Source of the DNA: Promethearchaeota archaeon
GTDB taxonomy: Archaea; Asgardarchaeota; Thorarchaeia; Thorarchaeales; Thorarchaeaceae
Length of the DNA stretch: 64,000 nt
Assembly (NCBI GenBank): GCA_048939765.1
Contig: JBHLPF010000001.1
Coordinates: 46,073-110,072, forward strand
Direction of reading: 5' to 3'
Part shown: piece after piece, positions 1 to 64,000 of the stretch
Position numbering within the stretch: position 1 is the first letter of the stretch
Layout of the letters: every line of letters begins with the position of its first letter
Made by a program: the position numbers and the translations under genes
The notes under the pieces: model-generated
Database searches by the model: none
What the model saw: only the letters and a program-made list of their open reading frames with translations
What the model was told of the DNA's origin: nothing

Positions 1-315
1 AAAAGCACGTGGAAAGAAGTCCACGGTGGGGCCTTCTTCTGGACCGAATTGAAAGACCACTGCTATGCCGCGGGTGAGTATCAAATCCATCGATCTGAAC
101 CGCCTTCTAATAAGACCCCCATCAACTCCTGCAATTCTCAGTCCGGACAGATCTGTGGGCTCAATCATCTTGGAGAATTGTGTTTCCACAGCGTCTGCTG
201 TAAGTGCGGGATACCGACCCAAATCCAGCTCTCCTTTGATCCGCGATAGAACAGATCCAAACCGCTTTCTAGTGTCCTCAATACGTTCTATCTCTTCGAC
301 CAAAATGGTAAGCAT
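1..315 (-). CDS. Hypothetical protein, N-terminal part only; the gene runs off the left edge of the window. It contains a 'GVDGG' motif.
   Basis: Manual reverse-complement translation of 1..315 gives an uninterrupted frame. It starts at an ATG whose complement is at 313-315, 20 nt downstream of the pyrG stop. Sequence: MLTILVEEIERIEDTRKRFGSVLSRIKGELDLGRYPALTADAVETQFSKMIEPTDLSGLRIAGVDGGLIRRRF... This frame is not in the supplied ORF track because it is truncated by the window edge. Confidence 0.35.
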   Translation of the reverse strand, partial: MLTILVEEIERIEDTRKRFGSVLSRIKGELDLGRYPALTADAVETQFSKMIEPTDLSGLRIAGVDGGLIRRRFRSMDLILTRGIAVVFQFGPEEGPTVDFFPRAF

Positions 316-335
316 TGAGTCAAGGTTATGGTCCA

Positions 336-2012
336 CTACGCTTTCCCTCTCTGTTTCTTGTATTCAAGAGCGGCTCTAATAAGGCCCAAGTAGAGAGGGT
401 GTGGAGAGTCTGGACGAGACTTGAACTCCGGATGGAATTGAACACCTATCCAAAAAGGATGGTCGACCAGTTCCACAGCATTGATAATCTCACCGCTGGT
501 ATCGTACGCAGAAACAATCAATCCTTGTTCCTTCATTCTGTTGACGTACCTGTCGATGAGATGGAATCGGTGTCTGAACCTCTCCCTAGTGGTTGTCTTT
601 CCATAAATGCTGTGAAGCTTTGTTCCCTTTAGAATCGAAACCTCATGACCACCCAAACGCATTGTCCCGCCCTTGTCATTTACGCTCTTTTGTTCGTCCA
701 TTAGGTCTATAACAGGATAGAGACTGTCTGCATCTACTTCTGTGGTATGTGCACCTTTCCAGTCCATCATTTTCCTTGCAAAAGCCACAGTTCCTAGCTG
801 AGCGCCATAGCAGATTCCTAGTAACGGAATCTCAAGGTCAAAGGTCAATGTAGCGGCACAAATCATGCCTTCGACTCCACGTTCACCAAATCCTGGTGTC
901 AAGAGAACTCCATCTACATCCTGCAAGTCCTCACGAAGACTTGCCTCATCACAACGCTCTTCAGTTTCAATCCACTTGATTGTCACTCGAGCACCGCACG
1001 CTGCAGAAGCATGAGACAACGCCTCATTGATGCTCTTGTAGGAATCACTGAGCGACGTATATTTGCCGGGCATTGCAATGGTTATACTATCATGAGGAGA
1101 TTCAAATGTCTTGACCATTTCATGCCATTGCTCGGTATCAGGCACATGGTTTTCTAGACCTAAATGATTGGTTAAGATGCCTCCGAGACCTTGATCCTCA
1201 AATGATAAGGGCAGTCGATAAATAACCGGTATATCAGGATTGGAAATAACTCTGTTCACAGGAACGTTGCAGAAAAGAGCAATCTTGCTCTCTGCCGAAG
1301 GAGGCAACTCTTTTTCGGCTCGGCAAATTATTACATCAGGTTGAAGACCAAGGCCTTGAAGAGTCCTAACACTGTGTTGGGTTGGTTTGGTCTTGAACTC
1401 TCCAACAGAGCCTATGTAGGGAACAAGTGTCACATGCACAAGAGCAACTCTTTCATGACCAACTTCACTGACCAACTGACGAACTGCCTCAAGAAATGGC
1501 ATTGCTTCGATATCCCCTGCGGTACCTCCTATTTCCACCAGCAGTACATCGGGTTTCTGTTCCTCTACGACTTTCCAGATTCGGTGTTTTATCCTGTCTG
1601 TAACATGAGGGATTATCTGAACGGTTCTGCCCAGAAAGCTCCCTTTTCGTTCTCCTAGGATTACTGAGGTATAAATTTGACCTGATGTGATGTTTTGAGA
1701 AGGATGAACTTCCATCCCAGTAAACCGTTCGTATGTACCAAAATCCAAGTCAATCTCAGAGATTATGAACTCAAATCCTTCTGCGGGACAAAACGCCCAT
1801 GGCTGATCTGTTACAAACACCTCGCCATGTTCAACAGGGTTCAATGTTCCGGGATCAATGTTTAGGTAGGGATCTATTTTCATTATGCCGATTTTGTATC
1901 CTCGAAATTGGAAGAGCTTTGCAATTGATGCTGTTGTGACACCTTTCCCAATCCCGGAGAGTACGCCCCCTGTAACAAAAACAAAGCGGGTCTGGTCTTG
2001 ATTCGTGTTCAA
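336..2012 (-). CDS. pyrG: CTP synthase (glutamine-hydrolysing)
   Basis: 558 aa. N-terminal synthetase domain (VFVTGGVLSGIGKG) and C-terminal class-I glutamine amidotransferase domain (GICYGAQL, catalytic Cys). Typical PyrG length and architecture. Confidence 0.93.
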   Translation of the reverse strand: MNTNQDQTRFVFVTGGVLSGIGKGVTTASIAKLFQFRGYKIGIMKIDPYLNIDPGTLNPVEHGEVFVTDQPWAFCPAEGFEFIISEIDLDFGTYERFTGMEVHPSQNITSGQIYTSVILGERKGSFLGRTVQIIPHVTDRIKHRIWKVVEEQKPDVLLVEIGGTAGDIEAMPFLEAVRQLVSEVGHERVALVHVTLVPYIGSVGEFKTKPTQHSVRTLQGLGLQPDVIICRAEKELPPSAESKIALFCNVPVNRVISNPDIPVIYRLPLSFEDQGLGGILTNHLGLENHVPDTEQWHEMVKTFESPHDSITIAMPGKYTSLSDSYKSINEALSHASAACGARVTIKWIETEERCDEASLREDLQDVDGVLLTPGFGERGVEGMICAATLTFDLEIPLLGICYGAQLGTVAFARKMMDWKGAHTTEVDADSLYPVIDLMDEQKSVNDKGGTMRLGGHEVSILKGTKLHSIYGKTTTRERFRHRFHLIDRYVNRMKEQGLIVSAYDTSGEIINAVELVDHPFWIGVQFHPEFKSRPDSPHPLYLGLIRAALEYKKQRGKA

Positions 2013-2133
2013 GAATGATTCCTCATGTTCTTGACCCCGTCATATTCTACGGCTCAAGACTATGCGTCGCTGCTACGTGAGGTCGTATAAATCGTTCGTT
2101 ACAGATGCGTATTTTGCGCCCTTCTGATTCATA

Positions 2134-2712
2134 TTAAATTGGCTTTGTGAGAACACTTGCACGCATAGCGTTTCCAAAGAGATGCTGAAATGCCTCTAGG
2201 ATGTTGAAGCCATCCTTGGCTATGCTTTTGAACACAGGGACGGCTCGCGGAAGTCTTAGGTGCTGCCGTATTTCGTCTTCTTGAACTGCTCCTGGAAGAT
2301 CCTGCTTGTTGAGGCAGACAACTATTGGCAGGGGTCGCTCCTCCTCCGCCACCAATGCCACCAGCTCGTTCCAACTTGCCTGATTCTCTTGCAACAGGTG
2401 TTCCTGAGAATCGACCATGAAAACGACTCCATCTGCACCTACAAGGACCACTTCTCTAGTTGACCTATAGAAGTCTTGACCAGTTGCTGACCATACATGA
2501 GCGTTGATCTTCCAGCTGTCCCCTAATGCAAATGGAATTGTGCCAAAGTCGCAGAACATAGTCCTACCCACAGTGTTCTCAATGGATGTCAGTTTGTCTG
2601 CATAATCAAGGCTTGAGAAGAGCCATCGTATGGCAGTGGTTTTGCCACTCATTGCAGGGCCAAAGAACACTATTTTGAGACCGACCGTACGAGTACCATA
2701 GTCTATAATCAT
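2134..2712 (-). CDS. Arf-like small GTPase (Ras superfamily; ArfR-type as found in Asgard archaea)
   Basis: 192 aa. G1 GPAMSGKTT, G3 WSATGQD (DxxGQ) and G4 NKQD (the Arf-type NKQD). Last gene of an operon with a roadblock/LC7 protein. Confidence 0.8.
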   Translation of the reverse strand: MIIDYGTRTVGLKIVFFGPAMSGKTTAIRWLFSSLDYADKLTSIENTVGRTMFCDFGTIPFALGDSWKINAHVWSATGQDFYRSTREVVLVGADGVVFMVDSQEHLLQENQASWNELVALVAEEERPLPIVVCLNKQDLPGAVQEDEIRQHLRLPRAVPVFKSIAKDGFNILEAFQHLFGNAMRASVLTKPI

Positions 2713-2727
2713 CCCTTCACTCCCTGA

Positions 2728-3648
2728 TTACGTTCCCCACATACTGTCAACCCACGCACCAAGGCCAGATAACGCACCGGACTTCACGCAGTCAGAAAAG
2801 TCCTCGTGCCATTCTGCAACGATGAATCGAATAAGGTCAGACAAATCGCCGTCTTCCCATCCAATTGCCTCATACAGATTTCTCTCAGTCAGCGCAGTAG
2901 ATGCACCAAGTTCCCTGGCTAGACGGATTCTGGATAATAGAGTAACTGCTCTTCTGGCTGCATGTACATAGTTGCTTATTTCTTCATCAAACACATCATG
3001 CGTCAGTTTCTCAGATTCATCATCAAGCTTCAAGACTGCATTTATGATTCCACTTGATACATTGACGCCACGAAGTGATTTTCTCAGAAGGCGTCTGATT
3101 CTCTCGAGAGATTGACGTTTTCGAGTCAGAATCTTAGTAACTATCTTCTTTTCCACCTCCAAATTGCCGCTACATGGCTCTATGAGGGAGAAGTTCATCG
3201 ATGAAGGAGAGGCCACTCTCAAGATTCCACAATTGTTGGAATGCTGTAGCACTCGATGAATCACCGTTTGCATCATCTCTTCATTCACATGCATTCCTAA
3301 CACATTGGCTCCTATTGGGATTGCAAGAAGCCATCCAGAAAATCTGGTTATTCGTTCTAGAGCCAGTCGGAGGTTTGACGAGAGCCCGCAGATGATGGTT
3401 CTACTGACTTCATAGTTGTGCTTTTCCTCCTCCCAAACTGCAAGAAGCTCGGTTTCGGAGGTGAAATCACGCCAGAACACAAGCTTGTGATGGTGAGGGC
3501 ACAACATAGCAAGGCTTTCAGTGATGTCATCTACTAGTTCAACATCTTGACCAGTTACCAGGATAGGAAGACGGTTCATCACGGAATTCAACAGAAGCGG
3601 AAAATCATCCCCCAAAAGCTCAATCATTCGCATTATAGAATAAGTCAT
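2728..3648 (-). CDS. Hypothetical protein, middle gene of the GTPase/roadblock operon
   Basis: 306-aa ORF. Its stop overlaps the upstream gene (3645..3648), which is typical of translational coupling. No motif recognised. Confidence 0.5.
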   Translation of the reverse strand: MTYSIMRMIELLGDDFPLLLNSVMNRLPILVTGQDVELVDDITESLAMLCPHHHKLVFWRDFTSETELLAVWEEEKHNYEVSRTIICGLSSNLRLALERITRFSGWLLAIPIGANVLGMHVNEEMMQTVIHRVLQHSNNCGILRVASPSSMNFSLIEPCSGNLEVEKKIVTKILTRKRQSLERIRRLLRKSLRGVNVSSGIINAVLKLDDESEKLTHDVFDEEISNYVHAARRAVTLLSRIRLARELGASTALTERNLYEAIGWEDGDLSDLIRFIVAEWHEDFSDCVKSGALSGLGAWVDSMWGT

Positions 3649-4592
3649 GGTTCTCGCCTCGCTAAAACCATTCCATTTTCATTGCCGCCAGCTAGAAGCA
3701 GCTCTCTTAGATCGTCTGGAACTGAAAGGCGCATTGCTTCGGCAGTACTAAGAACACGTTTAATCTCCTCAATGTAGTGCTTGAGCAGAAGCCGCATGAG
3801 GCCAAGTTTCTGACCTCCACGATTTACCCAAAGGCTGAACACTCCGTTTGGCACAGCATAGATGAAGTGCCTTATAGATCCCGCTTCGCAGAGAACAGTC
3901 TGAAGAGAACTATTGCGGAGCGTTCGTACCACGCGTTCTGATGCATCATGTAGAGCAAAGGACATTGCAGCAAGTCTATCATTAGTAAATCCCTCCAGAG
4001 AAACACGAACACCACCACTGAGAGAGAGAAAGACCGATTCGATATCAGGAATGCCATCATGCACCTGCCGCAATAACGCTCTCAGTGCGAGAGCTTGAGA
4101 CCGATCAAGTGATATGATTGACCGTGATGTGGCATAGGAGGTATCTCGTCCTTCAGCCACAGCGAACCCGCCAAGAACACGATGGGTTTCTTCACTACTG
4201 TATGAGCGCAGCGGTGGGAGCCTTCCATCCACATGCTGACGCAGCAAGAATGCAACACGAGATAAACTGTCCTTCATCTCTATGAATAGCGCTGCAAGAT
4301 TAACCCTGGGTGCAGTTGTAACGGTCAAGAAGTAGTCAGGATCATTGGGAAGTGAGGCAAGAAATACTTTGGAGGTTTCGGATTCCATAAGAAGATACTT
4401 GAATTCGCCATGGACAAGACGTGCAACGCCATAGATTGCACATGTCGATGATGCAATCGCGAATACCTCTTCCTTGCTGAACCAGACCCCAGCACTGGCA
4501 ACCGGGAGTCCATCCTTCTGAATTAGGACTACATTTTCAACGCCTGCAATCATCTTTATGGTTTGCAGCGTTTCGTTTAGCTCGTCAGTCAA
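3645..4592 (-). CDS. Roadblock/LC7 (MglB-like) domain protein with three tandem roadblock-like repeats
   Basis: 315 aa. N-terminal LQTIKMIAGVENVVLIQKDGLPVAS matches the Roadblock/LC7 signature. Two further similar segments follow (HRVLGGFAVAEGRDTSY..., SVFLSLSGGVRVSLEG...). First gene of the operon that ends in the Arf-like GTPase. Confidence 0.65.
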   Translation of the reverse strand: MTDELNETLQTIKMIAGVENVVLIQKDGLPVASAGVWFSKEEVFAIASSTCAIYGVARLVHGEFKYLLMESETSKVFLASLPNDPDYFLTVTTAPRVNLAALFIEMKDSLSRVAFLLRQHVDGRLPPLRSYSSEETHRVLGGFAVAEGRDTSYATSRSIISLDRSQALALRALLRQVHDGIPDIESVFLSLSGGVRVSLEGFTNDRLAAMSFALHDASERVVRTLRNSSLQTVLCEAGSIRHFIYAVPNGVFSLWVNRGGQKLGLMRLLLKHYIEEIKRVLSTAEAMRLSVPDDLRELLLAGGNENGMVLARREP

Positions 4593-4705
4593 TCGCTCAG
4601 CTCCGGACCTAGAAGATGGTCCAATCTAGAATCTCGGAGGTTACTATATAACCACCACACAGACGGTGTTCTTCGTGGTGAGTTTGTGTGAAGCTTGGCC
4701 AATGA

Positions 4706-6001
4706 TCACATGTGAATTAATGCGGCATCTGGGACCTCTTGAAAGACTTCACGGGCGGCTTTTCCGACCTTTCTGCGATTGCGGTCAAATGTATACACAC
4801 GGATGACATCGAGGTATACCTTCATCATCTCTGCAATGTTTGAGTAGTCTGAGAGATTATGAGAGACCTTCTTGCTATCAATCATCTCGAAGATTCGTAT
4901 CTCCATGGGATTGAGCTGATGTGGATTATAGGGAACTGATGGAAGAGTAGGCACATCTACAATCACTTCATCGGCTGGTACATCTGCTAATGCTGCAATC
5001 TCATCCTCAATGCTCTCTCTGACTCTGCGCTTCGTAAGAATTTTGGATACAAAGCGATCTTCGGTGTGCAGGACTTTCTCGAAGACGGACTTGTACAGAA
5101 TACGCGAATCTAACATGTTTACCATTCTGACCGCTTCTTTGGCATCGTCAGACTCAGTGGGGTTAATCTTTCTGATTCTTGATATCAATGACATATCATC
5201 TAGCTTCAGAAACTCTTCAGGAGTTGAAAAGCTCGTCAATCCTAAGACACTGTCTGCAGCATTCATGAGCTTGACCAACATTACCTCAACACTGCGAACT
5301 GTCTTGTGATAATAGACATTGAGAAACATCTCATACCGTGCAACAAGGAATGCTTCCAGAGCGCCTCTGGCTGCAATATCGAACTCTGGTATGAGATCAT
5401 CAGAAACTTCTAGGCTGTTGATGAGTCGATGAATGTCAACAAGACCATAGTTTACCCCGCAATAGAATGAGTCTCTAATCAGATAGTCCATCTTATCAGC
5501 ATCAACTTGACCTGCAACGATGGAACTAACAACTGAATCAGTCTTGGTTTCACGTCTTCCGCGAACTAGGTTGGCTATTCGGTCTTTAGATATTCCACCA
5601 TCCTCAAGCAGGTCTCCAACCTCGCTCTCACGGATGATCCACTCAGTCACGTCTTCGTGGTTCCATCCCCTTCGTTCAATTAGTGACTCCTCAAATACAT
5701 GGCTGAATGGACCATGACCTATGTCATGTAAGAGGCCTGAGATACGTACTTCTTGAAGGGTCTTCTCACCAAGACTCATTGGGCCGAGTAGCCTCCTTCC
5801 TGTCAGACCTGCTAGATACATTGCACCAATGCAGTGCCCGAAGCGGGTATGTTCAGCGGCAGGGTATACGAAATGACCGCCAGAGAGCTGTTTTATCCGT
5901 CTTAGTCGTTGATAGGGCCTTGAGTTAATAACCTTGGACTCAAGTTCTGTGAGCCCGATGAAACCATGGATAGGATCGTTCAGCTCCATAATGAAATCCA
6001 T
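4706..6001 (-). CDS. HD-domain phosphohydrolase (dGTPase/SAMHD1-like dNTP triphosphohydrolase family)
   Basis: 431 aa. HD motif region HTRFGHCIGAMYLAG...LLHDIGHGPFSH...D. Length and layout resemble archaeal dGTP triphosphohydrolase-like proteins. Confidence 0.7.
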   Translation of the reverse strand: MDFIMELNDPIHGFIGLTELESKVINSRPYQRLRRIKQLSGGHFVYPAAEHTRFGHCIGAMYLAGLTGRRLLGPMSLGEKTLQEVRISGLLHDIGHGPFSHVFEESLIERRGWNHEDVTEWIIRESEVGDLLEDGGISKDRIANLVRGRRETKTDSVVSSIVAGQVDADKMDYLIRDSFYCGVNYGLVDIHRLINSLEVSDDLIPEFDIAARGALEAFLVARYEMFLNVYYHKTVRSVEVMLVKLMNAADSVLGLTSFSTPEEFLKLDDMSLISRIRKINPTESDDAKEAVRMVNMLDSRILYKSVFEKVLHTEDRFVSKILTKRRVRESIEDEIAALADVPADEVIVDVPTLPSVPYNPHQLNPMEIRIFEMIDSKKVSHNLSDYSNIAEMMKVYLDVIRVYTFDRNRRKVGKAAREVFQEVPDAALIHM

Positions 6002-6018
6002 AAGAATCCCTCAAGCGT

Positions 6019-6834
6019 CTACATCTGTGGGTTGAATGACCTCAGCTCTCGAATTAATTCGTCAGAAGCCAGGTCTGACACGCAAAGAGGTAGATGGATA
6101 CTGTCTGCAATTTTGACAGCAAGTGGATCAAGCTCCTTAACTCCTTGTAATATCACAGCAGCTGGCTTCACTGCAGCAGAAGTGCCAATCTGACTTGCCT
6201 TTATTGCAACCATGGGAGAACGTCCAGTAGAAACGTTCGTGAGAATTGCCGCTCTTTGAGTGGTTCCTCCATAGAGTCGAAGAAGCTGTTGTGGAGTTAA
6301 ACTGACAATGGCTTTTACACTGTCCAGTGCTGTGTAACCATAGATATCGCGATCTAGCAGGTTGCCATGTGTGAGGATTTTGCATTCAAGATGATCGACT
6401 AGTAGACGTGCTGGCACGGGCAATCCAAATTCCCTGCTGTCAAGTATGGCATCAGATGCTATTTCTGGAGCTAGCAGTTTCTCAAGTGCCACGGCAACTC
6501 TTCCACCATTGAGGGCATCCATCTCGATTAAGCCTTCGACAAATCGCCTTATGGTTTCAACACGAGGTGATTTTCTTCGTCCACTTTCATAATCGCTGAT
6601 TACAGAGGGCGATACGCCAAGATGTTTTGCCAAGTGTTTCTGTGAGATTTGGAAACGCTCGCGCCAGCGTTTCATCACAGCTCCAGGATCGTTCTCAGCG
6701 AGGCATATCTCTCCCGCCATGGCTTCAGCCAGCCTATGCAATGCCTCACTTCCTTCCATACCAAGACTCCAAAGGACCTTTTCTGATAAAGATTTGCGAA
6801 GTGATAGGTTGTCACTGAACCTATGCGACACCAC
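6019..6834 (-). CDS. XRE-family helix-turn-helix transcriptional regulator with an uncharacterised C-terminal domain
   Basis: 271 aa. HTH_XRE-like segment ISQKHLAKHLGVSPSVISDYESGRRKSP. Confidence 0.5.
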   Translation of the reverse strand: MVSHRFSDNLSLRKSLSEKVLWSLGMEGSEALHRLAEAMAGEICLAENDPGAVMKRWRERFQISQKHLAKHLGVSPSVISDYESGRRKSPRVETIRRFVEGLIEMDALNGGRVAVALEKLLAPEIASDAILDSREFGLPVPARLLVDHLECKILTHGNLLDRDIYGYTALDSVKAIVSLTPQQLLRLYGGTTQRAAILTNVSTGRSPMVAIKASQIGTSAAVKPAAVILQGVKELDPLAVKIADSIHLPLCVSDLASDELIRELRSFNPQM

Positions 6835-6872
6835 ACCGAAGGACTCAAAGAGAGCTCGTTGCTCAAAGCAAT

Positions 6873-7649
6873 TTGGTTGAAGTCATGTTCTTCACATTCC
6901 TAGTTGGTACTGCAGGATCAGGTAAATCGCTTCTTACATCATCTCTTGAGAAATGGCTGGTAGAGGCTGAAACAAGCGTCACTGTTGTGAATCTTGATCC
7001 TGGAGTAGATGACCCACCTTACACAAGTGATGTAGATATCCGTGAATATGTGAACTATGGTGAAGTGATGCAGCAGTTTGGGCTGGGTCCAAATGGTGCT
7101 CTTGTTGCTTGCCTAGACATGGCTATAGGTCACGTAGGTGATTTGAGAGAAGAGATATTCGAACTTGAACGTGATTATGTCTTGGTTGACTGCCCGGGAC
7201 AAATGGAGCTTTTTGCTTATCGAAACTCCGGACCTCTAATGGTTTCAAGCCTTATGGCTCAAGATCCAGCTGTTTCACTCTATCTGCTTGATTCAAATAT
7301 TGCTCGCACGCCAGTTGGATATCTCTCTTCCATGCTTCTTGGCATCTCGATAAGCATTCGTTTTGGCCTCCCTCAAATCGGGGTTCTAAGTAAATCTGAT
7401 ATCCTTATGGAAGAGCAAATAGAAGAAATACTATCATGGTCATCTGACACCTACCTGCTGGAAGAGGCACTCGAAGGTAGTTCCACTGGTCTTGTCAGAG
7501 AATACTCCAGTGCAATTCTTCGTATGCTTGATGACATCGGCGGAGGCAGTCCTGTTGTGCCTGTGTCTGCAAAGCTCATGGATGGAGTTGAAATCCTATA
7601 TGGAGAACTCCAACGTGCGTTCCTAGGCGGAGACAATCTGGTAGTCTGA
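6873..7649 (+). CDS. GPN-loop GTPase
   Basis: 258 aa. P-loop GTAGSGKS, then DPG, a GPNGAL (GPN) motif and DCPGQMELF (G3). The family is conserved in Archaea and Eukarya. Confidence 0.85.
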   Translation: MVEVMFFTFLVGTAGSGKSLLTSSLEKWLVEAETSVTVVNLDPGVDDPPYTSDVDIREYVNYGEVMQQFGLGPNGALVACLDMAIGHVGDLREEIFELERDYVLVDCPGQMELFAYRNSGPLMVSSLMAQDPAVSLYLLDSNIARTPVGYLSSMLLGISISIRFGLPQIGVLSKSDILMEEQIEEILSWSSDTYLLEEALEGSSTGLVREYSSAILRMLDDIGGGSPVVPVSAKLMDGVEILYGELQRAFLGGDNLVV

Positions 7650-7662
7650 GCGGGGGTTCAAA

Positions 7663-8694
7663 TTGCGGACCTTCTTTGTAATCATATCGGGCGAGGATTT
7701 CAACCTCGCCAAGGCTGAGATTGATTCGTTGATTGAATTAGCAGGAGCTGATGCCAAGGTTATGTGGCTTGGGCAGCTAGCTCAGATTGAGTCAACCTAC
7801 GACCTCACTGATTTTTTGCTGGAAAGGGCTGCCATGGTAAAAGAAGCCGGAGCCATAATTGGTCAGGGGCCATTGTCGGATGCATCCCTAGAGTGGCTTT
7901 CTGATGATGTTCTCGTGAAATGTGTGAAACCAACAGGAACATTCTCAATTAGAACTAGGTCTCTTGCAGAAGAAAGACATGTGGAACAAAGGGAGAGATT
8001 GAGTAAGTCACTTGGCGCACGTATCAGAAATCTGACCAATGCAAGAGTATCATTAGACAACCCAGAAGTCAGAATACTCCTTGTATTAGCTCCCGATAGA
8101 GCGCTGGTTTGTATTTCTAAAGAGTCGAAGCTGAGACGGGAGCTAAGACTTAGAGAACCGGGAAAGAAACCTTTCTTCCATCCATCAATGATGAATTCCC
8201 AGTTGGCGAGAGTCGTTTGCAATCTTGCTGGAATAAAGCCAAAAGCGACCGTACTCGATCCGTTCTGCGGTGGTGGAGGCATCCTATGCGAAGCGGCCCT
8301 CATAGGCGCAAGGGTACTGGGATGGGACCTTAACTGGCGTCTAATCTTGGGTGCGATTAGGAATCTTACAGAATTATTGGTCAAAGAATCGTCTGTGATT
8401 CAAGCTGATTCACGCTGGCCGCCCTTACAGACAAAGAAAATAGACTGCATAGTTACAGACCCCCCGTATGGTCGGACCAGTTCCACTAGAGGTGCAAAGG
8501 CGAGAAGACTGGCCCAAACCTTCTTGGAACAAACGCCTGAGATTCTCAAAGACGGCGGACGTCTATGCATCTGTGGAAGCCAAGAACTGAGAATCAAAGA
8601 AATGATGCAAGATTTGGGATTTGCTATCAAATATCATGTTCTTGTACCTGTGCATAGTGGTCTCACACGCGAAGTCACAGCAGCACAGTTCTAA
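7663..8694 (+). CDS. trm11: tRNA (guanine10-N2)-methyltransferase, Trm11/TrmG10 family (THUMP domain plus class I methyltransferase)
   Basis: 343 aa. N-terminal THUMP-like region, SAM motif DPFCGGGG and catalytic DPPYG. Confidence 0.75.
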   Translation: MRTFFVIISGEDFNLAKAEIDSLIELAGADAKVMWLGQLAQIESTYDLTDFLLERAAMVKEAGAIIGQGPLSDASLEWLSDDVLVKCVKPTGTFSIRTRSLAEERHVEQRERLSKSLGARIRNLTNARVSLDNPEVRILLVLAPDRALVCISKESKLRRELRLREPGKKPFFHPSMMNSQLARVVCNLAGIKPKATVLDPFCGGGGILCEAALIGARVLGWDLNWRLILGAIRNLTELLVKESSVIQADSRWPPLQTKKIDCIVTDPPYGRTSSTRGAKARRLAQTFLEQTPEILKDGGRLCICGSQELRIKEMMQDLGFAIKYHVLVPVHSGLTREVTAAQF

Positions 8695-9110
8695 CTGTTA
8701 ACAATCCTTCCATCCTCAGTGGGGGGTACAAACCATGCAAGAAACTCATCAAAGGCAGCCTCATCATCAAACATAATCTCTAGTTCTACGCATCCTAAGG
8801 GAGGTTCTTCTTCAGTTTCATCAACAAGCCTCAGCTTTCCGTAAAATGCAGCCTGTTTATCAAAGAAGACAGATGTCTTGGACCCATCCCAGTTCGACAA
8901 GACTTTCTTCCGTACTGCATCAATAATCCGGAGAGCGTGGATGTACTGTTGCATAATATCAAGCGAACTTTTCTCATTTGACATCAACGTCATGTAACCA
9001 TACTCGTTTTCTTTGCATGGGCTGTCCGAAACAAAGAGATTGGTAAGGGCAGAACAGACGCGGGCTTTATCCTCTGTAGGATTAACAGGGCATCTTACAA
9101 TAGCATCCAT
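8691..9110 (-). CDS. Small conserved archaeal protein (UPF0201-like, predicted RNA-binding)
   Basis: 139 aa. Sits immediately downstream of a UPF0200-type P-loop kinase, which is the usual archaeal pairing. No catalytic motif. The family call is tentative. Confidence 0.35.
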   Translation of the reverse strand: MDAIVRCPVNPTEDKARVCSALTNLFVSDSPCKENEYGYMTLMSNEKSSLDIMQQYIHALRIIDAVRKKVLSNWDGSKTSVFFDKQAAFYGKLRLVDETEEEPPLGCVELEIMFDDEAAFDEFLAWFVPPTEDGRIVNS

Positions 9111-9650
9111 CTAGGTAAGCCTCTGAACAAGATTGTTTGATTCATTTCGTAGATCTTCTAAGGTTTCTTCATTCACCACTACAATGTCACTAAGCGCGAT
9201 TACTGCCCCTAGACCAACAGAAATCTCACGGAGGTCACGCTCTCTGAATGTAGTCCAGTCATGAGGATCATCCTTTCTGCCACGCTTCTGCAGACGTGAA
9301 AAACGCGTTCTGGGAGACGCATGTACACAGACTATGAACACTTCTTCCGCATAGCCATCGAACACATCAACCTCGGCAAGACTTCTGCAACCCTCTATCA
9401 CTACTACTTTTGAGTTTGAGTTTCTTAGACTGTCCAAACAGTGTTTAGCCACAGCACCTGGACCATCTCGCTCGCGAAGCTCCAACATGACTAGCTTGTT
9501 GTTCTTAGGATTTACATCCATTCCACGACGCTCCACTTCTTTGCGAATGACATCACCCATGACAATGATTGGAAATCCAGCATTTTGAAACGCATCTGCA
9601 ACTTCGCTCTTGCCCGATCCGGGCATCCCGGTTAGTATTATGAGCTTCAT
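9111..9650 (-). CDS. P-loop nucleotide kinase (UPF0200 / dephospho-CoA-kinase-like family)
   Basis: 179 aa. N-terminal MKLIILTGMPGSGKS Walker A. Size typical of archaeal UPF0200 proteins. Confidence 0.55.
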   Translation of the reverse strand: MKLIILTGMPGSGKSEVADAFQNAGFPIIVMGDVIRKEVERRGMDVNPKNNKLVMLELRERDGPGAVAKHCLDSLRNSNSKVVVIEGCRSLAEVDVFDGYAEEVFIVCVHASPRTRFSRLQKRGRKDDPHDWTTFRERDLREISVGLGAVIALSDIVVVNEETLEDLRNESNNLVQRLT

Positions 9651-9754
9651 GGTCAGGCTCCCTTGGAAGCGAACTGGTAATCCACTTTACCCTTGCGGTC
9701 GTCAGTCTAATATGACACGATGTTTCTTGAATTGATGGAACAAGGTGAGTCCAT

Positions 9755-10318
9755 GTGTCATCAATTAGTCGAGTGTTTCTCAGTATTGACATCGATGATG
9801 AAGCGCTTCTCTCAAGAATTACTCACATTCAATCATTACTAGACAGACAATCAGTAAAAATGAAGTTGGTCGAAAGAGGGAATATCCACTTCACATTGAG
9901 ATTTCTTGGGGATACACCACATACGAAGATTGATAGAATCAGGGATGAACTGTCAGATATCCGATATGGATCCTTTGCGATCAGGATTGATGGGGTAGGC
10001 GCATTCCCAAGTACTAGCCGCCCTAGAGTCATATGGGTGGGGGTATCTGAAAATGAAGAAAGAGTAAAAGACCTGAAACTGAACATTGATGACCGGCTTG
10101 GGAATATAGGTTACTCACGTGACAGGAAATTCCATGCCCATGCAACAATTGCACGGGTCAGGGCTGTGCGTGATCGTGACCGAATAAGGGAAAACATAGA
10201 ACATCTGGTAGATGAGCCAGTAGGAACTATGACTGTCGATTGTTTCAGGATGACAAAAAGTACTCTGACCTCCTCAGGACCAATCTATGAAACTCTATGG
10301 GAAGTACGGGCTTCGTGA
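9755..10318 (+). CDS. thpR: RNA 2',3'-cyclic phosphodiesterase (2H phosphoesterase, LigT/ThpR)
   Basis: 187 aa. Two H-x-T/S-x motifs (HFTLRFLG and HAHATIARV) with the spacing typical of LigT. Confidence 0.8.
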   Translation: MSSISRVFLSIDIDDEALLSRITHIQSLLDRQSVKMKLVERGNIHFTLRFLGDTPHTKIDRIRDELSDIRYGSFAIRIDGVGAFPSTSRPRVIWVGVSENEERVKDLKLNIDDRLGNIGYSRDRKFHAHATIARVRAVRDRDRIRENIEHLVDEPVGTMTVDCFRMTKSTLTSSGPIYETLWEVRAS

Positions 10319-10321
10319 AAA

Positions 10322-10430
10322 TGGTGGGCCGGGGGCGACTTGAACGCCCGATCTCTTGCATTCTGTGACTTGAGGCCCTAGGTCCTTAGTCGCCCCAAGC
10401 AAGAATCATACCAAGCTAGACTACCGACCC
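10322..10430 (-). tRNA. tRNA-Pro (anticodon GGG) with a roughly 32-nt canonical intron; CCA is encoded
   Basis: Reverse complement reads GGGTCGG-TA-GTCTAGCTTGGTATGAT-T-CTTGC-TTGGGG[intron CGACTAAGGACCTAGGGCCTCAAGTCACAGAA]T-GCAAG-AGATC-GGGCG-TTCAAGT-CGCCC-CCGGCCC-A-CCA. The acceptor stem pairs 7/7 with one G-U. The anticodon stem CTTGC/GCAAG is perfect. The T-loop is GTTCAAGTC. Confidence 0.7.
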
Positions 10431-10575
10431 TTGCAGTCGTTGTCGTAAACCGATGTCAAGATAAACGTTATTGCAAAGTCTATTAGAACACGTGTTCTAA
10501 TAGACTCGAATACATTAGGTCTGAGGTCTACACTTATCTACGGGAATTACACCAGAGAGAGCCTGGGATGCGATA

Positions 10576-11631
10576 ATGGTCACAGACCTGCTCTATCATG
10601 AGGTGTTCACAAAGCATGTGATATCACCAGGTCACCCGGAAAGGCCTGAGAGATTGATTTCTGCCATGAAGCATATCAAGGAAACCGGTCTTCTCGAGGA
10701 GTCCAAAGTCAGGATTGTAGAGGCCATGCCAGCTGATCTGGAATTGGTCTATTCCATTCATGATAAGCAGTACATCGAATTGGTCAGGACTAAGTCCGAG
10801 AGGGGCGGTGGATACTTCACATTGGATACAGCTGTCAATGAATACACCTATGATGCTGCCATAATGGCTGCTGGTGCAGGAGCATTAGCTATGGACAGAA
10901 TCATGCAAGGTGAGTCTGACAATGCCTACGTATTGTGCCGCCCACCAGGACATCATGCAGAATATGATAGAGCCTTTGGATTCTGTTTCATCAACAATAT
11001 CGCGGTCGCAGCAAAACAGCTCCTTCAACAACATGGAATCCAGAGAGTGCTAATTGTTGATTATGATGCTCATCATGGAAATGGAACCCAGAATACGTTT
11101 TACGGTACTAGTCAGGTGCTTTACATAGGGCTCCATCAAGACGGACGAACACTCTTCCCCGGATCTGGATTTCCGGATGAAATCGGTTTGGGGGAAGGAA
11201 GAGGATACAACGTGAATCTTGCGATGTATCCAGGAGCTGGCGACAAGTCCTATGGCATTGCATTTACCGAAATTGTGGAGAAGATTTGTGAGTCATACAG
11301 ACCTGAGTTTGTGCTCGTTTCATGTGGGTTTGATGGGCACTTCAGTGACCCGTTGACCGTCTTAGGTCTGACCACCTCAGGGATGGCAATGATGAACTCA
11401 CGAATAAACTCAATGGCAAAGAAGATTTGTGGAGGGAAGGTCGCATTCTTCATCGAGGGGGGTTATGATCTCGAAATAGTAGGGAAATGCTCGCGCAATA
11501 TAATCGAGGAGCTAAGTGGCTCTGAAGTCACAGCATACACAGACGAACATTCTGAGAGCGAAAATTGCACGCAGTATACAATGGAACTTGTTGAAAGACT
11601 AAAAAAGAACTTGGGTGATACTCACTTCTAG
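10576..11631 (+). CDS. Histone deacetylase superfamily protein (AcuC/HDAC-like deacetylase)
   Basis: 351 aa. CRPPGHHA and DYDAHHGNGTQ zinc-site motifs diagnostic of the arginase/deacetylase fold. Confidence 0.85.
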   Translation: MVTDLLYHEVFTKHVISPGHPERPERLISAMKHIKETGLLEESKVRIVEAMPADLELVYSIHDKQYIELVRTKSERGGGYFTLDTAVNEYTYDAAIMAAGAGALAMDRIMQGESDNAYVLCRPPGHHAEYDRAFGFCFINNIAVAAKQLLQQHGIQRVLIVDYDAHHGNGTQNTFYGTSQVLYIGLHQDGRTLFPGSGFPDEIGLGEGRGYNVNLAMYPGAGDKSYGIAFTEIVEKICESYRPEFVLVSCGFDGHFSDPLTVLGLTTSGMAMMNSRINSMAKKICGGKVAFFIEGGYDLEIVGKCSRNIIEELSGSEVTAYTDEHSESENCTQYTMELVERLKKNLGDTHF

Positions 11632-13886
11632 TCGTTCTCAATCTCATAGTCTTCAATAAGAGTCTGAATTGAGAATGGGTCCTGGTCATCATCACCAGCC
11701 TCGATAAGAGAAGCTGTTTCGTCCTCTGTCATCGGCATATCGACTCCGAGCTGTCGCTTTATTGATTTGGCCAATGAAGTGCCAATGGTCGGTACACGGG
11801 AGATTTTCTCAAAGGGTGCATTATACAAATCTGACTGATTTTTCAAGCCATTTGCATATAGCATCCTTCCTCTTATGCGACCTATTCCTCTGAGCCTGAC
11901 AATATCCAGCAGTTCTCTGTGCACCCCATATTTCAGTCGTGATCGAAGATTATAGAAAAATGGAACATGTTGTGAGGCATTGACTATCTTAGCAATCTCT
12001 GATGCTGAGTAGGCCAACCATTCTGCTGTCTGGACGTACCTGTAGACATCACCCATACCTACATTGAATCCTTCAGTGATTTCACGCTCCGAACTCTCAG
12101 AGATCCATTCTTCCAGCAGTCGTGCGGTCTTCACTTCTGCAAGAAACTCTCCGTAGTCATCAAAATCATCTATTGGAGGTTCAATCATGAAATCATCCTT
12201 GTTTCTTTCAACAAAGTAATCGTACTCATCGAAGTCCGATTTCGTAAGAAATGTGGTCTGCTGGTCTGGAGTATGGCATATGAGATGTAGTGCACCTATA
12301 GGTGAAACCTCTTCGGCTGCAGTCAGTGCATCACGGAGTAATATGGCGGTGTAGGGATCGATGTATAGTCTGGACGCCCTCTTGCCCAATGGGGTTGCAG
12401 AGTACAATCCAGATTCGGTGTCAATCAATTGACCCTCTTCAAGGAATATCAGAGCGGACGAAACATGATGCTGAATCTCTAACGGATCAAACTGGCAAGA
12501 AAAGAATGTTCCCTCAATCAATGAGTCAACCTCCTCTCTATTTCGTGTCATCTCTGTAGCAATGGTAGAAAGTAGGTGGGAACGGAGAGCGGAAGGAGAT
12601 GCAAGCTTGGATGTGATTCTCTCTGGTTCTGCCAATACATACTCGTCCGTTAGTGCATCACGTTCTTGCTCGGATTTGGCAATGAGTATTGCCTCTCCAT
12701 ACCTGTCGTATTTTGGACGGCCAGCTCTTCCAGCCATCTGTTTATACTCAAGGACTGGAATAGTATAACTTCCCCGCCCTTGTTCAAAGCGGCGATAATC
12801 GCGGATGACGACTCGCCTAGCTGGAAGATTCACACCAGCGGCCAAAGTAGGAGTTGCTATTACAGCCTTTAGCAGATCTGCCTTGAAAAAGTCTTCAACC
12901 AGTGTACGTTCATTGTTATCGAGTCCAGCGTGGTGAAATGCCACTCCTGAAACGATGACTCTTCCCAGGATTCTTGTTGCTTCTGGAGCTGAGGGTCTTG
13001 CAGACAGCTTCTTAGCTGCCTTCGCTAGATGCTTATGTGCATCTGTATTGAGATAGGGGCGTACAGATGATGCAAGTCTCTTGGCTACTGCAACAGTTGA
13101 CCTTCTACTTGATACAAACACGAGAGCCTGACCCTTCTCATCCAAGATGTCGCAGACCACGTCACTGATTATCTCCGACCGCTTTCTGGGGATAGACTTT
13201 GTTTCACCTTCAAGAATGAATGCAATCTTATTGTCAAAATAGACACCTTCTTTCAATGGCACCGGTCTCCACGAACTTGTGACGAGATCTGCACTCAGCC
13301 ACTCTGCGATTCTCTCAGAATTTGAGATGGTGGCACTCAATGCCAAAATCTGCACATCTGCAAGACTCTGCATCATTTTGGCAATGACCATTTCCAGTGT
13401 AGGACCCCGTTTTGGGTCATTTACTAAATGAACCTCATCTACCACCATGATTCCTACTTCTTCAAGCCACTGTGTTCTATGACGTACCAATGAGTCAGCT
13501 CTCTCTGTTGTCAATACAACTATGTCTGCCTCTCTGAGACGGGTGCCCGGAGAGTCATAGTCCCCTATCGACATTGCGACTGTGATTCCTAGTGATTCGT
13601 ATTTCTTGAATTCTGAGTACTTCTCTCTTGCAAGGGACCGCAGTGGAACGAGATACAATGCTTTGCCGCGTCCATCTAGAATGGACTTCAGCATGGATAT
13701 CTCTGCCACTAGCGTCTTGCCAGAACTTGTAGGAACTGCCAGAACGAGATTGTTGCCATCTAGTACTCCCGTTTCAAAGGCAGATATCTGAGGGGGAAAG
13801 AGTGTGAGTATTCCAGTATCCTGAAGCAATTTGATGACCTTCTTATTGATAGATAGGTTCTCAAGTTGCGTTGTGGTCATCTCCAT
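11628..13886 (-). CDS. hel308: Ski2-like DNA helicase Hel308/Hjm
   Basis: 752 aa. Motif I AVPTSSGKTLVAE and motif II VVDEVHLV. The length and domain order match archaeal Hel308. The gene is adjacent to mcm. Confidence 0.85.
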   Translation of the reverse strand: MEMTTTQLENLSINKKVIKLLQDTGILTLFPPQISAFETGVLDGNNLVLAVPTSSGKTLVAEISMLKSILDGRGKALYLVPLRSLAREKYSEFKKYESLGITVAMSIGDYDSPGTRLREADIVVLTTERADSLVRHRTQWLEEVGIMVVDEVHLVNDPKRGPTLEMVIAKMMQSLADVQILALSATISNSERIAEWLSADLVTSSWRPVPLKEGVYFDNKIAFILEGETKSIPRKRSEIISDVVCDILDEKGQALVFVSSRRSTVAVAKRLASSVRPYLNTDAHKHLAKAAKKLSARPSAPEATRILGRVIVSGVAFHHAGLDNNERTLVEDFFKADLLKAVIATPTLAAGVNLPARRVVIRDYRRFEQGRGSYTIPVLEYKQMAGRAGRPKYDRYGEAILIAKSEQERDALTDEYVLAEPERITSKLASPSALRSHLLSTIATEMTRNREEVDSLIEGTFFSCQFDPLEIQHHVSSALIFLEEGQLIDTESGLYSATPLGKRASRLYIDPYTAILLRDALTAAEEVSPIGALHLICHTPDQQTTFLTKSDFDEYDYFVERNKDDFMIEPPIDDFDDYGEFLAEVKTARLLEEWISESSEREITEGFNVGMGDVYRYVQTAEWLAYSASEIAKIVNASQHVPFFYNLRSRLKYGVHRELLDIVRLRGIGRIRGRMLYANGLKNQSDLYNAPFEKISRVPTIGTSLAKSIKRQLGVDMPMTEDETASLIEAGDDDQDPFSIQTLIEDYEIEND

Positions 13887-13904
13887 TGCAAACGCGGACC
13901 CACC

Positions 13905-15989
13905 CTAGGTCCCAGAGGATCTAGAAAGTCGTATAGTACCTTCTCCTTTAGGCCTGTATACATCACCAGCTTGTTCGAGCCGTTTTATGACATCTTCGGC
14001 CTTGTCTCGAGGTATACCCTTTATCTCTAATCTCTGTAACAGCTCGACTTCGCTACTTACACCCTCATCCATCATAACTCTGAGTGTGTCTATAATCGCA
14101 ATTCTGATATTTCTCCTACCTGAAGGCTCCTCTGCATATATACGGTCTGCATCAAATTCTCCAGTATCAATGTCGTAGAACACCTTTTCCATTGATGCTT
14201 TCATAAGGTCGACAGCCGCTAACCCGTCCTCTCTGCTGACCTCACGCTTCAGTGCCATTCTTGCTCGAGCTTCTGCAAGACGTACTAGGGACTCCAGCTG
14301 TCGGGCTGTAATCGGTATGGGGGCATCTTCTTCTTGGGCCTTTTTTCGGAGACCTACATAGAAGTCCTGTATTGCTTCTGCGGCCGCGGGGGTCAGTTTA
14401 GGCTCAAACTCACGATGCGCAAATGCAATATACTTCTTCAAGAGCTTCTTCGGGATCGGAGCTTTCTCATCTTTTACCTTCCTCGATTTCCCCTGGTGCA
14501 AGTCTAGAATGAATCCTGCTAGGTCTTTATCGCGCTCCTCTTCTGGAGTGTCAATCATGACCCAGATTAAATCAAATCTGGACAAGATTGTAAAGGGTAG
14601 TTTGATGTTTTCTTGTGGAGTCCATGATATGTTGTATCGGCCAAGGGAAGGATTCGCCGCAGCTAGAATTGAGGTGCGTGCATTCAGTGTCGCAACTATG
14701 CCGGCCTTTGCTATGCTCACAGTATGTTGTTCCATTGCTTCGTGTATTGCTGTTCGATCATTCGGATCCATTTTGTCAAACTCATCTATGCATGCAATTC
14801 CCTTGTCTGCCAGAACCAATGCTCCAGCTTCAAGTGTCATAGCTCCACTGTCAGTGTCATGAACAACAGCTGCTGTCAGACCTGCAGCAGTGGTACCCTT
14901 TCCTGATGTGTATAGGGCTCTGGAGCCAAGATCTGCCACATATTTCAAGATCTGACTTTTTCCTGTCCCAGGATCACCGACCAGTAGAATGTTGGACCGT
15001 CCCCTTAGCCGAATTCCTTCTTCTTCGAATGTCTTTTCAACTCCACCGAATAGAAGAAGCGAGATTGATTCCTTTATGTCGTCATGCCCTTGGATTGCAG
15101 GTGCAATTGATCTGTAAATCTTCTCATGAACATATGGATTCTCAGACAGTTTGAGTATCTCTTCCCTATCTTCGGGAGAAATATCAAGCTCATATTCCTT
15201 CTCTGCAACTTCTACCCCACTGGCATCGATAAACACTCTAAAGGTGGCTAGCTTTCCACCCCTCCTCGAGAAGTCAGGTGCTGTCTGTAGCATTCCTGTC
15301 ACATTGACCATGTCACCAGGTCTCGAGATGTCTACGATGTCACCCTTGAGGACTGCATCGACGGACCGCGGCATTTGTCCTGGAGGAAGCTCCTCAGGTG
15401 ATTCCTGTATTCGAACCTTCTGCCAGTCTATGAACCGTGATTTTCCTTTCGCAAGTAACAATTTCATAGGGGTCTTTTTCCCACAGGTATTGCAAAACGG
15501 GGGTTCAGTGTAGCGACCTTCCTCTTGTTCTTGAGGAGTTTCGTCACCACAGATTCTGCATTTGAATGTGGCACTGACCAATAATGGCTTGACTTCACTT
15601 GCACGCATCATGATGCCCTTGATACGGATTAGCTTCCCGATGTGACGTGCCCGTATGTATCTAAGAGGAACAGTATCGGTATAGTTGATAATACGGACCT
15701 GTAATGCGTCATGTCCAATCGCCTCAACATACTTGGGATCTTCGATTTTGAGGATAGTAACCAGTGCATTGTGGGCATTCTTAAGAAATGACTCAGGATC
15801 TTCTGTAGCGTCTGCCGTGAATTCATTATCAAAGCTGATAAGATCTTCAAAGTCTATGACTAATGAAGTTTCACCGTCAACAGACATCTCTTGTACTCTA
15901 GACCAATAGATTGGTTTGCCATTTTCGTCTTTGAAGGTACGAATGAACTCCTCGAACCTTCTTTCTTCAGTTTCCATTTCTGTTGTCAT
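13905..15989 (-). CDS. mcm: Minichromosome maintenance helicase MCM
   Basis: 694 aa. C4 zinc finger (CRICGDE...CNTCGKK), Walker A GDPGTGKSQIL, Walker B DEFDKM and arginine-finger region. No intein is evident. Confidence 0.95.
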   Translation of the reverse strand: MTTEMETEERRFEEFIRTFKDENGKPIYWSRVQEMSVDGETSLVIDFEDLISFDNEFTADATEDPESFLKNAHNALVTILKIEDPKYVEAIGHDALQVRIINYTDTVPLRYIRARHIGKLIRIKGIMMRASEVKPLLVSATFKCRICGDETPQEQEEGRYTEPPFCNTCGKKTPMKLLLAKGKSRFIDWQKVRIQESPEELPPGQMPRSVDAVLKGDIVDISRPGDMVNVTGMLQTAPDFSRRGGKLATFRVFIDASGVEVAEKEYELDISPEDREEILKLSENPYVHEKIYRSIAPAIQGHDDIKESISLLLFGGVEKTFEEEGIRLRGRSNILLVGDPGTGKSQILKYVADLGSRALYTSGKGTTAAGLTAAVVHDTDSGAMTLEAGALVLADKGIACIDEFDKMDPNDRTAIHEAMEQHTVSIAKAGIVATLNARTSILAAANPSLGRYNISWTPQENIKLPFTILSRFDLIWVMIDTPEEERDKDLAGFILDLHQGKSRKVKDEKAPIPKKLLKKYIAFAHREFEPKLTPAAAEAIQDFYVGLRKKAQEEDAPIPITARQLESLVRLAEARARMALKREVSREDGLAAVDLMKASMEKVFYDIDTGEFDADRIYAEEPSGRRNIRIAIIDTLRVMMDEGVSSEVELLQRLEIKGIPRDKAEDVIKRLEQAGDVYRPKGEGTIRLSRSSGT

Positions 15990-16127
15990 GATTAGTCAGA
16001 ACACTCCAGATGTAATCCTAATGATCTCACATGACTCTAACACTTTGTCTGTAGGGGTCAGATATTAAAACCCGTTCTCGTTAGTTGTGAGTTTGCTTTT
16101 TAACTCTGTCAGAGCTTTCGGAATTCT

Positions 16128-16730
16128 TCAGACAATGGTCTTCTCTCTCACCATTTCGCGCCAAGCAGAAAGCAGAGAGTAGAGTTCATCTGCAAGCCAC
16201 CTCTCCTCTCGCGACATCCTCTTACGGTTATCCTGACTCACACCAGACTCTGGTTTTGCAGCACGTATTATTTTGGACAAACGTGTTTCAGTTAGAATTC
16301 TGAGCATTGTGCCCATCTTCTTAATATCGGCATAACGACGCGGTTCCATTGAAGTCTTGTCGCTTTGTAGCTGGCTCATCTTTCGGATGAGAGCAGAATA
16401 AAGCAGTTTGGGCCGTTCATTCTTTTTATCATACAGACTATGCAAGTTGGGTAGCTTTCTCTCTTCATTATACAGATTTTGAAATTTCCGAAAGGAATCA
16501 TAATCATCATCGGTATGCATATCAACAAAATCGTGTGCAATGAGCTTCTCGATTGCCCAATTGGAAAGTTCCGTTGTATCTTCGGCTTTGAAAGGACCTA
16601 GTTTCTCTCCTCCAATCGTAATCTCTGGTACATCCTCACGAAAGATACACATACGGGTTTCGTTTAGAAACTGCATTGCAAATCGGTCTCTTACAATTTC
16701 GGAGTCGTGTTGAGAACTCATTGTACACAC
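16128..16730 (-). CDS. Probable GINS subunit (Gins51/Gins15-like)
   Basis: 200 aa. The position directly between mcm and rfc is the usual location of archaeal gins genes. The size fits. No decisive motif is visible. Confidence 0.35.
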   Translation of the reverse strand: MCTMSSQHDSEIVRDRFAMQFLNETRMCIFREDVPEITIGGEKLGPFKAEDTTELSNWAIEKLIAHDFVDMHTDDDYDSFRKFQNLYNEERKLPNLHSLYDKKNERPKLLYSALIRKMSQLQSDKTSMEPRRYADIKKMGTMLRILTETRLSKIIRAAKPESGVSQDNRKRMSREERWLADELYSLLSAWREMVREKTIV

Positions 16731-16917
16731 AATTATCGATTGATTGGCGTACCATAAGAACTTGTTCTAGAGTGCGAATTGCGGTGCTGCTTTTAGTCTA
16801 ACATGAGTATTATCTAATTGGAGTTGAGCTTCTATTTCCAATTGGCTGATGCTTCCGGAGAAGCTTTTAAGAACAACAGAAGATTGTCACCGCAGCCTAT
16901 GACTGGATGGGAACCAT

Positions 16918-17874
16918 ATGGATTTAGACCTCTGGACAGAAAAATACCGTCCCCCCACACTCGGGGGAATTATTGGACAGGAATCGATTATTGAGAGTCT
17001 AACCAAATTCGTGGAAAACAGGAATGTACCACATTGTCTGTTCAGCGGACCTCCAGGTACAAGCAAGACCACCGCTGCAATGGCGATGGCAAGAGATCTC
17101 TTTGACGACACTTTTGATCGTAACTTCATGGAACTAAATGCAAGTGATGAGAGAGGCATTGATGTCGTCAGGAATCAGATAAAGAACTTCGCCCGGACCA
17201 TGCCGGCGGGAGATGCTCCCTTCAAGATTCTGGTCCTAGATGAGGCGGACCATCTCACTGCTGATGCTCAACATGCATTAAGACGGACGATGGAATCGTA
17301 TGCAGGCTCATGCAGAATGATATTGATATGTAACTATTCGAGCAGAATAATTCCACCAATTCAATCTAGATGTGCGATGTTCAGATTTGCCCGATTAAGT
17401 GATGACTCGATGGCTGAGAGAATCAAGTTCATTGCTAAAAAGGAGAAAGTTTCTGTCAATGTAAGTGGGACCAAAGCAATACTCTATCTCGCAGAGGGAG
17501 ACATGCGGGCTGCTATCAACCTTCTTCAGGCATCTGCATCTGCAGGAGAAAAAGTGGATGATACAATAGTCTACTCGATAGCTGGAAGAGCAAACCCCAA
17601 AGCGATTAAGGAGATGCTAGACTCCGCTAATGTGAACTATGAGGACTCTCTGGAGAAACTTAGAGTACTCATCTATCAGCAAGGAGTGTCGCCAGTAGAT
17701 TTGGCAAGGCAACTGCATAGAGAAGTGCTAAAGATGGATATGGCTGAGAATCAAAAGATGTTGATTCTTGAGAGGGCTGCAGAAGTTGAATTTCGAATAG
17801 GAGAAGGAGCAAGTGGAGAGGTCCAACTGAGTGCACTATTGGCGCATATAGGATTGGAACGGGGTAAATCATGA
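16918..17874 (+). CDS. rfcS: Replication factor C small subunit
   Basis: 318 aa. RFC box II-III, Walker A GPPGTSKTT, DEAD-type Walker B (LVLDEADHLT) and SRC motif (SRCAMFRF). Confidence 0.95.
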   Translation: MDLDLWTEKYRPPTLGGIIGQESIIESLTKFVENRNVPHCLFSGPPGTSKTTAAMAMARDLFDDTFDRNFMELNASDERGIDVVRNQIKNFARTMPAGDAPFKILVLDEADHLTADAQHALRRTMESYAGSCRMILICNYSSRIIPPIQSRCAMFRFARLSDDSMAERIKFIAKKEKVSVNVSGTKAILYLAEGDMRAAINLLQASASAGEKVDDTIVYSIAGRANPKAIKEMLDSANVNYEDSLEKLRVLIYQQGVSPVDLARQLHREVLKMDMAENQKMLILERAAEVEFRIGEGASGEVQLSALLAHIGLERGKS

Positions 17875-19088
17875 AGAGCAAAAACCTGCCTTGGCCAGAA
17901 CTCCACCGTCCCACGAGTCTTAAGCAGATGGCTGGTAATATCGATGCAATAGGAGAACTGAGAAGGTGGATTCAGTCTTGGATTGATGGGACCCCAGGCA
18001 AGAGAGCTGCATTGTTGATTGGCCCTCCTGGTGTGGGAAAGACAGCTTCTGTTGGCGCACTATCTCATGACTACGACCTAGAACTGGTAGAGTTCAATTC
18101 GAGCGATAAACGAAACAAGGGAAGTATAGAGAACCAGGTGTGGAAAGCGGCGACGCAACAGACACTGGATGGTAGACTTCGTCTTCTCCTCTTAGACGAG
18201 GTAGATGGACTCTCCGGGACAAGCGACCGAGGAGGGGTGGGTGCAATTCTGAAAATCGTCGAAGACACAGTACATCCCATTATAATGACTGCAAATGATC
18301 CAAACAGCCCACGCCTGAAGGATTTGTTTAAGGTCTGCAAGGTGTTCATGTTCGACTCACTTGAAGCAAGTGACATGGTAGCTGTCATCAGAAAGATTGC
18401 AGCGGCACATGATTCTGTGTTCTCTGATGATGTGCTAGAAGGAATTGTTGATAGGGCTGGAGGCGACCTTCGAGCTGCAATAGCAGATCTTGAAACACTC
18501 TCTGTAAGCGGACGCACATCTGATATGGGACTGCCATCACGCGATGTGCGTCGTGAAGTCAGGGAAACCTTTGGACGACTGTTTATGACTACAGACCCAG
18601 AAACAGCCAAACGGGTCGTTTCAGAATTGGACATGGATTACAATCAACTGCTTCTATGGCTTGAAGAGAATGTACATCTTCATCTTACAGCTCCGGAAGA
18701 ACTGGACCAGGGTTTTGAATTTCTCTCGCTTGCTGATTTATCAATTGGACGAATTTGGAGGCGGCAAAACTGGAAATTGCTGGCCTATGTGTATGACTTT
18801 CTAGCAATTGGAATTTCCATGAGCAGAAAGGTGACACCATATAGGAAAGTTGAGTATTCTCAGCCAGCTTGGCCAATGTTGATTTTCCGGGGGAATAGAA
18901 AATACGACAAGGAAGCAGACCTTTTCCGAAAACTCTCTGAAATCGCCTCAATTTCCACAAGGAGAACGGCACCAGCTTATAGGAATGCAATAATGGAGAT
19001 AGTCAGAAGAAATCCTCGATTGAAAGGAGTCTTCTCGGAGTGGCTAGAAGTCAAGAAGAGCTTCTTTGATGACAGAAGGCATTGCTGA
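17871..19088 (+). CDS. rfcL: Replication factor C large subunit
   Basis: 405 aa. Walker A GPPGVGKTA and Walker B LLLDEVDGL. Overlaps the rfcS stop by 4 nt. Confidence 0.9.
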   Translation: MKSKNLPWPELHRPTSLKQMAGNIDAIGELRRWIQSWIDGTPGKRAALLIGPPGVGKTASVGALSHDYDLELVEFNSSDKRNKGSIENQVWKAATQQTLDGRLRLLLLDEVDGLSGTSDRGGVGAILKIVEDTVHPIIMTANDPNSPRLKDLFKVCKVFMFDSLEASDMVAVIRKIAAAHDSVFSDDVLEGIVDRAGGDLRAAIADLETLSVSGRTSDMGLPSRDVRREVRETFGRLFMTTDPETAKRVVSELDMDYNQLLLWLEENVHLHLTAPEELDQGFEFLSLADLSIGRIWRRQNWKLLAYVYDFLAIGISMSRKVTPYRKVEYSQPAWPMLIFRGNRKYDKEADLFRKLSEIASISTRRTAPAYRNAIMEIVRRNPRLKGVFSEWLEVKKSFFDDRRHC

Positions 19089-19887
19089 GTGCACTTAGTG
19101 TACGTCTGGATCTCTTGAGATAATTCAAATGAACTCTCAACTGCTTTCGGACTCTTGAAATTGCATGCTTACTTGTGGTCATGCGAATTGGTATTGCTGT
19201 TTCCATGAGAACCAGGCATTCTGATGGAGCAGGCTCAATACCTCCTGGAATTGAGCTATGACCATTGAGATAATCTGAGAATGTCTGAATGTCCATGGCG
19301 CCAGTTCCAATCTGTTCAAGCAGCGATACTGTCTTTCTGATTAGCTTCCAAAGGAAGTTAGTGCCAAAGATGTCTAGAATAATGCCGTCATCCGACTTCA
19401 GAAGGCTTGCATTGATAATCGTGGCCCTAGTTGGTCTATCACCATTTGGTTTCGAAAGATGAGAAAAGTCGCGGGTTCCAGATAATAGCTGTATAGCAGT
19501 TCTCATCGTTTGTAGTTTCACATCGGGTGGATTCGTATCGAAATAGTATCTATAATGTTTCATAAGCACGTCATATCGAGGATTGAAATTGGGTGGAGCT
19601 ATGGCATAGGCCCATAATGCAATATCAGGTGGAAGGTATCTGTTTACTCTGTCTATGTCAAGCTTCTTTTCCCCGCTTATCATTACGATTTGACCTATAC
19701 TATGCACTCCTCGATCAGTACGGCCTGAGAATTGTACCGTCTGAGTAGTGTAGCTGGTTTCGCTCTTGGAGTCCCAATGATTCAACGCACTGATGAGTTC
19801 ACCCTGTATAGTTTTGAGATTCGGCTGAAATTGGGACCCATGATAGGCATCCCCAAGATAGAAGAGACGTGCGATATAGGAGTGCAA
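19051..19887 (-). CDS. truA: tRNA pseudouridine(38-40) synthase TruA/Pus1-like
   Basis: 278 aa. Catalytic RTDRGVHS motif (TruA family RTD.GVH) and conserved Tyr-rich N-terminus. Confidence 0.8.
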   Translation of the reverse strand: MHSYIARLFYLGDAYHGSQFQPNLKTIQGELISALNHWDSKSETSYTTQTVQFSGRTDRGVHSIGQIVMISGEKKLDIDRVNRYLPPDIALWAYAIAPPNFNPRYDVLMKHYRYYFDTNPPDVKLQTMRTAIQLLSGTRDFSHLSKPNGDRPTRATIINASLLKSDDGIILDIFGTNFLWKLIRKTVSLLEQIGTGAMDIQTFSDYLNGHSSIPGGIEPAPSECLVLMETAIPIRMTTSKHAISRVRKQLRVHLNYLKRSRRTLSALSNAFCHQRSSS

Positions 19888-19903
19888 TTAGCAGACCTCT
19901 TAG

Positions 19904-20197
19904 TCATGACTGCCAAAGTCCGAATAGGTTCCGTAACGCTCGTGCCCGGTGGTCCTCTATCCGATAGCGGTAGATTTTGATTCTCCCAAACATCTTTTCC
20001 TCGACTAGTCCTGATTTGATAAGTACCTCAAGATGCGATTTGGTCGAGCTATGATTCAAGGAAACTCTCCGGCAAAGTTCGGATATATTCAGCTCACTGG
20101 AAGTGGCTAGTTCTTTTATTATCTTGATTCTCCCTCTCGAAGAGAATAGTTCCTCTATTGGCACTCGAAATCTGTCATCAGTATCAGTAGAAATCAT
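19904..20197 (-). CDS. ArsR-type winged-helix transcriptional regulator
   Basis: 97 aa. An HTH-like segment ELNISELCRRVSLNHSSTKSHLEVLIKSGLVEE resembles the ArsR/SmtB recognition helix and wing. Confidence 0.5.
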   Translation of the reverse strand: MISTDTDDRFRVPIEELFSSRGRIKIIKELATSSELNISELCRRVSLNHSSTKSHLEVLIKSGLVEEKMFGRIKIYRYRIEDHRARALRNLFGLWQS

Positions 20198-20208
20198 GAA
20201 ACCCCCCT

Positions 20209-21402
20209 TCAGGTGAGTAAGTCGAGTAGATGTTGTTCCAACATATCAGCTGGTACTTCAGAGAGACCTATCAAGGTTGTCTGACCTCTCTGGCCAGCAC
20301 CAGAACGTTTTGTGTCCAAAAGCCCATGCGCATTTAGATCCTGTACCCATTCCCAGATTTGAGTGTGTGCCCTTGGATCTTCGCCGTACTCCTCGCATAT
20401 TGGACGGTACATCTCTTCGAGCTCACCCATTGTGATATATGCGCCTCGATTCATCCTGAGCTGTCTTGCAGCTGCCAGAAGAAGAAGCATATTCTGTCGA
20501 GGGAGAGTTGCGAACACCTCCTTCCTCAACTCGGGATGTATGTCTGCCTTGGCCTTACGGGCAAAATCAGGAATCACCTTTCGGGAGCCTGTACTATCAG
20601 CCTGCTTCCCTGCGCGCCACAGGAGTTCGATTGCATAACGGGCGTCCCCCCATTCTGAGGCAATGTCGCAGATAATCTGCAGTGTTTCATCCATAACTGC
20701 ATCCTTCTCGAATGCCATGTCTACTCGCTCCCTTAGAATATCATATAGTGCATCAGCTGCATATTGGTCAAAACGAAGTATGTTTCTTTGAAGTGTGCTC
20801 AATGTGCTTTGATCCAAGATACTCTCATCAAGGGGTATCTTTCTCCCCACTCCGATTACAGACAGACGCTGAGGAGCATTCAACCGGTCATCCATCAGCC
20901 TAGTCAAATCATAGAGAATGTCAGCGCCTCGTTGTCTAATGAAATAGTCGAGCTCATCAAGTATCAGTAGAAGGTATCTGTCTTCTTCATCAAGTACTTC
21001 GACAACCATCTGAAGAATTTCTTCAGGTGAATGGCCTCGTCGAGGAAACCTTGGTTTAAACTCCCTCAATATCCGCAGATACACAAGATAGGTGCTCTTG
21101 CTCACTCTACAGTTTATGTGCAGTTTGTGCAGTTGAATGCCACGTCGCGTAGCGGCCTTAACCATTTGATCCGCAAAACGCTTAGTCACAGCTGTCTTTC
21201 CAGTGCCTACTGGGCCCTCGATAATGAACTTCTGACTCGCGCGACCGGGCGAAGCAATCAGTGTCTTGAAACTCTGGGCCAGCTTCCTCAACTCAGGCTC
21301 TCTATGCGGGAGAGTTTCTGGAACATAGTCGATGGATAGCAATTGCTCCGACTTGAATACACTCCGTCGACTCAGTTCGTCTTCTACATAGTCATGCGTC
21401 AT
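20209..21402 (-). CDS. cdc6: Orc1/Cdc6 replication initiator
   Basis: 397 aa. AAA+ Walker A GPVGTGKTAV, Walker B LILDELD and a C-terminal winged-helix region. Confidence 0.92.
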   Translation of the reverse strand: MTHDYVEDELSRRSVFKSEQLLSIDYVPETLPHREPELRKLAQSFKTLIASPGRASQKFIIEGPVGTGKTAVTKRFADQMVKAATRRGIQLHKLHINCRVSKSTYLVYLRILREFKPRFPRRGHSPEEILQMVVEVLDEEDRYLLLILDELDYFIRQRGADILYDLTRLMDDRLNAPQRLSVIGVGRKIPLDESILDQSTLSTLQRNILRFDQYAADALYDILRERVDMAFEKDAVMDETLQIICDIASEWGDARYAIELLWRAGKQADSTGSRKVIPDFARKAKADIHPELRKEVFATLPRQNMLLLLAAARQLRMNRGAYITMGELEEMYRPICEEYGEDPRAHTQIWEWVQDLNAHGLLDTKRSGAGQRGQTTLIGLSEVPADMLEQHLLDLLT

Positions 21403-21624
21403 GAGTCATCCCGGTCCGAAATAGAAACAAATCAGCAACTTAAAAGAGTTGTGTGAATTGTTCGATTAAATGTATGCGAGGAGTGGGGCTAGCCGAAAGT
21501 AATAGTGGCGAGCTCGTTACTCAAGATCCATATCATCGTCGCTCTGGACTCATTGGGGTCATGGCAGTCATCACTCGCCGCTCACAACTTGGTCTACTTG
21601 TCCTTAAGTCTGACGAAAAGAATG

Positions 21625-21728
21625 TGCGGCCGCCGGGATTGTCTCAACACACAGCAGTCGTATGTTGATTCGAACCCGGGTTGGAGGCTTGGGAGGCCTC
21701 CGTCCTAACCAAGCTAGACTACGGCCGC
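21625..21728 (-). tRNA. tRNA-Gly (anticodon CCC) with a roughly 30-nt intron at a non-canonical position in the T-loop/T-stem junction
   Basis: Reverse complement reads GCGGCCG-TA-GTCT-AGCTTGGTTA-GGAC-G-GAGGC-CTCCCAA-GCCTC-CAAC-CCGGG-TTCGAAT[CAACATACGACTGCTGTGTGTTGAGACAAT]CCCGG-CGGCCGC-A. Acceptor, D, anticodon and T stems all pair perfectly only when the 30-nt insert is removed. Confidence 0.75.
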
Positions 21729-21834
21729 TGAAGAGGCCATCCTTATGGTATATGATAAAAGACTATCGGCAAAATGCTCCAAGTCAACGCTTATCAAGGA
21801 CTTGTGGGACAGCCGCTCCTGAGGATTATCCTTC

Positions 21835-22971
21835 ATGGCCGGTCGCGATTCAACAATCAACTTCTGGCAGGGGAATCAGGCATGCGCTGAAGCTGCAATT
21901 GCAGCAGGATGCCGGTTTTTCGCTGGCTATCCAATCACACCAGCTTCAGAGATAGCAGAAATCATGGCAGAGAATCTTCCAATTGTTGGAGGGACGTATC
22001 TCCAAATGGAGGACGAGATTGGTGCGATATCTGCGGTAATAGGTGCCTCATGGGGTGGCACTTTGTCAATGACAGCAACATCTGGCCCTGGCTTCAGTCT
22101 CATGCAGGAGAATATAGGATATGCAATTATGACTGAGACTCCTTGTGTCATTGTGGATGTCCAACGTGCAGGACCCAGTACTGGGCAGGCGACAAAAGGA
22201 GCACAAGGAGATTTCCAGCAATCAAGATGGGGTACACATGGTGATGTCGAGAGCATAGTATTATGTCCTAATTCTGCACAGGAAACATTCGAACTCACCT
22301 TGCGTGCCTTTCATCTCTCGGAGAAGCTTAGACATCCAGTGGTAATTCTTTCAGATGAAATTGTGGGACATTCTCGGGAGAAGGTTGTTGCGAACACCAA
22401 GGAGGACCTAAGGGTTCAGCGAAGGTATGCAGAGCCTGGAATTCCTCCATTTGATGGCTTCAATAAGGATGGTTGGATAGAGATGCCAAGGTTCGGCGAG
22501 GGACATAACCTACTAGTCACTGGATCAACACATGACAAATATGGCTATCGAAGGACCTCTGATCCCGAAGTACATGACAGACTGATTCGTCGAATCTCAG
22601 AGAAAATTCATAATGAACGTGCCTTTCTCACAGATGTGGTGGTTTCAGGTCAAGAGTCAGCTGAGTGGGGAATTATATCGTATGGGTGCACATCAAGATC
22701 GGTAGAGGAGTTGATTGCTAGAAGTTCAGGTGTCCCTCCTCTGAGATCACTACGATTGAGAACTGCATGGCCATTTCCAGATTCTGAGATAAGAGAGTTC
22801 GCCAAATCAGTTGATCGATTGCTGGTGCCCGAGCTTAGTCTAGGACAGCTCTTCAGAGAGGTTTCAAGAGTAGTTAGCGACTCTGTCGACATGGTTTCAC
22901 TAACTAAGATTGGCGGAGGATTGATGATTGAACCGGATGAAATCGTGGAAAGAATTAGGTCAGAGTCATAG
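21835..22971 (+). CDS. korA: 2-oxoacid:ferredoxin oxidoreductase alpha subunit (KorA/OorA family)
   Basis: 378 aa. N-terminal FAGYPITPASEI and the SGPGFSLMQE region are characteristic of COG0674 alpha subunits. No beta subunit gene is adjacent. Confidence 0.85.
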   Translation: MAGRDSTINFWQGNQACAEAAIAAGCRFFAGYPITPASEIAEIMAENLPIVGGTYLQMEDEIGAISAVIGASWGGTLSMTATSGPGFSLMQENIGYAIMTETPCVIVDVQRAGPSTGQATKGAQGDFQQSRWGTHGDVESIVLCPNSAQETFELTLRAFHLSEKLRHPVVILSDEIVGHSREKVVANTKEDLRVQRRYAEPGIPPFDGFNKDGWIEMPRFGEGHNLLVTGSTHDKYGYRRTSDPEVHDRLIRRISEKIHNERAFLTDVVVSGQESAEWGIISYGCTSRSVEELIARSSGVPPLRSLRLRTAWPFPDSEIREFAKSVDRLLVPELSLGQLFREVSRVVSDSVDMVSLTKIGGGLMIEPDEIVERIRSES

Positions 22972-24698
22972 TCTGTAGATGAGGGAGATGTTGGTCCAGG
23001 AGGATTGGGGTTCCCAATGATTATCACAATACTAGTTCTCATCCAGATGGCCACGGGTTGTGAGATATTTGCTTCTTCGCACCAAGGGCTGCTTATGTAA
23101 AAATGAAGAATGTGTAATCCGGGATAGATATTGAGTAGGAAGGGGACTTCTATTGATGATTTGACGTCTGCATTGTTGATTGTGAAAAAAGGTGTAAGCG
23201 CTGAATCAGCATAGATTCTCAAATCAATGAGCCCAACAATTTGACCGTTGTCATCTGTAGCATTGATATCTATCTGAGTAGTTTCCCCATAATAGACAAG
23301 ACCAAGCTCTACATCAACATCAATGACTCCATGAATATTGATTTCCAAGTCAATTGAATCCTGAACACTGTACGCGCTTTCAAGCATTTCAATGGACATT
23401 ATATGAGGGCCCAGTGATGTATTACTGCTGATAGGGAATGTTATCTCCGCTTGACTGTTTGCAGTGACTGATATGGTAGCATTGATTTCTCCAATTGAAT
23501 CAAAGATTTCTATTGGGATAAGCTGGTCTTGTAGTGATGTGGAATTAATGCTTACAGTCAAGGTGACGTTGTTTCCTCGCGCGGTAGACCAAGTAGCATT
23601 TGTGGTTGAAAGATAGACAACATAAGGTGTAACGTCAATTATGACCGATTCAGATTCGTTTCGATAGAGAGGATTAACTGCTGTAAGATTCACAGAATAG
23701 AAACCTGGTTCCACAGTGATCGGTATTGATGCACTGTAGAGTCCGTTGCCAAGTTTGTTCATCGTACCCGAAGAAAATGTCGTGGTCCACAGAATCGAAC
23801 TATCAGAAATCGGCTGACTGTCTTGTGTCTTCTGTTCTACCACTATGTCAGCTGATTCGGTTTGACTGCCATCTGGTGTTTGACAATGAATTGATGGCGG
23901 TGTAGACAAGATTGTCAGATTGGAAACGGCCCTTGTTACCACAAGTGGAAAAGAATTTGAGAAGGGAAGGAAGCTTTCCGTTCCATTGCCCGCTATCGTG
24001 ACTGTGTAATCTCCAGGCGGACCAGTAGTGTCAGTCCAGTTAATCCTTAGTTCTCCGTCTGAGGAAGTTGTCGTATCAATTTGCAGTATTGAATCAGATG
24101 TGGAATTGAGAAGTGTGACTGTCACAGGGCTGTTTCTATATGGAATGGATTGGTTGAGTGCACTTGCAACTTTGAAGTCTAGGGTGGAATTTGTGTTGAA
24201 TTCAATGTTCAACGGTGATAGTGGAAGAACATTAAGATGGCCCCTTGTTATATTCACAACAACAGTATCTCCCTCGCCCTGTGAGTAGGAATCATAGATC
24301 TCCACGTTGAAAATCACAAAGGCTTGAGCACCATTTACTCCTGGTGAGGTGTCTTCTGGGAGGATAGTGTAGGATGAGTTGAAATGTCTTACATCAGTTG
24401 AGGGTGGGACGTAATAGAGGTCTGAGAATGCAGGCCCTTGATCGGTCACTACCGCAAAGGACACGTAACACCACCCATCTCCACTGAAATCAGCAATTAG
24501 CTCAGCAACCATGTTCATTGTTTCGCCGACCTCATACACTAGCTTGTCAGTTTCGAAGTAGTGGAATTCGAAGTAGAACGCAGAAACAGGTGCGACAAGA
24601 CCGAATACAATACATGTGGAAACAATGACTGATGCTAGTGTCCTTTGGCTCAAGAAACCCACCAAAACCCGGTCAGTATGTTGCCTAAAAAACAGCAC
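22650..24698 (-). CDS. Secreted or cell-surface glycoprotein (signal peptide, Ig-like repeats, many N-glycosylation sequons)
   Basis: 682 aa. N-terminal hydrophobic signal/anchor (TLASVIVSTCIVFGLVAPVSA) and about 30 N-x-S/T sequons. The S/T/P-rich C-terminal tail is encoded antisense to the last 321 nt of korA. The true 3' end is therefore uncertain. Confidence 0.6.
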   Translation of the reverse strand: MLFFRQHTDRVLVGFLSQRTLASVIVSTCIVFGLVAPVSAFYFEFHYFETDKLVYEVGETMNMVAELIADFSGDGWCYVSFAVVTDQGPAFSDLYYVPPSTDVRHFNSSYTILPEDTSPGVNGAQAFVIFNVEIYDSYSQGEGDTVVVNITRGHLNVLPLSPLNIEFNTNSTLDFKVASALNQSIPYRNSPVTVTLLNSTSDSILQIDTTTSSDGELRINWTDTTGPPGDYTVTIAGNGTESFLPFSNSFPLVVTRAVSNLTILSTPPSIHCQTPDGSQTESADIVVEQKTQDSQPISDSSILWTTTFSSGTMNKLGNGLYSASIPITVEPGFYSVNLTAVNPLYRNESESVIIDVTPYVVYLSTTNATWSTARGNNVTLTVSINSTSLQDQLIPIEIFDSIGEINATISVTANSQAEITFPISSNTSLGPHIMSIEMLESAYSVQDSIDLEINIHGVIDVDVELGLVYYGETTQIDINATDDNGQIVGLIDLRIYADSALTPFFTINNADVKSSIEVPFLLNIYPGLHILHFYISSPWCEEANISQPVAIWMRTSIVIIIGNPNPPGPTSPSSTDYDSDLILSTISSGSIINPPPILVSETMSTESLTTLETSLKSCPRLSSGTSNRSTDLANSLISESGNGHAVLNRSDLRGGTPELLAINSSTDLDVHPYDIIPHSADS

Positions 24699-24766
24699 AC
24701 GAATAGAACGACAACTTTAATTCCAGACTGACTGCCAACCAAGCGCTGAAGAGAGAGCGTGAGAAT

Positions 24767-25132
24767 ATGGTAGTCAGGCTAAAGAATGCCACAGTTGACT
24801 CAATTGAAGACACTGAAACAAAGAGACTGAAAGTTGTCAGGATGATTGCCAAAGAGGAAGGAGCACGTATTTCATTGGAGCTTCCTGAAGCCCTGTCTGG
24901 TACAATAAAGCCAAGGGATGAAGTCACTGTTATATTTGATTCCAAACCAATCGCACGAGGAAACAATGCTAAGCTATATGCAGAAGGCAAAGTGTTTCGA
25001 ATAAGGAACGAGAATGGGATTGAGGTCACTGGCACCATAGGAGGGCTTAGAATGACTCTTGACCTCAGTAATCCTACAGCTGCTCAACGAAAGACATTTG
25101 ATCAAAAAAGATTCTTGATGGCTATAATCTGA
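24767..25132 (+). CDS. Probable RNA polymerase subunit Rpo8 (Rpb8-like, OB-fold)
   Basis: 121 aa. The C-terminal GTIGGLRMTL resembles the Rpb8 signature (...FGGLLMRL). It lies immediately upstream of tfb. The call is tentative. Confidence 0.35.
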   Translation: MVVRLKNATVDSIEDTETKRLKVVRMIAKEEGARISLELPEALSGTIKPRDEVTVIFDSKPIARGNNAKLYAEGKVFRIRNENGIEVTGTIGGLRMTLDLSNPTAAQRKTFDQKRFLMAII

Positions 25133-25311
25133 GAAGGTCTTAGAGAATTCATCTATACAGAATAGTTTCGGGCATCTCTCTTTCTGTCAGTCCGGACTGC
25201 TGACATCCTCTATAAAGTACTGAGAATTTGCTCTGTAGTACAGTATGTTCTAAAGAACGAACTGAATCCCTCCTGAAATCTAGTTAGGACCCGGGCCCAT
25301 GCGTTATATGG

Positions 25312-26349
25312 GTGTGGTCTTTGATTGATGAAACATTCGAGGCTATTCAAAACTCGTCTTGGTCTTGCCCCGACTGTTCCGGTCTGATAACGGCAAACCA
25401 GGGCTATATAGTATGTGTAGAATGCGGTCTAGTAATCTCTAGAGAATACGTGTCACCTACCTACCAGATGGGTGAAAAGGTATCTGACAGTGCACCTGAT
25501 GCAAGTGTATACGTATCTCTTGGCAATCGTATGCATATTGTTGACGGGTTGGGGAGCTATATTGGCTTCCATAAGGACAGATATTTCCAGGATGCACAAG
25601 GTCAGACTCTTACAGCACGATCGCAGAAGAAATTCAAGCGGCTTAAGATGATATACAGCACACGAATACGGATTGGCCGAAACGAGGCAAAGTATAGAGC
25701 CCTCAGAACTCTCAACCATGTTTCTAAGCTACTTATGCTAAATGAACAGGTCCGTGATCGTACTGCCTATCTATACAAGAAGATATCCTCTGAGTCTTCA
25801 GAAAAGATTAACAACAATATCCTGCTCATAGCTGTATGCCTTCTGATGGCTGTTAGAGAGTTCAAGGACGGAGCACCAATCACCTTGGATGAGATAGCCA
25901 ATACATTCGAGAAATGTGGTCATCGTGTTAACGTCAGGGCTATTGTTAGAGAGGCATTGAAACTCAAATCGCTGACAGGTGTTGCCCCCGAAATTCGTCG
26001 TCCAGATGACTATGTGCCAAGGGTCTTGTCCATGTTGATGAACAGTGAAAAGGTGCTCAGAAAAGTGATAGCTCGTGGATGGGAGCCAAAGAAGTATGAG
26101 AATGCTCTCAGAGATAAAATCCTTGAAGTTCTAGAAATGATACCGGCTTCAAAGAGAGGAGGAAGGAACCCCTTCATATTCACTGTTTCTGCTGCCTACG
26201 CAAGCGATCGTCTAGTTGCAGATGAGCATGGAAGGCGTTCTGTACTTACTCAGAAGCTTGCCTCAGAAGCGACTGAGGTGGCTGAGTACAGCATTCGGGA
26301 CCATTTCGGAATGATGAAGAAAGTGCTTGCAGTGGTTTCTCTAACCTAG
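25312..26349 (+). CDS. tfb: Transcription initiation factor IIB (TFB)
   Basis: 345 aa. N-terminal zinc ribbon CPDCSG...CVECG, B-finger/linker and two cyclin-fold repeats. Confidence 0.9.
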   Translation: MWSLIDETFEAIQNSSWSCPDCSGLITANQGYIVCVECGLVISREYVSPTYQMGEKVSDSAPDASVYVSLGNRMHIVDGLGSYIGFHKDRYFQDAQGQTLTARSQKKFKRLKMIYSTRIRIGRNEAKYRALRTLNHVSKLLMLNEQVRDRTAYLYKKISSESSEKINNNILLIAVCLLMAVREFKDGAPITLDEIANTFEKCGHRVNVRAIVREALKLKSLTGVAPEIRRPDDYVPRVLSMLMNSEKVLRKVIARGWEPKKYENALRDKILEVLEMIPASKRGGRNPFIFTVSAAYASDRLVADEHGRRSVLTQKLASEATEVAEYSIRDHFGMMKKVLAVVSLT

Positions 26350-26399
26350 ATGACAATGTGATGCCGATTTGAATTACACTCCCAAAGGCGAGGATATGA

Positions 26400-28094
26400 A
26401 TGGAGGAAGATAGGCTGGAATTGATCAGATGTCCAGACACAAGATGCAAGGATTGCTCTGAGATGACCGCGTCAGAATGCACCAGAATCTCTATGCTATT
26501 CGAAGAAGGGAATAGAAAGAAGGTGCTAATTCTGGAAGATTCGAGAAGGCTTCTTCATCTGGGTGGACTGACTGATCCAATCCCAACAAGTCCTCCTTGG
26601 AGAGGTGATGGATGGGAATCGGTCTATATAGGTGATTGCGAGTTTCCAGACAGTGATTGGCTTCCAGTAGATGCCTACTTGGTAGGACCATATCTTTCAT
26701 TCTACTTCTCAAGAACAGGCGGAATGGAGATATTTCATCGGTCGTATCCACTAGTGAAGACTTCGATCGAGTATGGACTCATGCAGGAACTGAATGAGTC
26801 TATTGGCAGTAATCTCCAGGAATCAATAGGAAGGTCCGATGTTTCCACTCGGCTTTTGCAGGTTGCTGACAGTGTTTGTAAGAAGCTCCTGAAATCTTTG
26901 CCCGAGATAAGCACTGCGACACGAGAGAGAATTTCTACGATTGTGGCAAACAAAACGACTGTGCTAGATACATTCCTTCCAATTCTATTGGATGATGATG
27001 TTGAAGAAGTGTACGTGGATTGTCCAGGAAAGCCAATCTATTTTGATCATCGTAGGCTAGGAAGATGTATCTCAAAATATGAGATTCATCACGAAGATGT
27101 CCCTCGTCTTACCACACTGTTACGTGCAGAGAGCAATCTCCATCTTGATAGAAGAAATCCTTCCTTGAAGACTGATTTGAATCTCTTTGATACCAATCTG
27201 CGAGTATCTGCCAGCCTACCGCCGCTAAGCCCTGATGGATTGCACATGGAAATTCGGCGGGCGAGGAGGAATGCTTTCACCATTTTGGACCTAATTTGGA
27301 ATGGAACACTGCCTATTGAAGCGGCGGCAGCGCTTCTTCTGGCACTTGGGTGCAGATTCAACATAACGATAACCGGAGGTCCCGGGACCGGCAAGACTAC
27401 TCTATTGAATGCACTTGACGCGGATAGTCCAAAAACCTGGAGAAAAATCTACATAGAAGATGCAGTAGAAAGCAGAGATCTTCGCGGTCACAACCAAGTT
27501 CGTTTCAAAGTCGACCCAGTTGATGAAGTAGATGGGCATTTTGATAAATCGTTAGAAATCGTCAAGACCCTCCATAGGTCACCAGACTATCTTGTGCTTG
27601 GTGAGATTCAAACTGCAGAACATAGCCAAGCGCTTTTCCAAGCTATTGCAGCTGGTCTTCGTGCAATACAAACCTGTCATAGCTCCTCAGCAGCCAGTCT
27701 TGTGTCACGTTGGATCACTGGACATAATATCGACAAATCCAGTATCGCCATGATGGATTTGATTGTGACAATGGTACGACCAGTACCCGGAGAGTCGATT
27801 AGGAGAGTCAGTGAGATTGTTGAAGTGCAACGAGAGGTTTCAGAAGGTGTACTCAAATTCGTAGGACTCAGTACTGTCTACAATTGTAATTCATCCCAAG
27901 ATTTGCATTGGGCAACGGACGGCGCGTATCTTTCTTATGCACGGGCAGCTGGACATGAAAGCCACATCCAAGCATACGACAGAATAATTGATCACCTATC
28001 CAAGAGATTACGAACAGCAGACAGGAGCAATGGTCGAACATTGGGAAAAGATGTCTGGACTGAAGGACTGCCATTGTGGTTTGCACACATCTGA
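26400..28094 (+). CDS. FlaI/VirB11/GspE-family secretion ATPase with a Cys-rich N-terminal extension
   Basis: 564 aa. Walker A ITGGPGTGKTTLLNALD, Asp box/Walker B KIYIEDAVE and His box RSPDYLVLGEIQTAEH. The N-terminal roughly 100 aa contain CPDTRCKDC...C. No FlaJ/TadC-like polytopic partner is adjacent. Confidence 0.75.
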   Translation: MEEDRLELIRCPDTRCKDCSEMTASECTRISMLFEEGNRKKVLILEDSRRLLHLGGLTDPIPTSPPWRGDGWESVYIGDCEFPDSDWLPVDAYLVGPYLSFYFSRTGGMEIFHRSYPLVKTSIEYGLMQELNESIGSNLQESIGRSDVSTRLLQVADSVCKKLLKSLPEISTATRERISTIVANKTTVLDTFLPILLDDDVEEVYVDCPGKPIYFDHRRLGRCISKYEIHHEDVPRLTTLLRAESNLHLDRRNPSLKTDLNLFDTNLRVSASLPPLSPDGLHMEIRRARRNAFTILDLIWNGTLPIEAAAALLLALGCRFNITITGGPGTGKTTLLNALDADSPKTWRKIYIEDAVESRDLRGHNQVRFKVDPVDEVDGHFDKSLEIVKTLHRSPDYLVLGEIQTAEHSQALFQAIAAGLRAIQTCHSSSAASLVSRWITGHNIDKSSIAMMDLIVTMVRPVPGESIRRVSEIVEVQREVSEGVLKFVGLSTVYNCNSSQDLHWATDGAYLSYARAAGHESHIQAYDRIIDHLSKRLRTADRSNGRTLGKDVWTEGLPLWFAHI

Positions 28095-28118
28095 GGCTAT
28101 CTTGTTTCGTTTCTGTCT

Positions 28119-28364
28119 TTGAGGGTAGTTAAAATACCATTCCATGGACAGGTAATCAGGTGGAATTCTATGTACGACCCGATAAGGGATGAAAAGGGCG
28201 GTCCGCTGGTTGAGGAGAGTCTCCTGCTTGGTATTGCAGTAGTCACCGTATCGATAGTCATTGCTGTGATACTTCAGGCAACAGGTTGGGCACAAGACGT
28301 TGTGGCAGGACTCTTTCAGATTCTTGAAGACAGCTGGAGTAGCTTCACAAGTCTATTTCCATGA
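28119..28364 (+). CDS. Small membrane protein, possibly a type IV pilin-like (class III signal peptide) protein
   Basis: 81 aa. A charged segment (RDEKGG) is followed by a roughly 22-residue hydrophobic helix (LLLGIAVVTVSIVIAVIL), then a second hydrophobic stretch. Sits immediately downstream of the secretion ATPase. Confidence 0.35.
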   Translation: MRVVKIPFHGQVIRWNSMYDPIRDEKGGPLVEESLLLGIAVVTVSIVIAVILQATGWAQDVVAGLFQILEDSWSSFTSLFP

Positions 28365-28461
28365 TAAGTGAAACACTGCTGATGTGATTTTGGTCACGAT
28401 TTGGGGAAAGCCTTATTTGTAGTCTAGAGTGAGCACACCCGCTCCGGACTGGTGCGCCTTA

Positions 28462-28569
28462 GCTCCGGTAGATGATTCATGAAATCCATGATACAACCGT
28501 ATGTAGTCCGGCCCAGCATGAGGGACTCTCGATCCCTCGACCCGGGTTCGAATCCCGGCCGGAGCACCA
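28462..28569 (+). tRNA. tRNA-Glu (anticodon CUC) with a roughly 30-nt insertion near the D-arm 5' side (non-canonical intron position); CCA is encoded
   Basis: The 3' two-thirds is canonical: ...AGGGA-CTCTCGA-TCCCT-CGAC-CCGGG-TTCGAAT-CCCGG-CCGGAGC-A-CCA. The 5' acceptor GCTCCGG is at 28462. It is separated from the D-arm sequence (ATGTAGTCCGGCCCAGCAT) by GATGATTCATGAAATCCATGATACAACCGT. The exact splice boundaries are ambiguous. Confidence 0.6.
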
Positions 28570-28575
28570 ATTCTA

Positions 28576-30540
28576 CTATCTTCCTATTAGACGCCGCCGC
28601 CACAGAACTGGTATGCTAGCAAGCATGACTGATACACCAAGACTGATCAAAATGAAAGGAATTCCTACGCCTTGGGCAGCCATTGCTTCTGTGCTAGAAA
28701 TGATAAGGACATGGTAGCCAGTAGAAGATTGTGTGAACGCGGCTTCCTCTGTTTCATAATAGAGGTTATAGACGCCTGATTCCGTAGGAATGCGAAGAGC
28801 AATCTCAACGATACCCGAATCGTGACTCTTAGTAAGACTCCGTTGACCTAACCACTCATAGTGCAGATTCACATCTTCTAGAGGGGTGCCATTCAACGCT
28901 ATGATGGACAATTGAACTGTAATTTCTTGAAGAGATGGATAGACGGAGTAATTCACCATATTCACAGATACTGGAACGACTCTGCTGACAATGATTTCAT
29001 ATTCTAGGACTACGGGCAGTTCGTAGTTCAATGTGCTACCGTTATAGCCTATGACTAACAGATAGGGACCTTCTACTGAAGAAATGGGGAATTTCGCTTC
29101 GGTAACACCCTCACTATTGGTAGTAGAGGTGGTCACCAAGTGGTTTCCAATTTGCCAGGCAATTGATCGTTCTGGTATATAGATTCCACCGGCATTTAGC
29201 TGAATTTGGAATGTCACAACTTGAGAAGGGGATGCATAGCCCAGTATGCTTTGATAAATCATGATGATATTCGGCTGCGACCAGACTATCACTGGGATTA
29301 TTCTAGTCTTATTTATCAAGAATGAATGCGAAACTTCGAAGTGTAGATTTCTAGGCCCAAGGGGACCATGGAACGTAATGTGCGACATAGTTTTGATTTG
29401 TCCAAAGGAGAATGAAATCAAACGTGACTCGTTGGTGAGTTCATCGTACAATATTATAGTGGCATTGGGAATCGGTCTCATTAAGAGATCATAGAGTGTC
29501 ACTTGGACTTCACTTTCTACTCCTACTGAGATTGGATCTGGCAACTCAATGTAAATTGCTGCGGGGCTTATTACAGATATGTCAAATTCGATGTATGATG
29601 GTGCATAACGGAATGTCCCCGAATATTCTATCCTAATGCTGTGTATCCCAAGTATATACCGTGAATCAATATCCAGGCTGAACCTGGCAACACCATTCAT
29701 GTCGCTCACGATAGCATCTATTGGGTTTTCATCAAGAAACACAACAAGTGATGCGTCAGAGTGATTCTGACCCTCAGCTTGAATTGTCATCTGCACCCAG
29801 AATGAATCATTCAAATGAACGGTAGAGTTGTAGGAATCTTCTAGTTCAATAGATGTTGCTATTTGTTGAATGTTCACAGATATCAAACTCTGTGAACTGT
29901 TTAGAAATCGTGCCATATCCTGTTCGAAAACTATTCTCAACGTATTCTGTCCAGTTATGCACCATGTGCCATTGCAATCTATAATGAAAGTTGCATAGCC
30001 GCTGGCATTCGTTGGAGCAACTGCTAGGAGTGTGTCTTCACTATAAACAGCCATAGTGACCCCACTAATTGATGCATTATGGTCATCAGTGATTTTGGCA
30101 ATGAGAGCAGTTTCATCCTCTGGATGAATAGAGTTCTCGTCGACCTGAACCTCTATGACAGTCGCAGAAACCACAATGACAGAAGACCATTGGCAGGAAG
30201 AAGATAAGGAAAGCGAGGTGTTTCCCTCAAATGTTACGTTTAGCATGGATGGCCCTAAGGGATGATTAATCGAAACGTTCCAAGACACTGTTGCATAGCC
30301 ATTTGTGTCTGTCAAGGCAGACCCAATGAGGACGTCTTGGGTCTGATCGTAGAAGAAAAGACGCTGATTAGCAACCGGATTTCCGTAAGTGCCGTTTTGA
30401 AGGAGTCTTGCAGTAATAGGCAATGAATCTCCACGTACCACAACAGGGATTTCCTCTGCCGATGCTACATCTGCAGTCAAACTAGATACCAAGACCAGTG
30501 CCGCCGATATCATTACTATTCCTATGCAGACTCGCTTCAA
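28576..30540 (-). CDS. Cell-surface glycoprotein (N-terminal signal peptide, repeated beta-rich modules, C-terminal transmembrane anchor)
   Basis: 654 aa. Signal peptide MKRVCIGIVMISAALVLVSSLTADVASA and many N-x-S/T sequons. C-terminal TM helix GVGIPFILISLGVSVMLASIPVLW followed by RRRLIGR. Paralogous in architecture to 22650..24698. Confidence 0.7.
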   Translation of the reverse strand: MKRVCIGIVMISAALVLVSSLTADVASAEEIPVVVRGDSLPITARLLQNGTYGNPVANQRLFFYDQTQDVLIGSALTDTNGYATVSWNVSINHPLGPSMLNVTFEGNTSLSLSSSCQWSSVIVVSATVIEVQVDENSIHPEDETALIAKITDDHNASISGVTMAVYSEDTLLAVAPTNASGYATFIIDCNGTWCITGQNTLRIVFEQDMARFLNSSQSLISVNIQQIATSIELEDSYNSTVHLNDSFWVQMTIQAEGQNHSDASLVVFLDENPIDAIVSDMNGVARFSLDIDSRYILGIHSIRIEYSGTFRYAPSYIEFDISVISPAAIYIELPDPISVGVESEVQVTLYDLLMRPIPNATIILYDELTNESRLISFSFGQIKTMSHITFHGPLGPRNLHFEVSHSFLINKTRIIPVIVWSQPNIIMIYQSILGYASPSQVVTFQIQLNAGGIYIPERSIAWQIGNHLVTTSTTNSEGVTEAKFPISSVEGPYLLVIGYNGSTLNYELPVVLEYEIIVSRVVPVSVNMVNYSVYPSLQEITVQLSIIALNGTPLEDVNLHYEWLGQRSLTKSHDSGIVEIALRIPTESGVYNLYYETEEAAFTQSSTGYHVLIISSTEAMAAQGVGIPFILISLGVSVMLASIPVLWRRRLIGR

Positions 30541-30761
30541 ACATAGTCACTCCGTTTCTTGTGATAGTAGATTGCAACTATGCAAAAGACTCATGCATTG
30601 TGCGTTCTGAGTTCTCTCATGAGTCTGTATTCGAGTTTTTAATCTCCTATCGAACCATCAGATTCTGGGGGAGTTCATATGTAATTGTGAATCACCAAGG
30701 GTAGACTGTAAATTCGTAAGAGGCATTCACAGTGCTCTAGCTCCGGACGGGTGATAACACA

Positions 30762-33700
30762 GTGTCCAGCCATGAATTAAGCAAGGGAGACCGATTTAGA
30801 GTACCATCTAGGAAGGATCTTCCAGGGCTGTGGAAATGGATTGAGCTTGGATGGCTCACTAGCATTTCTATCTTGACTCTTTACTTCATAGTAGTCTACT
30901 TGCTCCCGTTACTGGGACTAATCACCCCAGTTTCAATCCCATCGAAACTGTTCATTGAAGTCATAATCTCCATAGGTCCGGTGTTGATGGGTGTGCTAGT
31001 GGCTCGCAGAAAGCTAGCCTTCGAGCAATCATTGACTGCAGTTTTGGATGATGATTTAGTGGCAATGAACATTGGAAACCATATTGTGGCAACATGCTGC
31101 CTTGATATCATGTCTGCACCCGGCTCAGTCCATATTTCTCGGAATGATCGACCGGAATACGCTACTGCTTTCCTTTTAGCACTTCGCGCAGGAATGAATG
31201 AGAAGGTCAGTATGGCATATGAGGTGGGTGTATGGAGAGGTGAGGCTTTTCTGCGGATTTTCATAACTGGAATAGGCAAGAGTAAGGAAGAGGTTGGGAA
31301 TATTCTTAGACATGAGGCGACTCGAGCAGAGGCTATTTTGATATCCTCCCTTAACAATGTGGAACTCCATCAGCTTAGAGGAGAAAGCCTCAGGGATGCG
31401 GTGTCAGGCATCCTATCTCTTGACTTGGAAGGTAACTCATCCAGAGAGCTGCATACCGTATTGTTGCTGATTAATGGAGAGCCGCGCGTCGCGCCCAGTC
31501 TGGAAAGCTCTCAGATTGGAACTTTCCTCTCTGTTTCACTTCGGCAAGGATACGATGTAAGTCTCACATGTGTCTTTTCGAAAGCTAAACCTGGTCGTGA
31601 ACAGAGAAAACTGGAAGGGCAATGGAAAACAATTCGGGAGAAAGAGAAACGGAACGAAGACTCCTTGGCAGACCATTCAGAGAAGAAGAAGCTGTTACGC
31701 GATTATGAGGAGATACAGGAGAATACTGGCTGGTTTGATTCCTCAGTTTCTCTTGCGGTAAGAACAGACGATTCTGAACATCTTTCAAGCATTCAGGAGG
31801 CGGTGTGCGGTGTTGTTCACTCCATATGGGGAGGAGATGGCAAAGTCAAGTTGAAACCTAAAGCTATAGGAAAGAATGTAGCTTACAGGCTTCTTCTTAG
31901 AAGACATATTACATCGCAAAGGACTCACGTGAGTAGATTGGCTGCTTTCTTGAATACACCGGTCCAGCAGTTGCCTGTCATTGCTGCATCCCCTGTGCCC
32001 GCCTTCACAATTCCATCAAGAAAGTTGGTGAACAACGAGTTCGTCATTGGAAAGGCTGTTTTTGGCGGACGGCGAATAAATGATGTCGGTTTGAAACCCG
32101 AATGGCTCCGGGAGCATGTAGCTGTACTTGGAGCAACAGGCACAGGAAAGACTACTCTTGTGAAACACCTTATTGCCGAACTAAGTAAGAAGTCGAGTGT
32201 TCCATGGTGGATCTTTGATGTGAAAGGATCTGAGTACCAAGAATTGGTGAACCTTTGTGACGATGATATCCTGGTATTGAAACCTGGAGTAGATCCATCG
32301 TTCGTAATTGATTTCATGGATCCAGAGACTGATTCTGGCGAGAGACATGCACACACTACGTTTGCAATATTGAAAGAACTCCTAAACGAGAGAGGTGTTT
32401 CTTCAGAACTCTCGCCTGCAATGGAAAAGCTTCTTCGTGAAGCGGTGTTAGAGGTTGCGCATGCATCAAGTAATGACAACTCGATTCAAGCATTGATTCG
32501 TGAGATATCAGATCTTGCAGGAAAGGATCGGACCGCTATCATGACGAGAGATGCACTCCTTAATCGTCTGGAGATTCTATCTAGAGAACCCCTCGGGACC
32601 ATTCTGAGTGGTGGTCGAAACGCAGTAAGGATCTCAAATCTTATGGATAAGAGGGTGATTCTTGATCTGCAGTATGTTGCTAGGACGGGTGGAATGGATG
32701 CGGCACGTTTGTTATACAATCTCATAGCTAAACGCATCTTTGACTATGCATTACACAGAGGGATAAAGCCAGGTCTTCATCATTTAGTAGTCCTCGAAGA
32801 AGCCAGCAATCTTGTACCTGAAAGCTATACGAGGCATACAGCTGCAGATGTCACCACAGGAGAGTCCATGGTTATGCTCCAGCGGGCAACAGGACAAGGT
32901 GTAGTTGTAATATCAACTCGACCGAATGTTTCTTCGAATATTCTGGCAAACACAGCCACGAAAATTGCCTTTCGACTTCCGTATGATAGTCCCATTGGTG
33001 CCAGATTCATGTCCCTTGATGATGAACAAGAACGGTATCTCAAGACACTGAAGCGTGGAAGAGCGCTGATTGTCTTGCCAGGGACAGAACCGTTCGAGAT
33101 AGCAACTCGACCATTTGAAATGGCCAGCATTCTTGAGAGACCGCCTTTGGAGCCAAGTATTCATGATGAAAGAGAGATTCCAGAGTCTAAAGATGCATCT
33201 ATAGAACATGATACAACAATTCAATCTGGAAGCTTTGACTCTTCTTCAAAGCCAATGGGAGCAGTGTATGACCGATTGGGAGAATTGGGGTCGCATATTG
33301 TTGCGTTTCTTGCCTCTCGGAATATGGCAACCCAAGCTGAAATGGAAGAGATTTTGACAGCAATCGATCCAAGAATGGAAAGTAGCGACATAAACGAGGT
33401 TATTCGTGACTTGGTTTCCTTGGGGACCATTGAGAGAGAAGCTTTACCAATTGTGCCAGGCGACTTCATTTTTACTTTGCCGGGAAGAGGACTTGATGCA
33501 GTAAGCATGATGATAACTGACTATATCATCGAGAAGCTTGGTTTGCATGATGTCACATGGGAACGAAATCTAGATGACAGGCCTGATATCGTTCTTGACG
33601 ACAGGGCGATATTGATACTTCCTCAACATCTCAAAGCATCATCAATGAAAACAACAGTGAACAAAATTCGGAATTATATGAATAATCTGGGTAATGATTT

Positions 33701-34538
33701 CATCGAATTGGTTGTTGTCGTCAGAGGGAGTGTTGCTGCAGCCAAGCTCAGAGAAACAATGAGTGAAACAAATGAGTTTGATGCAGTAAGCATAGTTTCA
33801 GCTTTTCCTAGTTCACTTGATGCAATGATTGAGAACCTAGCAATGGGAACCTCGACTAATGTAGGCTTGACAACTAGCGAGCATAAAACCCGGGCTGATG
33901 CTGGAGTGAATCTCATTGGCGCTATGCATGGTGTTGGAACAGCGACAAACCGTGCAATACAGATGCGACTGTGGTTTCAGTTGATACAAGATTTCGTGGA
34001 TTTGTCAAATGGTAGAACCGAATGGAATGTCTTGCTAGAGTTCATTGAAACAACTGCCCTTCAATCACTTAGGGGGAAAACCACTCCAATGAATATAGAA
34101 GAAGGAAAGCGTGCATTGACAGAGCTGCTAGCGGATGAAGTCCTGATGGCTTTGCGCGTTGGAAATGATCTTGATTTCATTGATTTGGAGGAGGGCCTTT
34201 GGATTGTGAACTCTGGTGAGCTAGGAAAACTCAAGGATTCAGCTGTAGATGCTCTTGAAAAGGAACTACGAAAACGGCAGAATTCGGTTTCCCGCGATCA
34301 TGGCTACTATGATCTCTGTACAAATGGTGTTTCTTACGTGGTCTTTCCGAATCAGCAACAGCTCAATACGCTGCTTCACCTTCAAAGTGATATTGCATGC
34401 AGGACTTGCAAGTCAAGACGAATTGTCTGTGTGCTGACTGCTGCTGAGTATCTTGAGGAAACAATGGTTATGCCGGACAACGTCCTACTCTATGACTTCT
34501 CGGAGTATGTTTCTGTAGCCAGTGCGGCAGGACAATAA
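30762..34538 (+). CDS. Large membrane-anchored P-loop ATPase of the HerA/FtsK/VirB4 superfamily (DUF87-like core) with an uncharacterised roughly 500-aa C-terminal region
   Basis: 1258 aa. Two N-terminal TM helices (residues about 30-80). Walker A VAVLGATGTGKTTLVKHL near residue 455 and Walker B HHLVVLEEASNLVP, as in HerA/VirB4-type hexameric ATPases. No recognisable domains in the first 430 or last 500 residues. Confidence 0.7.
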   Translation: MSSHELSKGDRFRVPSRKDLPGLWKWIELGWLTSISILTLYFIVVYLLPLLGLITPVSIPSKLFIEVIISIGPVLMGVLVARRKLAFEQSLTAVLDDDLVAMNIGNHIVATCCLDIMSAPGSVHISRNDRPEYATAFLLALRAGMNEKVSMAYEVGVWRGEAFLRIFITGIGKSKEEVGNILRHEATRAEAILISSLNNVELHQLRGESLRDAVSGILSLDLEGNSSRELHTVLLLINGEPRVAPSLESSQIGTFLSVSLRQGYDVSLTCVFSKAKPGREQRKLEGQWKTIREKEKRNEDSLADHSEKKKLLRDYEEIQENTGWFDSSVSLAVRTDDSEHLSSIQEAVCGVVHSIWGGDGKVKLKPKAIGKNVAYRLLLRRHITSQRTHVSRLAAFLNTPVQQLPVIAASPVPAFTIPSRKLVNNEFVIGKAVFGGRRINDVGLKPEWLREHVAVLGATGTGKTTLVKHLIAELSKKSSVPWWIFDVKGSEYQELVNLCDDDILVLKPGVDPSFVIDFMDPETDSGERHAHTTFAILKELLNERGVSSELSPAMEKLLREAVLEVAHASSNDNSIQALIREISDLAGKDRTAIMTRDALLNRLEILSREPLGTILSGGRNAVRISNLMDKRVILDLQYVARTGGMDAARLLYNLIAKRIFDYALHRGIKPGLHHLVVLEEASNLVPESYTRHTAADVTTGESMVMLQRATGQGVVVISTRPNVSSNILANTATKIAFRLPYDSPIGARFMSLDDEQERYLKTLKRGRALIVLPGTEPFEIATRPFEMASILERPPLEPSIHDEREIPESKDASIEHDTTIQSGSFDSSSKPMGAVYDRLGELGSHIVAFLASRNMATQAEMEEILTAIDPRMESSDINEVIRDLVSLGTIEREALPIVPGDFIFTLPGRGLDAVSMMITDYIIEKLGLHDVTWERNLDDRPDIVLDDRAILILPQHLKASSMKTTVNKIRNYMNNLGNDFIELVVVVRGSVAAAKLRETMSETNEFDAVSIVSAFPSSLDAMIENLAMGTSTNVGLTTSEHKTRADAGVNLIGAMHGVGTATNRAIQMRLWFQLIQDFVDLSNGRTEWNVLLEFIETTALQSLRGKTTPMNIEEGKRALTELLADEVLMALRVGNDLDFIDLEEGLWIVNSGELGKLKDSAVDALEKELRKRQNSVSRDHGYYDLCTNGVSYVVFPNQQQLNTLLHLQSDIACRTCKSRRIVCVLTAAEYLEETMVMPDNVLLYDFSEYVSVASAAGQ

Positions 34539-34547
34539 TCATGGAAA

Positions 34548-35351
34548 TTAGAGTCGTATCTTTGTGCATCGGGGTGTCTTTCCAGAAAGCAAAGCGGACA
34601 ATCGATTGGGCACTCCAAGATTGAATATTGCTATGTCTATTTCAAGACCAGCTAGTGTGAAGATATCGCCAAGTTTCTTTTCCATTCCACCCGTGACGTC
34701 GGTAGCTGAGGATGGACCGGCTCTGTCAAGAATCGTGTTTATGTTTGTTGCATCGACTACCTCTATATGAGCCGCCTTTGGATTGATCCGAGGATTTTCC
34801 TCAAGAACTCCATCCACGTCTGTTCCAATGTAGAGAGAAGTGGCTTTTAGATTCCTAGCAAGATAGACGGCAATTGTATCACCACTGAGAATAGAAGCAC
34901 CAAGAGATTCGTCGAAGCAGACATCTCCATGTGTGATGACAGTAAGGCCAGAATGAATTACCCTCTCAATGAATGATGTCTGAAAGCTGACGAGTTCTTT
35001 GTTATCTAGGCTGGCTATAAGAAAGGGTGATATTACAACTCCACGAATGCCTGCCTCATTCAGACTTTGTTCGACTGCAGTTGAAAGGACTGACATATTA
35101 TGACGTATTGATGGGATTCCCCGAAGTAATTGTTCTGATGAAGTTAGTGGATCACCAAAGCCATGTCTGTGAGCCGCTTGATGTCCATGTGCACCGCCAC
35201 CTAGAATAATAATCAGCGGCGCGATGGAGGTCTTTAATTCTTGAGCAATTCGGGATAGATTCTCCTGATTGACTGTGGGAGGAGACATACCCTTGTGAGT
35301 TATGACGGATCCTCCCAGCTTTACTATTGTAAGGCTATTCACATCTAACAC
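34548..35351 (-). CDS. ipk: Amino-acid-kinase-family enzyme, probably isopentenyl phosphate kinase
   Basis: 267 aa. VKLGGSVIT N-terminal motif and IILGGGAHGH glycine-rich loop, typical of IPK of the archaeal mevalonate pathway. FomA-type kinases are an alternative. Confidence 0.55.
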   Translation of the reverse strand: MLDVNSLTIVKLGGSVITHKGMSPPTVNQENLSRIAQELKTSIAPLIIILGGGAHGHQAAHRHGFGDPLTSSEQLLRGIPSIRHNMSVLSTAVEQSLNEAGIRGVVISPFLIASLDNKELVSFQTSFIERVIHSGLTVITHGDVCFDESLGASILSGDTIAVYLARNLKATSLYIGTDVDGVLEENPRINPKAAHIEVVDATNINTILDRAGPSSATDVTGGMEKKLGDIFTLAGLEIDIAIFNLGVPNRLSALLSGKTPRCTKIRL

Positions 35352-35496
35352 TTGTTTCGTTTGGTCGTTTTCATACTTATGGACATTGTTATCCAGATTG
35401 CAAGAACACGTGTTCTAGGTCACTACACAAGACAACCTTTTTATCCGAATAGAATTCCGTTGCGTCATCCACCTCGAAAACGAGGCTGAACCAATA

Positions 35497-35808
35497 ATGA
35501 CCCAGAAAGCACGGATTCGACTGTCAAGCACGAGTACAGAACACCTAGATGGTGTCTGTAATCAGATTAGACGTATAACTCGCAAGACAGGAGTCCGAAT
35601 GTCTGGTCCAATTCCATTACCTACACGAAGAATGGTCATTCCTACACGCAAGACCCCATGCGGACAAGGATCTGAGTCATGGGACAAGTGGGAGATGAGA
35701 ATTCACAAACGTTTGATTGACATCGACGCGGATGAACGTGCGATTCGTCAAATCATGCGAGTACGAATCCCTGACTCTGTCTATATTGAAATCGAACTCA
35801 CCGGTTAG
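35497..35808 (+). CDS. rps10: 30S ribosomal protein uS10
   Basis: 103 aa. Conserved uS10 core (KARIRLSS...GPIPLPT...IHKRLIDI). The gene is isolated and not next to tuf. Confidence 0.9.
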
Positions 35809-35888
35809 GACATTTGTGTCATCTACACAAACTCTTTTTGGTGGAGAGTTATTGTTGTGCATCCATAGTGAGTCTGAGGACCTTGTAG

Positions 35889-37712
35889 ATGTGTGGTATA
35901 ATCGGTGTCGTCCAGAAGCGTGGTCAAGTAGCTCCGTTTCTGCACCAAGCATTGAAACGCCTTGAATATCGCGGATACGATTCTGTGGGCGTAACAACGA
36001 TTTCAGGCGACAAGCTACACATGAAGAAGGACAAGGGTAAGATTGAGGAGGTCCATATGAAGCTCAATCTTGATGAGATGCCTGGTAGTATCGGAATTGG
36101 GCATACTCGTTGGGCGACTCATGGAATACCATCCATGTATAACTCTCATCCGCACTTCGATTGCAATAATCAGATTGCTGTTGTGCATAATGGAGTCATC
36201 GACAATTTCCTAGAGCTTAGAAAGGAACTTGCGTCGAAAGGACACAAATTCGGCTCTGAAACCGACACTGAAGTCATTCCTCATATGATTGAAGACTATG
36301 TCGCTGATGGCATGAATCTGACCGAGGCAATCACGGAGGTCACTAAGAGAATTGAGGGTACATATGCCATTGTTGCCATGATGATAAAAGAACCAGGCAA
36401 GATTGTTTGTACTCGTGATGGAAACCCTCTTGTATTAGGGAGAAAGGAGGGTGTCACCTACGTGTCATCTGATATTCCTGCATTCTTGCCGATGACTAAT
36501 GACATGATTTTACTCCTTGATGGAGAAGTCGCAACATTGACTACTGATAATGTTGAGATTAAGAAGCTCTCTGATGGAAGCATAGTAGAGAGAGAGTCTA
36601 TCGAAATCAGTTGGACTGCGGATCAGGCGCAGAAGGGTGGGTTTCCACACTTCATGTTGAAAGAAATACATGAGCAACCTGATGCAATCAGAAACACATT
36701 GAGACTAAGACCTGAAGTTCTGCAGCAGGCCGCCAAATTGATTCTTGATAGCAAGAATGTCTACATCCTAGCAATGGGTACATCTGGACATGCAGCGATA
36801 GCTGGAAAGCATATGTTCGCGTCTCTTGGTGGAGTAGTACCCAGATTCGAGCTTGCCAGTGATTTTCCTGATACGGTGTATAATGCATTGTCTGAGGATG
36901 ACTGCATAATCGCCATCACACAGTCAGGAGAAACGACGGACACCATCTTTGCTGTGAAATACGCGAGAACATTTGGAACGAAGGTGTTAGCTCTCACTAA
37001 TGTTGTCGGGAGTTCAATAACACGAATAGCAGACCACACAATCATCACTCAGGCTGGTCCAGAAATCGGAGTGGCCGCTACTAAGACCTTCATGGTTCAA
37101 CTTACGGCATTAGCCCAGATAGCTCTGGTTCTTGGGGAGATGACTGGGACTGTAGATAGCGAACTGTTGGAGAAGAAACGTGAGAGTCTGAGAAAACTTC
37201 CAGAGATTATTTCAGAGGTCATCTCAAGAAATGAAGAACAAGCTAGGCGCCTTGCAGGAATGTTCTATGACAGGCCGAGTCTTCTCTTTCTAGGACGGGG
37301 CATATCTCAAGCCACCGCTGAAGAGGGGGCTCTCAAACTCAAGGAGATAGCATATAATCATGCTGAAGCGTATTCAGCTGGACTGTCAAAACATGGACCT
37401 ATTGCGCTAGTCCATAGCGGATATCCCGTGGTTTTCATCGCGCCAAGAGATGAAACGAGAAACAGACTCATCGGGAATATCATGGAAATGAAAGCTCGGG
37501 GGGCGACAATCATTTCAGTTATCGAGAAGGGTGACGAGGAGCTGGAAAGCCTCTCTGACTACTTATTTACTGTACCCAGAGGAGTGGACTCCGAGTTTTC
37601 TGTAATGCCCTACATTGTACCACTTCAACTCTTCAGCTATTACATGGCTCGGAGAAAGGGCTATGATCCGGACAAGCCTCGGAACTTGGCAAAGTCTGTG
37701 ACTGTTCTTTGA
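35889..37712 (+). CDS. glmS: Glutamine--fructose-6-phosphate aminotransferase (isomerising)
   Basis: 607 aa. N-terminal MCGIIG (Ntn Cys1), glutaminase domain and two SIS domains. C-terminal ...KSVTVL. Confidence 0.93.
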   Translation: MCGIIGVVQKRGQVAPFLHQALKRLEYRGYDSVGVTTISGDKLHMKKDKGKIEEVHMKLNLDEMPGSIGIGHTRWATHGIPSMYNSHPHFDCNNQIAVVHNGVIDNFLELRKELASKGHKFGSETDTEVIPHMIEDYVADGMNLTEAITEVTKRIEGTYAIVAMMIKEPGKIVCTRDGNPLVLGRKEGVTYVSSDIPAFLPMTNDMILLLDGEVATLTTDNVEIKKLSDGSIVERESIEISWTADQAQKGGFPHFMLKEIHEQPDAIRNTLRLRPEVLQQAAKLILDSKNVYILAMGTSGHAAIAGKHMFASLGGVVPRFELASDFPDTVYNALSEDDCIIAITQSGETTDTIFAVKYARTFGTKVLALTNVVGSSITRIADHTIITQAGPEIGVAATKTFMVQLTALAQIALVLGEMTGTVDSELLEKKRESLRKLPEIISEVISRNEEQARRLAGMFYDRPSLLFLGRGISQATAEEGALKLKEIAYNHAEAYSAGLSKHGPIALVHSGYPVVFIAPRDETRNRLIGNIMEMKARGATIISVIEKGDEELESLSDYLFTVPRGVDSEFSVMPYIVPLQLFSYYMARRKGYDPDKPRNLAKSVTVL

Positions 37713-37749
37713 GGACTTTAAATCCACACTTCATTCGATTATCTAGTGT

Positions 37750-38007
37750 GTGAAACCAATGCTTGCATATTTACTTAGTCCGTTGGCTGACTTTGCAAAC
37801 CTGGTAGCAGGTTACTTTGCGGAAATATGGGACTTCCTGATTTTTATAGGTGGGATTTCCGCGGCGATAGTCGTCCTCGCGGGAGCAATTCTATGGTTCA
37901 CAGAGGTAAACTCAAAGCGTGGAAAAGGTCTAGTGATGAGTGGAGTACTTCTCGCAGTAATCGTGCAGTACTTCATCATGTATCCTCCCATTTTTGGTGT
38001 TGGTTAA
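37750..38007 (+). CDS. Small membrane protein (two predicted TM helices)
   Basis: 85 aa. Two hydrophobic segments. No motif. Confidence 0.4.
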   Translation: MKPMLAYLLSPLADFANLVAGYFAEIWDFLIFIGGISAAIVVLAGAILWFTEVNSKRGKGLVMSGVLLAVIVQYFIMYPPIFGVG

Positions 38008-38021
38008 GCCCTTTCATGGAA

Positions 38022-39224
38022 TCATAGAAGTTCCTTGATGATCATCCTGAGCGACTCAGTCAGTCGATCAATGTCCTCGATGGTGTTGTATGCGTGTAGT
38101 GACACTTGAACAAGTCCCTCCTCTGAGAATGGCTTGATAAGCGGATGAGCACAGACTAGACCACTTCTGACTGCAATATTGGAGTCATCAAGGAAGAGAG
38201 CAATCTCGTGGCAGTTGATTCCATTCTTGTCGCCGATATTGAATCCAAAGATATTATTCTCCCTGGTAGGGTTACCATAGAGAATTATTCCTTCTATCTC
38301 GCTGAGAGCATCATAAGTGTAGGCGGAAATTGCTTTCATGTGTTTGAGCTGACCCTGATTCCTAAGTTCACGAAGATAATCAAGTGAAGCGCCTAGACCC
38401 GCTATCGCTGGAAGATTAAGGATGCCAGATTCGAATTTGTCTGGTTGGAGGGCAATCTCGAATGATTCAGCTTCAACATTGGCGACTGCGGAACCACCAA
38501 TTACACCAGGCTTGTGGGATTCCCCAAGGTCCTTTCGAATCCACTGTAATGCGAGTCCTGGAGGACCCATCAGACCGATATTTGCTGAACATATAGCTAC
38601 GTCAGCATGCAGAAACGAAAGATTTGTGTCTGTCACGCCTATGGATCGTGTTGCATCTGTGAGAAGTAATGCTTCATGTTCTTGACAGATTTTAGCTACT
38701 TCTCCAAGCGGATTTCTCACACCAGCCCCCATGGTTACATGACTGACTGCAACAATTCCTGCTTCTGCGTTGACTGCTTTGTCGAGTTCTGACATATTCA
38801 AGGCACCATCAGAGAATAACGGAACAGTTTCAACTTGAAGGTCTAATATCTGAGCTACCCTCAGGAGGGTAACAAGGATTGAATGCTCTTCACTCTGAGC
38901 AATTACAATCTTGTTCCGATTTGCCTCTTTCCAGTCAAACCCGTATGCAAAAGATGCAACCGCGGTCGGGATAGATTTCTGGAAAGAAACTTGTGACGTG
39001 TCAGTAGCCATGAACTCCGCTAATGACTTACGGACATTCTCAGTCATGGAACTGGCGTTAACAGTCAGTCTATAGGCACCTCTTCTGGCGGATGATACTG
39101 TTGTGTTGAGGAATCTATATGTGGCATCAGCAGCAGTCCGAGGAACCAAGGTAGTACTTGCTGAATCAAGATACACCAGTTCTGGTTCTACATCATAAAC
39201 GCCGAAATCTGCCTTGATATCCAT
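38022..39224 (-). CDS. Cysteine desulfurase / class V aminotransferase (SufS/CsdA-like)
   Basis: Class V aminotransferase fold with a PLP-lysine region and a conserved C-terminal Cys loop. The start was chosen at the internal Met (MDIKADFGVYD...). The longer ORF to 39422 would overlap the downstream divergent gene. Confidence 0.75.
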   Translation of the reverse strand: MDIKADFGVYDVEPELVYLDSASTTLVPRTAADATYRFLNTTVSSARRGAYRLTVNASSMTENVRKSLAEFMATDTSQVSFQKSIPTAVASFAYGFDWKEANRNKIVIAQSEEHSILVTLLRVAQILDLQVETVPLFSDGALNMSELDKAVNAEAGIVAVSHVTMGAGVRNPLGEVAKICQEHEALLLTDATRSIGVTDTNLSFLHADVAICSANIGLMGPPGLALQWIRKDLGESHKPGVIGGSAVANVEAESFEIALQPDKFESGILNLPAIAGLGASLDYLRELRNQGQLKHMKAISAYTYDALSEIEGIILYGNPTRENNIFGFNIGDKNGINCHEIALFLDDSNIAVRSGLVCAHPLIKPFSEEGLVQVSLHAYNTIEDIDRLTESLRMIIKELL

Positions 39225-39287
39225 TGCCACCACAGTCAGTTTCTTAGCGGAGGTCTCTTTAATTGTTGGCCTTGTGTTCAGAAATCG

Positions 39288-40316
39288 ATGAGTCCTTTGA
39301 GTGTTACACCTGTTGAAGGTTATTTCATAATGACCGATGATGATCTTCTGTTCGAAGTGAAAGGAATCGTCCATCCCAAGGACAGAGTCATTGCGTACCT
39401 GCGCTACATCCAGGATAAGCATGGAGATCGCCAGTCAAGAAGTGGGACTCGGTTCAGAAAGGTGTACAACTTGAAGGAACGAGATGAGATTCTTCACAGA
39501 GAGTATCCCCAGTATCTCTGGCTCGATGAAAACCGTGGACGGGAATTTCAGGCGGTTCCGAGAAACCGTGTTTCATTCGTTCTGAGTCCGATAGATGGAC
39601 TGCGACAGCTTCTCGATATGGGAATACATATCACTGCTTTGGAGAAAGCGTCCCGAGCTCTTGCTGAACTCCTTGTGGATAAAGCTGGAATAGAATGGTC
39701 AGACATTGGACTTACAGGGTCTCAACTTGTAGGCCTTTCCAGCGAGAAGTCTGACATCGACCTTGTTGTCTACGGATCAAAGTCCGCAAGAAGGATTCAT
39801 AGTGTGCTTAGGGACGAATTTGACTCGTTGCCTGGAATAGAACGATACCATGGAATTCGGTTGAAAAGGCATGTGAAGTTTAGATGGGACAAACATGATC
39901 AATGGGAGATGTCACTACAGAAGATTGAATCTCAAAAAGTACTCCAAGGATTGTTTAGGTCATATGACTTCTTCATCAGGATGGTCAAGCTTCCTAGCGA
40001 GGTAGAATACAAGTATGAAGACCTAATCATCAGGAATAAGGGCATCCAGACAATCGAGTGTTTAGTCATAGATGACACTGATTCAATATTCACTCCATGC
40101 ACCTACACTGTAGAATCCGATATGACCAACCTGCGGAGATTGGTTAGTTTTCGAGGGAGATTCACAGAGCATGTCTTTGCGGGTGAATCTGTTGAGGCAC
40201 GCGGAAGAATGGAAACTGTGACCAATGTGAACACGAACGAGTCTTTCACTCAGTTGGTCCTCGGTGAAGATCCATTGGACTATTTGATACCAATTCAAGC
40301 CATCCAAAAGAATTGA
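39288..40316 (+). CDS. Pol-beta-superfamily nucleotidyltransferase domain protein, function unknown
   Basis: 342 aa. GS-x9-SDIDLVVYG (hG[GS]...D.[DE]) nucleotidyltransferase motif around residue 150, preceded by an uncharacterised N-terminal domain. Confidence 0.5.
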   Translation: MSPLSVTPVEGYFIMTDDDLLFEVKGIVHPKDRVIAYLRYIQDKHGDRQSRSGTRFRKVYNLKERDEILHREYPQYLWLDENRGREFQAVPRNRVSFVLSPIDGLRQLLDMGIHITALEKASRALAELLVDKAGIEWSDIGLTGSQLVGLSSEKSDIDLVVYGSKSARRIHSVLRDEFDSLPGIERYHGIRLKRHVKFRWDKHDQWEMSLQKIESQKVLQGLFRSYDFFIRMVKLPSEVEYKYEDLIIRNKGIQTIECLVIDDTDSIFTPCTYTVESDMTNLRRLVSFRGRFTEHVFAGESVEARGRMETVTNVNTNESFTQLVLGEDPLDYLIPIQAIQKN

Positions 40317-40461
40317 CATATTCACCTCATTAACAGGTTTTCACAGTGAGTATCTGTGAATGGCGCCTTTTTTGTGAATCATTCTCATGAAAGAGCCTTT
40401 AAATCGCCTTAATCAGCGGAAGGACAGCCCATAAACCCTCTTAAGCCTGTGAATGAAGCCA

Positions 40462-40482
40462 CCCCTTGGTTTCCAGTGGAAC
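40462..40482 (-). promoter_or_regulatory. Origin recognition box (ORB) copy, inverted orientation: CCCCTTGGTTTCCAGTGGAAC
   Basis: Its reverse complement GTTCCACTGGAAACCAAGGGG is a near-identical 21-mer to the 44665 element. Confidence 0.55.
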
Positions 40483-40787
40483 AGGACAAGAAGAGATATG
40501 AAATACTAATCGACTCATTCACAAAGCACATATTCTAGTGAACAGCAGAAGGTTTGAACATTTCCCTTCTTTTCCAAAAATAAGGTTTCATAACGCTTAT
40601 TTTGTCTAAAATTGACCGCACAAGCTGCCAGCACATCGATATCAACGTGGACGTGTTCTGAATAGGTATAGGCGCATTATGTTGCCGTTATCTCCGTATT
40701 GCTAATTCACATACTCACACTTATTTGGTCACAGTCAGTTATCGGGTGTGAATATTGAAATGGGTATGAGTTACTCGGATACAGGTC

Positions 40788-41426
40788 TTGGTGGAATACT
40801 TGAAGTCTGAAGATCGTACAAACTATGTCTATCGGTTCACCTACAACTCGGGACCAGGACTTCGAGAAGTGTTCCAGTGCAAGTATGTCAGACCCGATGA
40901 GGCGTTAACTAGGTTTCAGAGAATTCTGTCCTTGACAAATGAGCCCTTTGATTTCAAGATAGTAGTAATTGACGAAGCAAAAAGGGAAGAATCTAGCTTT
41001 GAAGTTGAGGGTGGTAGCGTAAAGGAAATGATTGAGAAGTTCCGAGTCTTCTTGGAAGCAAGCACAGGCATCCTGTTTGTCCCAGAACAAGAGAGTGTTG
41101 AAGTAGAGTTTGAAGAGATCAGTTTCGAGTCAATGAGTAGCTTTGAGAAAATGCACATAGTGATCTACGCGTCATTCAAACATGGCAAGTTCTCCTCACT
41201 TGATGTTGCCGAGATATTTGAAGCAACATTCAATGAAGACTTGCCAAAGAGTACTGCATCTACATACTTAGCCAGAATGTGGAATGATGGTAAGGGACAC
41301 CTGGAACGCTATGGCAATCGTTCTGGCTACACATATAGGCTCAAGACAGAAATGGCAGAGGTTCAAAAGGAAACTGAGAGAGCCGAAGATATCCTTGCAT
41401 CGATTCAGATACGCGTTGGTAAATAG
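40788..41426 (+). CDS. Hypothetical protein with a C-terminal winged-helix-like segment
   Basis: 212 aa. The C-terminal region SLDVAEIFEATFNEDLPKSTASTYLARMWNDGKGHLERYGNRSGYTYRL resembles a wHTH. Sits directly downstream of an ORB-containing intergenic region. Confidence 0.4.
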   Translation: MVEYLKSEDRTNYVYRFTYNSGPGLREVFQCKYVRPDEALTRFQRILSLTNEPFDFKIVVIDEAKREESSFEVEGGSVKEMIEKFRVFLEASTGILFVPEQESVEVEFEEISFESMSSFEKMHIVIYASFKHGKFSSLDVAEIFEATFNEDLPKSTASTYLARMWNDGKGHLERYGNRSGYTYRLKTEMAEVQKETERAEDILASIQIRVGK

Positions 41427-41448
41427 AACGGCTCTCTTTAGTGATTCT

Positions 41449-42768
41449 CTATTGTTTGACAGTACGTTCCTCCAGTTTGATACCTAGCGTTTCCAATTCC
41501 TTTAGAATTGGTTCATAGACTTCCGGCATGACTGGTCTGTGGACTCCCACCAAGTCTACAGATTCCTCAAGGATCATCCTGCTAGCAATTGCCACAGGAA
41601 ATGCAACCGTTCTAGACATGGAAGAGTCACCATTGGGTATGCCGTAGTCAATCATTGTGGATGTGATCTTCTCTCTTCTGTCAGGATATTCTGCGATGAA
41701 CTCATGGTGCATGACGAGCATATCACGTTCGCCAGGAGCATACTGTAGCTTCTGCTCAAACAGATTACAGACAGAATCGAGATACGTTATGACATCGGAA
41801 GGAATCTCTTGGTCACTGAAAAGACCCAGCCATTCAAGACGCTGCACTATCGGATCATTGCTCTTGAGACCAATCGTTCTCGCTGTAGCATCTATGGAAA
41901 ACTCAGAATCAGCTGCATTGGTCAGCTCACTCATCATCTTAGCATATGTCATTCCACCAAAGTTCCGTTCTTCAATGGACAAGAGACCGAGGTCCGCCAC
42001 TTTCTTGAGCGTCCCACACCAACCCAAGTTCCTGTAAGTGCCTCTCTGCATGGTCTTGGTTTCTTGGATGCCATAATAGTCTATGAAAGGCATGCTGTCA
42101 CGATTAGGATAGCCTTCAAACTTCCCAATCCCAGGCACCTCCATTATCTTGTAGTGGTCAAAGAGCTCAGGACCTGGAATCTTGACTACTTTTCCATCAA
42201 GCAGGAATTGAGCGTCATTACGACCGGCAAGAAGAACACCTCGTGGGCTCCAAGAGAGCTTGTACCCAAATGGGTTGTCGTTAGCATCTGGAGCTGGTAG
42301 GCCTCCAGTAAAGGATGTGAAGCTGGCAATCTTTCCATCCTGATTGTGGACATGATCAATGATCCGCATGGCACTCATGTGGTCAATGCCTGGGTCGACT
42401 CCACACTCATTTAGAACTAGGACTCCAGCAGCTCTAGCTTCTTCATCCAGCGCTTTCATCTCATCTGAGATGTAGGAAGTTGTACAGAACGGTTTCTTGT
42501 GCTTGATAGCTACCTTTGCCGCTTTCACATGATAGGTGTAAGGCAGAAGAGAACAGACCAAATCAGCTTGGGAGGTCAATTCATCAAGAAGGTCGTCATC
42601 TGTCTTTATGTTGAAAGCGACAGCCTCAGCAGTCTTGCACCCCTCAATCAGTCGTTCTGCTTTGCTCTTGGTTCTACTTGCGACCACAACATGAAAGCCG
42701 TGATGACACAGATATTGGACGTATGGGCGGGCCACGAGGCCTGCACCTAGACAAAGGACTTTCTTCAT
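41449..42768 (-). CDS. Saccharopine dehydrogenase (saccharopine reductase, LYS9/SDH-domain family)
   Basis: 439 aa. N-terminal Rossmann motif KKVLCLGAGLVARP and saccharopine dehydrogenase C-terminal domain features. Confidence 0.7.
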   Translation of the reverse strand: MKKVLCLGAGLVARPYVQYLCHHGFHVVVASRTKSKAERLIEGCKTAEAVAFNIKTDDDLLDELTSQADLVCSLLPYTYHVKAAKVAIKHKKPFCTTSYISDEMKALDEEARAAGVLVLNECGVDPGIDHMSAMRIIDHVHNQDGKIASFTSFTGGLPAPDANDNPFGYKLSWSPRGVLLAGRNDAQFLLDGKVVKIPGPELFDHYKIMEVPGIGKFEGYPNRDSMPFIDYYGIQETKTMQRGTYRNLGWCGTLKKVADLGLLSIEERNFGGMTYAKMMSELTNAADSEFSIDATARTIGLKSNDPIVQRLEWLGLFSDQEIPSDVITYLDSVCNLFEQKLQYAPGERDMLVMHHEFIAEYPDRREKITSTMIDYGIPNGDSSMSRTVAFPVAIASRMILEESVDLVGVHRPVMPEVYEPILKELETLGIKLEERTVKQ

Positions 42769-42770
42769 AG

Positions 42771-44087
42771 CTATCTCTCCTCACCTGATAGATATTCTTT
42801 CAAATACTCGTAATCTTTCGTCAGTTCTCCTTGATATACAATCACAGCATCCTTGAGCTCCCTAGGCAGTTCGAGGTTCTCAAATGGAACCGTGAAATCT
42901 GTATTCGCCAGCGCAGGTATGTAGTCCAAAAGGGTTTCGCTAAACGAAGTTGATGACTCCCGAGGAAGTTCAGCGGGAAGATTGTCAACAGCCATCACCG
43001 CCGGGCCTTCTCCTTCTACGCCAGCTTCTGCTCTATTCTCGTCTACTAGATAGGTAAATGCAGGACTTCCAGGATTGGCTGTTCTGACTGTGAACTCAAT
43101 GGCACCGTCAACGTCACAGGAGATATCACCAACGACCTCGAGCCGCCTATTCTTGTCTTTCCAGTGACCTCTGATGAAGTCCTTTGTTATGAGACGGGGG
43201 TATTTCTCAGTCCAGTATATACAATTCATAATAACTGGCATGTAAGGAACATACCTGTGGAAGACTCCCCGATACTTTGCACCACCATGCTTGTAGTAGT
43301 CCTGGAGATCGAACTCAACGCCTTGTTCCTTTGGTTCTACCATGTGCTCCTCCTTGAAGACACATTTGTACAAGATATTCGATTTTGGACTTGATATCTT
43401 GGATAATTGAGCTGGTTCCACTTCTTCGTAGGGCAAGATATTGAACATCTGTTGTGCGCCGCGTGAAACATTTCCATATCCAGCAAATCCGATTACAAAG
43501 GGAGTCATGTTCTCCGGTAGACCCATATTCGTTATTCTCTCACCGAGTGCTTCAAATTCCTCTCTGACTTCTGAGAGATTCTTGCATTCTAGAGTAGGTT
43601 TCATACCAGCAAAAGGATTGGGGGTGATTCCTTTGCAATCTAATCGTTCCCCCAATACTCTGAGTGTATCTGAAATCCCGGCCATTCCAGCCCAGTTTCC
43701 AAAGAAAATTAATCGTCTGCCTTTTTCATCCACAACACGCTCATAGTCTATCAGTGTCGCACCCACATCGAGAATTTGTTGGAGCATGTCCATATTGTCT
43801 TCTTGTCCCTTGATTGTATGACTGAAGAAGACGTACACTTTCCCCTTCTCGAAGAAGTTGATTGGCATCTCCTTGATTCCTAGAATCACAGGTACCTCAC
43901 TGCCTTTCAAAGACTTGACTTCTGCCCCTGCATCGATGAAATCTTGGGCGGCAAATGTACGCTGATCACTAGGCTCCACAACAAATCGAATGTTGTACTT
44001 CCCTGCAAGATTTTCAATATGTTTGGGTATCAGAGGCACCCTTGATTCGAATGCCTTCTCTTCACTTCGTAGTCCGATGATGTTCAT
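42771..44087 (-). CDS. Lysine-ketoglutarate reductase / alanine dehydrogenase-PNT-fold enzyme (LKR domain; LOR/SDH-type)
   Basis: Start chosen at MNIIGLRSEEKAFESRVPL, the typical LKR N-terminus. The ORF can extend to 44204. AlaDH/PNT N-terminal and NAD-binding domains. Its stop lies 3 nt upstream of the sdh start, so the two are probably co-transcribed. Confidence 0.65.
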   Translation of the reverse strand: MNIIGLRSEEKAFESRVPLIPKHIENLAGKYNIRFVVEPSDQRTFAAQDFIDAGAEVKSLKGSEVPVILGIKEMPINFFEKGKVYVFFSHTIKGQEDNMDMLQQILDVGATLIDYERVVDEKGRRLIFFGNWAGMAGISDTLRVLGERLDCKGITPNPFAGMKPTLECKNLSEVREEFEALGERITNMGLPENMTPFVIGFAGYGNVSRGAQQMFNILPYEEVEPAQLSKISSPKSNILYKCVFKEEHMVEPKEQGVEFDLQDYYKHGGAKYRGVFHRYVPYMPVIMNCIYWTEKYPRLITKDFIRGHWKDKNRRLEVVGDISCDVDGAIEFTVRTANPGSPAFTYLVDENRAEAGVEGEGPAVMAVDNLPAELPRESSTSFSETLLDYIPALANTDFTVPFENLELPRELKDAVIVYQGELTKDYEYLKEYLSGEER

Positions 44088-44319
44088 TCGGGAGCTCCTG
44101 CCTGGCTGCAGACATTGCCGCGTGGAACAATTCCTATGCATTAACCTTTCCATTTCGGACCAATTTTGTATTACTAAGACTGAAAATGTGAACATGTGTT
44201 CCAATTTTATGACATTTTTCCTCTATTTGTATGATTGTCGGCGCGCTCGCGAAACCAATGCTCGACGTGTTTCATTTACTAAGGAGCTCTATGGATATAC
44301 CTACACATGGAAGACAAAG

Positions 44320-44493
44320 ATGGGGATTAGACAGAAAAGAAAGCCAGGTCTTATTGATACATCAGGGGCATTAGCAGTGGCTGACTCTGCAATATTGGTG
44401 CCTGGAGAATATAGATCTCTCTTCGATTCATTGTTCAGATCCTATTCTGACATATTGAAGGCTAGGGTTTTTGAAGTTCTAAGAGAGATTTGA
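44320..44493 (+). CDS. Possible 57-aa small ORF inside the origin-like intergenic region
   Basis: MGIRQKRKPGLIDTSGALAVADSAILVPGEYRSLFDSLFRSYSDILKARVFEVLREI. Its stop is 2 nt before the GAACACGTGTTC palindrome. An AGGAG lies 40 nt upstream. There is no homology evidence and it may be non-coding. Confidence 0.2.
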   Translation: MGIRQKRKPGLIDTSGALAVADSAILVPGEYRSLFDSLFRSYSDILKARVFEVLREI

Positions 44494-44522
44494 TTAGAAC
44501 ACGTGTTCCAATACCCAAGACA

Positions 44523-44543
44523 CCCCTTGATTTCCATTAGAAA
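44523..44543 (-). promoter_or_regulatory. Origin recognition box (ORB), degenerate, inverted orientation (CCCCTTGATTTCCATTAGAAA)
   Basis: G-tract complement CCCC plus TTCCAnnnGAAA dyad. It matches the inverted form of the ORB 120 bp downstream. Confidence 0.5.
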
Positions 44544-44664
44544 TCTTTGAAAGTATCGATACTTATCGAAAAGGGTAAATATAAATACCCGTTTGTGGAG
44601 CTCGCATTCATCTCCATTTTATCATTATTATTCATTCACCGCTCTTGATCCCCCCATTTTATCA

Positions 44665-44686
44665 TTTCCAGTGGAAATGAAGGGGT
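44665..44686 (+). promoter_or_regulatory. Origin recognition box (ORB): TTTCCAGTGGAAATGAAGGGGT
   Basis: Matches the archaeal ORB consensus: TCCAGTGGAAA dyad, short spacer, GGGGT tract. Confidence 0.6.
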
Positions 44687-44862
44687 GTCAGACCATAATA
44701 TCTGGATATAGGGTATATTAATATGTTAGAACACGTGTTCTATGGTATTATGCGTATTACAAAATCAAGGTTTGGGAGCATTTCCAGTACCACAAGGTTG
44801 ATAGACTGATTTACCTCCGGACGGCTTGTGCTTGTCGTTTATGGAGATCGGAGGCTAGGTGA

Positions 44863-46755
44863 TTGACCAAACCCAAAGAGCTACTAGAAGATAAAGTAGG
44901 AAAGAAAGTACTTCTTCTTGCCAATGAAGCTATTGCTCGAGGTGTTCTTGAGGCTGGCGTACGACTTGCTGCACTCTATCCTGGAACTCCAAGCAGTGAG
45001 ATTGGGAATAATCTCACAATCATGGCGCCTCATATTCCAAACTTCTACTTTGAGTTCAGCGCCAATGAGAAGGTCGCCCTGGAAGTTGCGGGTGCGGCTG
45101 CGGTTGCAGGTGTAAGATCGATGATGGTCTGTAAGGGACCAGGTCTCAATGTAGCAGCTGACCCATTCTTTTCACTGGCCTATGTAGGTATACGAGGCGG
45201 TATGGTCATCGTAGTGGCTGACGACCCTAGTATGTGGAGCTCACAGAATGAGAACGACAGTAGATACTATGCTTTGATGGGCAATATGCCTATGGTTGAG
45301 CCAGCTGATCCCGCTGAAGCCAAATCGATGGTTCTCAAGGCATACGAGATATCTGAAGAACTAGAGCTTCCTGTACTCCTTAGGACGACAACGCGTGTCA
45401 ATCATACTAGGTCTCCAGTGGAGTTTGGAGAAATAAGAAAACGTCCTGCAACTGTGGAATTTGAGAAGGAACCATTTCGATTTGTACCAATTCCAGCAGT
45501 CGCTAGAAAACGGCATCCCGTACTTCTTGAAACTATGAAGAAAGCAATGAAGGTCTCTGAATCAACTCCCTTTAACTTCATCCAGGGTGAGGGAGATCTT
45601 GGGATAATCACAAGTGGAGTAGCATACAACTATGTCCTTGAGGCACTTTCGTCAATGGAACTCTCAGCGGAAGTTTTCAAACTTGGAATGACCCATCCAG
45701 TTCCAGAGGCGAAAATTGGTGAATTCCTCGAGAAACACAGAAGAGTTGTGATAGTTGAAGAGCTGGAGCCGTTCCTAGAAACCCACGCCAGAAGAATTGC
45801 TCAGCTCAATAACATCCCTGTTGAGATCCTTGGAAAAGAACAAGGATACTTCTCACGAACTTTTGAGTATAGCCCGCGAATTGTCATCACAGCTCTTTCT
45901 AAGATTATTAATCGTGATACAAGTATTAACTGGGAAGAGATAGACAAGAAGACCGCGGAGCTTCCTGAATTACCTCCGAGACCTCCTCTCCTCTGTGCTG
46001 GATGTCCTCATCGTGCAACCTACTATGCCATACGAACTGCCACACGAGGCAAGGCGATCTATCCTTCTGACATCGGATGTTACACACTCAGTATAGCACC
46101 ACCCCTTGAAACTGCTGACATTCTCTTTGACATGGGATCATCAATCACAACAGCTTGTGGAATTGCCCGTGTGACCGGTCAAGATGTTGTGGCAACGATT
46201 GGTGACAGTACATTCTTTGCATCGGGACTACCCGGTATTGCCAATGCTGTATACAATAGCCATCCAATCAGTCTAGTGGTTCTCGATAACAGAACTACGG
46301 CAATGACCGGGCACCAGCCACATCCTGGTACTGGAGTCACTGGAATGCAAAAACAAGTCGAACCGCTGAATATCGCAGAGATCTGTAAAGGACTTGGGGT
46401 GAAGTACGTCAAGACCATACAACCATTCGATTCCATGGCAACCATTGTTGCGGAAATCAGGGAAATGGTGACATGGGTCAGAGAGAACCAGGCGCCAGCA
46501 GTGATGGTGTCAATAGAACCATGCGCTCTTCTTACGGCTGCAGATAGACAACGAAGCGGCGAATTTCCCCCGAAGTACTATGTTGATGAGGAGGTATGTA
46601 ATGCATGCAAACGATGCCTGAACCGCCTATCCTGTCCAGCTATGTATCAAGATCCTGAAACCGAAAAGGCAGTGATTGACGAGACCCTGTGCAATCTATG
46701 TGGCACTTGTGTTTCTGTATGTCCACAAGGCGCAATCAAACAGGAGGATGCATAG
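44863..46755 (+). CDS. iorA: Indolepyruvate:ferredoxin oxidoreductase alpha subunit
   Basis: 630 aa. TPP-binding and pyrimidine-binding domains. C-terminal two [4Fe-4S] motifs CNACKRCLNRLSCP and CNLCGTCVSVCP. Confidence 0.85.
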   Translation: MTKPKELLEDKVGKKVLLLANEAIARGVLEAGVRLAALYPGTPSSEIGNNLTIMAPHIPNFYFEFSANEKVALEVAGAAAVAGVRSMMVCKGPGLNVAADPFFSLAYVGIRGGMVIVVADDPSMWSSQNENDSRYYALMGNMPMVEPADPAEAKSMVLKAYEISEELELPVLLRTTTRVNHTRSPVEFGEIRKRPATVEFEKEPFRFVPIPAVARKRHPVLLETMKKAMKVSESTPFNFIQGEGDLGIITSGVAYNYVLEALSSMELSAEVFKLGMTHPVPEAKIGEFLEKHRRVVIVEELEPFLETHARRIAQLNNIPVEILGKEQGYFSRTFEYSPRIVITALSKIINRDTSINWEEIDKKTAELPELPPRPPLLCAGCPHRATYYAIRTATRGKAIYPSDIGCYTLSIAPPLETADILFDMGSSITTACGIARVTGQDVVATIGDSTFFASGLPGIANAVYNSHPISLVVLDNRTTAMTGHQPHPGTGVTGMQKQVEPLNIAEICKGLGVKYVKTIQPFDSMATIVAEIREMVTWVRENQAPAVMVSIEPCALLTAADRQRSGEFPPKYYVDEEVCNACKRCLNRLSCPAMYQDPETEKAVIDETLCNLCGTCVSVCPQGAIKQEDA

Positions 46756-46757
46756 GA

Positions 46758-47372
46758 GTGACTGGTAATAGAAGTAATACAATCAATGTGGCGATCACTG
46801 GTGTTGGTGGTCAAGGTGTTCTCACTCTTGCTGAGATTCTGGCAAAAGCAGCACTTGCAGACTTGTTGAATGTCCGTGTTGGTGAGATTCATGGAATGGC
46901 TCAGCGTGGAGGTCATGTTGTTTGTACTGTTCGGATTGGTGATGGTGCAAAAGGTCCAATAGTCGATCCAGGTACTGCAGATTTACTGGTAGGATTTGAA
47001 CCAATTGAAACCCTTAGAGAGATTCAGACTATTGCAGAGGATGGATGTGTACTACTGAGCTCCCATATTCAGTATCCTGTGGCGGTATCGATGGGCGAGG
47101 CGGAATACCCCAATCATGAGGAAATCATTAGTGGCATCAAGAAGTTTACTGGTCGAATTCTAGAAGTGGATGCAATGGACTTGGCCCAAAAGGCGGGAAG
47201 TTCTATGTCACTGAATATGGTGATGTTAGGAGGCATCATAGGAACCGGAATCACGCCAATTAAGAAGAAAACAGCGCTTGAGATAGTAAGGTCGACATTC
47301 CCAAAGAAGTTCGAACCCATCAATGTACAAGCTTTTGAGCTTGGAATGGAAGCCATCGAATCATTGCTTTAG
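46758..47372 (+). CDS. iorB: Indolepyruvate:ferredoxin oxidoreductase beta subunit
   Basis: Start placed at the in-frame GTG just after the iorA stop, with GGAGG 10 nt upstream. VAITGVGGQGV glycine-rich motif of IorB/gamma-type subunits. Confidence 0.8.
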   Translation: MTGNRSNTINVAITGVGGQGVLTLAEILAKAALADLLNVRVGEIHGMAQRGGHVVCTVRIGDGAKGPIVDPGTADLLVGFEPIETLREIQTIAEDGCVLLSSHIQYPVAVSMGEAEYPNHEEIISGIKKFTGRILEVDAMDLAQKAGSSMSLNMVMLGGIIGTGITPIKKKTALEIVRSTFPKKFEPINVQAFELGMEAIESLL

Positions 47373-47375
47373 TGT

Positions 47376-49709
47376 TCATTTCATTTGAGCCGCTGCGACA
47401 GCCACTTGACCTGCAGACACTCCTCCATCCCCAGGTGGTATATGCTTGTGTATCAGAGGCTGCTTTCCTTTCGAACGAATGACATCAATTATTGTTTCAG
47501 TAATAATCCGATTCAAAGCCACGCCACCAGAGAATCCGACATGATTGATGCCTTCGTCATCGGCAATTCTGCAGGCCATCTCAGCAAGGGCTTCCCCCAC
47601 ATGTCGATGCGCAGCAAATGCGATCTTGTGTGTGGAATATCCCTTTCTTTCCAGTTCCAGAATCTGGTGAAGCGATTCTGCCGAATTCAACTCGACGACA
47701 TTACCACCTGAAATGAAGTCTGATTCGATTTTGAGATCGGAGCTAATCGAGTGTGCCTCGAGCTTCATTGGACATTCGCCGTCGTACGAATTCTCGGAAC
47801 AGACACCCAATGAAACTGCCACAGCATCAAGGAACCTACCAACACTGGTGCTCCGTAGGACATTGATATCTTCGGTCATAGCTTGCAGGAGTACTGGCAA
47901 TGTTTGCTCGTCTATATTCCCATTTGACGCAATAGGCTGTCCTAATACAGTTGAAAGAAGTCTTTCAATCGGAAGTCTATTCCCAAGGATTCCTACTAGA
48001 GACCGAGCCGCATACCTTGCCGAGAGATCTCCTCCTGGGAATGGACTTGGCTTTAATCCTCCCCTTCTTACAAACTCTGCTGCATTTCCGACCAGTATAT
48101 CACCACCCCATCCATCTCCATCAGGAGAGTATCCATAACCGTCAGCTGTAATACAGACAATACTTGTATCAAGATTCATATTGTTGTCTATCAGTATTCC
48201 TGCGAGATGGGCATGATGATGTTGTACGCGGAATAATTGAGCATCCATCTTTATAGATAGTTCTTCAGCCAGTTCTGTGCTCAGAAACTCTGGATGCAAG
48301 TCACATGCAATGGCATCAACATCATCTATTCCAAGCAGAAACATCAGATGATCGATGCTGGTTCTGAGGAAGTCAATGTTCTCGACACGGTCAGTGTCCC
48401 CGATATGCTGCGTCATGTATAGCTTCCTCGACTTGAGGACCACACCAGTCGCTTTCTCTTCGGGTCCCACCGCAACAACTCTCAGTGCTGGGCTACAGTT
48501 CACGGTCAAAGGTTCAGGCACATATCCTCTAGCACGACGGATGAACACTGGACTGTCATTGCCCACAAACTTGATCACTGAGTCATCTGATCTCTGATGA
48601 ATTCGGCGATTGTGCAGCAAGAAGTAGTCTGCTATGCCACTCAGCTCTTTGGTAATCACCTGTGGGTCAATATACATCGGTACACCTGTAGGATTCGCGC
48701 TTGTCATTACTAGGGCTTCCTCTTCGAGCTTATCGAACAGGAGATGATGAAGAGGGGCATAGGGTAGCATAACACCCAAGGTGTCCAAGCTCGGAGATAT
48801 CTCCTCGAGTGATTCTTGAGGTATTGTTGAACCAGTACATTTTCTGACCAAAACAATAGGCCTTCTCCAAGTCTTCATTAGTTGCATTTCATTCTCGGTG
48901 GGTTCACTGAATCGGAAGACTGCATCTATGTCCTTTGCCATAATTGCAAATGGCCGTTGAAACCTGCTCTTTCTCTCTCTCAGAACTCTAATTGGTCTAT
49001 GGTCAGAGGTCTTTGTCACAAGATGTGTTCCGCCTATGCCTTGCAGAGCTAGAACAGCATTCTGTTCTAAGAGATGTACTGCTTGAGCAATACTATCTAT
49101 ATCTTGCACCAGCTCTCCGTCTTTATCATAGAGTCGATATCTTGGTCCACAATCATCACATGCTGTTGTCTGAGCATGATACCTCCGATCCATCGGACTT
49201 GTATAACCTGTATTACAAACATTACACAATGGAAAGTCCACCATTGTAGTGTTGGGACGGTCATAGGGGAGGCTTGTGATCGTTGAATATCTGGGACCGC
49301 ACGCCGCGCACGAAGTGAATGGATATTGATACCATCTTGAATCCGGACTTTCCAAGTCCTGAATACAGTCATCGCAAATGGCAATATCTGGAGGCATCTC
49401 TGGTGCGGACTCGTCATCTCTCACTGTAGATGAGCGTTGTATTGAGAATGAATCAAAGGAGCTAGCAGGTGAATCCCAATCAACATCAAGCGATTCAATA
49501 CGGGAGATTGAGGGTGGATTGGATCGAAGCTGTTCAATTAGATTCTCAATATCCTTGCGATTCCCCTCAACAACTATCTGCACACCCGCATCTCCAAGAT
49601 TGAGGACATAACCGACCAGCGACAGATTGCTTGCAACTCGATAGACAAAGGGCCTGAATCCAACTCCTTGAACAATACCCGTCACATGAATCTCAGCTCT
49701 TTGTATCAA
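47376..49709 (-). CDS. hypF: Carbamoyltransferase HypF ([NiFe]-hydrogenase maturation)
   Basis: 777 aa. N-terminal acylphosphatase domain (VTGIVQGVGFRPFV), two Zn-finger CxxC pairs, a YrdC-like domain and a Kae1/YgjD-like C-terminal domain. Confidence 0.9.
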   Translation of the reverse strand: MIQRAEIHVTGIVQGVGFRPFVYRVASNLSLVGYVLNLGDAGVQIVVEGNRKDIENLIEQLRSNPPSISRIESLDVDWDSPASSFDSFSIQRSSTVRDDESAPEMPPDIAICDDCIQDLESPDSRWYQYPFTSCAACGPRYSTITSLPYDRPNTTMVDFPLCNVCNTGYTSPMDRRYHAQTTACDDCGPRYRLYDKDGELVQDIDSIAQAVHLLEQNAVLALQGIGGTHLVTKTSDHRPIRVLRERKSRFQRPFAIMAKDIDAVFRFSEPTENEMQLMKTWRRPIVLVRKCTGSTIPQESLEEISPSLDTLGVMLPYAPLHHLLFDKLEEEALVMTSANPTGVPMYIDPQVITKELSGIADYFLLHNRRIHQRSDDSVIKFVGNDSPVFIRRARGYVPEPLTVNCSPALRVVAVGPEEKATGVVLKSRKLYMTQHIGDTDRVENIDFLRTSIDHLMFLLGIDDVDAIACDLHPEFLSTELAEELSIKMDAQLFRVQHHHAHLAGILIDNNMNLDTSIVCITADGYGYSPDGDGWGGDILVGNAAEFVRRGGLKPSPFPGGDLSARYAARSLVGILGNRLPIERLLSTVLGQPIASNGNIDEQTLPVLLQAMTEDINVLRSTSVGRFLDAVAVSLGVCSENSYDGECPMKLEAHSISSDLKIESDFISGGNVVELNSAESLHQILELERKGYSTHKIAFAAHRHVGEALAEMACRIADDEGINHVGFSGGVALNRIITETIIDVIRSKGKQPLIHKHIPPGDGGVSAGQVAVAAAQMK

Positions 49710-49837
49710 CCTGGGTAATCCTCGCTACGTGGAATCCTATCAGTCTGGGATATTAATCCAATGAAGTAACACGTTTAGAGTGTTAGTGCATTATATGACC
49801 TCTTAAGGAGCCAATTGACACAAATCTGTGAACTGAC

Positions 49838-50254
49838 GTGCGTGCTTCAGGTGACAATACTCGGCCTTTACTATTCGAACCCAAAACTAATCCGTCCATC
49901 CTAGCCAGTATTCCAGATTGCTTCAGGAGCATTCTTCTTGAGACCGTTGAGAAGCTTAAGAAAAAGGAGAAATCCACACTCATCTCAAGCAACAGTCTTG
50001 CCAATAGATTCATCCTCGAGAGATGGGGGATCCGACCATCGCAGAGGAAGCGTTATCGGAACCTATTCACACAAGTAAGGAAGCAATGTCGTGCCATATT
50101 CCAACACTATCTAATGCGAGGAAGAGTTGAGTGGACTACTGATAACACGAGCTACGTCTTCGGTGTCTTCAAGTTTGATGAGATTCGTGGGAATCTGATT
50201 CTTGGATTTGTCCTAACCCCTCCTGAGTCAGAATGGAAACTCCGTTTTAGGTAG
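49838..50254 (+). CDS. Hypothetical protein
   Basis: 138-aa ORF. No motifs. Confidence 0.35.
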   Translation: MRASGDNTRPLLFEPKTNPSILASIPDCFRSILLETVEKLKKKEKSTLISSNSLANRFILERWGIRPSQRKRYRNLFTQVRKQCRAIFQHYLMRGRVEWTTDNTSYVFGVFKFDEIRGNLILGFVLTPPESEWKLRFR

Positions 50255-50416
50255 CATTTTGCTATTAATTGTTGTATTACAAACGTATTACAAACCCACA
50301 TCGGGAAGCTTTATGTGTTCAGTTGTATACAAAGTTGTATCCGTACAGATGTACAAGACTGAGGTCTGGAAAACGCATTATGAAGCCTCCTTTTGCGATT
50401 TCCGCCTATATGAGGC

Positions 50417-50980
50417 TTGTCATATATGAGTCAGAAAAGATCCAAAACCAAACGGCATGGCGCTGTCAAACAACTAGCAGACGGGGCACAGAGAGTCTTG
50501 CAGGAGCCCATCTTGAAGGCATTGCTCGATCAATCCACATTGACAAAGGTCCAACTGGAAACCCTCCTGATAGATCTCGTTGTGGAAGATGAACATGGGA
50601 GTCATATTCCATATGATGAGAAGGCATCTCTCAGATTGAAAAGGAGGGGAAGACCCAGTGGAGTTTCACGTGGTTCGTTTAACAGAACCCTAAGCCAGGC
50701 ACGAAGAAACGTGACACGTTGTCTATACACGATGCTACTTCTAGCGTATCTTGGTCTGTTTGAATTCACACTCTTCAGACCGTTTGAGGAGATAGCCACA
50801 AGGATTGGAGATTATCGGAAGATTCGTGATGTACTAGCAGGGAAGACAGATCTGTCCGACGAAGAGATCGAGAGCTATAGTACGGCAGAACGCACAATCC
50901 TCTCGGCATTGGAAGAGCTCACTTCATCAACAGTGCTGAAGTCGGAGTTGTCTAAACGCAAAGCTGAACCAGGAACATAA
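50417..50980 (+). CDS. Hypothetical protein with a basic AT-hook-like segment (KRRGRPSG)
   Basis: 187 aa. No other motifs. Confidence 0.4.
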   Translation: MSYMSQKRSKTKRHGAVKQLADGAQRVLQEPILKALLDQSTLTKVQLETLLIDLVVEDEHGSHIPYDEKASLRLKRRGRPSGVSRGSFNRTLSQARRNVTRCLYTMLLLAYLGLFEFTLFRPFEEIATRIGDYRKIRDVLAGKTDLSDEEIESYSTAERTILSALEELTSSTVLKSELSKRKAEPGT

Positions 50981-51309
50981 CGAAGAAACGGCACGAGCAT
51001 GTTGTATCTGCGGCAAGTCAGTCAGGTTTCCCAGCACCGAACTCTTACCGGCATTGGATCTTCTTGTAGGTACTTTTTCTTGAGGAGATAGAGATGCCAA
51101 CGACGTACGTTTGACAGTACCAAAGGATGGAAATCCCGTAGCACTAGTCTGCCATCATCGACACAAAATGCTCATACTTTACAGGGTCAAAAGTATACAT
51201 AGTTCTAATCTTAGAACGCAAAAATCTATTTCGTCTGGCACCAATAAATGCACCATTTGCCGGTGAAATACTCATTGTATTACAAAAGATACAAACAATA
51301 CATGCCTGT

Positions 51310-52608
51310 TTGATAGCTCGACAAAGTCTTATCACTCAGAAAAATGATTCTAGTTACGATACAGGAGTAAGGCTGAGTGTGTCCGGAAAAAGAGATGATA
51401 AGTGGTTCCTGAGGGCTAGCCATGAGCATGCAGAGAAAGCTGAAATGGAACGTTCGCTAGAGAACATCGTTAACGCAATGGGCGAGAGGAGATCTCGGGA
51501 TCTGCTTGATATCATTGCAACCGTAGAACAGGAGAAGGGATGGCATACAGCTCTGGAATATCTCATTGATGTAGGGAATATGGAGTATTCTACCCCGGCT
51601 GGCTTTGGAAAACAACAGAAGAAAATTGAGCCCCTGAAGTATCGCGAAATGCTCTTTGATCTGTTGGCATGCAATGGATTCGAACCCGTGCAGACCGATA
51701 CCGAAAGTCTTCTTCGAACACTGAAATCGAGTACATCTCTAGCTGAGGCATCACAGTCGTTCATACCCCATGTTCAAGAGATTGCTATGAAACAAATAGA
51801 ATCCGGTGACACACTATACTTCAGTATCCTTCCAGATACTGAGTTCGAGGAATTCAACAAACAGCTTGAGGCGATCCGGATTGAACAGATAGCCAATCTC
51901 AATCTGAAACGAACTGGCAAGCTTGTGGAAACTACACAATTGTGGAATACGGAATATGGTCGCCTTGCTCTATCCGATCTTGGGATAAAAGGAAATAAAG
52001 CATCGATGGAACAATACGATATGGTATTATCGGTAATACAAGTATCACCAGGAATTAAGCAGAGGATAGCACTGTCTGAAACAACAGAAGCATCCGTTAT
52101 TGACTCCATTGGACCATCAAATCAAATGTACAAAGAACTTCATGAACACATCATCAATCAAGACATTGCAGGTCTCATCTCCAAGGGCAGCATTCATTCA
52201 TTGCCAACTCTGAATGCAATGTTGGATAATGCAGTCACTCAATACATGAATTCCAAATCAAGTGAGGCCTATCGGCAGTTGCTACAATGTATCAATGGTC
52301 ATGTTGCAGTCCGTCATTTGGACTCAATCACCCATCTAGAGAAACTACTGAGTACTGATGACCAACGAATTATCACACCATCGATAACCGCTCTTGGAAA
52401 CCTCTACCATGAATCGTCCGCTCATGCCATCGTTGATCTGGTCTGCAGGAGCAAGGACAAGCAAGTCATCAATGCCTCATTGACTGCTCTTGACAACATC
52501 TTGAAGAAGTCCCCTGAAACCATGGTTGTGATCAAAGATGCTCTGGAGTCTGAGTGTAAAAATCGCAGGCATCTTAGACGTTTCCAAAAGAGGAACACTC
52601 CAGAGTGA
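51310..52608 (+). CDS. Hypothetical protein with C-terminal HEAT-like repeats
   Basis: 432 aa. The C-terminal 100 aa show repeated helical motifs (ITALGNLYHESSAHAIVDLV... / INASLTALDNILKKSPETM). Confidence 0.45.
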   Translation: MIARQSLITQKNDSSYDTGVRLSVSGKRDDKWFLRASHEHAEKAEMERSLENIVNAMGERRSRDLLDIIATVEQEKGWHTALEYLIDVGNMEYSTPAGFGKQQKKIEPLKYREMLFDLLACNGFEPVQTDTESLLRTLKSSTSLAEASQSFIPHVQEIAMKQIESGDTLYFSILPDTEFEEFNKQLEAIRIEQIANLNLKRTGKLVETTQLWNTEYGRLALSDLGIKGNKASMEQYDMVLSVIQVSPGIKQRIALSETTEASVIDSIGPSNQMYKELHEHIINQDIAGLISKGSIHSLPTLNAMLDNAVTQYMNSKSSEAYRQLLQCINGHVAVRHLDSITHLEKLLSTDDQRIITPSITALGNLYHESSAHAIVDLVCRSKDKQVINASLTALDNILKKSPETMVVIKDALESECKNRRHLRRFQKRNTPE

Positions 52609-54077
52609 TATTACTTGTAATACAATATTCTTTCATTTCGCTCGGTAGACATAAATCAAGTGATAATTGGTTCAGAGTCATGACCAGTCTGGACTCCAAG
52701 GGATTCGATGAGATTGAATGTTTCTTCAATCCTTCTCGAGTTGCCCTTGTTGGTGCATCATCTGACTATCGGAAACTGGGCAATTCTATTCTCATGAATC
52801 TCCTTGAATCCGAGATCGATGTCTATCCAGTGACTCGCAGTAGAGAACAAGTCCTTGGAGTCAAGGCATACCCAAGTCTTGCCAGCATCCCTGAACCTGT
52901 CGACTTGGTCATAGTTGCTGTTGCAGCAAAGTATTGTCCGGATTTGATGAGCCAGGTCCGAGAGGCAGGTGCGAAGGCTGCAATAGTGATATCGGGCGGT
53001 TTCAGTGAAACTGGTCCAAAAGGATTGCAGCTTGAGGAAGAACTGGTCAGGGCCGCTCAGGAGGCAGGAGTCAGAATAATCGGACCCAATTGTGTAGGTG
53101 TTTCCAATAGTATGCTGTTCAATGCTACTTTCACTATGATGCCTGAAAGAGGGAATATATCGTTAATCTCCCAGAGTGGAGCACTTGGTGGTATACTGAT
53201 CTACAACACACGTGTCAAGCGCATAGGTCTCAGTAAGTTTGCCAGTATTGGCAATTCAGCTGATGTCAGCTTTGTAGAGATTCTGGATTACTTTACTGAG
53301 GACTCAAAGACCACAGTGATCATGGTCTATGTAGAAGGAGTTGATGACGGTCGTGCCTTCTTTGAGTCCCTCAGTAGGGCAGCTAGACAGAAACCAGTTG
53401 TAGTGCTTAAGGGTGGGAGAAGTGAGCCTGGTAGTCGGGCAACCCAGTCTCACACAGGGTCCTTGGCGGGTTCAACAGCTGTATTTGATGGTATGATCCG
53501 ACAAGCCGGCTGTGTAACAGCTTCTTCTCTTGATACCTTTCTTGAAATTGCCAAATTGTTTGATTACCAACCTCTACCAGAAGGACGTAATATTGGTATT
53601 ATCAGTAATACAGGAGGAGCAGGTGTCCTTGCGACAGACGCATCAGCAGGTTTCAATCTAAATGTCCCTTCACTTGAACCAGAAACAAGCCAGGAACTAA
53701 GGCAGGTTCTATCTCCCATGGCGTCAGTAGAAAATCCCGTAGATGTTGTCGCAAGTGGGGGGAGAAAGGAATACCGAATTGCCACGGAGCTGATGCTCAA
53801 GGATCCTAATATAGACATGTTACTGGTGATTTGCGGAGTTCCGACCTTTGCTGGAATGACTCAAACGGAACATGCTGCAGGCACTCTGGAAGGGATAAGA
53901 ACAGCAGATGTTAAGAAACCCGTTGTTGGAGTATGGCTTGCAGGTGATGTTGGAAAACCAGGAAAGGATCTACTTGAGATGAATCGTGTTCCTTGTTATG
54001 ACGACCCGGCTCTAGCTGCATTGTGTATTGCAAGAGCCGCAGAATACTCAGAGATGCATACATCCAAAAGGGATTGA
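52605..54077 (+). CDS. acdA: Acetyl-CoA synthetase (ADP-forming) alpha subunit / acyl-CoA synthetase (NDP-forming) alpha
   Basis: CoA-binding Rossmann domain (RVALVGASSD...), succinyl-CoA-synthetase-like flavodoxin domain and ligase-CoA domain. The probable true start is MTSLDS at 52680. Confidence 0.8.
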   Translation: MILLVIQYSFISLGRHKSSDNWFRVMTSLDSKGFDEIECFFNPSRVALVGASSDYRKLGNSILMNLLESEIDVYPVTRSREQVLGVKAYPSLASIPEPVDLVIVAVAAKYCPDLMSQVREAGAKAAIVISGGFSETGPKGLQLEEELVRAAQEAGVRIIGPNCVGVSNSMLFNATFTMMPERGNISLISQSGALGGILIYNTRVKRIGLSKFASIGNSADVSFVEILDYFTEDSKTTVIMVYVEGVDDGRAFFESLSRAARQKPVVVLKGGRSEPGSRATQSHTGSLAGSTAVFDGMIRQAGCVTASSLDTFLEIAKLFDYQPLPEGRNIGIISNTGGAGVLATDASAGFNLNVPSLEPETSQELRQVLSPMASVENPVDVVASGGRKEYRIATELMLKDPNIDMLLVICGVPTFAGMTQTEHAAGTLEGIRTADVKKPVVGVWLAGDVGKPGKDLLEMNRVPCYDDPALAALCIARAAEYSEMHTSKRD

Positions 54078-54155
54078 GCAGGTCTGGTTACGACTAGGCA
54101 TAGTTGTATTACACGTATTATAATGATGACGTTATTATTTCCATGCTGAGAGCAG

Positions 54156-54443
54156 TCAGCCCTCATGATGCTTGTGGGTTATGTCTGGGAACTCATCAGT
54201 CAGTGCTTTCCAAAGTTTTCTCTCAACCCACATACTCAGGTTGATTGCCCTTTGATTTCGCACATCCTGTAGACAAGATCGAAGCTCGGTCGTGAACGAG
54301 AATGACACGATTGGGCTCTTCCTTTCCTTATTTGGTACAGCAATCATGGTCTTCGGTTTCTCTACTGCAACTCTCGCCCCTGACTCTGCAACCGATTCCC
54401 TTTCCTCTTCACCTGCATCCCTATACTTCTTCAGAACACTCAA
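54156..54443 (-). CDS. Small protein, possibly a ribbon-helix-helix (CopG/Arc-like) DNA-binding protein
   Basis: 95 aa. Beta-strand then helix pattern SPIVSFSFTTELRSCLQDV. Sits immediately downstream of an AAA+ ATPase gene with a 3-nt gap. Confidence 0.3.
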   Translation of the reverse strand: MSVLKKYRDAGEEERESVAESGARVAVEKPKTMIAVPNKERKSPIVSFSFTTELRSCLQDVRNQRAINLSMWVERKLWKALTDEFPDITHKHHEG

Positions 54444-54445
54444 AC

Positions 54446-55420
54446 CTAACGCACCTCTCTCAGTATTGTAGCATAGGCATCCGCTACAAGTTCTGCAATT
54501 TCTCTGTTAACTTCCGGATTACCATTCTGCCTGAAGTTCTCTGCAGCCACTTGTTGACATCCTCTTGATAGCATACGAATGTCACGTGGATTGCCCTTGG
54601 CTGCTCTATTGATGACTATCACAGCATCATCAATGAATGGGTAGACATTGTAGCTGTTCGCATCAAAGGTGTCAATCTGCCCCTTTGCATATGCGATTCT
54701 TCTACCAATGAACTCCTTGGCTTTCTCATCATCTAAAGCAGGAACATCAAGTGGCTCAGTCCTATCCGCAATTTGCGGCAGGAAGCTTAGCATTGCGTTC
54801 CAGTAAACCGCAGTCCCTGACATTATCAGAGTGATAATTGGCTCATCTAATACCTCTGGATTGTCAGCTTTCATCTCCTCGGTGGGCAAGTCCGCAAGGT
54901 ATCTGAGCTTGTGGAATGCCGCTTCTTGGTTATCAGCAACATCTTCCACAAATAGGGCTGTGCGGCTTTTCTCTTCAGTATATCTTCTAACACATTCTTG
55001 GGCAATTGACTCTACAATCTGACTTGATTCCCAAGATCTGCGGTATTTCACTCTCAGCGAGTCTGCTATTGCGGCCGACATCTGTTTCTCATAGAGACCA
55101 GTCATTCCAACATATCCAGTGACGAATTTATTTCCTCGACGATCTGCTAGGGTGGGCAGGTCTCTGAGAGCCAGCAACATGAGAGTACTCTTTCCTGAGC
55201 CCACCGGTCCTCTGAGAAAGATGTGTCTCTCATTCGTGATTATCAAATCAACAATGCTATCGAGAAAATCAGGATGCTCCACATACAGTCTGGAGTCAGG
55301 CATCTTGTATCCCCGGAATGGGGAGAACCTGCACCCAATTCTCTCCTCCCAAGCTCGCAAGACTTCCTTGCGAGTGTTGAAGTGACGAATCAATGCACTT
55401 TCGTGAATTGCTATTGTCAT
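54446..55420 (-). CDS. AAA+ ATPase ('archaeal ATPase'/Orc-like clade), function unknown
   Basis: 324 aa. Walker A GPVGSGKSTLM and Walker B ALFVEDVAD. No C-terminal wHTH of its own. Confidence 0.55.
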   Translation of the reverse strand: MTIAIHESALIRHFNTRKEVLRAWEERIGCRFSPFRGYKMPDSRLYVEHPDFLDSIVDLIITNERHIFLRGPVGSGKSTLMLLALRDLPTLADRRGNKFVTGYVGMTGLYEKQMSAAIADSLRVKYRRSWESSQIVESIAQECVRRYTEEKSRTALFVEDVADNQEAAFHKLRYLADLPTEEMKADNPEVLDEPIITLIMSGTAVYWNAMLSFLPQIADRTEPLDVPALDDEKAKEFIGRRIAYAKGQIDTFDANSYNVYPFIDDAVIVINRAAKGNPRDIRMLSRGCQQVAAENFRQNGNPEVNREIAELVADAYATILREVR

Positions 55421-55470
55421 GATGTGAACCTCATGGTATCACATGTACTTCTTGTAATACAATCACTGAG

Positions 55471-55878
55471 ATGCCCACTAATAAGTGGTGTGGTGAATTT
55501 TCAGTCTGGCAATTCCAAGACGCAACCTTTTTGAACAGGATGAATAGGCTTGAATGCACAACCGGGCATGACCCGCCAATCACACAGGAGAATACTCGAA
55601 TGGATGTCGATCGAATACGGCACGTCCTAAACTCTCTGATGATACTCAGTTTTCTAATCTTCGGAGGTTTAGCAGCAATAATCCTAATCGCAGACGTAGA
55701 GCTAACAAGCCCAGCAGTCGCCCTCCCCTTCGCATTCTTGTTTATCTCCCTCACGACACTTATCACAACTGGACAGATAAACGACAGACCCCGATTGGTT
55801 AAGAAGTATCTCCGAGACTGGCTGATCATCTGTGCGTTTGCCATTCTTGTCAGTGCCCTAGTCATTACATTTGCATAA
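55471..55878 (+). CDS. Small membrane protein (three predicted TM helices)
   Basis: Hydrophobic helices from about residue 50. The probable true start is the internal Met (MDVDRIRHV...). Confidence 0.4.
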   Translation: MPTNKWCGEFSVWQFQDATFLNRMNRLECTTGHDPPITQENTRMDVDRIRHVLNSLMILSFLIFGGLAAIILIADVELTSPAVALPFAFLFISLTTLITTGQINDRPRLVKKYLRDWLIICAFAILVSALVITFA

Positions 55879-55954
55879 TGTGCATCACAAGAGTTTTAGG
55901 ACATCAATATAGCACGACTGACTGTACCAATCTCATCCGTCGAAGTGAAGACCA

Positions 55955-56587
55955 ATGAGCAAAATCCTACCTGGAACAAAGACGACTCGCATGGAGCTTC
56001 TGCGACTGAAGAACAGGATGAGACTCGCAGAACGAGGTCATAATCTTCTCAAAGAGAAACGCGACTCACTAATCATGGAGTTCTTCAACTCAATTGAAGA
56101 GATCAAGAAGACTCGGGAGGAAGTGGAAGTGGCCCTCGCTTCAGCATTCTCCGCACTAACAAAGACAAAGATGGTCATGGGTCCAGCTGAGGTCGTTGAA
56201 TTCGCCAATGCAAGCAAGGTCCAAGCTAATCTGAGGATCTCTACAAGATCTATGATGGGTGTAGTAGTTCCAGTACTGTCAGTGGAACAAGTCATTCCCG
56301 AGCTTCCATATTCACTGCCAGATTCCAGCGTCCAGCTCGATGTCATGTCAGCCAAGTTTAACGGGGCCATGAAAGCTGTGGTGCGCCTTGCTGAGATTGA
56401 CTCAACTGTCAAACGACTGGCAATCGAAATTGAGCGAACCAAGAGACGTGTTTCTGCTCTTGAAACCATTGTGATTCCTAGACTGGATGCAACAGCGCGG
56501 TATGTTAAACAAGCTCTTGAAGAGAGAGAACGTGAAGACTTCTTCAGGCTCAAGTTCCTCAAAGAACAGATGGAGTCTGAAAGCTAG
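55955..56587 (+). CDS. atpD: A/V-type ATP synthase subunit D
   Basis: 210 aa. N-terminal PGTKTTRMELLRLKNRMRLAERGHNLLKEKRD is the conserved AtpD/Vma8 start, and the protein is coiled-coil throughout. No other A1Ao subunit genes are adjacent. Confidence 0.85.
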   Translation: MSKILPGTKTTRMELLRLKNRMRLAERGHNLLKEKRDSLIMEFFNSIEEIKKTREEVEVALASAFSALTKTKMVMGPAEVVEFANASKVQANLRISTRSMMGVVVPVLSVEQVIPELPYSLPDSSVQLDVMSAKFNGAMKAVVRLAEIDSTVKRLAIEIERTKRRVSALETIVIPRLDATARYVKQALEEREREDFFRLKFLKEQMESES

Positions 56588-56610
56588 GGTATGTATTAGC
56601 TGTATTACAT

Positions 56611-57012
56611 CTATGTATGTCGCAATTTCAGAATTGCTGCTGCAAGATCTCCCTGAGTTTCCCGCAGAGCTTCCTTTGCTACCTCGATATCAACTCCAGT
56701 CTGTGCTGCAACAAGTGCGGCATCTTCCATTGGAATCTCAATCTCCTTCACTGGTTCTTGAACGGCTTCCTCGCCACCTTCTGCAGCTGTAGTCAAACCG
56801 CGTTCCAGCTTTGTGCCTGATACTTGGAACGATTCACTACCAGCTTGTTTCACCAGTACCACTTGAGGATCATTAACCACCCATTCTTTGTCTGCAAAAC
56901 GGAATATCACTTCCTTGACACCAGGCACATCCTGTTGTTCGATACCCATCTGTTTCATCATTCGAGCAATTGCTCTAGGTGACATCCCACGTTGACCACG
57001 TCTGCGTGACAT
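56611..57012 (-). CDS. nac: Nascent polypeptide-associated complex protein (NAC alpha homologue)
   Basis: 133 aa. NAC domain followed by a C-terminal UBA-like helix bundle (EDAALVAAQTGVDIEVAKEALRETQGDLAAAILKL). Confidence 0.8.
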   Translation of the reverse strand: MSRRRGQRGMSPRAIARMMKQMGIEQQDVPGVKEVIFRFADKEWVVNDPQVVLVKQAGSESFQVSGTKLERGLTTAAEGGEEAVQEPVKEIEIPMEDAALVAAQTGVDIEVAKEALRETQGDLAAAILKLRHT

Positions 57013-57069
57013 TGTTCAATCCTCAAGTCTAGATATTCAATCTTACACCCGAAGGAGGAGATAAAATGC

Positions 57070-57912
57070 TTACGCTTGAACAGTATTTTCCTGTCCTACT
57101 ACGATATCAAAAACGTGGTGGATGATGTTCGGCGCGTACATCTTTACTTGGCGAATTGAAACTTGAGATGTAAATCCCTGACCTGAGCAAATCTCTTTTA
57201 CAACCTCAGTAGTTCTGGGCAGGCTGTTTTTGGGAAGTGCAATATGCATGTGCACCGTCCCTCCCTCTGGCACTAAAGATTCCAGTGCATGAATCAAGTA
57301 CTCCTGAGTGTCATGAAGATATCCCATTATCACACGATTCATACAGTTGGTCGGATGCACATCGCGACAATCACCTAGAATCGCATTTACTTTGTCAGTG
57401 AAACCGTTCAGACTGATATTCTCAATAAGCAGTTCATATGCTTCGGGATTAATCTCAATCGAAGTTACTTTAGCCCTTCCAGTCTTCGCTGCATGCAGTG
57501 AGAATTGCCCAACACAAGCAAACATGTCTAGGATTTCCTCCCCTGATCCAATAACTCGGCCCATTCTGATTCTCTCAGCAAGGTTCCCTCCAGAGAATGT
57601 AAATCGTAGTGGGTCAACCCTGAAACTCACTCCTCCCTCGACATGTGTTGTAAGAGTGTTGGAGTCCCCCGCAATCAAGGTATAGTCCGGCTTGCGAACA
57701 CGTCCTTTGGTAGGGCCAGTCTTGACTGCAACCGATCTAATCCTAGTATCATACTCTAGAGTCGCTTCTCCAATCTGGTTTGCAAAAGAAACAGAATCCT
57801 GGTCTAAGTTCAGAATAGCCACATGTCCGATTAGATGGAACCCTGATGGGAGTCTAGCTTCTTGAGGAATAACTCCTTGAAGTCGTGTTCTGAGAAATTC
57901 TGGATATTGCAT
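57070..57912 (-). CDS. trm5: tRNA (guanine37-N1)-methyltransferase Trm5 / Met-10+ family
   Basis: 280 aa. Met-10+ methyltransferase core with SAM motif DMFACVGQFSL and NPEA-like INPEA motif. Confidence 0.8.
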   Translation of the reverse strand: MQYPEFLRTRLQGVIPQEARLPSGFHLIGHVAILNLDQDSVSFANQIGEATLEYDTRIRSVAVKTGPTKGRVRKPDYTLIAGDSNTLTTHVEGGVSFRVDPLRFTFSGGNLAERIRMGRVIGSGEEILDMFACVGQFSLHAAKTGRAKVTSIEINPEAYELLIENISLNGFTDKVNAILGDCRDVHPTNCMNRVIMGYLHDTQEYLIHALESLVPEGGTVHMHIALPKNSLPRTTEVVKEICSGQGFTSQVSIRQVKMYAPNIIHHVFDIVVGQENTVQA

Positions 57913-58031
57913 TGGCTTTCTCTATCATGCCCAACCCCATAAAACATTGATGCTAGGATAACCTATCCTATGACTTACATCCCTTACTTCATATTTCTCG
58001 TATTACAACATCCTTGGGGTTAGACCATATA

Positions 58032-59231
58032 TCAGCAATACATGCTGCCAGGGGCCCCATCGCCTCTGCCGCGGGTTTGAATCTTGGCTATTGCTTTGCT
58101 AAAGTCATCTTGCCGCACACAGACTCTGCTCTCACGGATAGCAAACATGCCTGCTTCAGTGCATATCGCCTTGATATCGGCACCAGTCTTGCCAGCTGTG
58201 GCGGAAACTAGCTTGGTAAAGTCAAGCTTTGAATCCAAATTCATGCCACGAGTATGAATCTTGAATATTTCCGTCCGACTGTCATCATCGGGGAATGGAA
58301 ACTCGATTATTCGGTCAAAGCGACCCGGTCTTAACAATGCAGGATCCAGGATATCCGGCCGATTAGTTGCACCAAGAACTGCGACCTGTCCTCGATTCTC
58401 AAAACCATCAAGTTCACTGAGGAGTTGCATCAGAGTCCGTTGTACTTCTCTGTCACCCGAGGTAGCTATGTCGAGTCTATGCGAACCCACAGCATCGAGC
58501 TCATCAACAAACACGATTGCCGGCGCTTTCTCCTTGGCAAGCATGAATATCTCTCGTACAAGACGGGCTCCCTCACCAATGAACTTCTGTACCAGCTCCG
58601 ATCCAATCACACGAATGAAGGTTGCATTGGTTTCATGTGCGACAGCACGTGCACAGAGTGTCTTTCCTGTCCCTGGCGATCCTGTGAGGAGAACTCCTCT
58701 TGGTGGTTCAATTCCCACCTGTTCGAACAGATGGGGTTTCACGAGAGGTAGTTCTACAGTCTCCTTGATTTCAAGGAGCTGGTCTCTGAGGCCTCCGATG
58801 TCAGTATATGATACCTCAGGAGCCTCTTCAATCTCCATCGCTCTGATCATTGGGTCTCTTGATGGAGGCAGCTCCTGTGTGACTGCAAAAGATCGTTGAT
58901 TGAGGGCCACTCTCATACCAGGCTGTATCTTCTCCTTGACTATTGATGAAGAAACATGCACTACGAAGTTTGGACCTGTAGAGCTCTTCACAACAGCTCT
59001 GCCATCTTCTAACATCTCAATCACTGTCGCAGTGATCAGAGGCGACTGTCGAAGCTTTTCAAGCTCAGTTCGAAGAGTTTGAGTTTCTTTCTCCAACCTG
59101 GAACGTTCAGCCTGTAGTATCTGTTTCTCCGTTTCAAGAGCACGAAGACGACGTTCAAGATGTCGAGTGTAATTCTCTGTTAAGGATGAATCGTCGATGC
59201 TGTCATTTTTGGCATCAGTGGTTCCTGGCAA
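58032..59231 (-). CDS. pan: Proteasome-activating nucleotidase (PAN)
   Basis: 399 aa. N-terminal coiled coil, OB domain, AAA+ Walker A GSPGTGKT, Walker B VFVDELDA and second region of homology. Confidence 0.92.
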
Positions 59232-59373
59232 TCAGAGCACCTCGCAGCTCAATTCTCTGAAGATGTTAAAAGGTTTATTTTGAGGGTCTATATGCGCCAA
59301 CTTGCACCCATATCCAGTCAGTTACTTTTATCTACGTATTCTATTCTGAAGGACTTGAAGAGGGATAATCAAC

Positions 59374-59943
59374 GTGCCCAGCTGCGAACTTTGTGGCCGA
59401 AACATGAAGGGTCGTGGACGGAATGTCGAGATCGAGGGCGCTCAAATGAACGTCTGCCCACAGTGTGCTAGTAGATTCGGTGGTTCTGAGTCTGTTTCTG
59501 GTCAACGGGGCTCATCCGCGCCAAAGGTGCGACCGTCCTGGGTTGGCGAGTCAAGGAAACCAGCATCAGCTCCTCCGCTCAGGTCACCATCACCTGCTAA
59601 GAAAAGACCCAGACCAAAGTCGACTGGGACTCTCCTTGATGACATGATGCTGGTAGAGGACTTTGCAAGAAGAATCCAGACTGCGAGGCAGAAAAAGAAA
59701 CTGAACCAAGAGGAGCTTGCACAGAAGGTAGGAGAGCGCATTTCAACACTGCAAGCCATAGAGGCAGGTCGACTCAAACCCACCCGCAAGACTATCCGAG
59801 GCCTTGAAAGGGAGCTGGAAATCTCATTGCTTGAACCAATCGATGCTGTTCCCATCAAAACATCTCGAGGAATCTCTGGCACTGGTCCTACACTGGGAGA
59901 CAGAGTAGTTGTCAAGCGAAAGAAGTCCCAGAAGTCTGAATGA
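59374..59943 (+). CDS. mbf1: Archaeal multiprotein-bridging factor 1 (aMBF1): zinc ribbon plus HTH_XRE
   Basis: 189 aa. N-terminal CELCG...CPQC zinc ribbon, Pro/Ser-rich linker and C-terminal HTH (LNQEELAQKVGERISTLQAIEAGR). Confidence 0.8.
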   Translation: MPSCELCGRNMKGRGRNVEIEGAQMNVCPQCASRFGGSESVSGQRGSSAPKVRPSWVGESRKPASAPPLRSPSPAKKRPRPKSTGTLLDDMMLVEDFARRIQTARQKKKLNQEELAQKVGERISTLQAIEAGRLKPTRKTIRGLERELEISLLEPIDAVPIKTSRGISGTGPTLGDRVVVKRKKSQKSE

Positions 59944-60088
59944 GAGGGACCCAAACGAAGTGAATATATAGTGTCTTATACAATTATAGTATAGTAAGTG
60001 CAAGTTCTAGTTTCCAAACGCAGGGCTTTTGGTTACATTAAGACACAGTCGACTAGCCAGCTACCATTCGCTAGGGTGATCACTTCAA

Positions 60089-60616
60089 ATGGCACATGCG
60101 AACATAAATCATGACCTTTTCCGCCTTGTAGTTGAAGAGATTTCAGGCAAGGAAGGTGTGGACGTTGCATCAGTACTTGTCAATGCGGAAGAAACCACAG
60201 ATGAGGAAATTGCTACCAAGACCGATTTGAAATTGAACATTGTACGCCGAATTCTTTACAAACTCCACGATAATCACCTTGCATCATATCGCCGAATTCG
60301 GGATACTAATACTGGCTGGTTTCTCTACTATTGGAAGATTGACCCGAAGAAAGCTCAGGCTCTGGTCAATCGGAAGAAACGTATGGTGTTGAACCTACTC
60401 GAACAGCGATTGGAACATGAAACAAACAATGACCTCTATGCCTGTGTGAACCGTGATTCATCCCCAGTTCCTTTTGAAGAGGCGATGAATCTGTCATTTC
60501 GCTGCCCGTCATGCAACGAACAGCTAGAGTATGTTGACAACAAGAGGGCCATCAACTTTCTCAGGAAACGCGTGGAGGAACTAAGAGCGGACCTGGAAGC
60601 CACATCCACAACATAG
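60089..60616 (+). CDS. tfe: Transcription factor E alpha (TFE, TFIIE-alpha homologue)
   Basis: 175 aa. N-terminal winged helix and C-terminal zinc ribbon (CVNRD...CPSCNEQ). Confidence 0.8.
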   Translation: MAHANINHDLFRLVVEEISGKEGVDVASVLVNAEETTDEEIATKTDLKLNIVRRILYKLHDNHLASYRRIRDTNTGWFLYYWKIDPKKAQALVNRKKRMVLNLLEQRLEHETNNDLYACVNRDSSPVPFEEAMNLSFRCPSCNEQLEYVDNKRAINFLRKRVEELRADLEATSTT

Positions 60617-60682
60617 GAACCCTAGTCAGCTTCAGAAACCTACTTAGCAAGCGAGGATTAGCCAGCATCCGGAGATGGACTG

Positions 60683-61456
60683 GTGAAGCGTTTAGTTCTC
60701 AAGGCCCGTGCCTATGGCCCATTTAGGGGAAGAATCCTCCATGCAGCAGAGTCGGAAATCTCTGAGATGACAAGAGAGCTTGATGTGAGTCTGTCAAGGC
60801 TAAAGACCGACAATAGAAACCGCATCATCATCGAGATCGATGGGGAAGACGAGGAATTCGTCAGCAATGTACTCTCCAAAGAATATGGCACAGTAACTAC
60901 CACTGATGCTATTTCAGTTGGTTCTGTATATCCCGGACATTTTGTAGATGTCGGAAAGGTCGGATATGGTTTGTACGTGGATATTGGCATAACCATGCCA
61001 CTTCAAGTTGATGCCCTTATCCCCCTTTTCACTCTTCGAGAACAGCTCTCAATGGAGAAAGTTTCACTGCGCACAATTTCTAAGACGGTTGTCTTTGTGG
61101 ATAATCTACCAGTCAAGGTCAGCATAACAGGCGTTGACAAACGAGGTCCCAAAATCGAGGCTGAGCTTGCTGAGTCTTCTCTCAATCAGCTCAACAGGTG
61201 GGTGAATGATGATCATGAACGCTTGCTTGTTCTAGGCTGTACTAGGAAAATGCTGGACGATGCACTGAAGAAATCCAATCACTTAGAAGACATCTATCGA
61301 GTGGAAGAACTCGGTAGTTTCGAGTATTCACTTAGATGTAAAAGAAGCACACGGGCATCTGGGATCTTGGCAGCCATCGGTCCAAAACTGAGGGGAGTAC
61401 CAATGCGCCTTTTTATTCCAGATGAAGTGGGAGAGAAGTATCATGCCAAGACTTGA
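60683..61456 (+). CDS. Conserved hypothetical protein with a central OB/S1-like segment
   Basis: 257 aa. GHFVDVGKVGYGLYVDIG resembles an S1/OB-fold nucleic-acid-binding strand. Function unknown. Confidence 0.4.
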   Translation: MKRLVLKARAYGPFRGRILHAAESEISEMTRELDVSLSRLKTDNRNRIIIEIDGEDEEFVSNVLSKEYGTVTTTDAISVGSVYPGHFVDVGKVGYGLYVDIGITMPLQVDALIPLFTLREQLSMEKVSLRTISKTVVFVDNLPVKVSITGVDKRGPKIEAELAESSLNQLNRWVNDDHERLLVLGCTRKMLDDALKKSNHLEDIYRVEELGSFEYSLRCKRSTRASGILAAIGPKLRGVPMRLFIPDEVGEKYHAKT

Positions 61457-62120
61457 TATTTGGCTCGTGGAACAAGGCTACTTCTCCTCGCGACAGGCTG
61501 CAAAACGTGCCATACGGGCGGGACACGTCAAAGTGAATGGAGCTCTGTCAAAGCCGTCAAAAAACATCACAGAAACGGACTCAGTCGTTGTATCAACTGT
61601 AATACAGGATAACCCAATTGGATACGCAAAACTCCAAGAGATTGACGATTACATAGAAGGAAATCTACTGCGAGATATCGGTCTGGCTCTCGATATTGGT
61701 AGCTCCGCAGGGGGCTTTTTGACCCTATTAGGTCAGAGGAATATTCGTGTTATTGGTGTCGAGGTTTCGCATGAATTTACAGAAACCCTGGAAGAACTTG
61801 TAGAAGCCTATCCAACCATTTCAATTCTGATTGATGATGCTTTCACAATGGACCCATCAGTTGTATGCGGCGAGAGCACACTGGATCTGCTCCTTGTGGA
61901 TGTTACCACTGATCCTGAGGGCACGCTCAACTTGATTCAGAGGTTCTCGAATCTCATGAGGAAAGGCAGTCGACTGGTGGCGGCCTTCAAATCAAGAAGT
62001 ACTCCTGAAACAATAGAAGAGATATGCAGACAAGTTTCCGAACTAGGTTTTGTCGATATTCAGGACCTCACACTTGACAAGACCCGTCAGGAGATTCATC
62101 TGATAGCCATTCGACATTGA
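61422..62120 (+). CDS. tlyA: TlyA-family rRNA 2'-O-methyltransferase (S4 domain plus FtsJ-like methyltransferase)
   Basis: S4 motif LDIWLVEQGYFSSRQAAKRAIRAGHVKVNG and SAM-binding LDIGSSAGGF. The probable true start is MPRLDIW at 61443. Confidence 0.75.
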   Translation: MKWERSIMPRLDIWLVEQGYFSSRQAAKRAIRAGHVKVNGALSKPSKNITETDSVVVSTVIQDNPIGYAKLQEIDDYIEGNLLRDIGLALDIGSSAGGFLTLLGQRNIRVIGVEVSHEFTETLEELVEAYPTISILIDDAFTMDPSVVCGESTLDLLLVDVTTDPEGTLNLIQRFSNLMRKGSRLVAAFKSRSTPETIEEICRQVSELGFVDIQDLTLDKTRQEIHLIAIRH

Positions 62121-62160
62121 GCAATTCTTTTATTTCGATTGAAACCCTCGAGAATGCTAT

Positions 62161-62270
62161 GGGCCGGTAGTCTAGCCCGGCTATGATGTCTCGCTTACAC
62201 CGAGAAACTGGTTGAGCTTTATGCTCTCCAGATTCGAAGGTCGCTGGTTCAAATCCGGCCCGGCCCACCA
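62161..62270 (+). tRNA. tRNA-Val (anticodon UAC) with a roughly 32-nt insertion between the anticodon stem and T-arm (non-canonical intron position); CCA is encoded
   Basis: GGGCCGG-TA-GTCTAGCCCGGCTATGAT-G-TCTCG-CTTACAC-CGAGA-[AACTGGTTGAGCTTTATGCTCTCCAGATTCGA]-AGGTC-GCTGG-TTCAAAT-CCGGC-CCGGCCC-A-CCA. Acceptor 7/7 and anticodon stem 5/5 perfect. The extra 32 nt cannot be a class II variable arm for Val. Confidence 0.6.
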
Positions 62271-62384
62271 TAATTCTAGAACAATAAGTCACCAAAGGGT
62301 TGAAGAGCTGCTATTGCTACTGGAGAATCGTGCGGTGAGTTCCTACGAGCTACCAAAGGGGTCAAAACAGCCTGACTGGCTTAA

Positions 62385-62472
62385 GCGGGAGTAGCCAAGC
62401 CCGGTCAAAGGCGGAGGACTTAAGATCCTCTCTCGTAGGAGTCCAGGGGTTCAAGTCCCCTCTCCCGCACCA
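62385..62472 (+). tRNA. tRNA-Leu (anticodon UAA), class II with long variable arm; CCA is encoded
   Basis: GCGGGAG-TA-GCC-AAGCCCGGTCAAA-GGC-G-GAGGA-CTTAAGA-TCCTC-TCTCGTAGGAGTCC-AGGGG-TTCAAGT-CCCCT-CTCCCGC-A-CCA. All stems pair. No intron. Confidence 0.8.
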
Positions 62473-62527
62473 ATTCTTTCTTTCCAATGTTTATTGGGAT
62501 ACCCTTATCGGGTAGATAAATCGCGCA

Positions 62528-63856
62528 ATGATCGAGATGACAGCAATGTTTGAGGATCTCATTTTTCCCAAGGGATTCCAATGGGGCAGTGCCGCATCAG
62601 CTCATCAGACTGAAGGCGGAAACCACAACAGCTGGAGCGAATGGGAAAAGATTCCAGGAAAAATCAAGGACGGATCAAACGCAGACATAGCATGTGATCA
62701 CTATAATCGCTTTGAAACCGATTTCGACTTGGCAAAGGAATTAGGTCACCAAGTCCATCGATTCTCGATTGAGTGGAGTAGAATCGAACCAAAACGAGGC
62801 AAATGGAACAAGAAAGAGATGGAGCACTACCGTTCGGTAATCAAGGCGCTCACCGACCGTGGTATTCAACCCATGATGACCCTCCATCACTTTGCCAATC
62901 CACTTTGGTTCCGGGATATTGATGCATGGCTTAATCCTGATAGTCCTGAGATGTTCGGACAATATGCACGAAAGATTGCTGAAGCTTTCTCTGACCTTGA
63001 TATCATCTGGAACACAATCAACGAGCCAATGGTCGTGGTTGCGTTAGGTCATTTATACGGTGAGTTTCCACCCGGTATCAGTGATTTTGGCAAGGCCCAA
63101 GATGCTGCAAAACATCTTCTGATGGCACATGGGCAAGCAGCAACCCAGATTAGAGAGGTCTATGATTCTGCAGGTGGGAAGCAACCGCAGATAGCTCCAG
63201 TGATAAGCACGACCTATTTCATGCCAGCAGATCCTACTAATGATGATGATGTAGAGATGGCCACCTATCTGGATAATCTCTACAATCAAGTATGGATTCG
63301 GGGAGTCGTGAATGCACAAATCGAGGAACTCGATGGCAGCACAACTAACTACAAGCCACTAGAGAACTCTGTGGATTTCATAGGCGTAAATTACTACAGT
63401 CGGATGGTGGTATCATCAGAAGTCGATATCCTTGCTGGTGAAGAGCCTCCGAAAGATCCCACTCTAGAACGATGTGAGGGGTTAGACTGGGAGGTATATC
63501 CTGAAGGCTACTATCATATACTCAAGTCATATTGGGAGAGGTACAACAAGCCAATCTTTCTAACGGAGAACGGCATTGGAACGCTGGATGACTCTCTCCG
63601 TCGAAGATACCTGATATACCATCTTCAGCAAGCCCACCGCGCCATCCAAGACGGAATCGGCATCCGTGGATACCTTGTCTGGAGTCTGACAGATAACTTC
63701 GAATGGGCACATGGCTATGAGAGTCATTTCGGTCTTATCGAAGTAGCCTATGAAACTCAAGAACGTAAACCGCGAGAGAGCGCATACATGTTCCGAGATA
63801 TCATAGAGAACAATGGTCTGACAAAGGAGCTTCAGGAGAAATATCTAAGCCAATAG
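62528..63856 (+). CDS. bgl: Glycoside hydrolase family 1 beta-glucosidase/beta-galactosidase
   Basis: 442 aa. N-terminal FPKGFQWGSAASAHQTEG, acid/base INEP and nucleophile LTENG motifs. Confidence 0.88.
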   Translation: MIEMTAMFEDLIFPKGFQWGSAASAHQTEGGNHNSWSEWEKIPGKIKDGSNADIACDHYNRFETDFDLAKELGHQVHRFSIEWSRIEPKRGKWNKKEMEHYRSVIKALTDRGIQPMMTLHHFANPLWFRDIDAWLNPDSPEMFGQYARKIAEAFSDLDIIWNTINEPMVVVALGHLYGEFPPGISDFGKAQDAAKHLLMAHGQAATQIREVYDSAGGKQPQIAPVISTTYFMPADPTNDDDVEMATYLDNLYNQVWIRGVVNAQIEELDGSTTNYKPLENSVDFIGVNYYSRMVVSSEVDILAGEEPPKDPTLERCEGLDWEVYPEGYYHILKSYWERYNKPIFLTENGIGTLDDSLRRRYLIYHLQQAHRAIQDGIGIRGYLVWSLTDNFEWAHGYESHFGLIEVAYETQERKPRESAYMFRDIIENNGLTKELQEKYLSQ

Positions 63857-63876
63857 CGAATATTCGGGGTTTCACG

Positions 63877-64000
63877 ATGCCATTTCAAACACTGCTGTCT
63901 GCATTTGTTCTTGTTCTTATCACCGAGATTGGTGACAAGACCATGCTGACAACAATGTGCCTCAGTGCACAGTATAGGAGTCCCGCCGTAGTTCTCATCG
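63877..64000 (+). CDS. GDT1/TMEM165 (UPF0016) family membrane protein, N-terminal fragment; continues beyond the window
   Basis: The translation MPFQTLLSAFVLVLITEIGDKTMLTTMCLSA... contains the E-x-G-D-K-T signature of UPF0016 cation/H+ exchangers. Confidence 0.55.
   Translation, partial: MPFQTLLSAFVLVLITEIGDKTMLTTMCLSAQYRSPAVVLI

Follow-up and report, generated by a model that had tools for sequence, protein, structure and literature searches.

What does a secretion ATPase do when its gene lies directly behind two genes of the transcription machinery, and is there a filament for it to assemble? The question is raised by a Thorarchaeota locus in the window (the whole stretch of DNA that was analysed, 64 kb). 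The original prediction saw there a "solo" ATPase of the FlaI/VirB11 family with a Cys-rich N-terminal extension, followed by a pilin-like small membrane protein. The features considered here are as follows, a slash within a sequence marking a cleavage site or junction.

22650..24698, minus strand: large secreted repeat protein, 682 aa, with a Sec signal peptide (...PVSA/FYFEF); association with the module uncertain (signal peptide)
24767..25132, plus strand: rpo8, Rpo8/RpoG/Rpb8 homologue, 121 aa, first gene of the string (profile search)
25312..26349, plus strand: divergent TFB/TFIIB paralogue, 345 aa, GTG start (Pfam TFIIB, profile search)
26400..28094, plus strand: type-IV-filament/secretion ATPase of the archaeal GspE/FlaI/CpaF clade, 564 aa (Pfam T2SSE, PDB matches, AF2 model)
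26400..26819, plus strand: lineage-specific N-terminal domain of the ATPase (aa 1-140), with a putative metal-binding site (Cys conservation, domain model)
28170..28364, plus strand: small prepilin-like membrane protein, 64 aa from the ATG at 28170 (conserved junction, single TM helix, synteny)
28576..30540, minus strand: Ig-repeat surface protein, 654 aa, with a Sec signal peptide and a C-terminal TM anchor; association with the module uncertain (Pfam Big_3_5, Big_1)
30762..34538, plus strand: membrane-anchored HerA/CedD-like P-loop ATPase (DUF87), 1258 aa; probable partner of the module (Pfam, NCBIfam, profile search)

The ATPase matches Pfam T2SSE above the gathering score (E 1.7e-18), and among PDB sequences it matches 2oap (1.8e-23), CpaF (9e-19), and FlaI (3e-16). 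Its AF2 model (pLDDT 78) resembles 2oap (Foldseek E 8e-30; 480 columns), with further matches to FlaI (4ii7 and 4ihq). The catalytic motifs are Walker A (326-GGPGTGKTT-334), the Asp box (351-YIEDAVESR-359), Walker B (393-RSPDYLVLGEIQT-405), and the His box (424-QTCHS-428), and all four were invariant in an alignment of 29 family members. The complete GspE/FlaI/VirB11-type motif set that had been predicted is therefore present; only the label of RSPDYLVLGEI was wrong, since this segment is Walker B and not the His box. Motif conservation shows an enzyme that should be catalytically competent.

The subfamily was judged by the equivalog cutoffs of NCBIfam, and every score fell far below its cutoff: 98 bits for the best match, a TadA-family model (cutoff 373), 74 bits for the FlaI model NF058587 (E 1e-20; cutoff 550), 67 bits for TrbB (cutoff 305), and 60 bits for VirB11 (cutoff 250). 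More than 700 homologues were found, nearly all of them in Thorarchaeota. The closest relatives are ATPases linked to Rpo8 and TFB in TACK archaea, with approximately 40% identity over the catalytic domains (236-281 bits, compared with 62 bits for FlaI). By its sequence, then, the protein belongs to the GspE/FlaI/CpaF clade, in agreement with the predicted secretion-type ATPase, and the equivalog scores exclude FlaI, BasE, VirB11, and TadA. The family PF27713 (UCP018868) is precomputed on the homologues; it is found on bacterial CpaF too and thus is not diagnostic. A literature search on UCP018868 and on Thorarchaeota or Asgard type IV pili gave nothing useful.

The N-terminal region of the ATPase carries a near-invariant C11-x4-C16-x2-C19-x7-C27 motif (C-x4-C-x2-C-x7/8-C in the family), and H53, W67, and W72 are also invariant or nearly so. 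Alignment offsets put the stretch beyond FlaI and the A. fulgidus GspE at about 60 aa; the predicted extension with its Cys residues is thus real, but shorter than the 100 aa proposed. Modelled separately, residues 1-140 form one compact, β-rich domain (pLDDT 85). A Foldseek search of this model against solved structures, zinc-ribbon proteins included, gave no fold match (best E 0.13). The zinc ribbon that had been suggested for the Cys motif is therefore unsupported and was dropped as the fold of this domain. Residues 1-190 have matches in only 11 representative clusters of 1.84 billion, nearly all family members or their fragments. Metal binding by the four Cys residues is still plausible.

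Downstream of the ATPase, the original prediction placed an 81-aa ORF. This maximal ORF is present (28119-28364, plus strand, TTG start at 28119), but the true gene most likely begins at the ATG at 28170 and would encode 64 aa: conservation across 77 loci begins at this Met, and gene callers predict 66-69 aa in the relatives. The product has a variable leader, MYDPIRDEKG, and then a putative mature part, GPLVEESLLLGIAVVTVSIVIAVILQATGWAQ...DSW...LFP, of about 54 aa without Lys or Arg, with one hydrophobic TM helix and one amphipathic helix. The junction [DN]-E-x-[GA]/GPLVEES is kept in 76 distinct sequences, with Gly (65) or Ala (11) at position -1, and Glu+5 and Glu+6 are invariant in Thorarchaeota. 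The median pS of 0.78 and pN of 0.09 (dN/dS of about 0.05) indicate strong purifying selection, and the mature part is near-invariant. The family has 409 members, every one unannotated. No pilin family of Pfam matched the small protein even at E<=10, and the Flp_Fap and Class_IIIsignal HMMs were also unmatched. A tRNA gene lies downstream of the small gene (Rfam match; missed by ARAGORN).

The pilin-like label given to this protein seems to be sound, in that its prepilin-like character is supported. The class III signal is a more mixed case: the invariant Gly or Ala at -1, Glu at +5, and the basic leaders of the TACK homologues speak for it, whereas the Thorarchaeota leaders are mostly net acidic, position -2 is variable, the Gly-Pro at +1/+2 is atypical, and the Pfam pilin families are silent.

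Is the ATPase a solo gene? It is not: it belongs to a conserved multi-gene module. The TFB paralogue is directly 5' of it in 80/81 informative Thorarchaeota loci, and the small gene directly 3' in 77/79. The full Thorarchaeota string runs from Rpo8 through the TFB paralogue and the ATPase to the protein of about 65 aa, with a HerA/CedD-like ATPase within about 10 kb. In the window, rpo8, the TFB paralogue, and the ATPase are on one strand, separated by spacers of 180 and 50 bp. In five independently rearranged loci (L001, L043, L065, L066, and L074), the module genes still lie within 12-18 kb. It should be mentioned that the synteny of the whole region in Thorarchaeota also takes in the housekeeping genes cdc6, POR, IPK, S10, and GlmS, so that adjacency by itself is weak evidence.

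The identities of the two upstream genes, as predicted, were confirmed by profile searches; they had been treated as incidental, yet they are a hallmark of the system. A profile of 18 rpo8 orthologues matched, among PDB sequences and near full length, S. pombe Rpb8 (E 4.8e-6) and archaeal Rpo8 chains (E 2.4e-5 to 7e-5); the single-sequence match to Pfam RNA_pol_RpbG is weak. The gene was found in 73/84 loci. The TFB paralogue has a Zn ribbon (C19/C22/C35/C38) and two cyclin-like repeats, and it matches Pfam TFIIB (E 4.6e-5) as well as the TFIIB Zn-ribbon family; its PRK00423 score is 57 bits (cutoff 384). Its profile matched, among PDB sequences, human TFIIB across both cyclin repeats (E 3.8e-10) and P. 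woesei TFB (E 9e-8).

The same string, with an Rpo8-like/TFB-like pair, the ATPase, and the small protein, is also present in Nezhaarchaeales and Thermoprotei MAGs (L082-L085 and L087-L090). The cross-genome conservation of the tfb-ATPase neighbourhood, which had been proposed as a check, thus holds within Thorarchaeota and recurs in TACK archaea, for whose loci no name was found in the literature searched. The Rpo8 counterparts match PF16992. The TFB orthologues are 31-35% identical to the Thorarchaeota paralogue (E 1e-31 to 1e-36) and as distant from canonical TFB as it is. The ATPases have longer N-termini (590-720 aa in total), the small proteins have basic class-III-type leaders (RG/S, KKG/S), and two loci (L083 and L085) contain extra pilin-like genes. 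Gene order is the same in the two groups, and the TACK loci hold the closest relatives of the Thorarchaeota ATPase, TFB paralogue, small protein, and DUF87 ATPase. The linkage of Rpo8, TFB, and the ATPase in such distant lineages, with otherwise different neighbourhoods, means that it is not lineage-specific frozen synteny.

The major difference is in the platform. In the TACK loci, the stretch between the ATPase and the small gene encodes FlaJ/TadC-like platform proteins, either two separate ones or a single fused one, and one of these polytopic proteins matches ArlJ/FlaJ (E 3.4e-5) and, faintly, T2SSF. In the 64-kb window, a hydropathy scan and a TadC profile search found no polytopic FlaJ/TadC-type or peptidase-like ORF, and no ORF with five or more TM segments is present there. 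Profiles of the TACK TadC proteins, searched against 1.6 Mb (83 Thorarchaeota loci) and the window, gave no match (best E 0.056; positive control 3e-7). The window also holds no polytopic candidate for an A24-family prepilin peptidase, no arlJ, arlF/G/H, or archaellin gene, and no CedA- or VirB6-like polytopic protein. The predicted lack of platform, peptidase, and archaellum genes nearby is thus borne out. As judged from gene order, the platform-less state is a derived loss, since in the TACK relatives the platform genes fill precisely the interval that separates the ATPase from the small gene. The Thorarchaeota module therefore reads as a reduced derivative of a type-IV-filament locus that is still seen in TACK archaea with the same string plus platform genes and, in L083, a CedD-like next gene. 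To our knowledge, no TFF machine assembles pilins without a platform protein.

The original prediction had left the nearby 1258-aa HerA/CedD-like ATPase unlinked to the module. A DUF87 ATPase lies within about 10 kb of the module in 72/84 loci. The protein in the window consists of an N-terminal TM hairpin, the DUF87 core (Pfam E 8.7e-15), and a conserved C-terminal extension of about 480 aa; a Pfam scan of its N-terminal region and of the extension gave nothing. It scores 43 bits on the NCBIfam CedD model (E 2.2e-11; cutoff 600) and 15 bits on CedB (cutoff 700). A single-sequence search of the PDB gave nothing, and only the profile matched Sulfolobus HerA (E 1.8e-13); VirB4 was not matched. 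It is homologous (E of about 1e-20) to a 638-aa DUF87 protein encoded directly after the small gene in L083, which is half as large and much closer to CedD (254 bits, E 3e-75; equivalog cutoff 600), a likeness that on these scores is at the family level only; this L083 protein also has weaker matches to VirB4 and TraC. DUF87 is carried by L083 and L088 and is absent from L082, L084, L089, and L090. A defence-system reading was rejected, since PADLOC gave merely generic HerA/mad8 P-loop matches.

The flanking surface proteins were considered as class-III pilin-like adhesins, and this was ruled out by their Sec/SPase-I signals: that of the Ig-repeat protein (...DVASA/EE) is of the SPase-I type, with no class III leader. 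The Ig-repeat protein is fast-evolving (syntenic in 76 loci, only about 35% identical). The 682-aa repeat protein is also fast-evolving.

Among described systems, the closest is subsystem 4D of Pyrobaculum and Thermoproteus, which comprises an ATPase (arCOG05558), a membrane protein (arCOG05557 or arCOG13890), a TFIIB homologue (arCOG05559), and RPB8, and which was regarded as pilin-less and possibly repurposed (Makarova, Koonin & Albers 2016, PMC4858521). The RPB8/TFIIB/Cys-rich ATPase operon is also described, again with repurposing suggested, in a recent preprint, whose census finds TFF systems largely absent from Asgard archaea (Sivabalasarma & Albers 2026 preprint). In both systems, the secretion ATPase carries conserved Cys residues in a small additional N-terminal domain, a TFIIB-family paralogue and RPB8/Rpo8 share one predicted operon, and canonical pilins are not annotated; both are uncharacterised and suspected to be functionally distinct from ordinary pili. 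The match to 4D (arCOG05558/05559) was made by the published description; a search started from the Nezhaarchaeales ATPase returned no Pyrobaculum or Thermoproteus member of arCOG05558. The differences are several. The present module belongs to an Asgard class; it has no counterpart of the 4-5-TM membrane partner of 4D and no TadC-like one, whereas its TACK relatives have such a partner; and it has the conserved prepilin-like gene, although small ORFs may have been overlooked in 4D. Its TFB paralogue aligns over two cyclin repeats, whereas arCOG05559 is said to have one. Its ATPase, unlike that of 4D, keeps the C-terminal region, and a large HerA/CedD-like ATPase is associated with it.

A functional analogy is offered by the Ups and Ced systems of Sulfolobales, in which a T4P-type ATPase with its pilin(s), membrane HerA-clade ATPases (CedB/CedD), and a dedicated activating TFB paralogue also occur together: TFB3 activates ups and ced (PMC6101594), and DNA import requires CedD (PMC11868833). 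The parts are dispersed in the Sulfolobales genomes but clustered in Thorarchaeota; TFB3 is truncated (a Zn ribbon plus a coiled coil), whereas the Thorarchaeota paralogue is full length; and UpsF and CedA/A1/A2 have no counterparts at the locus. As had been predicted, the locus encodes none of the archaellum, Aap, Ups, and Ced systems. FlaI, CedB, and CedD all score far below their equivalog cutoffs, and neither archaellum genes nor CedA, CedA1, or CedA2 were found in the window.

These results are best explained if the locus is the core of a conserved module, consisting of rpo8, the TFB paralogue, the TFF ATPase with its Cys4 N-domain, and the prepilin-like protein, with the HerA/CedD-like ATPase nearby, reduced from a TFF locus; this reading, together with the mechanism that follows, is considered somewhat more likely than not. 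Family membership suggests that the ATPase works as a hexamer at the cytoplasmic side of the membrane. It would act on the small single-TM protein, as the conserved adjacency, the pilin-like junction, and the homology to proteins of complete TFF operons suggest. The small protein might be extracted, or assembled into a pseudopilus or a short fibre of the Flp kind, or might form a stable membrane complex with the ATPase; as the mature peptide hardly varies anywhere along its length, contacts would seem to bury most of it. The co-orientation, the short spacers, and the precedent of Sulfolobus TFB3 suggest that the TFB paralogue serves the module as its own initiation factor. The weakest step is the last: through the CedD-like ATPase, the device may be coupled to the translocation of DNA or of some other macromolecule, by analogy with Ups and Ced under TFB3. 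Platform function in Thorarchaeota would be supplied from elsewhere in the genome or dispensed with; because the two platform genes are missing, the module may work unlike any known pilus machine. The likeliest role would be that of a small filament or translocation device that is regulated by a TFB of its own and may be tied to DNA exchange as in Ups/Ced/TFB3.

Several observations count against this explanation. An exposed fibre subunit would not usually be as near-invariant as the small protein is; no platform was found in the window or the 1.6 Mb, and no peptidase in the window; the leaders are mostly acidic; and no pilin HMM matches. The link to CedD is weakened by the 43-bit score and by the four TACK loci that lack DUF87.

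An ordinary adhesive pilus of the Flp/Epd type, with its platform and prepilin peptidase encoded elsewhere and with TFB, Rpo8, and HerA as merely inherited neighbours, is unlikely. In its favour, as in Tad/Flp and archaeal Epd pili, the ATPase is nearest to TadA/CpaF/GspE2 models, and the small protein is similar to Flp-type pilins in size, in its single N-terminal hydrophobic helix, in Gly at -1, and in Glu at +5. ATPase/TadC sets can serve pilins encoded at other loci (Makarova 2016, PMC4858521), the region-wide synteny includes housekeeping genes, and Ig-repeat surface proteins flank the module. The locus differs from Tad/Flp and Epd pili in its lack of TadB/TadC, its acidic leader, its unmatched Flp HMMs, and its low TadA score. 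Against this reading, the near-invariant mature peptide is atypical of adhesive pilins; the flanking proteins bear Sec and not class III signals; the 2026 census records a near absence of TFF systems in Asgard archaea; and the Rpo8/TFB/ATPase linkage recurs in distant TACK lineages.

It is quite unlikely that the locus is a repurposed remnant without a filament, in which the ATPase, by way of its Cys4 N-domain, joins the TFB paralogue and Rpo8 in a pathway that serves signalling or is related to transcription, with the small TM protein as a membrane anchor or sensor. Both published analyses suggested this for 4D (PMC4858521; 2026 preprint). It would account for the operon linkage across TACK and Thorarchaeota, for the loss of the platform genes in Thorarchaeota alongside continued selection on the ATPase and the small protein, for the lineage-specific N-domain without a fold match, and for the loss of basic class-III character from the Thorarchaeota leaders. 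On the other hand, the platform genes, extra pilin-like genes, and basic leaders of the TACK members point to a working filament machine ancestrally, and Glu+5/Glu+6 and the Gly or Ala at -1 are still invariant in Thorarchaeota. We know of no other case in which a TFF ATPase acts on transcription machinery.

An apparatus for DNA transfer, similar to T4SS/conjugation or to Ced/Ted, in which the ATPase would be the VirB11 analogue, DUF87 the VirB4 analogue, and the small protein a conjugative pilin of the VirB2/CedA1 type, is very improbable. The partner ATPase is CedD-like, its L083 homologue has the VirB4 and TraC matches mentioned above, and VirB11-type ATPases function without a GspF-type platform. 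However, the ATPase is much nearer to GspE2/FlaI/CpaF than to VirB11, the TACK relatives have FlaJ-like platforms, the DUF87 profile finds HerA and not VirB4, and the window lacks a CedA- or VirB6-like protein. VirB2-type pilins are two-helix hairpins, unlike the small protein with its one hydrophobic and one amphipathic helix. A canonical FlaI whose other archaellum genes lie elsewhere, an alternative that the original prediction had named against itself, has generic similarity to FlaI on its side and is refuted, at the level tested, by the equivalog score, by the TACK ATPases as nearest relatives, and by the gene content of the window (no archaellin or FlaF/G/H/J gene).

The reduced, conserved module is thus the reading that is retained. 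A bolder form of it, which seems quite doubtful at present, is that the functional coupling of a TFF ATPase and a prepilin-like partner to Rpo8 and a dedicated TFB paralogue is older than the split between TACK and Asgard archaea, and that in Thorarchaeota the pair works without any FlaJ/TadC platform. Such a machine, derived from TFF systems, would form a functional class of its own and would not be a pilus; it might, for example, be tethered to the membrane and connect events at the envelope or in DNA uptake with the initiation of transcription.

The combination of Rpo8, TFIIB, and a Cys-rich ATPase is already known as the Thermoproteales subsystem 4D (PMC4858521), which was picked out in 2016 and again in 2026 as the strangest of the archaeal TFF systems and had been thought to be confined to Pyrobaculum/Thermoproteus, pilin-less, and possibly transcription-related. 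What is new is the association of Rpo8, the TFB paralogue, and the Cys-rich ATPase across an Asgard class and in several other TACK lineages, together with the unannotated, nearly invariant prepilin-like protein and the loss of the platform genes from the Thorarchaeota locus. That the association is shared by an Asgard class and several TACK lineages argues for an ancient functional link over chance synteny. The prepilin-like protein and the frequent CedD-like DNA translocase supply concrete testable hypotheses, and Thorarchaeota offer a natural platform-deletion variant. Since the 2026 census found few TFF systems in Asgard archaea, the finding would also give the prokaryotes most closely related to eukaryotes a module derived from TFF systems.

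The ATPase gene lies among the following features of the window:

21835-22971, +, pyruvate/2-oxoacid:ferredoxin oxidoreductase-like gene
22650-24698, -, 682-aa secreted surface protein
25312-26349, +, TFB-like protein
26400-28094, +, ATPase, 564 aa
28119-28364, +, small prepilin-like gene, maximal ORF of 81 aa
28471-28570, +, tRNA gene
28576-30540, -, 654-aa Ig-repeat surface protein
30762-34538, +, DUF87 ATPase

More than 700 homologues of the ATPase were found. Among the best 120, identities are 48-100% and lengths ~565 aa, and the named proteins are almost all from Thorarchaeota or 'Promethearchaeota' MAGs. With one genome per GTDB species, 80 loci were kept, 77 of which belong to the Thor Asgard lineage; the other three are from TACK archaea, and their ATPases (~40% identity) have no N-terminal region. 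The module region is collinear class-wide in Thorarchaeota: cdc6(-), POR(+), large secreted protein(-), 121-aa protein(+), TFB-like(+), ATPase(+), small gene(+), Ig-repeat protein(-), 1250-aa DUF87 ATPase(+), IPK(-), S10(+), GlmS(+). Since this collinearity extends to housekeeping genes, gene adjacency alone is weak evidence for a module. In the rearranged Thor loci (L001/L002, L043, L066, L065, L074), every module gene is still within 12-18 kb. The ATPase is not "solo", as the original prediction had it: of the informative loci, 77 of 79 have the small gene immediately 3' and 80 of 81 have the TFB-like gene immediately 5', which means that the tfb-ATPase neighbourhood is conserved across genomes. 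Rpo8, the TFB paralogue, the ATPase, and the small gene form a conserved operon-like string. Best-segment identities in Thor loci are ~75% for the TFB-like protein, which is more conserved than the ATPase (~50%), ~75% for the small protein, ~54% for DUF87, and 30-45% for the surface proteins. In L001, two eukaryotic-signature genes are located 5-8 kb downstream of the module (16808-19266), one for a Roadblock/LC7-domain protein and one for an Arf/Ras-type small GTPase, and a NurA gene is at the locus edge.

The ATPase matches Pfam T2SSE above the gathering score (E 1.7e-18), and its nearest PDB sequences are A. fulgidus GspE (2oap; E 1.8e-23), CpaF (9e-19), and FlaI (3e-16). It reaches none of the NCBIfam equivalog cutoffs for TadA-type (98 bits/cutoff 373), FlaI (74/550), TrbB (67/305), VirB11 (60/250), or BasE (47/1000). 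The AlphaFold2 model, with 29 family members as the input alignment, has a pLDDT of 78 and a pTM of 0.74. It is aligned with 2oap over ~480 columns (Foldseek E 8e-30), and FlaI and CpaF were also aligned. Walker A (326-GGPGTGKTT-334), the Asp box (351-YIEDAVESR-359), Walker B (393-RSPDYLVLGEIQT-405), and the His box (424-QTCHS-428) are all invariant in the family alignment. The full catalytic set is present, as claimed, and the ATPase should therefore be active. The segment originally called the His box is in fact Walker B.

The N-terminus is ~60 residues longer than that of FlaI or afGspE, judged from alignment offsets, rather than ~100 as first estimated. The motif C11-x4-C16-x2-C19-x7-C27 is near-invariant, which bears out the Cys-rich extension, and His53, Trp67, and Trp72 are invariant; the remotest family members have C-x4-C-x2-C-x8-C instead. 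A phmmer search of 1.84 billion representative proteins with residues 1-190 as the query gave 11 clusters, almost all of them family members or fragments. A separate model of residues 1-140 is a compact, beta-rich domain (pLDDT 85), with the Cys motif in the stretch that links strand 1 to the first helix. Solved structures searched with this model by Foldseek gave no significant match (best E 0.13, TM <=0.28), so that the proposed classical zinc ribbon is unsupported. It is reasonable to regard the four cysteines as a putative Zn or Fe-S cluster site.

Conservation of the 81-aa ORF starts only at an internal Met (nt 28170), for a product of 64 aa; gene callers give 66-69 aa in relatives. In all 77 Thor loci having the gene, a short variable leader is followed by the near-invariant sequence GPLVEESLLLG[LI]AVVT[VI]SIVIAVILQATGWAQ...DSW...L. 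Among 76 distinct sequences, the junction (slash) is [DN]-E-x-[GA]/G-P-L-V-E-E-S, with Gly at -1 in 65 and Ala in 11, and the mature part is without Lys or Arg in 73. Cleavage here, if occurring, would place Glu at +5 and +6. The median pS is 0.78 (synonymous sites saturated) with a pN of 0.09, and dN/dS is ~0.05 for unsaturated pairs. These values mark the ORF as a genuine gene that is under strong purifying selection. All 409 members of the family are labelled 'hypothetical', none with a Pfam domain, and pilin families gave no match even at E<=10. The predicted class III signal needs qualifying: [GA] at -1 and the Glu that would be at +5 agree with it, but the start is probably at nt 28170, most Thor leaders are acidic overall, their -2 residue varies, and Gly-Pro at +1/+2 is atypical. 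The FlaFind pattern probably would not match these leaders.

Profile searches support both identities proposed for the upstream neighbours. The 121-aa protein is Rpo8/Rpb8 (S. pombe Rpb8, E 4.8e-6; archaeal Rpo8 chains, 2.4e-5 to 7e-5). The TFB-like protein conserves the Zn ribbon, and both cyclin repeats of human TFIIB are aligned, at only E 3.8e-10. It scores 57 bits against a cutoff of 384 on the canonical archaeal TFB model, which by sequence makes it a highly divergent TFB/TFIIB paralogue. It belongs to a distinct ATPase-linked family common to Thorarchaeota and several TACK lineages (L082:4626-5621, -; L083:5526-6446, +; L087:3994-4869, +). The DUF87 protein combines an N-terminal TM hairpin with a HerA-clade ATPase core (Sulfolobus HerA, E 1.8e-13). 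Its conserved C-terminal extension of ~480 aa (aa ~790-1258; 33129-34538, +) has no match in Pfam and is missing from the 583-638-aa TACK relatives. Cys1186, Cys1213, and Cys1216 are near-invariant there, and parts look winged-helix-like by eye.

Two fast-evolving Ig/MG2-repeat surface proteins flank the highly conserved module. Both have Sec-type signal peptides, which rules them out as pilins; one of the two, with a TM anchor at its C-terminus, is S-layer-like in appearance. Ig-fold S-layer-like proteins adjoining archaellum loci have been reported (Sivabalasarma and Albers 2026, preprint). At their 3' ends, the 682-aa ORF and the oxidoreductase gene overlap by ~320 nt (22650-22971); the overlapping tail of the surface protein is of low complexity and may be a spurious extension. 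The tRNA gene, missed by ARAGORN, was found by Rfam (28501-28558, 31.6 bits, E 7e-5), and its anticodon loop CU-CUC-GA indicates tRNA-Glu(CUC). In the acceptor stem, the 5' strand GCTCCGG (~28471) is complementary to CCGGAGC, which immediately precedes the encoded ACCA; this 5' strand and the D-arm are ~24 nt apart, which suggests a non-canonical intron near positions 8-10.

The TACK loci around ATPase homologues have the following orders:

L089: LSM, Rpo8 (130 aa), TFB-like (329), ATPase (689), 279 aa, 283 aa, small (81)
L088 (Nezhaarchaeales): Rpo8, 327 aa, two small ORFs, ATPase (710), 246 aa, 281 aa, small (83), DUF87 (583), XPD-like helicase
L083 (Thermoprotei MAG): Rpo8-like, TFB-like, opposite-strand pilin-like genes, ATPase (692), two TadC-like, small (83), DUF87 (638)
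L085 (Thermoprotei MAG): TFB-like, ATPase (621), 407-aa protein (6-8 TM segments), pilin-like genes, small (92)
L087: TFB-like (291), ATPase (592), 366-aa protein with 7 TM segments
L082, L084, L090 (L082-type: Nezhaarchaeales): same core, Rpo8/TFB pair within ~4 kb

The 246-aa protein of L088 has a faint T2SSF match and a separate match to ArlJ/FlaJ (E 3.4e-5). The TFB-like proteins of the TACK loci and of Thor are orthologues (31-35% identity, E 1e-31 to 1e-36), and the TACK ones are as far from canonical TFB (0-54 bits, cutoff 384). In the alignment of the small proteins, Glu-Glu, Leu, and Gly are invariant; the junctions are RA/SPLVEEGMLIG in L083 and RRKKG/SQMIEEGLLLGLSL in L085, where a pilin-like protein has KKG/FLVAIATLL. 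The CedD model gives 254 bits for the L083 DUF87 (E 2.9e-75, whole ATPase region), 83 for L088, and 43 for Thor, and the L083 and Thor proteins are homologous (E ~1e-20). Judged from these gene orders and homologies, the Thor string is the TACK string minus platform genes, with a larger, more divergent CedD-like ATPase. The Thor module descends from a platform-containing type-IV-filament (TFF) locus. In L088, the XPD-like (DEAD_2) helicase gene (14074-15864) is immediately 3' of the DUF87 gene, which is a further hint at a DNA-related role.

Subclade 4D of Thermoproteales, called 'the most unusual', has an ATPase (arCOG05558) whose small additional N-terminal domain bears conserved cysteines, a TFIIB homologue (arCOG05559) and RPB8, both within the operon of the ATPase, and a 4-5-TM protein, and is without pilins (Makarova, Koonin and Albers 2016; PMC4858521). 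Compared by this published description, 4D and Thor share the first three components, whereas the Thor region is without a platform and has a prepilin-like gene. TFF systems were described as widespread 'except the Asgardarchaeota' in a census (Sivabalasarma and Albers 2026, preprint) whose detection models need ATPase, platform, and peptidase; the Thor locus would escape these models, because it has no platform. No description of the Thor module, the small-protein family, or the CedD-like association was found in the literature.

The Thor module combines an active-looking TFF ATPase with a strongly selected prepilin-like partner and is associated with a CedD-related ATPase. At the membrane, the small protein would be what the ATPase acts on, and it would either be built into a short Flp-like fibre or pseudopilus or be bound in a stable complex. 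The TFB paralogue would be the dedicated initiation factor of the module, and the CedD-like ATPase might tie the device to the translocation of DNA or some other macromolecule. A functional analogy comes from Sulfolobales, in which TFB3, likewise a TFB paralogue, activates the ced genes and the ups pilus operon (PMC6101594), and CedD is a HerA-clade membrane ATPase essential for DNA import (PMC11868833). The DNA-exchange link is the weakest part of the mechanism. We give the identification together with this mechanism slightly better than an even chance.

The missing platform is the main difficulty. As predicted, neither a platform nor a prepilin peptidase is near the ATPase: a hydropathy scan of all ORFs of the 64-kb window found no FlaJ/TadC-like or peptidase-like polytopic protein. 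TACK-platform HMMs, which detected the fused platform of L085 (E 3e-7), found none in 1.6 Mb of Thor DNA (83 loci and the window; best E 0.056). Because we know of no TFF machine that works without a platform, either the Thor platform is encoded elsewhere in the genome or the system operates in another way in Thor. The evidence leans towards some functional change in Thor, because the whole mature peptide is near-invariant and the basic leader is lost. An ordinary pilus with its missing parts encoded in trans, consistent with the ATPase and the prepilin-like junction, seems unlikely. A non-filament device, repurposed and linked to transcription, is consistent with the Rpo8/TFB pair and recalls the 2016 view of 4D, which the 2026 preprint restates ('a remnant ... 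with a repurposed function'); the conserved [GA] at -1 and Glu-Glu of the Thor small protein point the other way, and we consider such a device a rather poor prospect. A T4SS/Ced-type apparatus would fit the CedD-like ATPase and is very improbable for an ATPase at 60 bits on VirB11. FlaI itself, although among the nearest PDB sequences, is scarcely credible for an ATPase far below the FlaI equivalog cutoff.

The original observation is real, and the interest in it was warranted. Its framing shifts from a solo ATPase: the Thor locus is a class-wide, reduced, 4D-like TFF-derived module.

Follow-up and report, generated by a model that had tools for sequence, protein, structure and literature searches.

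A candidate ORB-type replication origin bracketed by palindromes and remote from cdc6 in a Thor-group Asgard archaeon

Genes and conserved elements at the locus

The window analysed in this work, a 64-kb stretch of DNA from a Thor-group Asgard archaeon, carries two inverted ORBs upstream of iorA (Table 1). In the sequence-only reading these boxes had been placed in a 770-bp divergent region between the LKR/SDH operon and iorA. This region is not empty: a conserved gene for a protein of 94 amino acids, overlooked in that reading, lies inside it, and the non-coding stretch that bears the ORBs is therefore confined to 369 bp (44494-44862). Homologues of the encoded protein comprise 94-99 residues, align over their full length and share 48-96% identity across the Thor loci (tblastn). 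The AlphaFold2 model (pLDDT 90.5) has an alpha/beta ferredoxin-like topology. The protein belongs to no Pfam or NCBIfam family and has no informative fold match in the PDB; Foldseek returned weak, generic ferredoxin-like matches (CutA1, PII) with TM-scores of about 0.3. Relationship to Cas2, guessed from the sequence pattern, was not supported.

Table 1. Features of the window that bear on the candidate origin
Feature	Position	Strand	Remark
RFC small subunit	16918-17874		replication-gene cluster with cdc6
RFC large subunit	17871-19088		replication-gene cluster with cdc6
ArsR-type HTH	19904-20197		replication-gene cluster with cdc6
Orc1/Cdc6 initiator gene	20209-21402	-	presumed trans-acting binder; Pfam Cdc6_lid, Cdc6_C
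Second conserved non-coding region	40317-40787		carries ORB-C
TGTGAAT/ATTCACA heptamers, six	40355, 40373, 40448, 40517, 40705, 40747		in ORB-C region
ORB-C, reverse complement GTTCCACTGGAAACCAAGGGGTGGC	40458-40482	-	lone canonical ORB with the orientation of ORB-B, 4.0 kb left of the pair
Half-palindrome GGACGTGTTCT	40649-40659		in ORB-C region
23-mer ATTCACATACTCACACTTATTTG	40705-40727		invariant in 15 of 17 aligned sequences, one base off in the other two
212-aa protein gene	40788-41426	+	directly downstream of ORB-C region
PAL1 GAACATGTGTTC, one mismatch	44190-44201		third copy; 8 bp separate it from the downstream ATG of the 94-aa gene
94-aa gene, conserved	44209-44493	+	immediately left of the origin module
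PAL2 TTAGAACACGTGTTCCAA	44494-44511		left bracket; 7 bp from outer end of ORB-B (44519)
ORB-B, reverse complement TTTCTAATGGAAATCAAGGGGTGTC	44519-44543	-	inverted partner of ORB-A, G-tract also away from spacer
Spacer, 121 bp	44544-44664		between ORB-B and ORB-A; proposed site of duplex unwinding and MCM loading
AAGTATCGATACTT	44551-44564		spacer palindrome of the sequence-only reading, presence confirmed
GTAAATATAAATA, TATA-box-like	44575-44587	+	mid-spacer motif; then GTTT at 44592-44595
ATCTCCATTTT	44610-44620	+	mid-spacer motif
CCATTTTATCATT, two copies	44614-44626, 44654-44666		present as quoted in the sequence-only reading
ORB-A TTTCCAGTGGAAATGAAGGGGTGTC	44665-44689	+	TCCAGTGGAAA dyad, then G-tract pointing away from spacer
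PAL3 TTAGAACACGTGTTCTA	44726-44742		right bracket; ~36 bp beyond ORB-A, ~120 bp upstream of iorA
GGTATTATGCGTATTAC, direct GTATTA repeat	44744-44760	+	beside PAL3; partly conserved
TTTCCAGTACCACAAGGTTGATAGAC, conserved 26-bp block	44781-44806	+	~60 bp upstream of iorA

ORB-A and ORB-B had been recognized before as a box and an opposite copy some 120 bp upstream, and this layout is fully confirmed: the quoted sequences are present and match the pan-archaeal ORB consensus. The two boxes differ at 3 of 25 positions. ORB-A is identical to the published ORB3 of 'Ca. M. intestinalis' (Methanomassiliicoccales; Table 2 of PMC4153887) and deviates from the published archaeal consensus CTTCCAGTGGAAACGAAAGGGGT by two bases and a 1-nt gap (PMC4153887). 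A loose ORB pattern run over the 64 kb retrieved ORB-A, ORB-B and ORB-C together with a weaker, overlapping minus-strand match at ORB-A (44652-44675), such that all three ORB sites of the window fall inside 4.2 kb. A third weak copy proposed at 44781 (TTTCCAGTACCACAAGG) is not an ORB, since dyad and G-tract are both absent. It is part of the conserved block TTTCCAGTACCACAAGGTTGATAGAC, the column identity of which (0.73) stands out from its flanks (0.19-0.22) and which is probably the promoter or operator of iorA. The less conserved repeat GGTATTATGCGTATTAC (0.48) probably belongs to the iorA control region as well.

When 17 Thor-group sequences were aligned, mean pairwise column identity amounted to 0.83 for ORB-A and 0.79 for ORB-B as compared to 0.36 for the adjacent spacers; values for the palindromes range from 0.71 (PAL2) to 0.83 (PAL3) and those for spacers overall from 0.19 to 0.53. 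The spacer between the ORBs had been described as AT-rich and equipped with repeats. The motifs are indeed present, and no other 60-mer of the window is as unstable as 44527-44586 (nearest-neighbour energy, 99.997th percentile), which overlaps the spacer, but enrichment in A+T is only moderate (64% versus 54% for the window, i.e. +10 points) and modest beside the spacers of Bathyarchaeia (73-81% A+T). An easily melted element of the kind expected between the ORBs of an archaeal origin is thus present. Two mid-spacer motifs are conserved: the TATA-box-like GTAAATATAAATA (column identity 0.75), which occupies the position of the ucm motif in Sulfolobus oriC1 and has a similar counterpart (TATAAAT..GTTT) between the ORB pair of Heimdallarchaeia loci, and ATCTCCATTTT (0.82 versus 0.36-0.53 in its flanks).

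The claim that the unit is symmetrically flanked by a pair of palindromes stands insofar as both copies were confirmed; on the other hand, the motif is dispersed and a third local copy exists at 44190. PAL2 follows the stop codon of the 94-aa gene without a gap and keeps its relative position in most Thor loci, while PAL1, about 95 bp from the start of the LKR-like gene, does so in nearly all of them. The core GAACACGTGTTC occurs exactly at 44497-44508 and 44729-44740 and, in addition, at 10486 beside a gene of the histone-deacetylase family and at 35404 beside the S10 gene. With up to two mismatches, nine matches are found in the window (2.2 expected; none of 100 shuffles reached nine), and the five copies that deviate by no more than one base all lie between genes. 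Outside the origin region its density is roughly one per 30-60 kb, judged from the two exact intergenic copies in the window and orthologous copies in Thor loci. The palindrome (consensus TTRGAACACGTGTTCYAA) is a dispersed, Thor-specific, operator-like 18-bp motif. The perfect 18-bp dyad suggests a dimeric binder, and the bracketing copies are most likely operators for a dimeric DNA-binding protein that also acts at other intergenic sites. At this locus such a protein could either shield the origin against transcripts of the 94-aa gene and of iorA or modulate origin use.

A literature search for the palindrome sequence retrieved only unrelated primers and the LexA box of Gram-positive bacteria, which shares the form GAAC-N4-GTTC. 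We treat this likeness as coincidence because we know of no LexA in archaea.

The product of the cdc6 gene reaches 361.7 bits with the ORC1-type model NCBIfam NF001623, above the cut-off of 311 bits, and its nearest solved relatives are 1FNN, 2QBY_A (Sulfolobus Orc1-1) and 2V1U (Aeropyrum ORC1), well ahead of 2QBY_B (Orc1-3). Judged by these matches, the gene encodes an initiator of the Orc1-1 class, the presumed cognate initiator for boxes of the ORB type. The earlier statement that 23 kb separate it from the ORB pair and that no ORB is beside it proved correct: cdc6 is present in a single copy in the window, and neither a loose nor a relaxed scan detected an ORB near it. An adjacent initiator gene (cdc6/orc1 or whiP), the usual arrangement in archaea (PMC4010727) and a typical though not strictly defining trait of such origins, is thus lacking at this locus, and no cdc6 was found in 29 Thor blocks of 8 kb.

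A second conserved non-coding region harbours ORB-C, which had been overlooked in the sequence-only reading, is near-invariant in the 17 Thor-group sequences and most likely serves as an auxiliary Orc1 site. The 212-aa protein encoded downstream of it has 304 homologues, all of them unnamed proteins and confined to records with a Thor-group label (Thor, Hermod, Sif, Prometh), and falls into no Pfam or NCBIfam family. Its AlphaFold2 model reaches a pLDDT of 68; the best Foldseek matches in the PDB are winged helix-turn-helix regulators (E ~3e-3), and the C-terminal domain, the only interpretable part of the protein, is a PadR/RosR/MecI-like winged helix. A 151-aa protein encoded beside the ORB pair of Heimdallarchaeia shares 33% identity with this domain (E 4e-9). 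Hypothetically, the 212-aa protein is a candidate factor tied to ORB modules.

Occurrence of the ORB pattern in other genomes

The 22-mer ORB pattern TTCYANTGGAAAYSAAGGGGTG was scanned over 185,579 species genomes (596 Gb) and yielded at least 118 matches where by our own estimate about two are expected. At least 116 of them reside in records titled archaeal. Two others come from metagenome-assembled genomes labelled bacterial, in one of which a cdc6 homologue is located 469 bp from the match. Among the matches listed, 50 of 88 non-Thor loci have a cdc6/orc1 homologue within their 8-kb block, the median distance being 210 bp; cdc6-adjacent sites with the pattern occur in dozens of other archaeal lineages. 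All 29 Thor/Hermod loci listed carry the match in one of the two gaps seen in the window, LKR-iorA or unk342-unk212, and their flanking proteins share 58-97% identity. In the five Thor genomes with two match loci each among the matches listed both loci belong to the same region. No match was obtained in 2.9 million viral contigs. A dispersed repeat, the outcome that would have spoken against the earlier reading, is therefore not what the boxes represent; among the matches listed they are confined to the origin region.

Inverted ORB pairs in other archaeal loci are oriented outward (-,+) in 35 of 45 cases and otherwise in 10, have gaps of 81-290 bp and mostly enclose spacers that are 10-20 points richer in A+T than their own locus. 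The window pair entered this comparison with 123 bp between the shorter matches used, which corresponds to the 121-bp spacer. Our assignment of ORB polarity relative to the spacer rests on this empirical comparison and on PMC12141716. Closed genomes were sampled as blocks of 8-12 kb (CP070658.1 for Thor, CP084167.1 for Heimdallarchaeum); the module is situated near 1.8075 Mb in the former and near 2.155 Mb in the latter. Heimdallarchaeia possess the same outward ORB pair, with cdc6 1.2-4.5 kb from the ORB module in three of four further loci, and their loci also show one ORB inside a GTGAAY cluster, as in the ORB-C region. No copy of the palindrome was present in the Heimdallarchaeia loci with ORB pairs.

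A predicted origin and the readings that compete with it

Taken together, we consider the locus to be probably an origin of chromosomal replication in a Thor-group archaeon, of the classical Orc1-1/ORB (oriC1) type. The sequence hallmarks of such origins, namely a pair of initiator-binding boxes that face outward and an easily melted spacer between them, are found at the same position in about 20 Thor/Hermod species. The reading is supported because the module PAL-ORB-spacer-ORB-PAL is kept block for block while the spacers drift. It is based on sequence and comparison, from which Orc1 binding, MCM loading and firing are predicted, and the core of the earlier proposal, a palindrome-bracketed ORB/DUE-type archaeal origin away from cdc6, survived all tests run.

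The mechanism we propose is borrowed from Sulfolobus oriC1 (PMC12141716). One monomer of the Orc1/Cdc6 protein would bind with fixed polarity to each of ORB-A and ORB-B. Since ORB-A and ORB-B are inverted and both G-tracts point outward, two ATP-bound initiators would face each other across the 121-bp spacer. They would recruit MCM hexamers to this stretch of low stability, the duplex would open and replication would proceed bidirectionally. Gene orientation diverges weakly from 44.5 kb, with 58% of the coding bases to the left and 64% of those to the right running with the presumed forks. Raw cumulative GC skew over the 64-kb window tracks gene orientation and has no minimum at 44.5 kb. When corrected for strand, GC3 skew falls from +0.12 to -0.04 on passing the site, a shift that covers 64 kb only, is not uniform within the left 22 kb (+0.02) and has the opposite polarity of the bacterial leading-strand rule, so that skew lends no support to the predicted origin.

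Several observations, the lack of support from skew among them, would also fit a different function of the ORB pair, either in Orc1/Cdc6-dependent control of transcription or as a dormant or relic origin, with replication starting elsewhere or by recombination. Orc1 would then bind to the site, which would mainly regulate neighbouring genes or an internal promoter. The module is located between two co-directional genes, a conserved TATA-box-like motif between the ORBs might act as an internal promoter, promoter-like blocks are conserved before iorA and cdc6 is not adjacent. Non-initiator Orc1 paralogues of Sulfolobus are described as regulators (PMC9738581), and haloarchaea are known for dormant origins and origin-independent growth. 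Further points against the predicted origin are the moderate A+T content of its spacer, reports of isolated ORBs without origin function in other archaea (PMC4153887) and the existence of archaea that grow without using their origins. Against a control region or relic stand the orientation, spacing and spacer composition, which are those of working cdc6-linked origins, and the only cdc6 gene in the window, which is of the initiator Orc1-1 class. Moreover, the module has been kept in two Asgard classes beside different downstream genes, and a gene-independent function fits this better than regulation of iorA. We therefore regard this explanation as unlikely.

Three palindromes within 550 bp, each beside the start or end of a gene, and further copies in the intergenic regions at 10486 and 35404 could in principle mean that the locus is an operator cluster for a palindrome-binding regulator of the LKR/SDH operon, the 94-aa gene and iorAB, the ORB-like boxes being incidental. 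However, the boxes are no less conserved than the palindromes, the motif they match is pan-archaeal and linked to cdc6 in other lineages, and the pair is kept in Heimdallarchaeia without any palindrome. With only about two matches expected in 596 Gb, a chance resemblance to ORBs is not credible, and we assign a very low probability to this interpretation. Even less probable is an origin of an integrated plasmid or virus, or a small structured RNA. Additional archaeal origins did arise through capture of extrachromosomal elements (PMC4010727), but synteny with housekeeping metabolic genes is stable across the Thor group and the viral contigs were devoid of the pattern. As for RNA, RNAalifold gave no conserved fold of the spacer on either strand (consensus energies of -0.25 and -1.29 kcal/mol), so that an RNA gene was rejected, and Rfam at gathering threshold returned tRNAs only and nothing at the locus.

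If the predicted origin is accepted, it may be part of a larger arrangement. Asgard origins might be bipartite and have a winged-helix gene in place of cdc6 as their partner, the winged-helix protein being an origin-specific factor. One module would consist of the outward ORB pair around an unwinding element with the conserved TATA-like motif, the other of a single ORB within a cluster of GTGAAY heptamers at a distance of 2-7 kb. A gene of the PadR/MecI-like family follows directly downstream of one of the two modules in both Thorarchaeia and Heimdallarchaeia, even where cdc6 is 23 kb off, and its product might bind the heptamers, thereby licensing or restraining firing. In Thorarchaeia a second, lineage-specific factor would sit on the 18-bp palindromes that fence the ORB pair. 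This extension is speculative and in our view quite improbable as it stands; if true, an accessory layer of origin control would be described for the first time in the archaea closest to eukaryotes.

Asgard archaea are the closest known archaeal relatives of eukaryotes, in which the sequence definition of origins has largely been lost. In the literature searched, we encountered no Asgard archaeon with a replication origin that had been mapped or dissected. While ORB-type origins as such are already known, the locus described here is new as a concrete, conserved and testable candidate for the Thor group, offering two canonical ORBs, a spacer with two motifs, a single Orc1-1-type gene and lineage-specific palindromes. 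With the predicted origin 23 kb from cdc6, the rule that origins lie beside cdc6 would fail for the Thor class, which bears on origin predictors and on replication rates estimated from metagenome coverage. Should the accessory elements be functional, they would show how origin control gained further layers along the lineage towards eukaryotes.

Comparison with known replication origins

The closest parallel is Sulfolobus oriC1 (ORB3-DUE-ORB2), where two inverted ORBs each take up one Orc1-1 monomer with fixed polarity, as proposed here, and a spacer of about 130 bp with a mid-spacer motif recruits MCM (PMC12141716); the candidate Thor origin has 121 bp and two mid-spacer motifs. In Sulfolobus, orc1-1 is immediately adjacent and the spacer highly AT-rich, whereas cdc6 is 23 kb away and the spacer reaches 64% A+T in the case studied here. 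Flanking palindromes are not described for oriC1, and the TATA-like motif is set beside ucm by its position. Predicted cdc6-adjacent origins of Methanomassiliicoccales, Bathyarchaeia and Methanomicrobiales, and the ORB pairs of Marine Group II (Poseidoniales), in whose blocks no cdc6 homologue was detected, share with the Thor locus the ORB sequence, outward pairs and, as in Marine Group II, a spacer moderately enriched in A+T. Most of these sites are about 60-500 bp from orc1/cdc6, unlike here, and in Methanomassiliicoccales the ORBs often flank the cdc6/orc1 gene itself at a spacing of around 1.7 kb. The GAACACGTGTTC palindrome was absent from the ORB loci of all four groups (Methanomassiliicoccales, Bathyarchaeia, Methanomicrobiales and Marine Group II).

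A counterpart to the palindromes may be seen in the ucm motif, which is bound by UBP, a sequence-specific nucleoid protein of Sulfolobus needed for origin function (PMC12141716). The short ucm motif is found at the origin and at dispersed intergenic sites genome-wide (PMC12141716); the palindrome is likewise intergenic, dispersed in the window and concentrated at the predicted origin. The ucm motif is, however, bound by a monomer and positioned midway inside the spacer, while the 18-bp perfect dyads lie outside both ORBs (44494-44511 and 44726-44742); other conserved motifs do occupy the midway position. Sulfolobus oriC3 has a winged-helix gene, that of the Cdt1-related WhiP, beside the origin instead of cdc6 (PMC4010727), and a winged-helix gene family is encountered next to ORB modules in both the Thor and the Heimdall lineages, too. 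Nevertheless, oriC3 is free of ORBs (PMC4010727) and the protein described here is PadR/RosR/MecI-like, not Cdt1-like, which makes an initiator role pure hypothesis. For ORB-C, the downstream ORB cluster of Haloarcula hispanica oriC2, a negative regulator, and the isolated ORBs of 'Ca. M. intestinalis' provide precedents for boxes away from the unwinding region (PMC4010727, PMC4153887). These boxes are believed to titrate the initiator or to regulate it, not to start replication, and by analogy ORB-C could possibly have such a role. In contrast to the H. hispanica cluster, it is a single box 4 kb off within a cluster of TGTGAAT heptamers, an arrangement that has been kept across two Asgard classes.

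An outward-facing ORB pair between the LKR gene and iorA

The elements quoted in the sequence-only reading, which had proposed an origin with two inverted origin recognition boxes (ORBs) around an AT-rich spacer, were all found where they had been placed when the sequence was read. The pair itself, ORB-A and ORB-B, stands, and a further box about 4 kb to the left, ORB-C, had been overlooked. Dyad, spacer length and G-tract are common to ORB-A and ORB-B, which agree even in the TGTC at the end. Across the 64 kb, a loose ORB pattern detects the three boxes, together with a weaker overlapping minus-strand match at ORB-A, and nothing else. The published archaeal ORB consensus is CTTCCAGTGGAAACGAAAGGGGT, and a published ORB from Methanomassiliicoccales, GTTCCAGTGGAAATGA-AGGGGT, is identical to ORB-A (Table 2 in PMC4153887).

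The proposed arrangement of outward ORBs around an AT-rich unwinding element (DUE) is borne out by the orientation of the boxes, by a spacer of 121 bp with 64% A+T (54% for the window) and by the least stable 60-mer in the entire window (44527-44586), which lies at the ORB-B side of the spacer. Among the matches listed from the genome scan described below, inverted ORB pairs in other archaeal loci face outward in 35 cases versus 10; gaps of 81-290 bp separate them, and most spacers exceed the A+T content of the locus by 10-20 points. As far as can be judged from sequence, the window's module has the architecture of an origin. Raw skew over the 64 kb tracks gene orientation. Between 22000 and 64000, the strand-corrected GC3 skew of the top strand goes from +0.12 over the 22 kb on the left of the module to -0.04 over the 20 kb on its right, a shift with a polarity opposite to the bacterial rule; if the module is an origin, C would be enriched on its leading strand, contrary to that rule. 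Gene orientation diverges weakly from 44.5 kb.

Two details of the sequence-only reading did not hold up. The 770-bp region before iorA is not a simple divergent promoter; it contains a conserved 94-aa gene that is bracketed by two copies of a palindrome, PAL1 8 bp before the ATG and PAL2 directly after the stop codon. The encoded protein yields a confident alpha/beta model (pLDDT 90.5), and family and fold searches returned neither a recognisable family nor an informative fold match. At 44781, the supposed third weak ORB copy falls within a conserved block of 26 bp, TTTCCAGTACCACAAGGTTGATAGAC; since it has neither dyad nor G-tract and lies about 60 bp before iorA, this block is more likely promoter or operator DNA.

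Features of the probable origin region and exact palindromes elsewhere in the window
Feature	Position	Strand	Remarks
ORB-A	44665-44689	+	TTTCCAGTGGAAATGAAGGGGTGTC; sequence read
ORB-B	44519-44543	-	TTTCTAATGGAAATCAAGGGGTGTC, the reverse complement of this interval; sequence read
ORB-C	40458-40482	-	loose ORB pattern
94-aa gene, conserved	44209-44493	+	homologues in Thor-group-labelled records
212-aa protein	40788-41426	+	directly downstream of ORB-C region; only in Thor-group-labelled records
Exact palindrome	10486-10497		intergenic, between LigT-like gene (and possible tRNA) and histone-deacetylase-family gene
Exact palindrome	35404-35415		intergenic, between amino-acid kinase gene and ribosomal protein S10 gene

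Conservation and distribution of the ORB motif

The genome scan with the pattern TTCYANTGGAAAYSAAGGGGTG, which covers all three ORBs of the window, took in 185,579 prokaryotic species with one genome each (596 Gb); our own arithmetic gives a chance expectation of about 2 matches in 596 Gb. At least 118 loci were obtained; among the matches listed, 116 reside in archaeal-titled records from many phyla and the remaining two in MAGs labelled bacterial. Of the 88 non-Thor loci among the matches listed, 50 have a cdc6/orc1 homologue within their 8-kb block, at a median distance of 210 bp. It follows that the motif of the window's boxes is the canonical cdc6-linked ORB. The bacterial labels read Omnitrophota and Acholeplasmataceae; L022 (QNCD01000150.1) carries a cdc6 homologue 469 bp from its ORB and L117 (JBBACV010000109.1) an outward-facing ORB pair, and both short contigs look like wrongly binned archaeal DNA.

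All 29 Thor/Hermod loci among the matches listed have an ORB in one of two places, the LKR-iorA gap or the gap that separates the 342-aa gene from the 212-aa gene; these same two gaps carry ORBs in the window, and the flanking proteins are 58-97% identical. Both loci lie in this region in each of the five Thor genomes giving two (5/5 among the matches listed). The order PAL1, small gene, PAL2, ORB (-), ~140 bp, ORB (+), PAL3, iorA is found in most of the 19 loci with a readable LKR-iorA gap. A MAFFT alignment was made of 18 sequences, of which 17 were scored; mean pairwise column identity amounts to 0.83 for ORB-A, 0.79 for ORB-B, 0.71 for PAL2, 0.83 for PAL3 and 0.75 and 0.82 for two mid-spacer motifs, versus 0.19-0.53 for the spacers between the blocks. 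Conserved blocks with drifting spacers of constant length have the look of protein-binding DNA; a consensus RNA fold was not found in the inter-ORB spacer, nor an Rfam match at the locus. The ORB/DUE module is real and conserved, and Thor-group archaea very probably have their chromosomal origin, or one of several, here.

Palindromes, heptamers and the winged-helix gene

The palindrome GAACACGTGTTC occurs exactly at 44497, 44729 and the two distant sites in the table, and with one mismatch at 44190. Nine matches with up to two mismatches were counted in the window versus 2.2 expected, a number reached by 0 of 100 shuffles, and the extended consensus of 43 copies, TTRGAACACGTGTTCYAA, is a perfect 18-bp dyad. 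The element is Thor-specific: Thor loci totalling 228 kb contain 39 exact copies, 36 of them at the ORB module, and 629 kb of non-Thor archaeal ORB loci contain none. Beyond the module it appears about once per 30-60 kb, always intergenic, and the copy beside the S10 gene recurs at the orthologous place in other Thor genomes; in the comparison locus L017 its distance from ORB-C is 5066 bp, as in the window. Read most simply, the palindrome is an operator bound by a dimeric protein with a regulon, concentrated around the origin. Its shape, GAAC-N4-GTTC, is that of the Gram-positive LexA box, a likeness that is probably coincidental. Stretches at ~10320-10432 (-) and ~21625-21730 (-) resemble tRNA genes with an intron, their ends being acceptor- and T-arm-like; they were not reported by ARAGORN or by Rfam at gathering score, although Rfam does list an intron-bearing tRNA (62161-62267) and a partial one (28501-28558).

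The non-coding region around ORB-C spans 470 bp (40317-40787) and is conserved in 17 Thor-group sequences. Besides the ORB it contains six TGTGAAT/ATTCACA heptamers, a half-palindrome and a 23-mer that is the same in 15 of these sequences and deviates by one base in the remaining two. The remaining 63.5 kb contain 16 heptamers versus these six. An inverted heptamer pair is situated at 30686/30725, upstream of the gene at 30762, and a single copy at 21452, upstream of cdc6. In Heimdallarchaeia, too, single ORBs are surrounded by clusters of this heptamer, which probably serves as the binding site of a further protein. The 212-aa protein has a PadR/RosR/MecI-like winged helix as its C-terminal domain. 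Its family, without Pfam or NCBIfam assignment, includes proteins encoded in L096 (4759-5214) and in L126-L129 (genes starting at 5001 or 6001). As listed, the neighbouring 342-aa ORF (weakly nucleotidyltransferase-like) shares 135 bp (39288-39422) with the start of the class-V aminotransferase gene on the opposite strand; the actual start of the ORF probably lies farther downstream.

The initiator gene and comparison with other archaea

The only cdc6 in the window (20209-21402, minus strand) passes the NCBIfam ORC1-type equivalog cut-off. The nearest relatives of its product are Pyrobaculum Cdc6, Sulfolobus Orc1-1 and Aeropyrum ORC1, which belong to the ORB-binding class; similarity to Orc1-3 is far lower. 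The DNA is that of an uncultured Thor-group Asgard archaeon. The identical Cdc6 protein is encoded on three NCBI MAG contigs (JBHLMA010000056, JBHLOH010000001 with 144 kb, JBHLOA010000008), and window proteins share 90-99% identity with their counterparts in MAGs that carry the label Candidatus Thorarchaeota or Hermodarchaeota. The gene belongs to a replication-gene cluster (16918-21402) with RFC small and large subunits, a pseudouridine synthase (called by Pfam on L001) and an ArsR-type HTH gene (19904-20197); cdc6 of Heimdallarchaeia is likewise paired with a small HTH gene.

L096, a scan match from a family whose named members are Heimdallarchaeia, has an outward ORB pair whose spacer is very AT-rich and, directly downstream of the pair, a gene for a 151-aa protein; this protein and the winged-helix domain of the 212-aa protein are homologous (33% identity over 76 residues, E 4e-9). 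The reading was extended to four more Heimdall loci, one of them in the closed genome of Ca. Heimdallarchaeum endolithica. In three of the four an ORB pair clearly precedes the winged-helix gene, and a single ORB lies 1.3-2.3 kb off in a GTGAAY cluster; in Ca. Heimdallarchaeum endolithica the pair is degenerate, with only one arm passing the relaxed scan, and about 5.9 kb separate it from the single ORB. In three of the four, cdc6, accompanied by an HTH gene and a DUF6788 gene, lies 1.2-4.5 kb from an ORB module. A TATAAAT..GTTT motif between the ORB pair is common to both classes, and in both lineages winged-helix genes directly follow an ORB-bearing module, staying with the ORB modules and not with cdc6. 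Synteny suggests that a cdc6-linked two-module origin region is likely older than the Thor-Heimdall split and that in Thorarchaeia cdc6 was likely separated later by about 20 kb, the winged-helix gene being kept with the ORB modules.

A literature search found no published mapping or dissection of any Asgard origin, and the Thor ORB module makes Asgard replication initiation directly testable. Its layout matches ORB3-DUE-ORB2 of Sulfolobus oriC1, where each ORB is bound in a fixed polarity by one Orc1-1 monomer and the ~130-bp region between the ORBs is the site of MCM recruitment (PMC12141716). The nearest precedent for the palindrome is the Sulfolobus ucm/UBP pair, in which a nucleoid protein, UBP, binds sequence-specifically at over 300 intergenic ucm sites and is needed for oriC1 to function (PMC12141716); ucm is located inside the spacer, whereas the Thor palindromes lie outside the ORBs. 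The core of the Thor module is canonical; unusual are its distance from cdc6, the flanking lineage-specific palindromes and the companion ORB/heptamer module.
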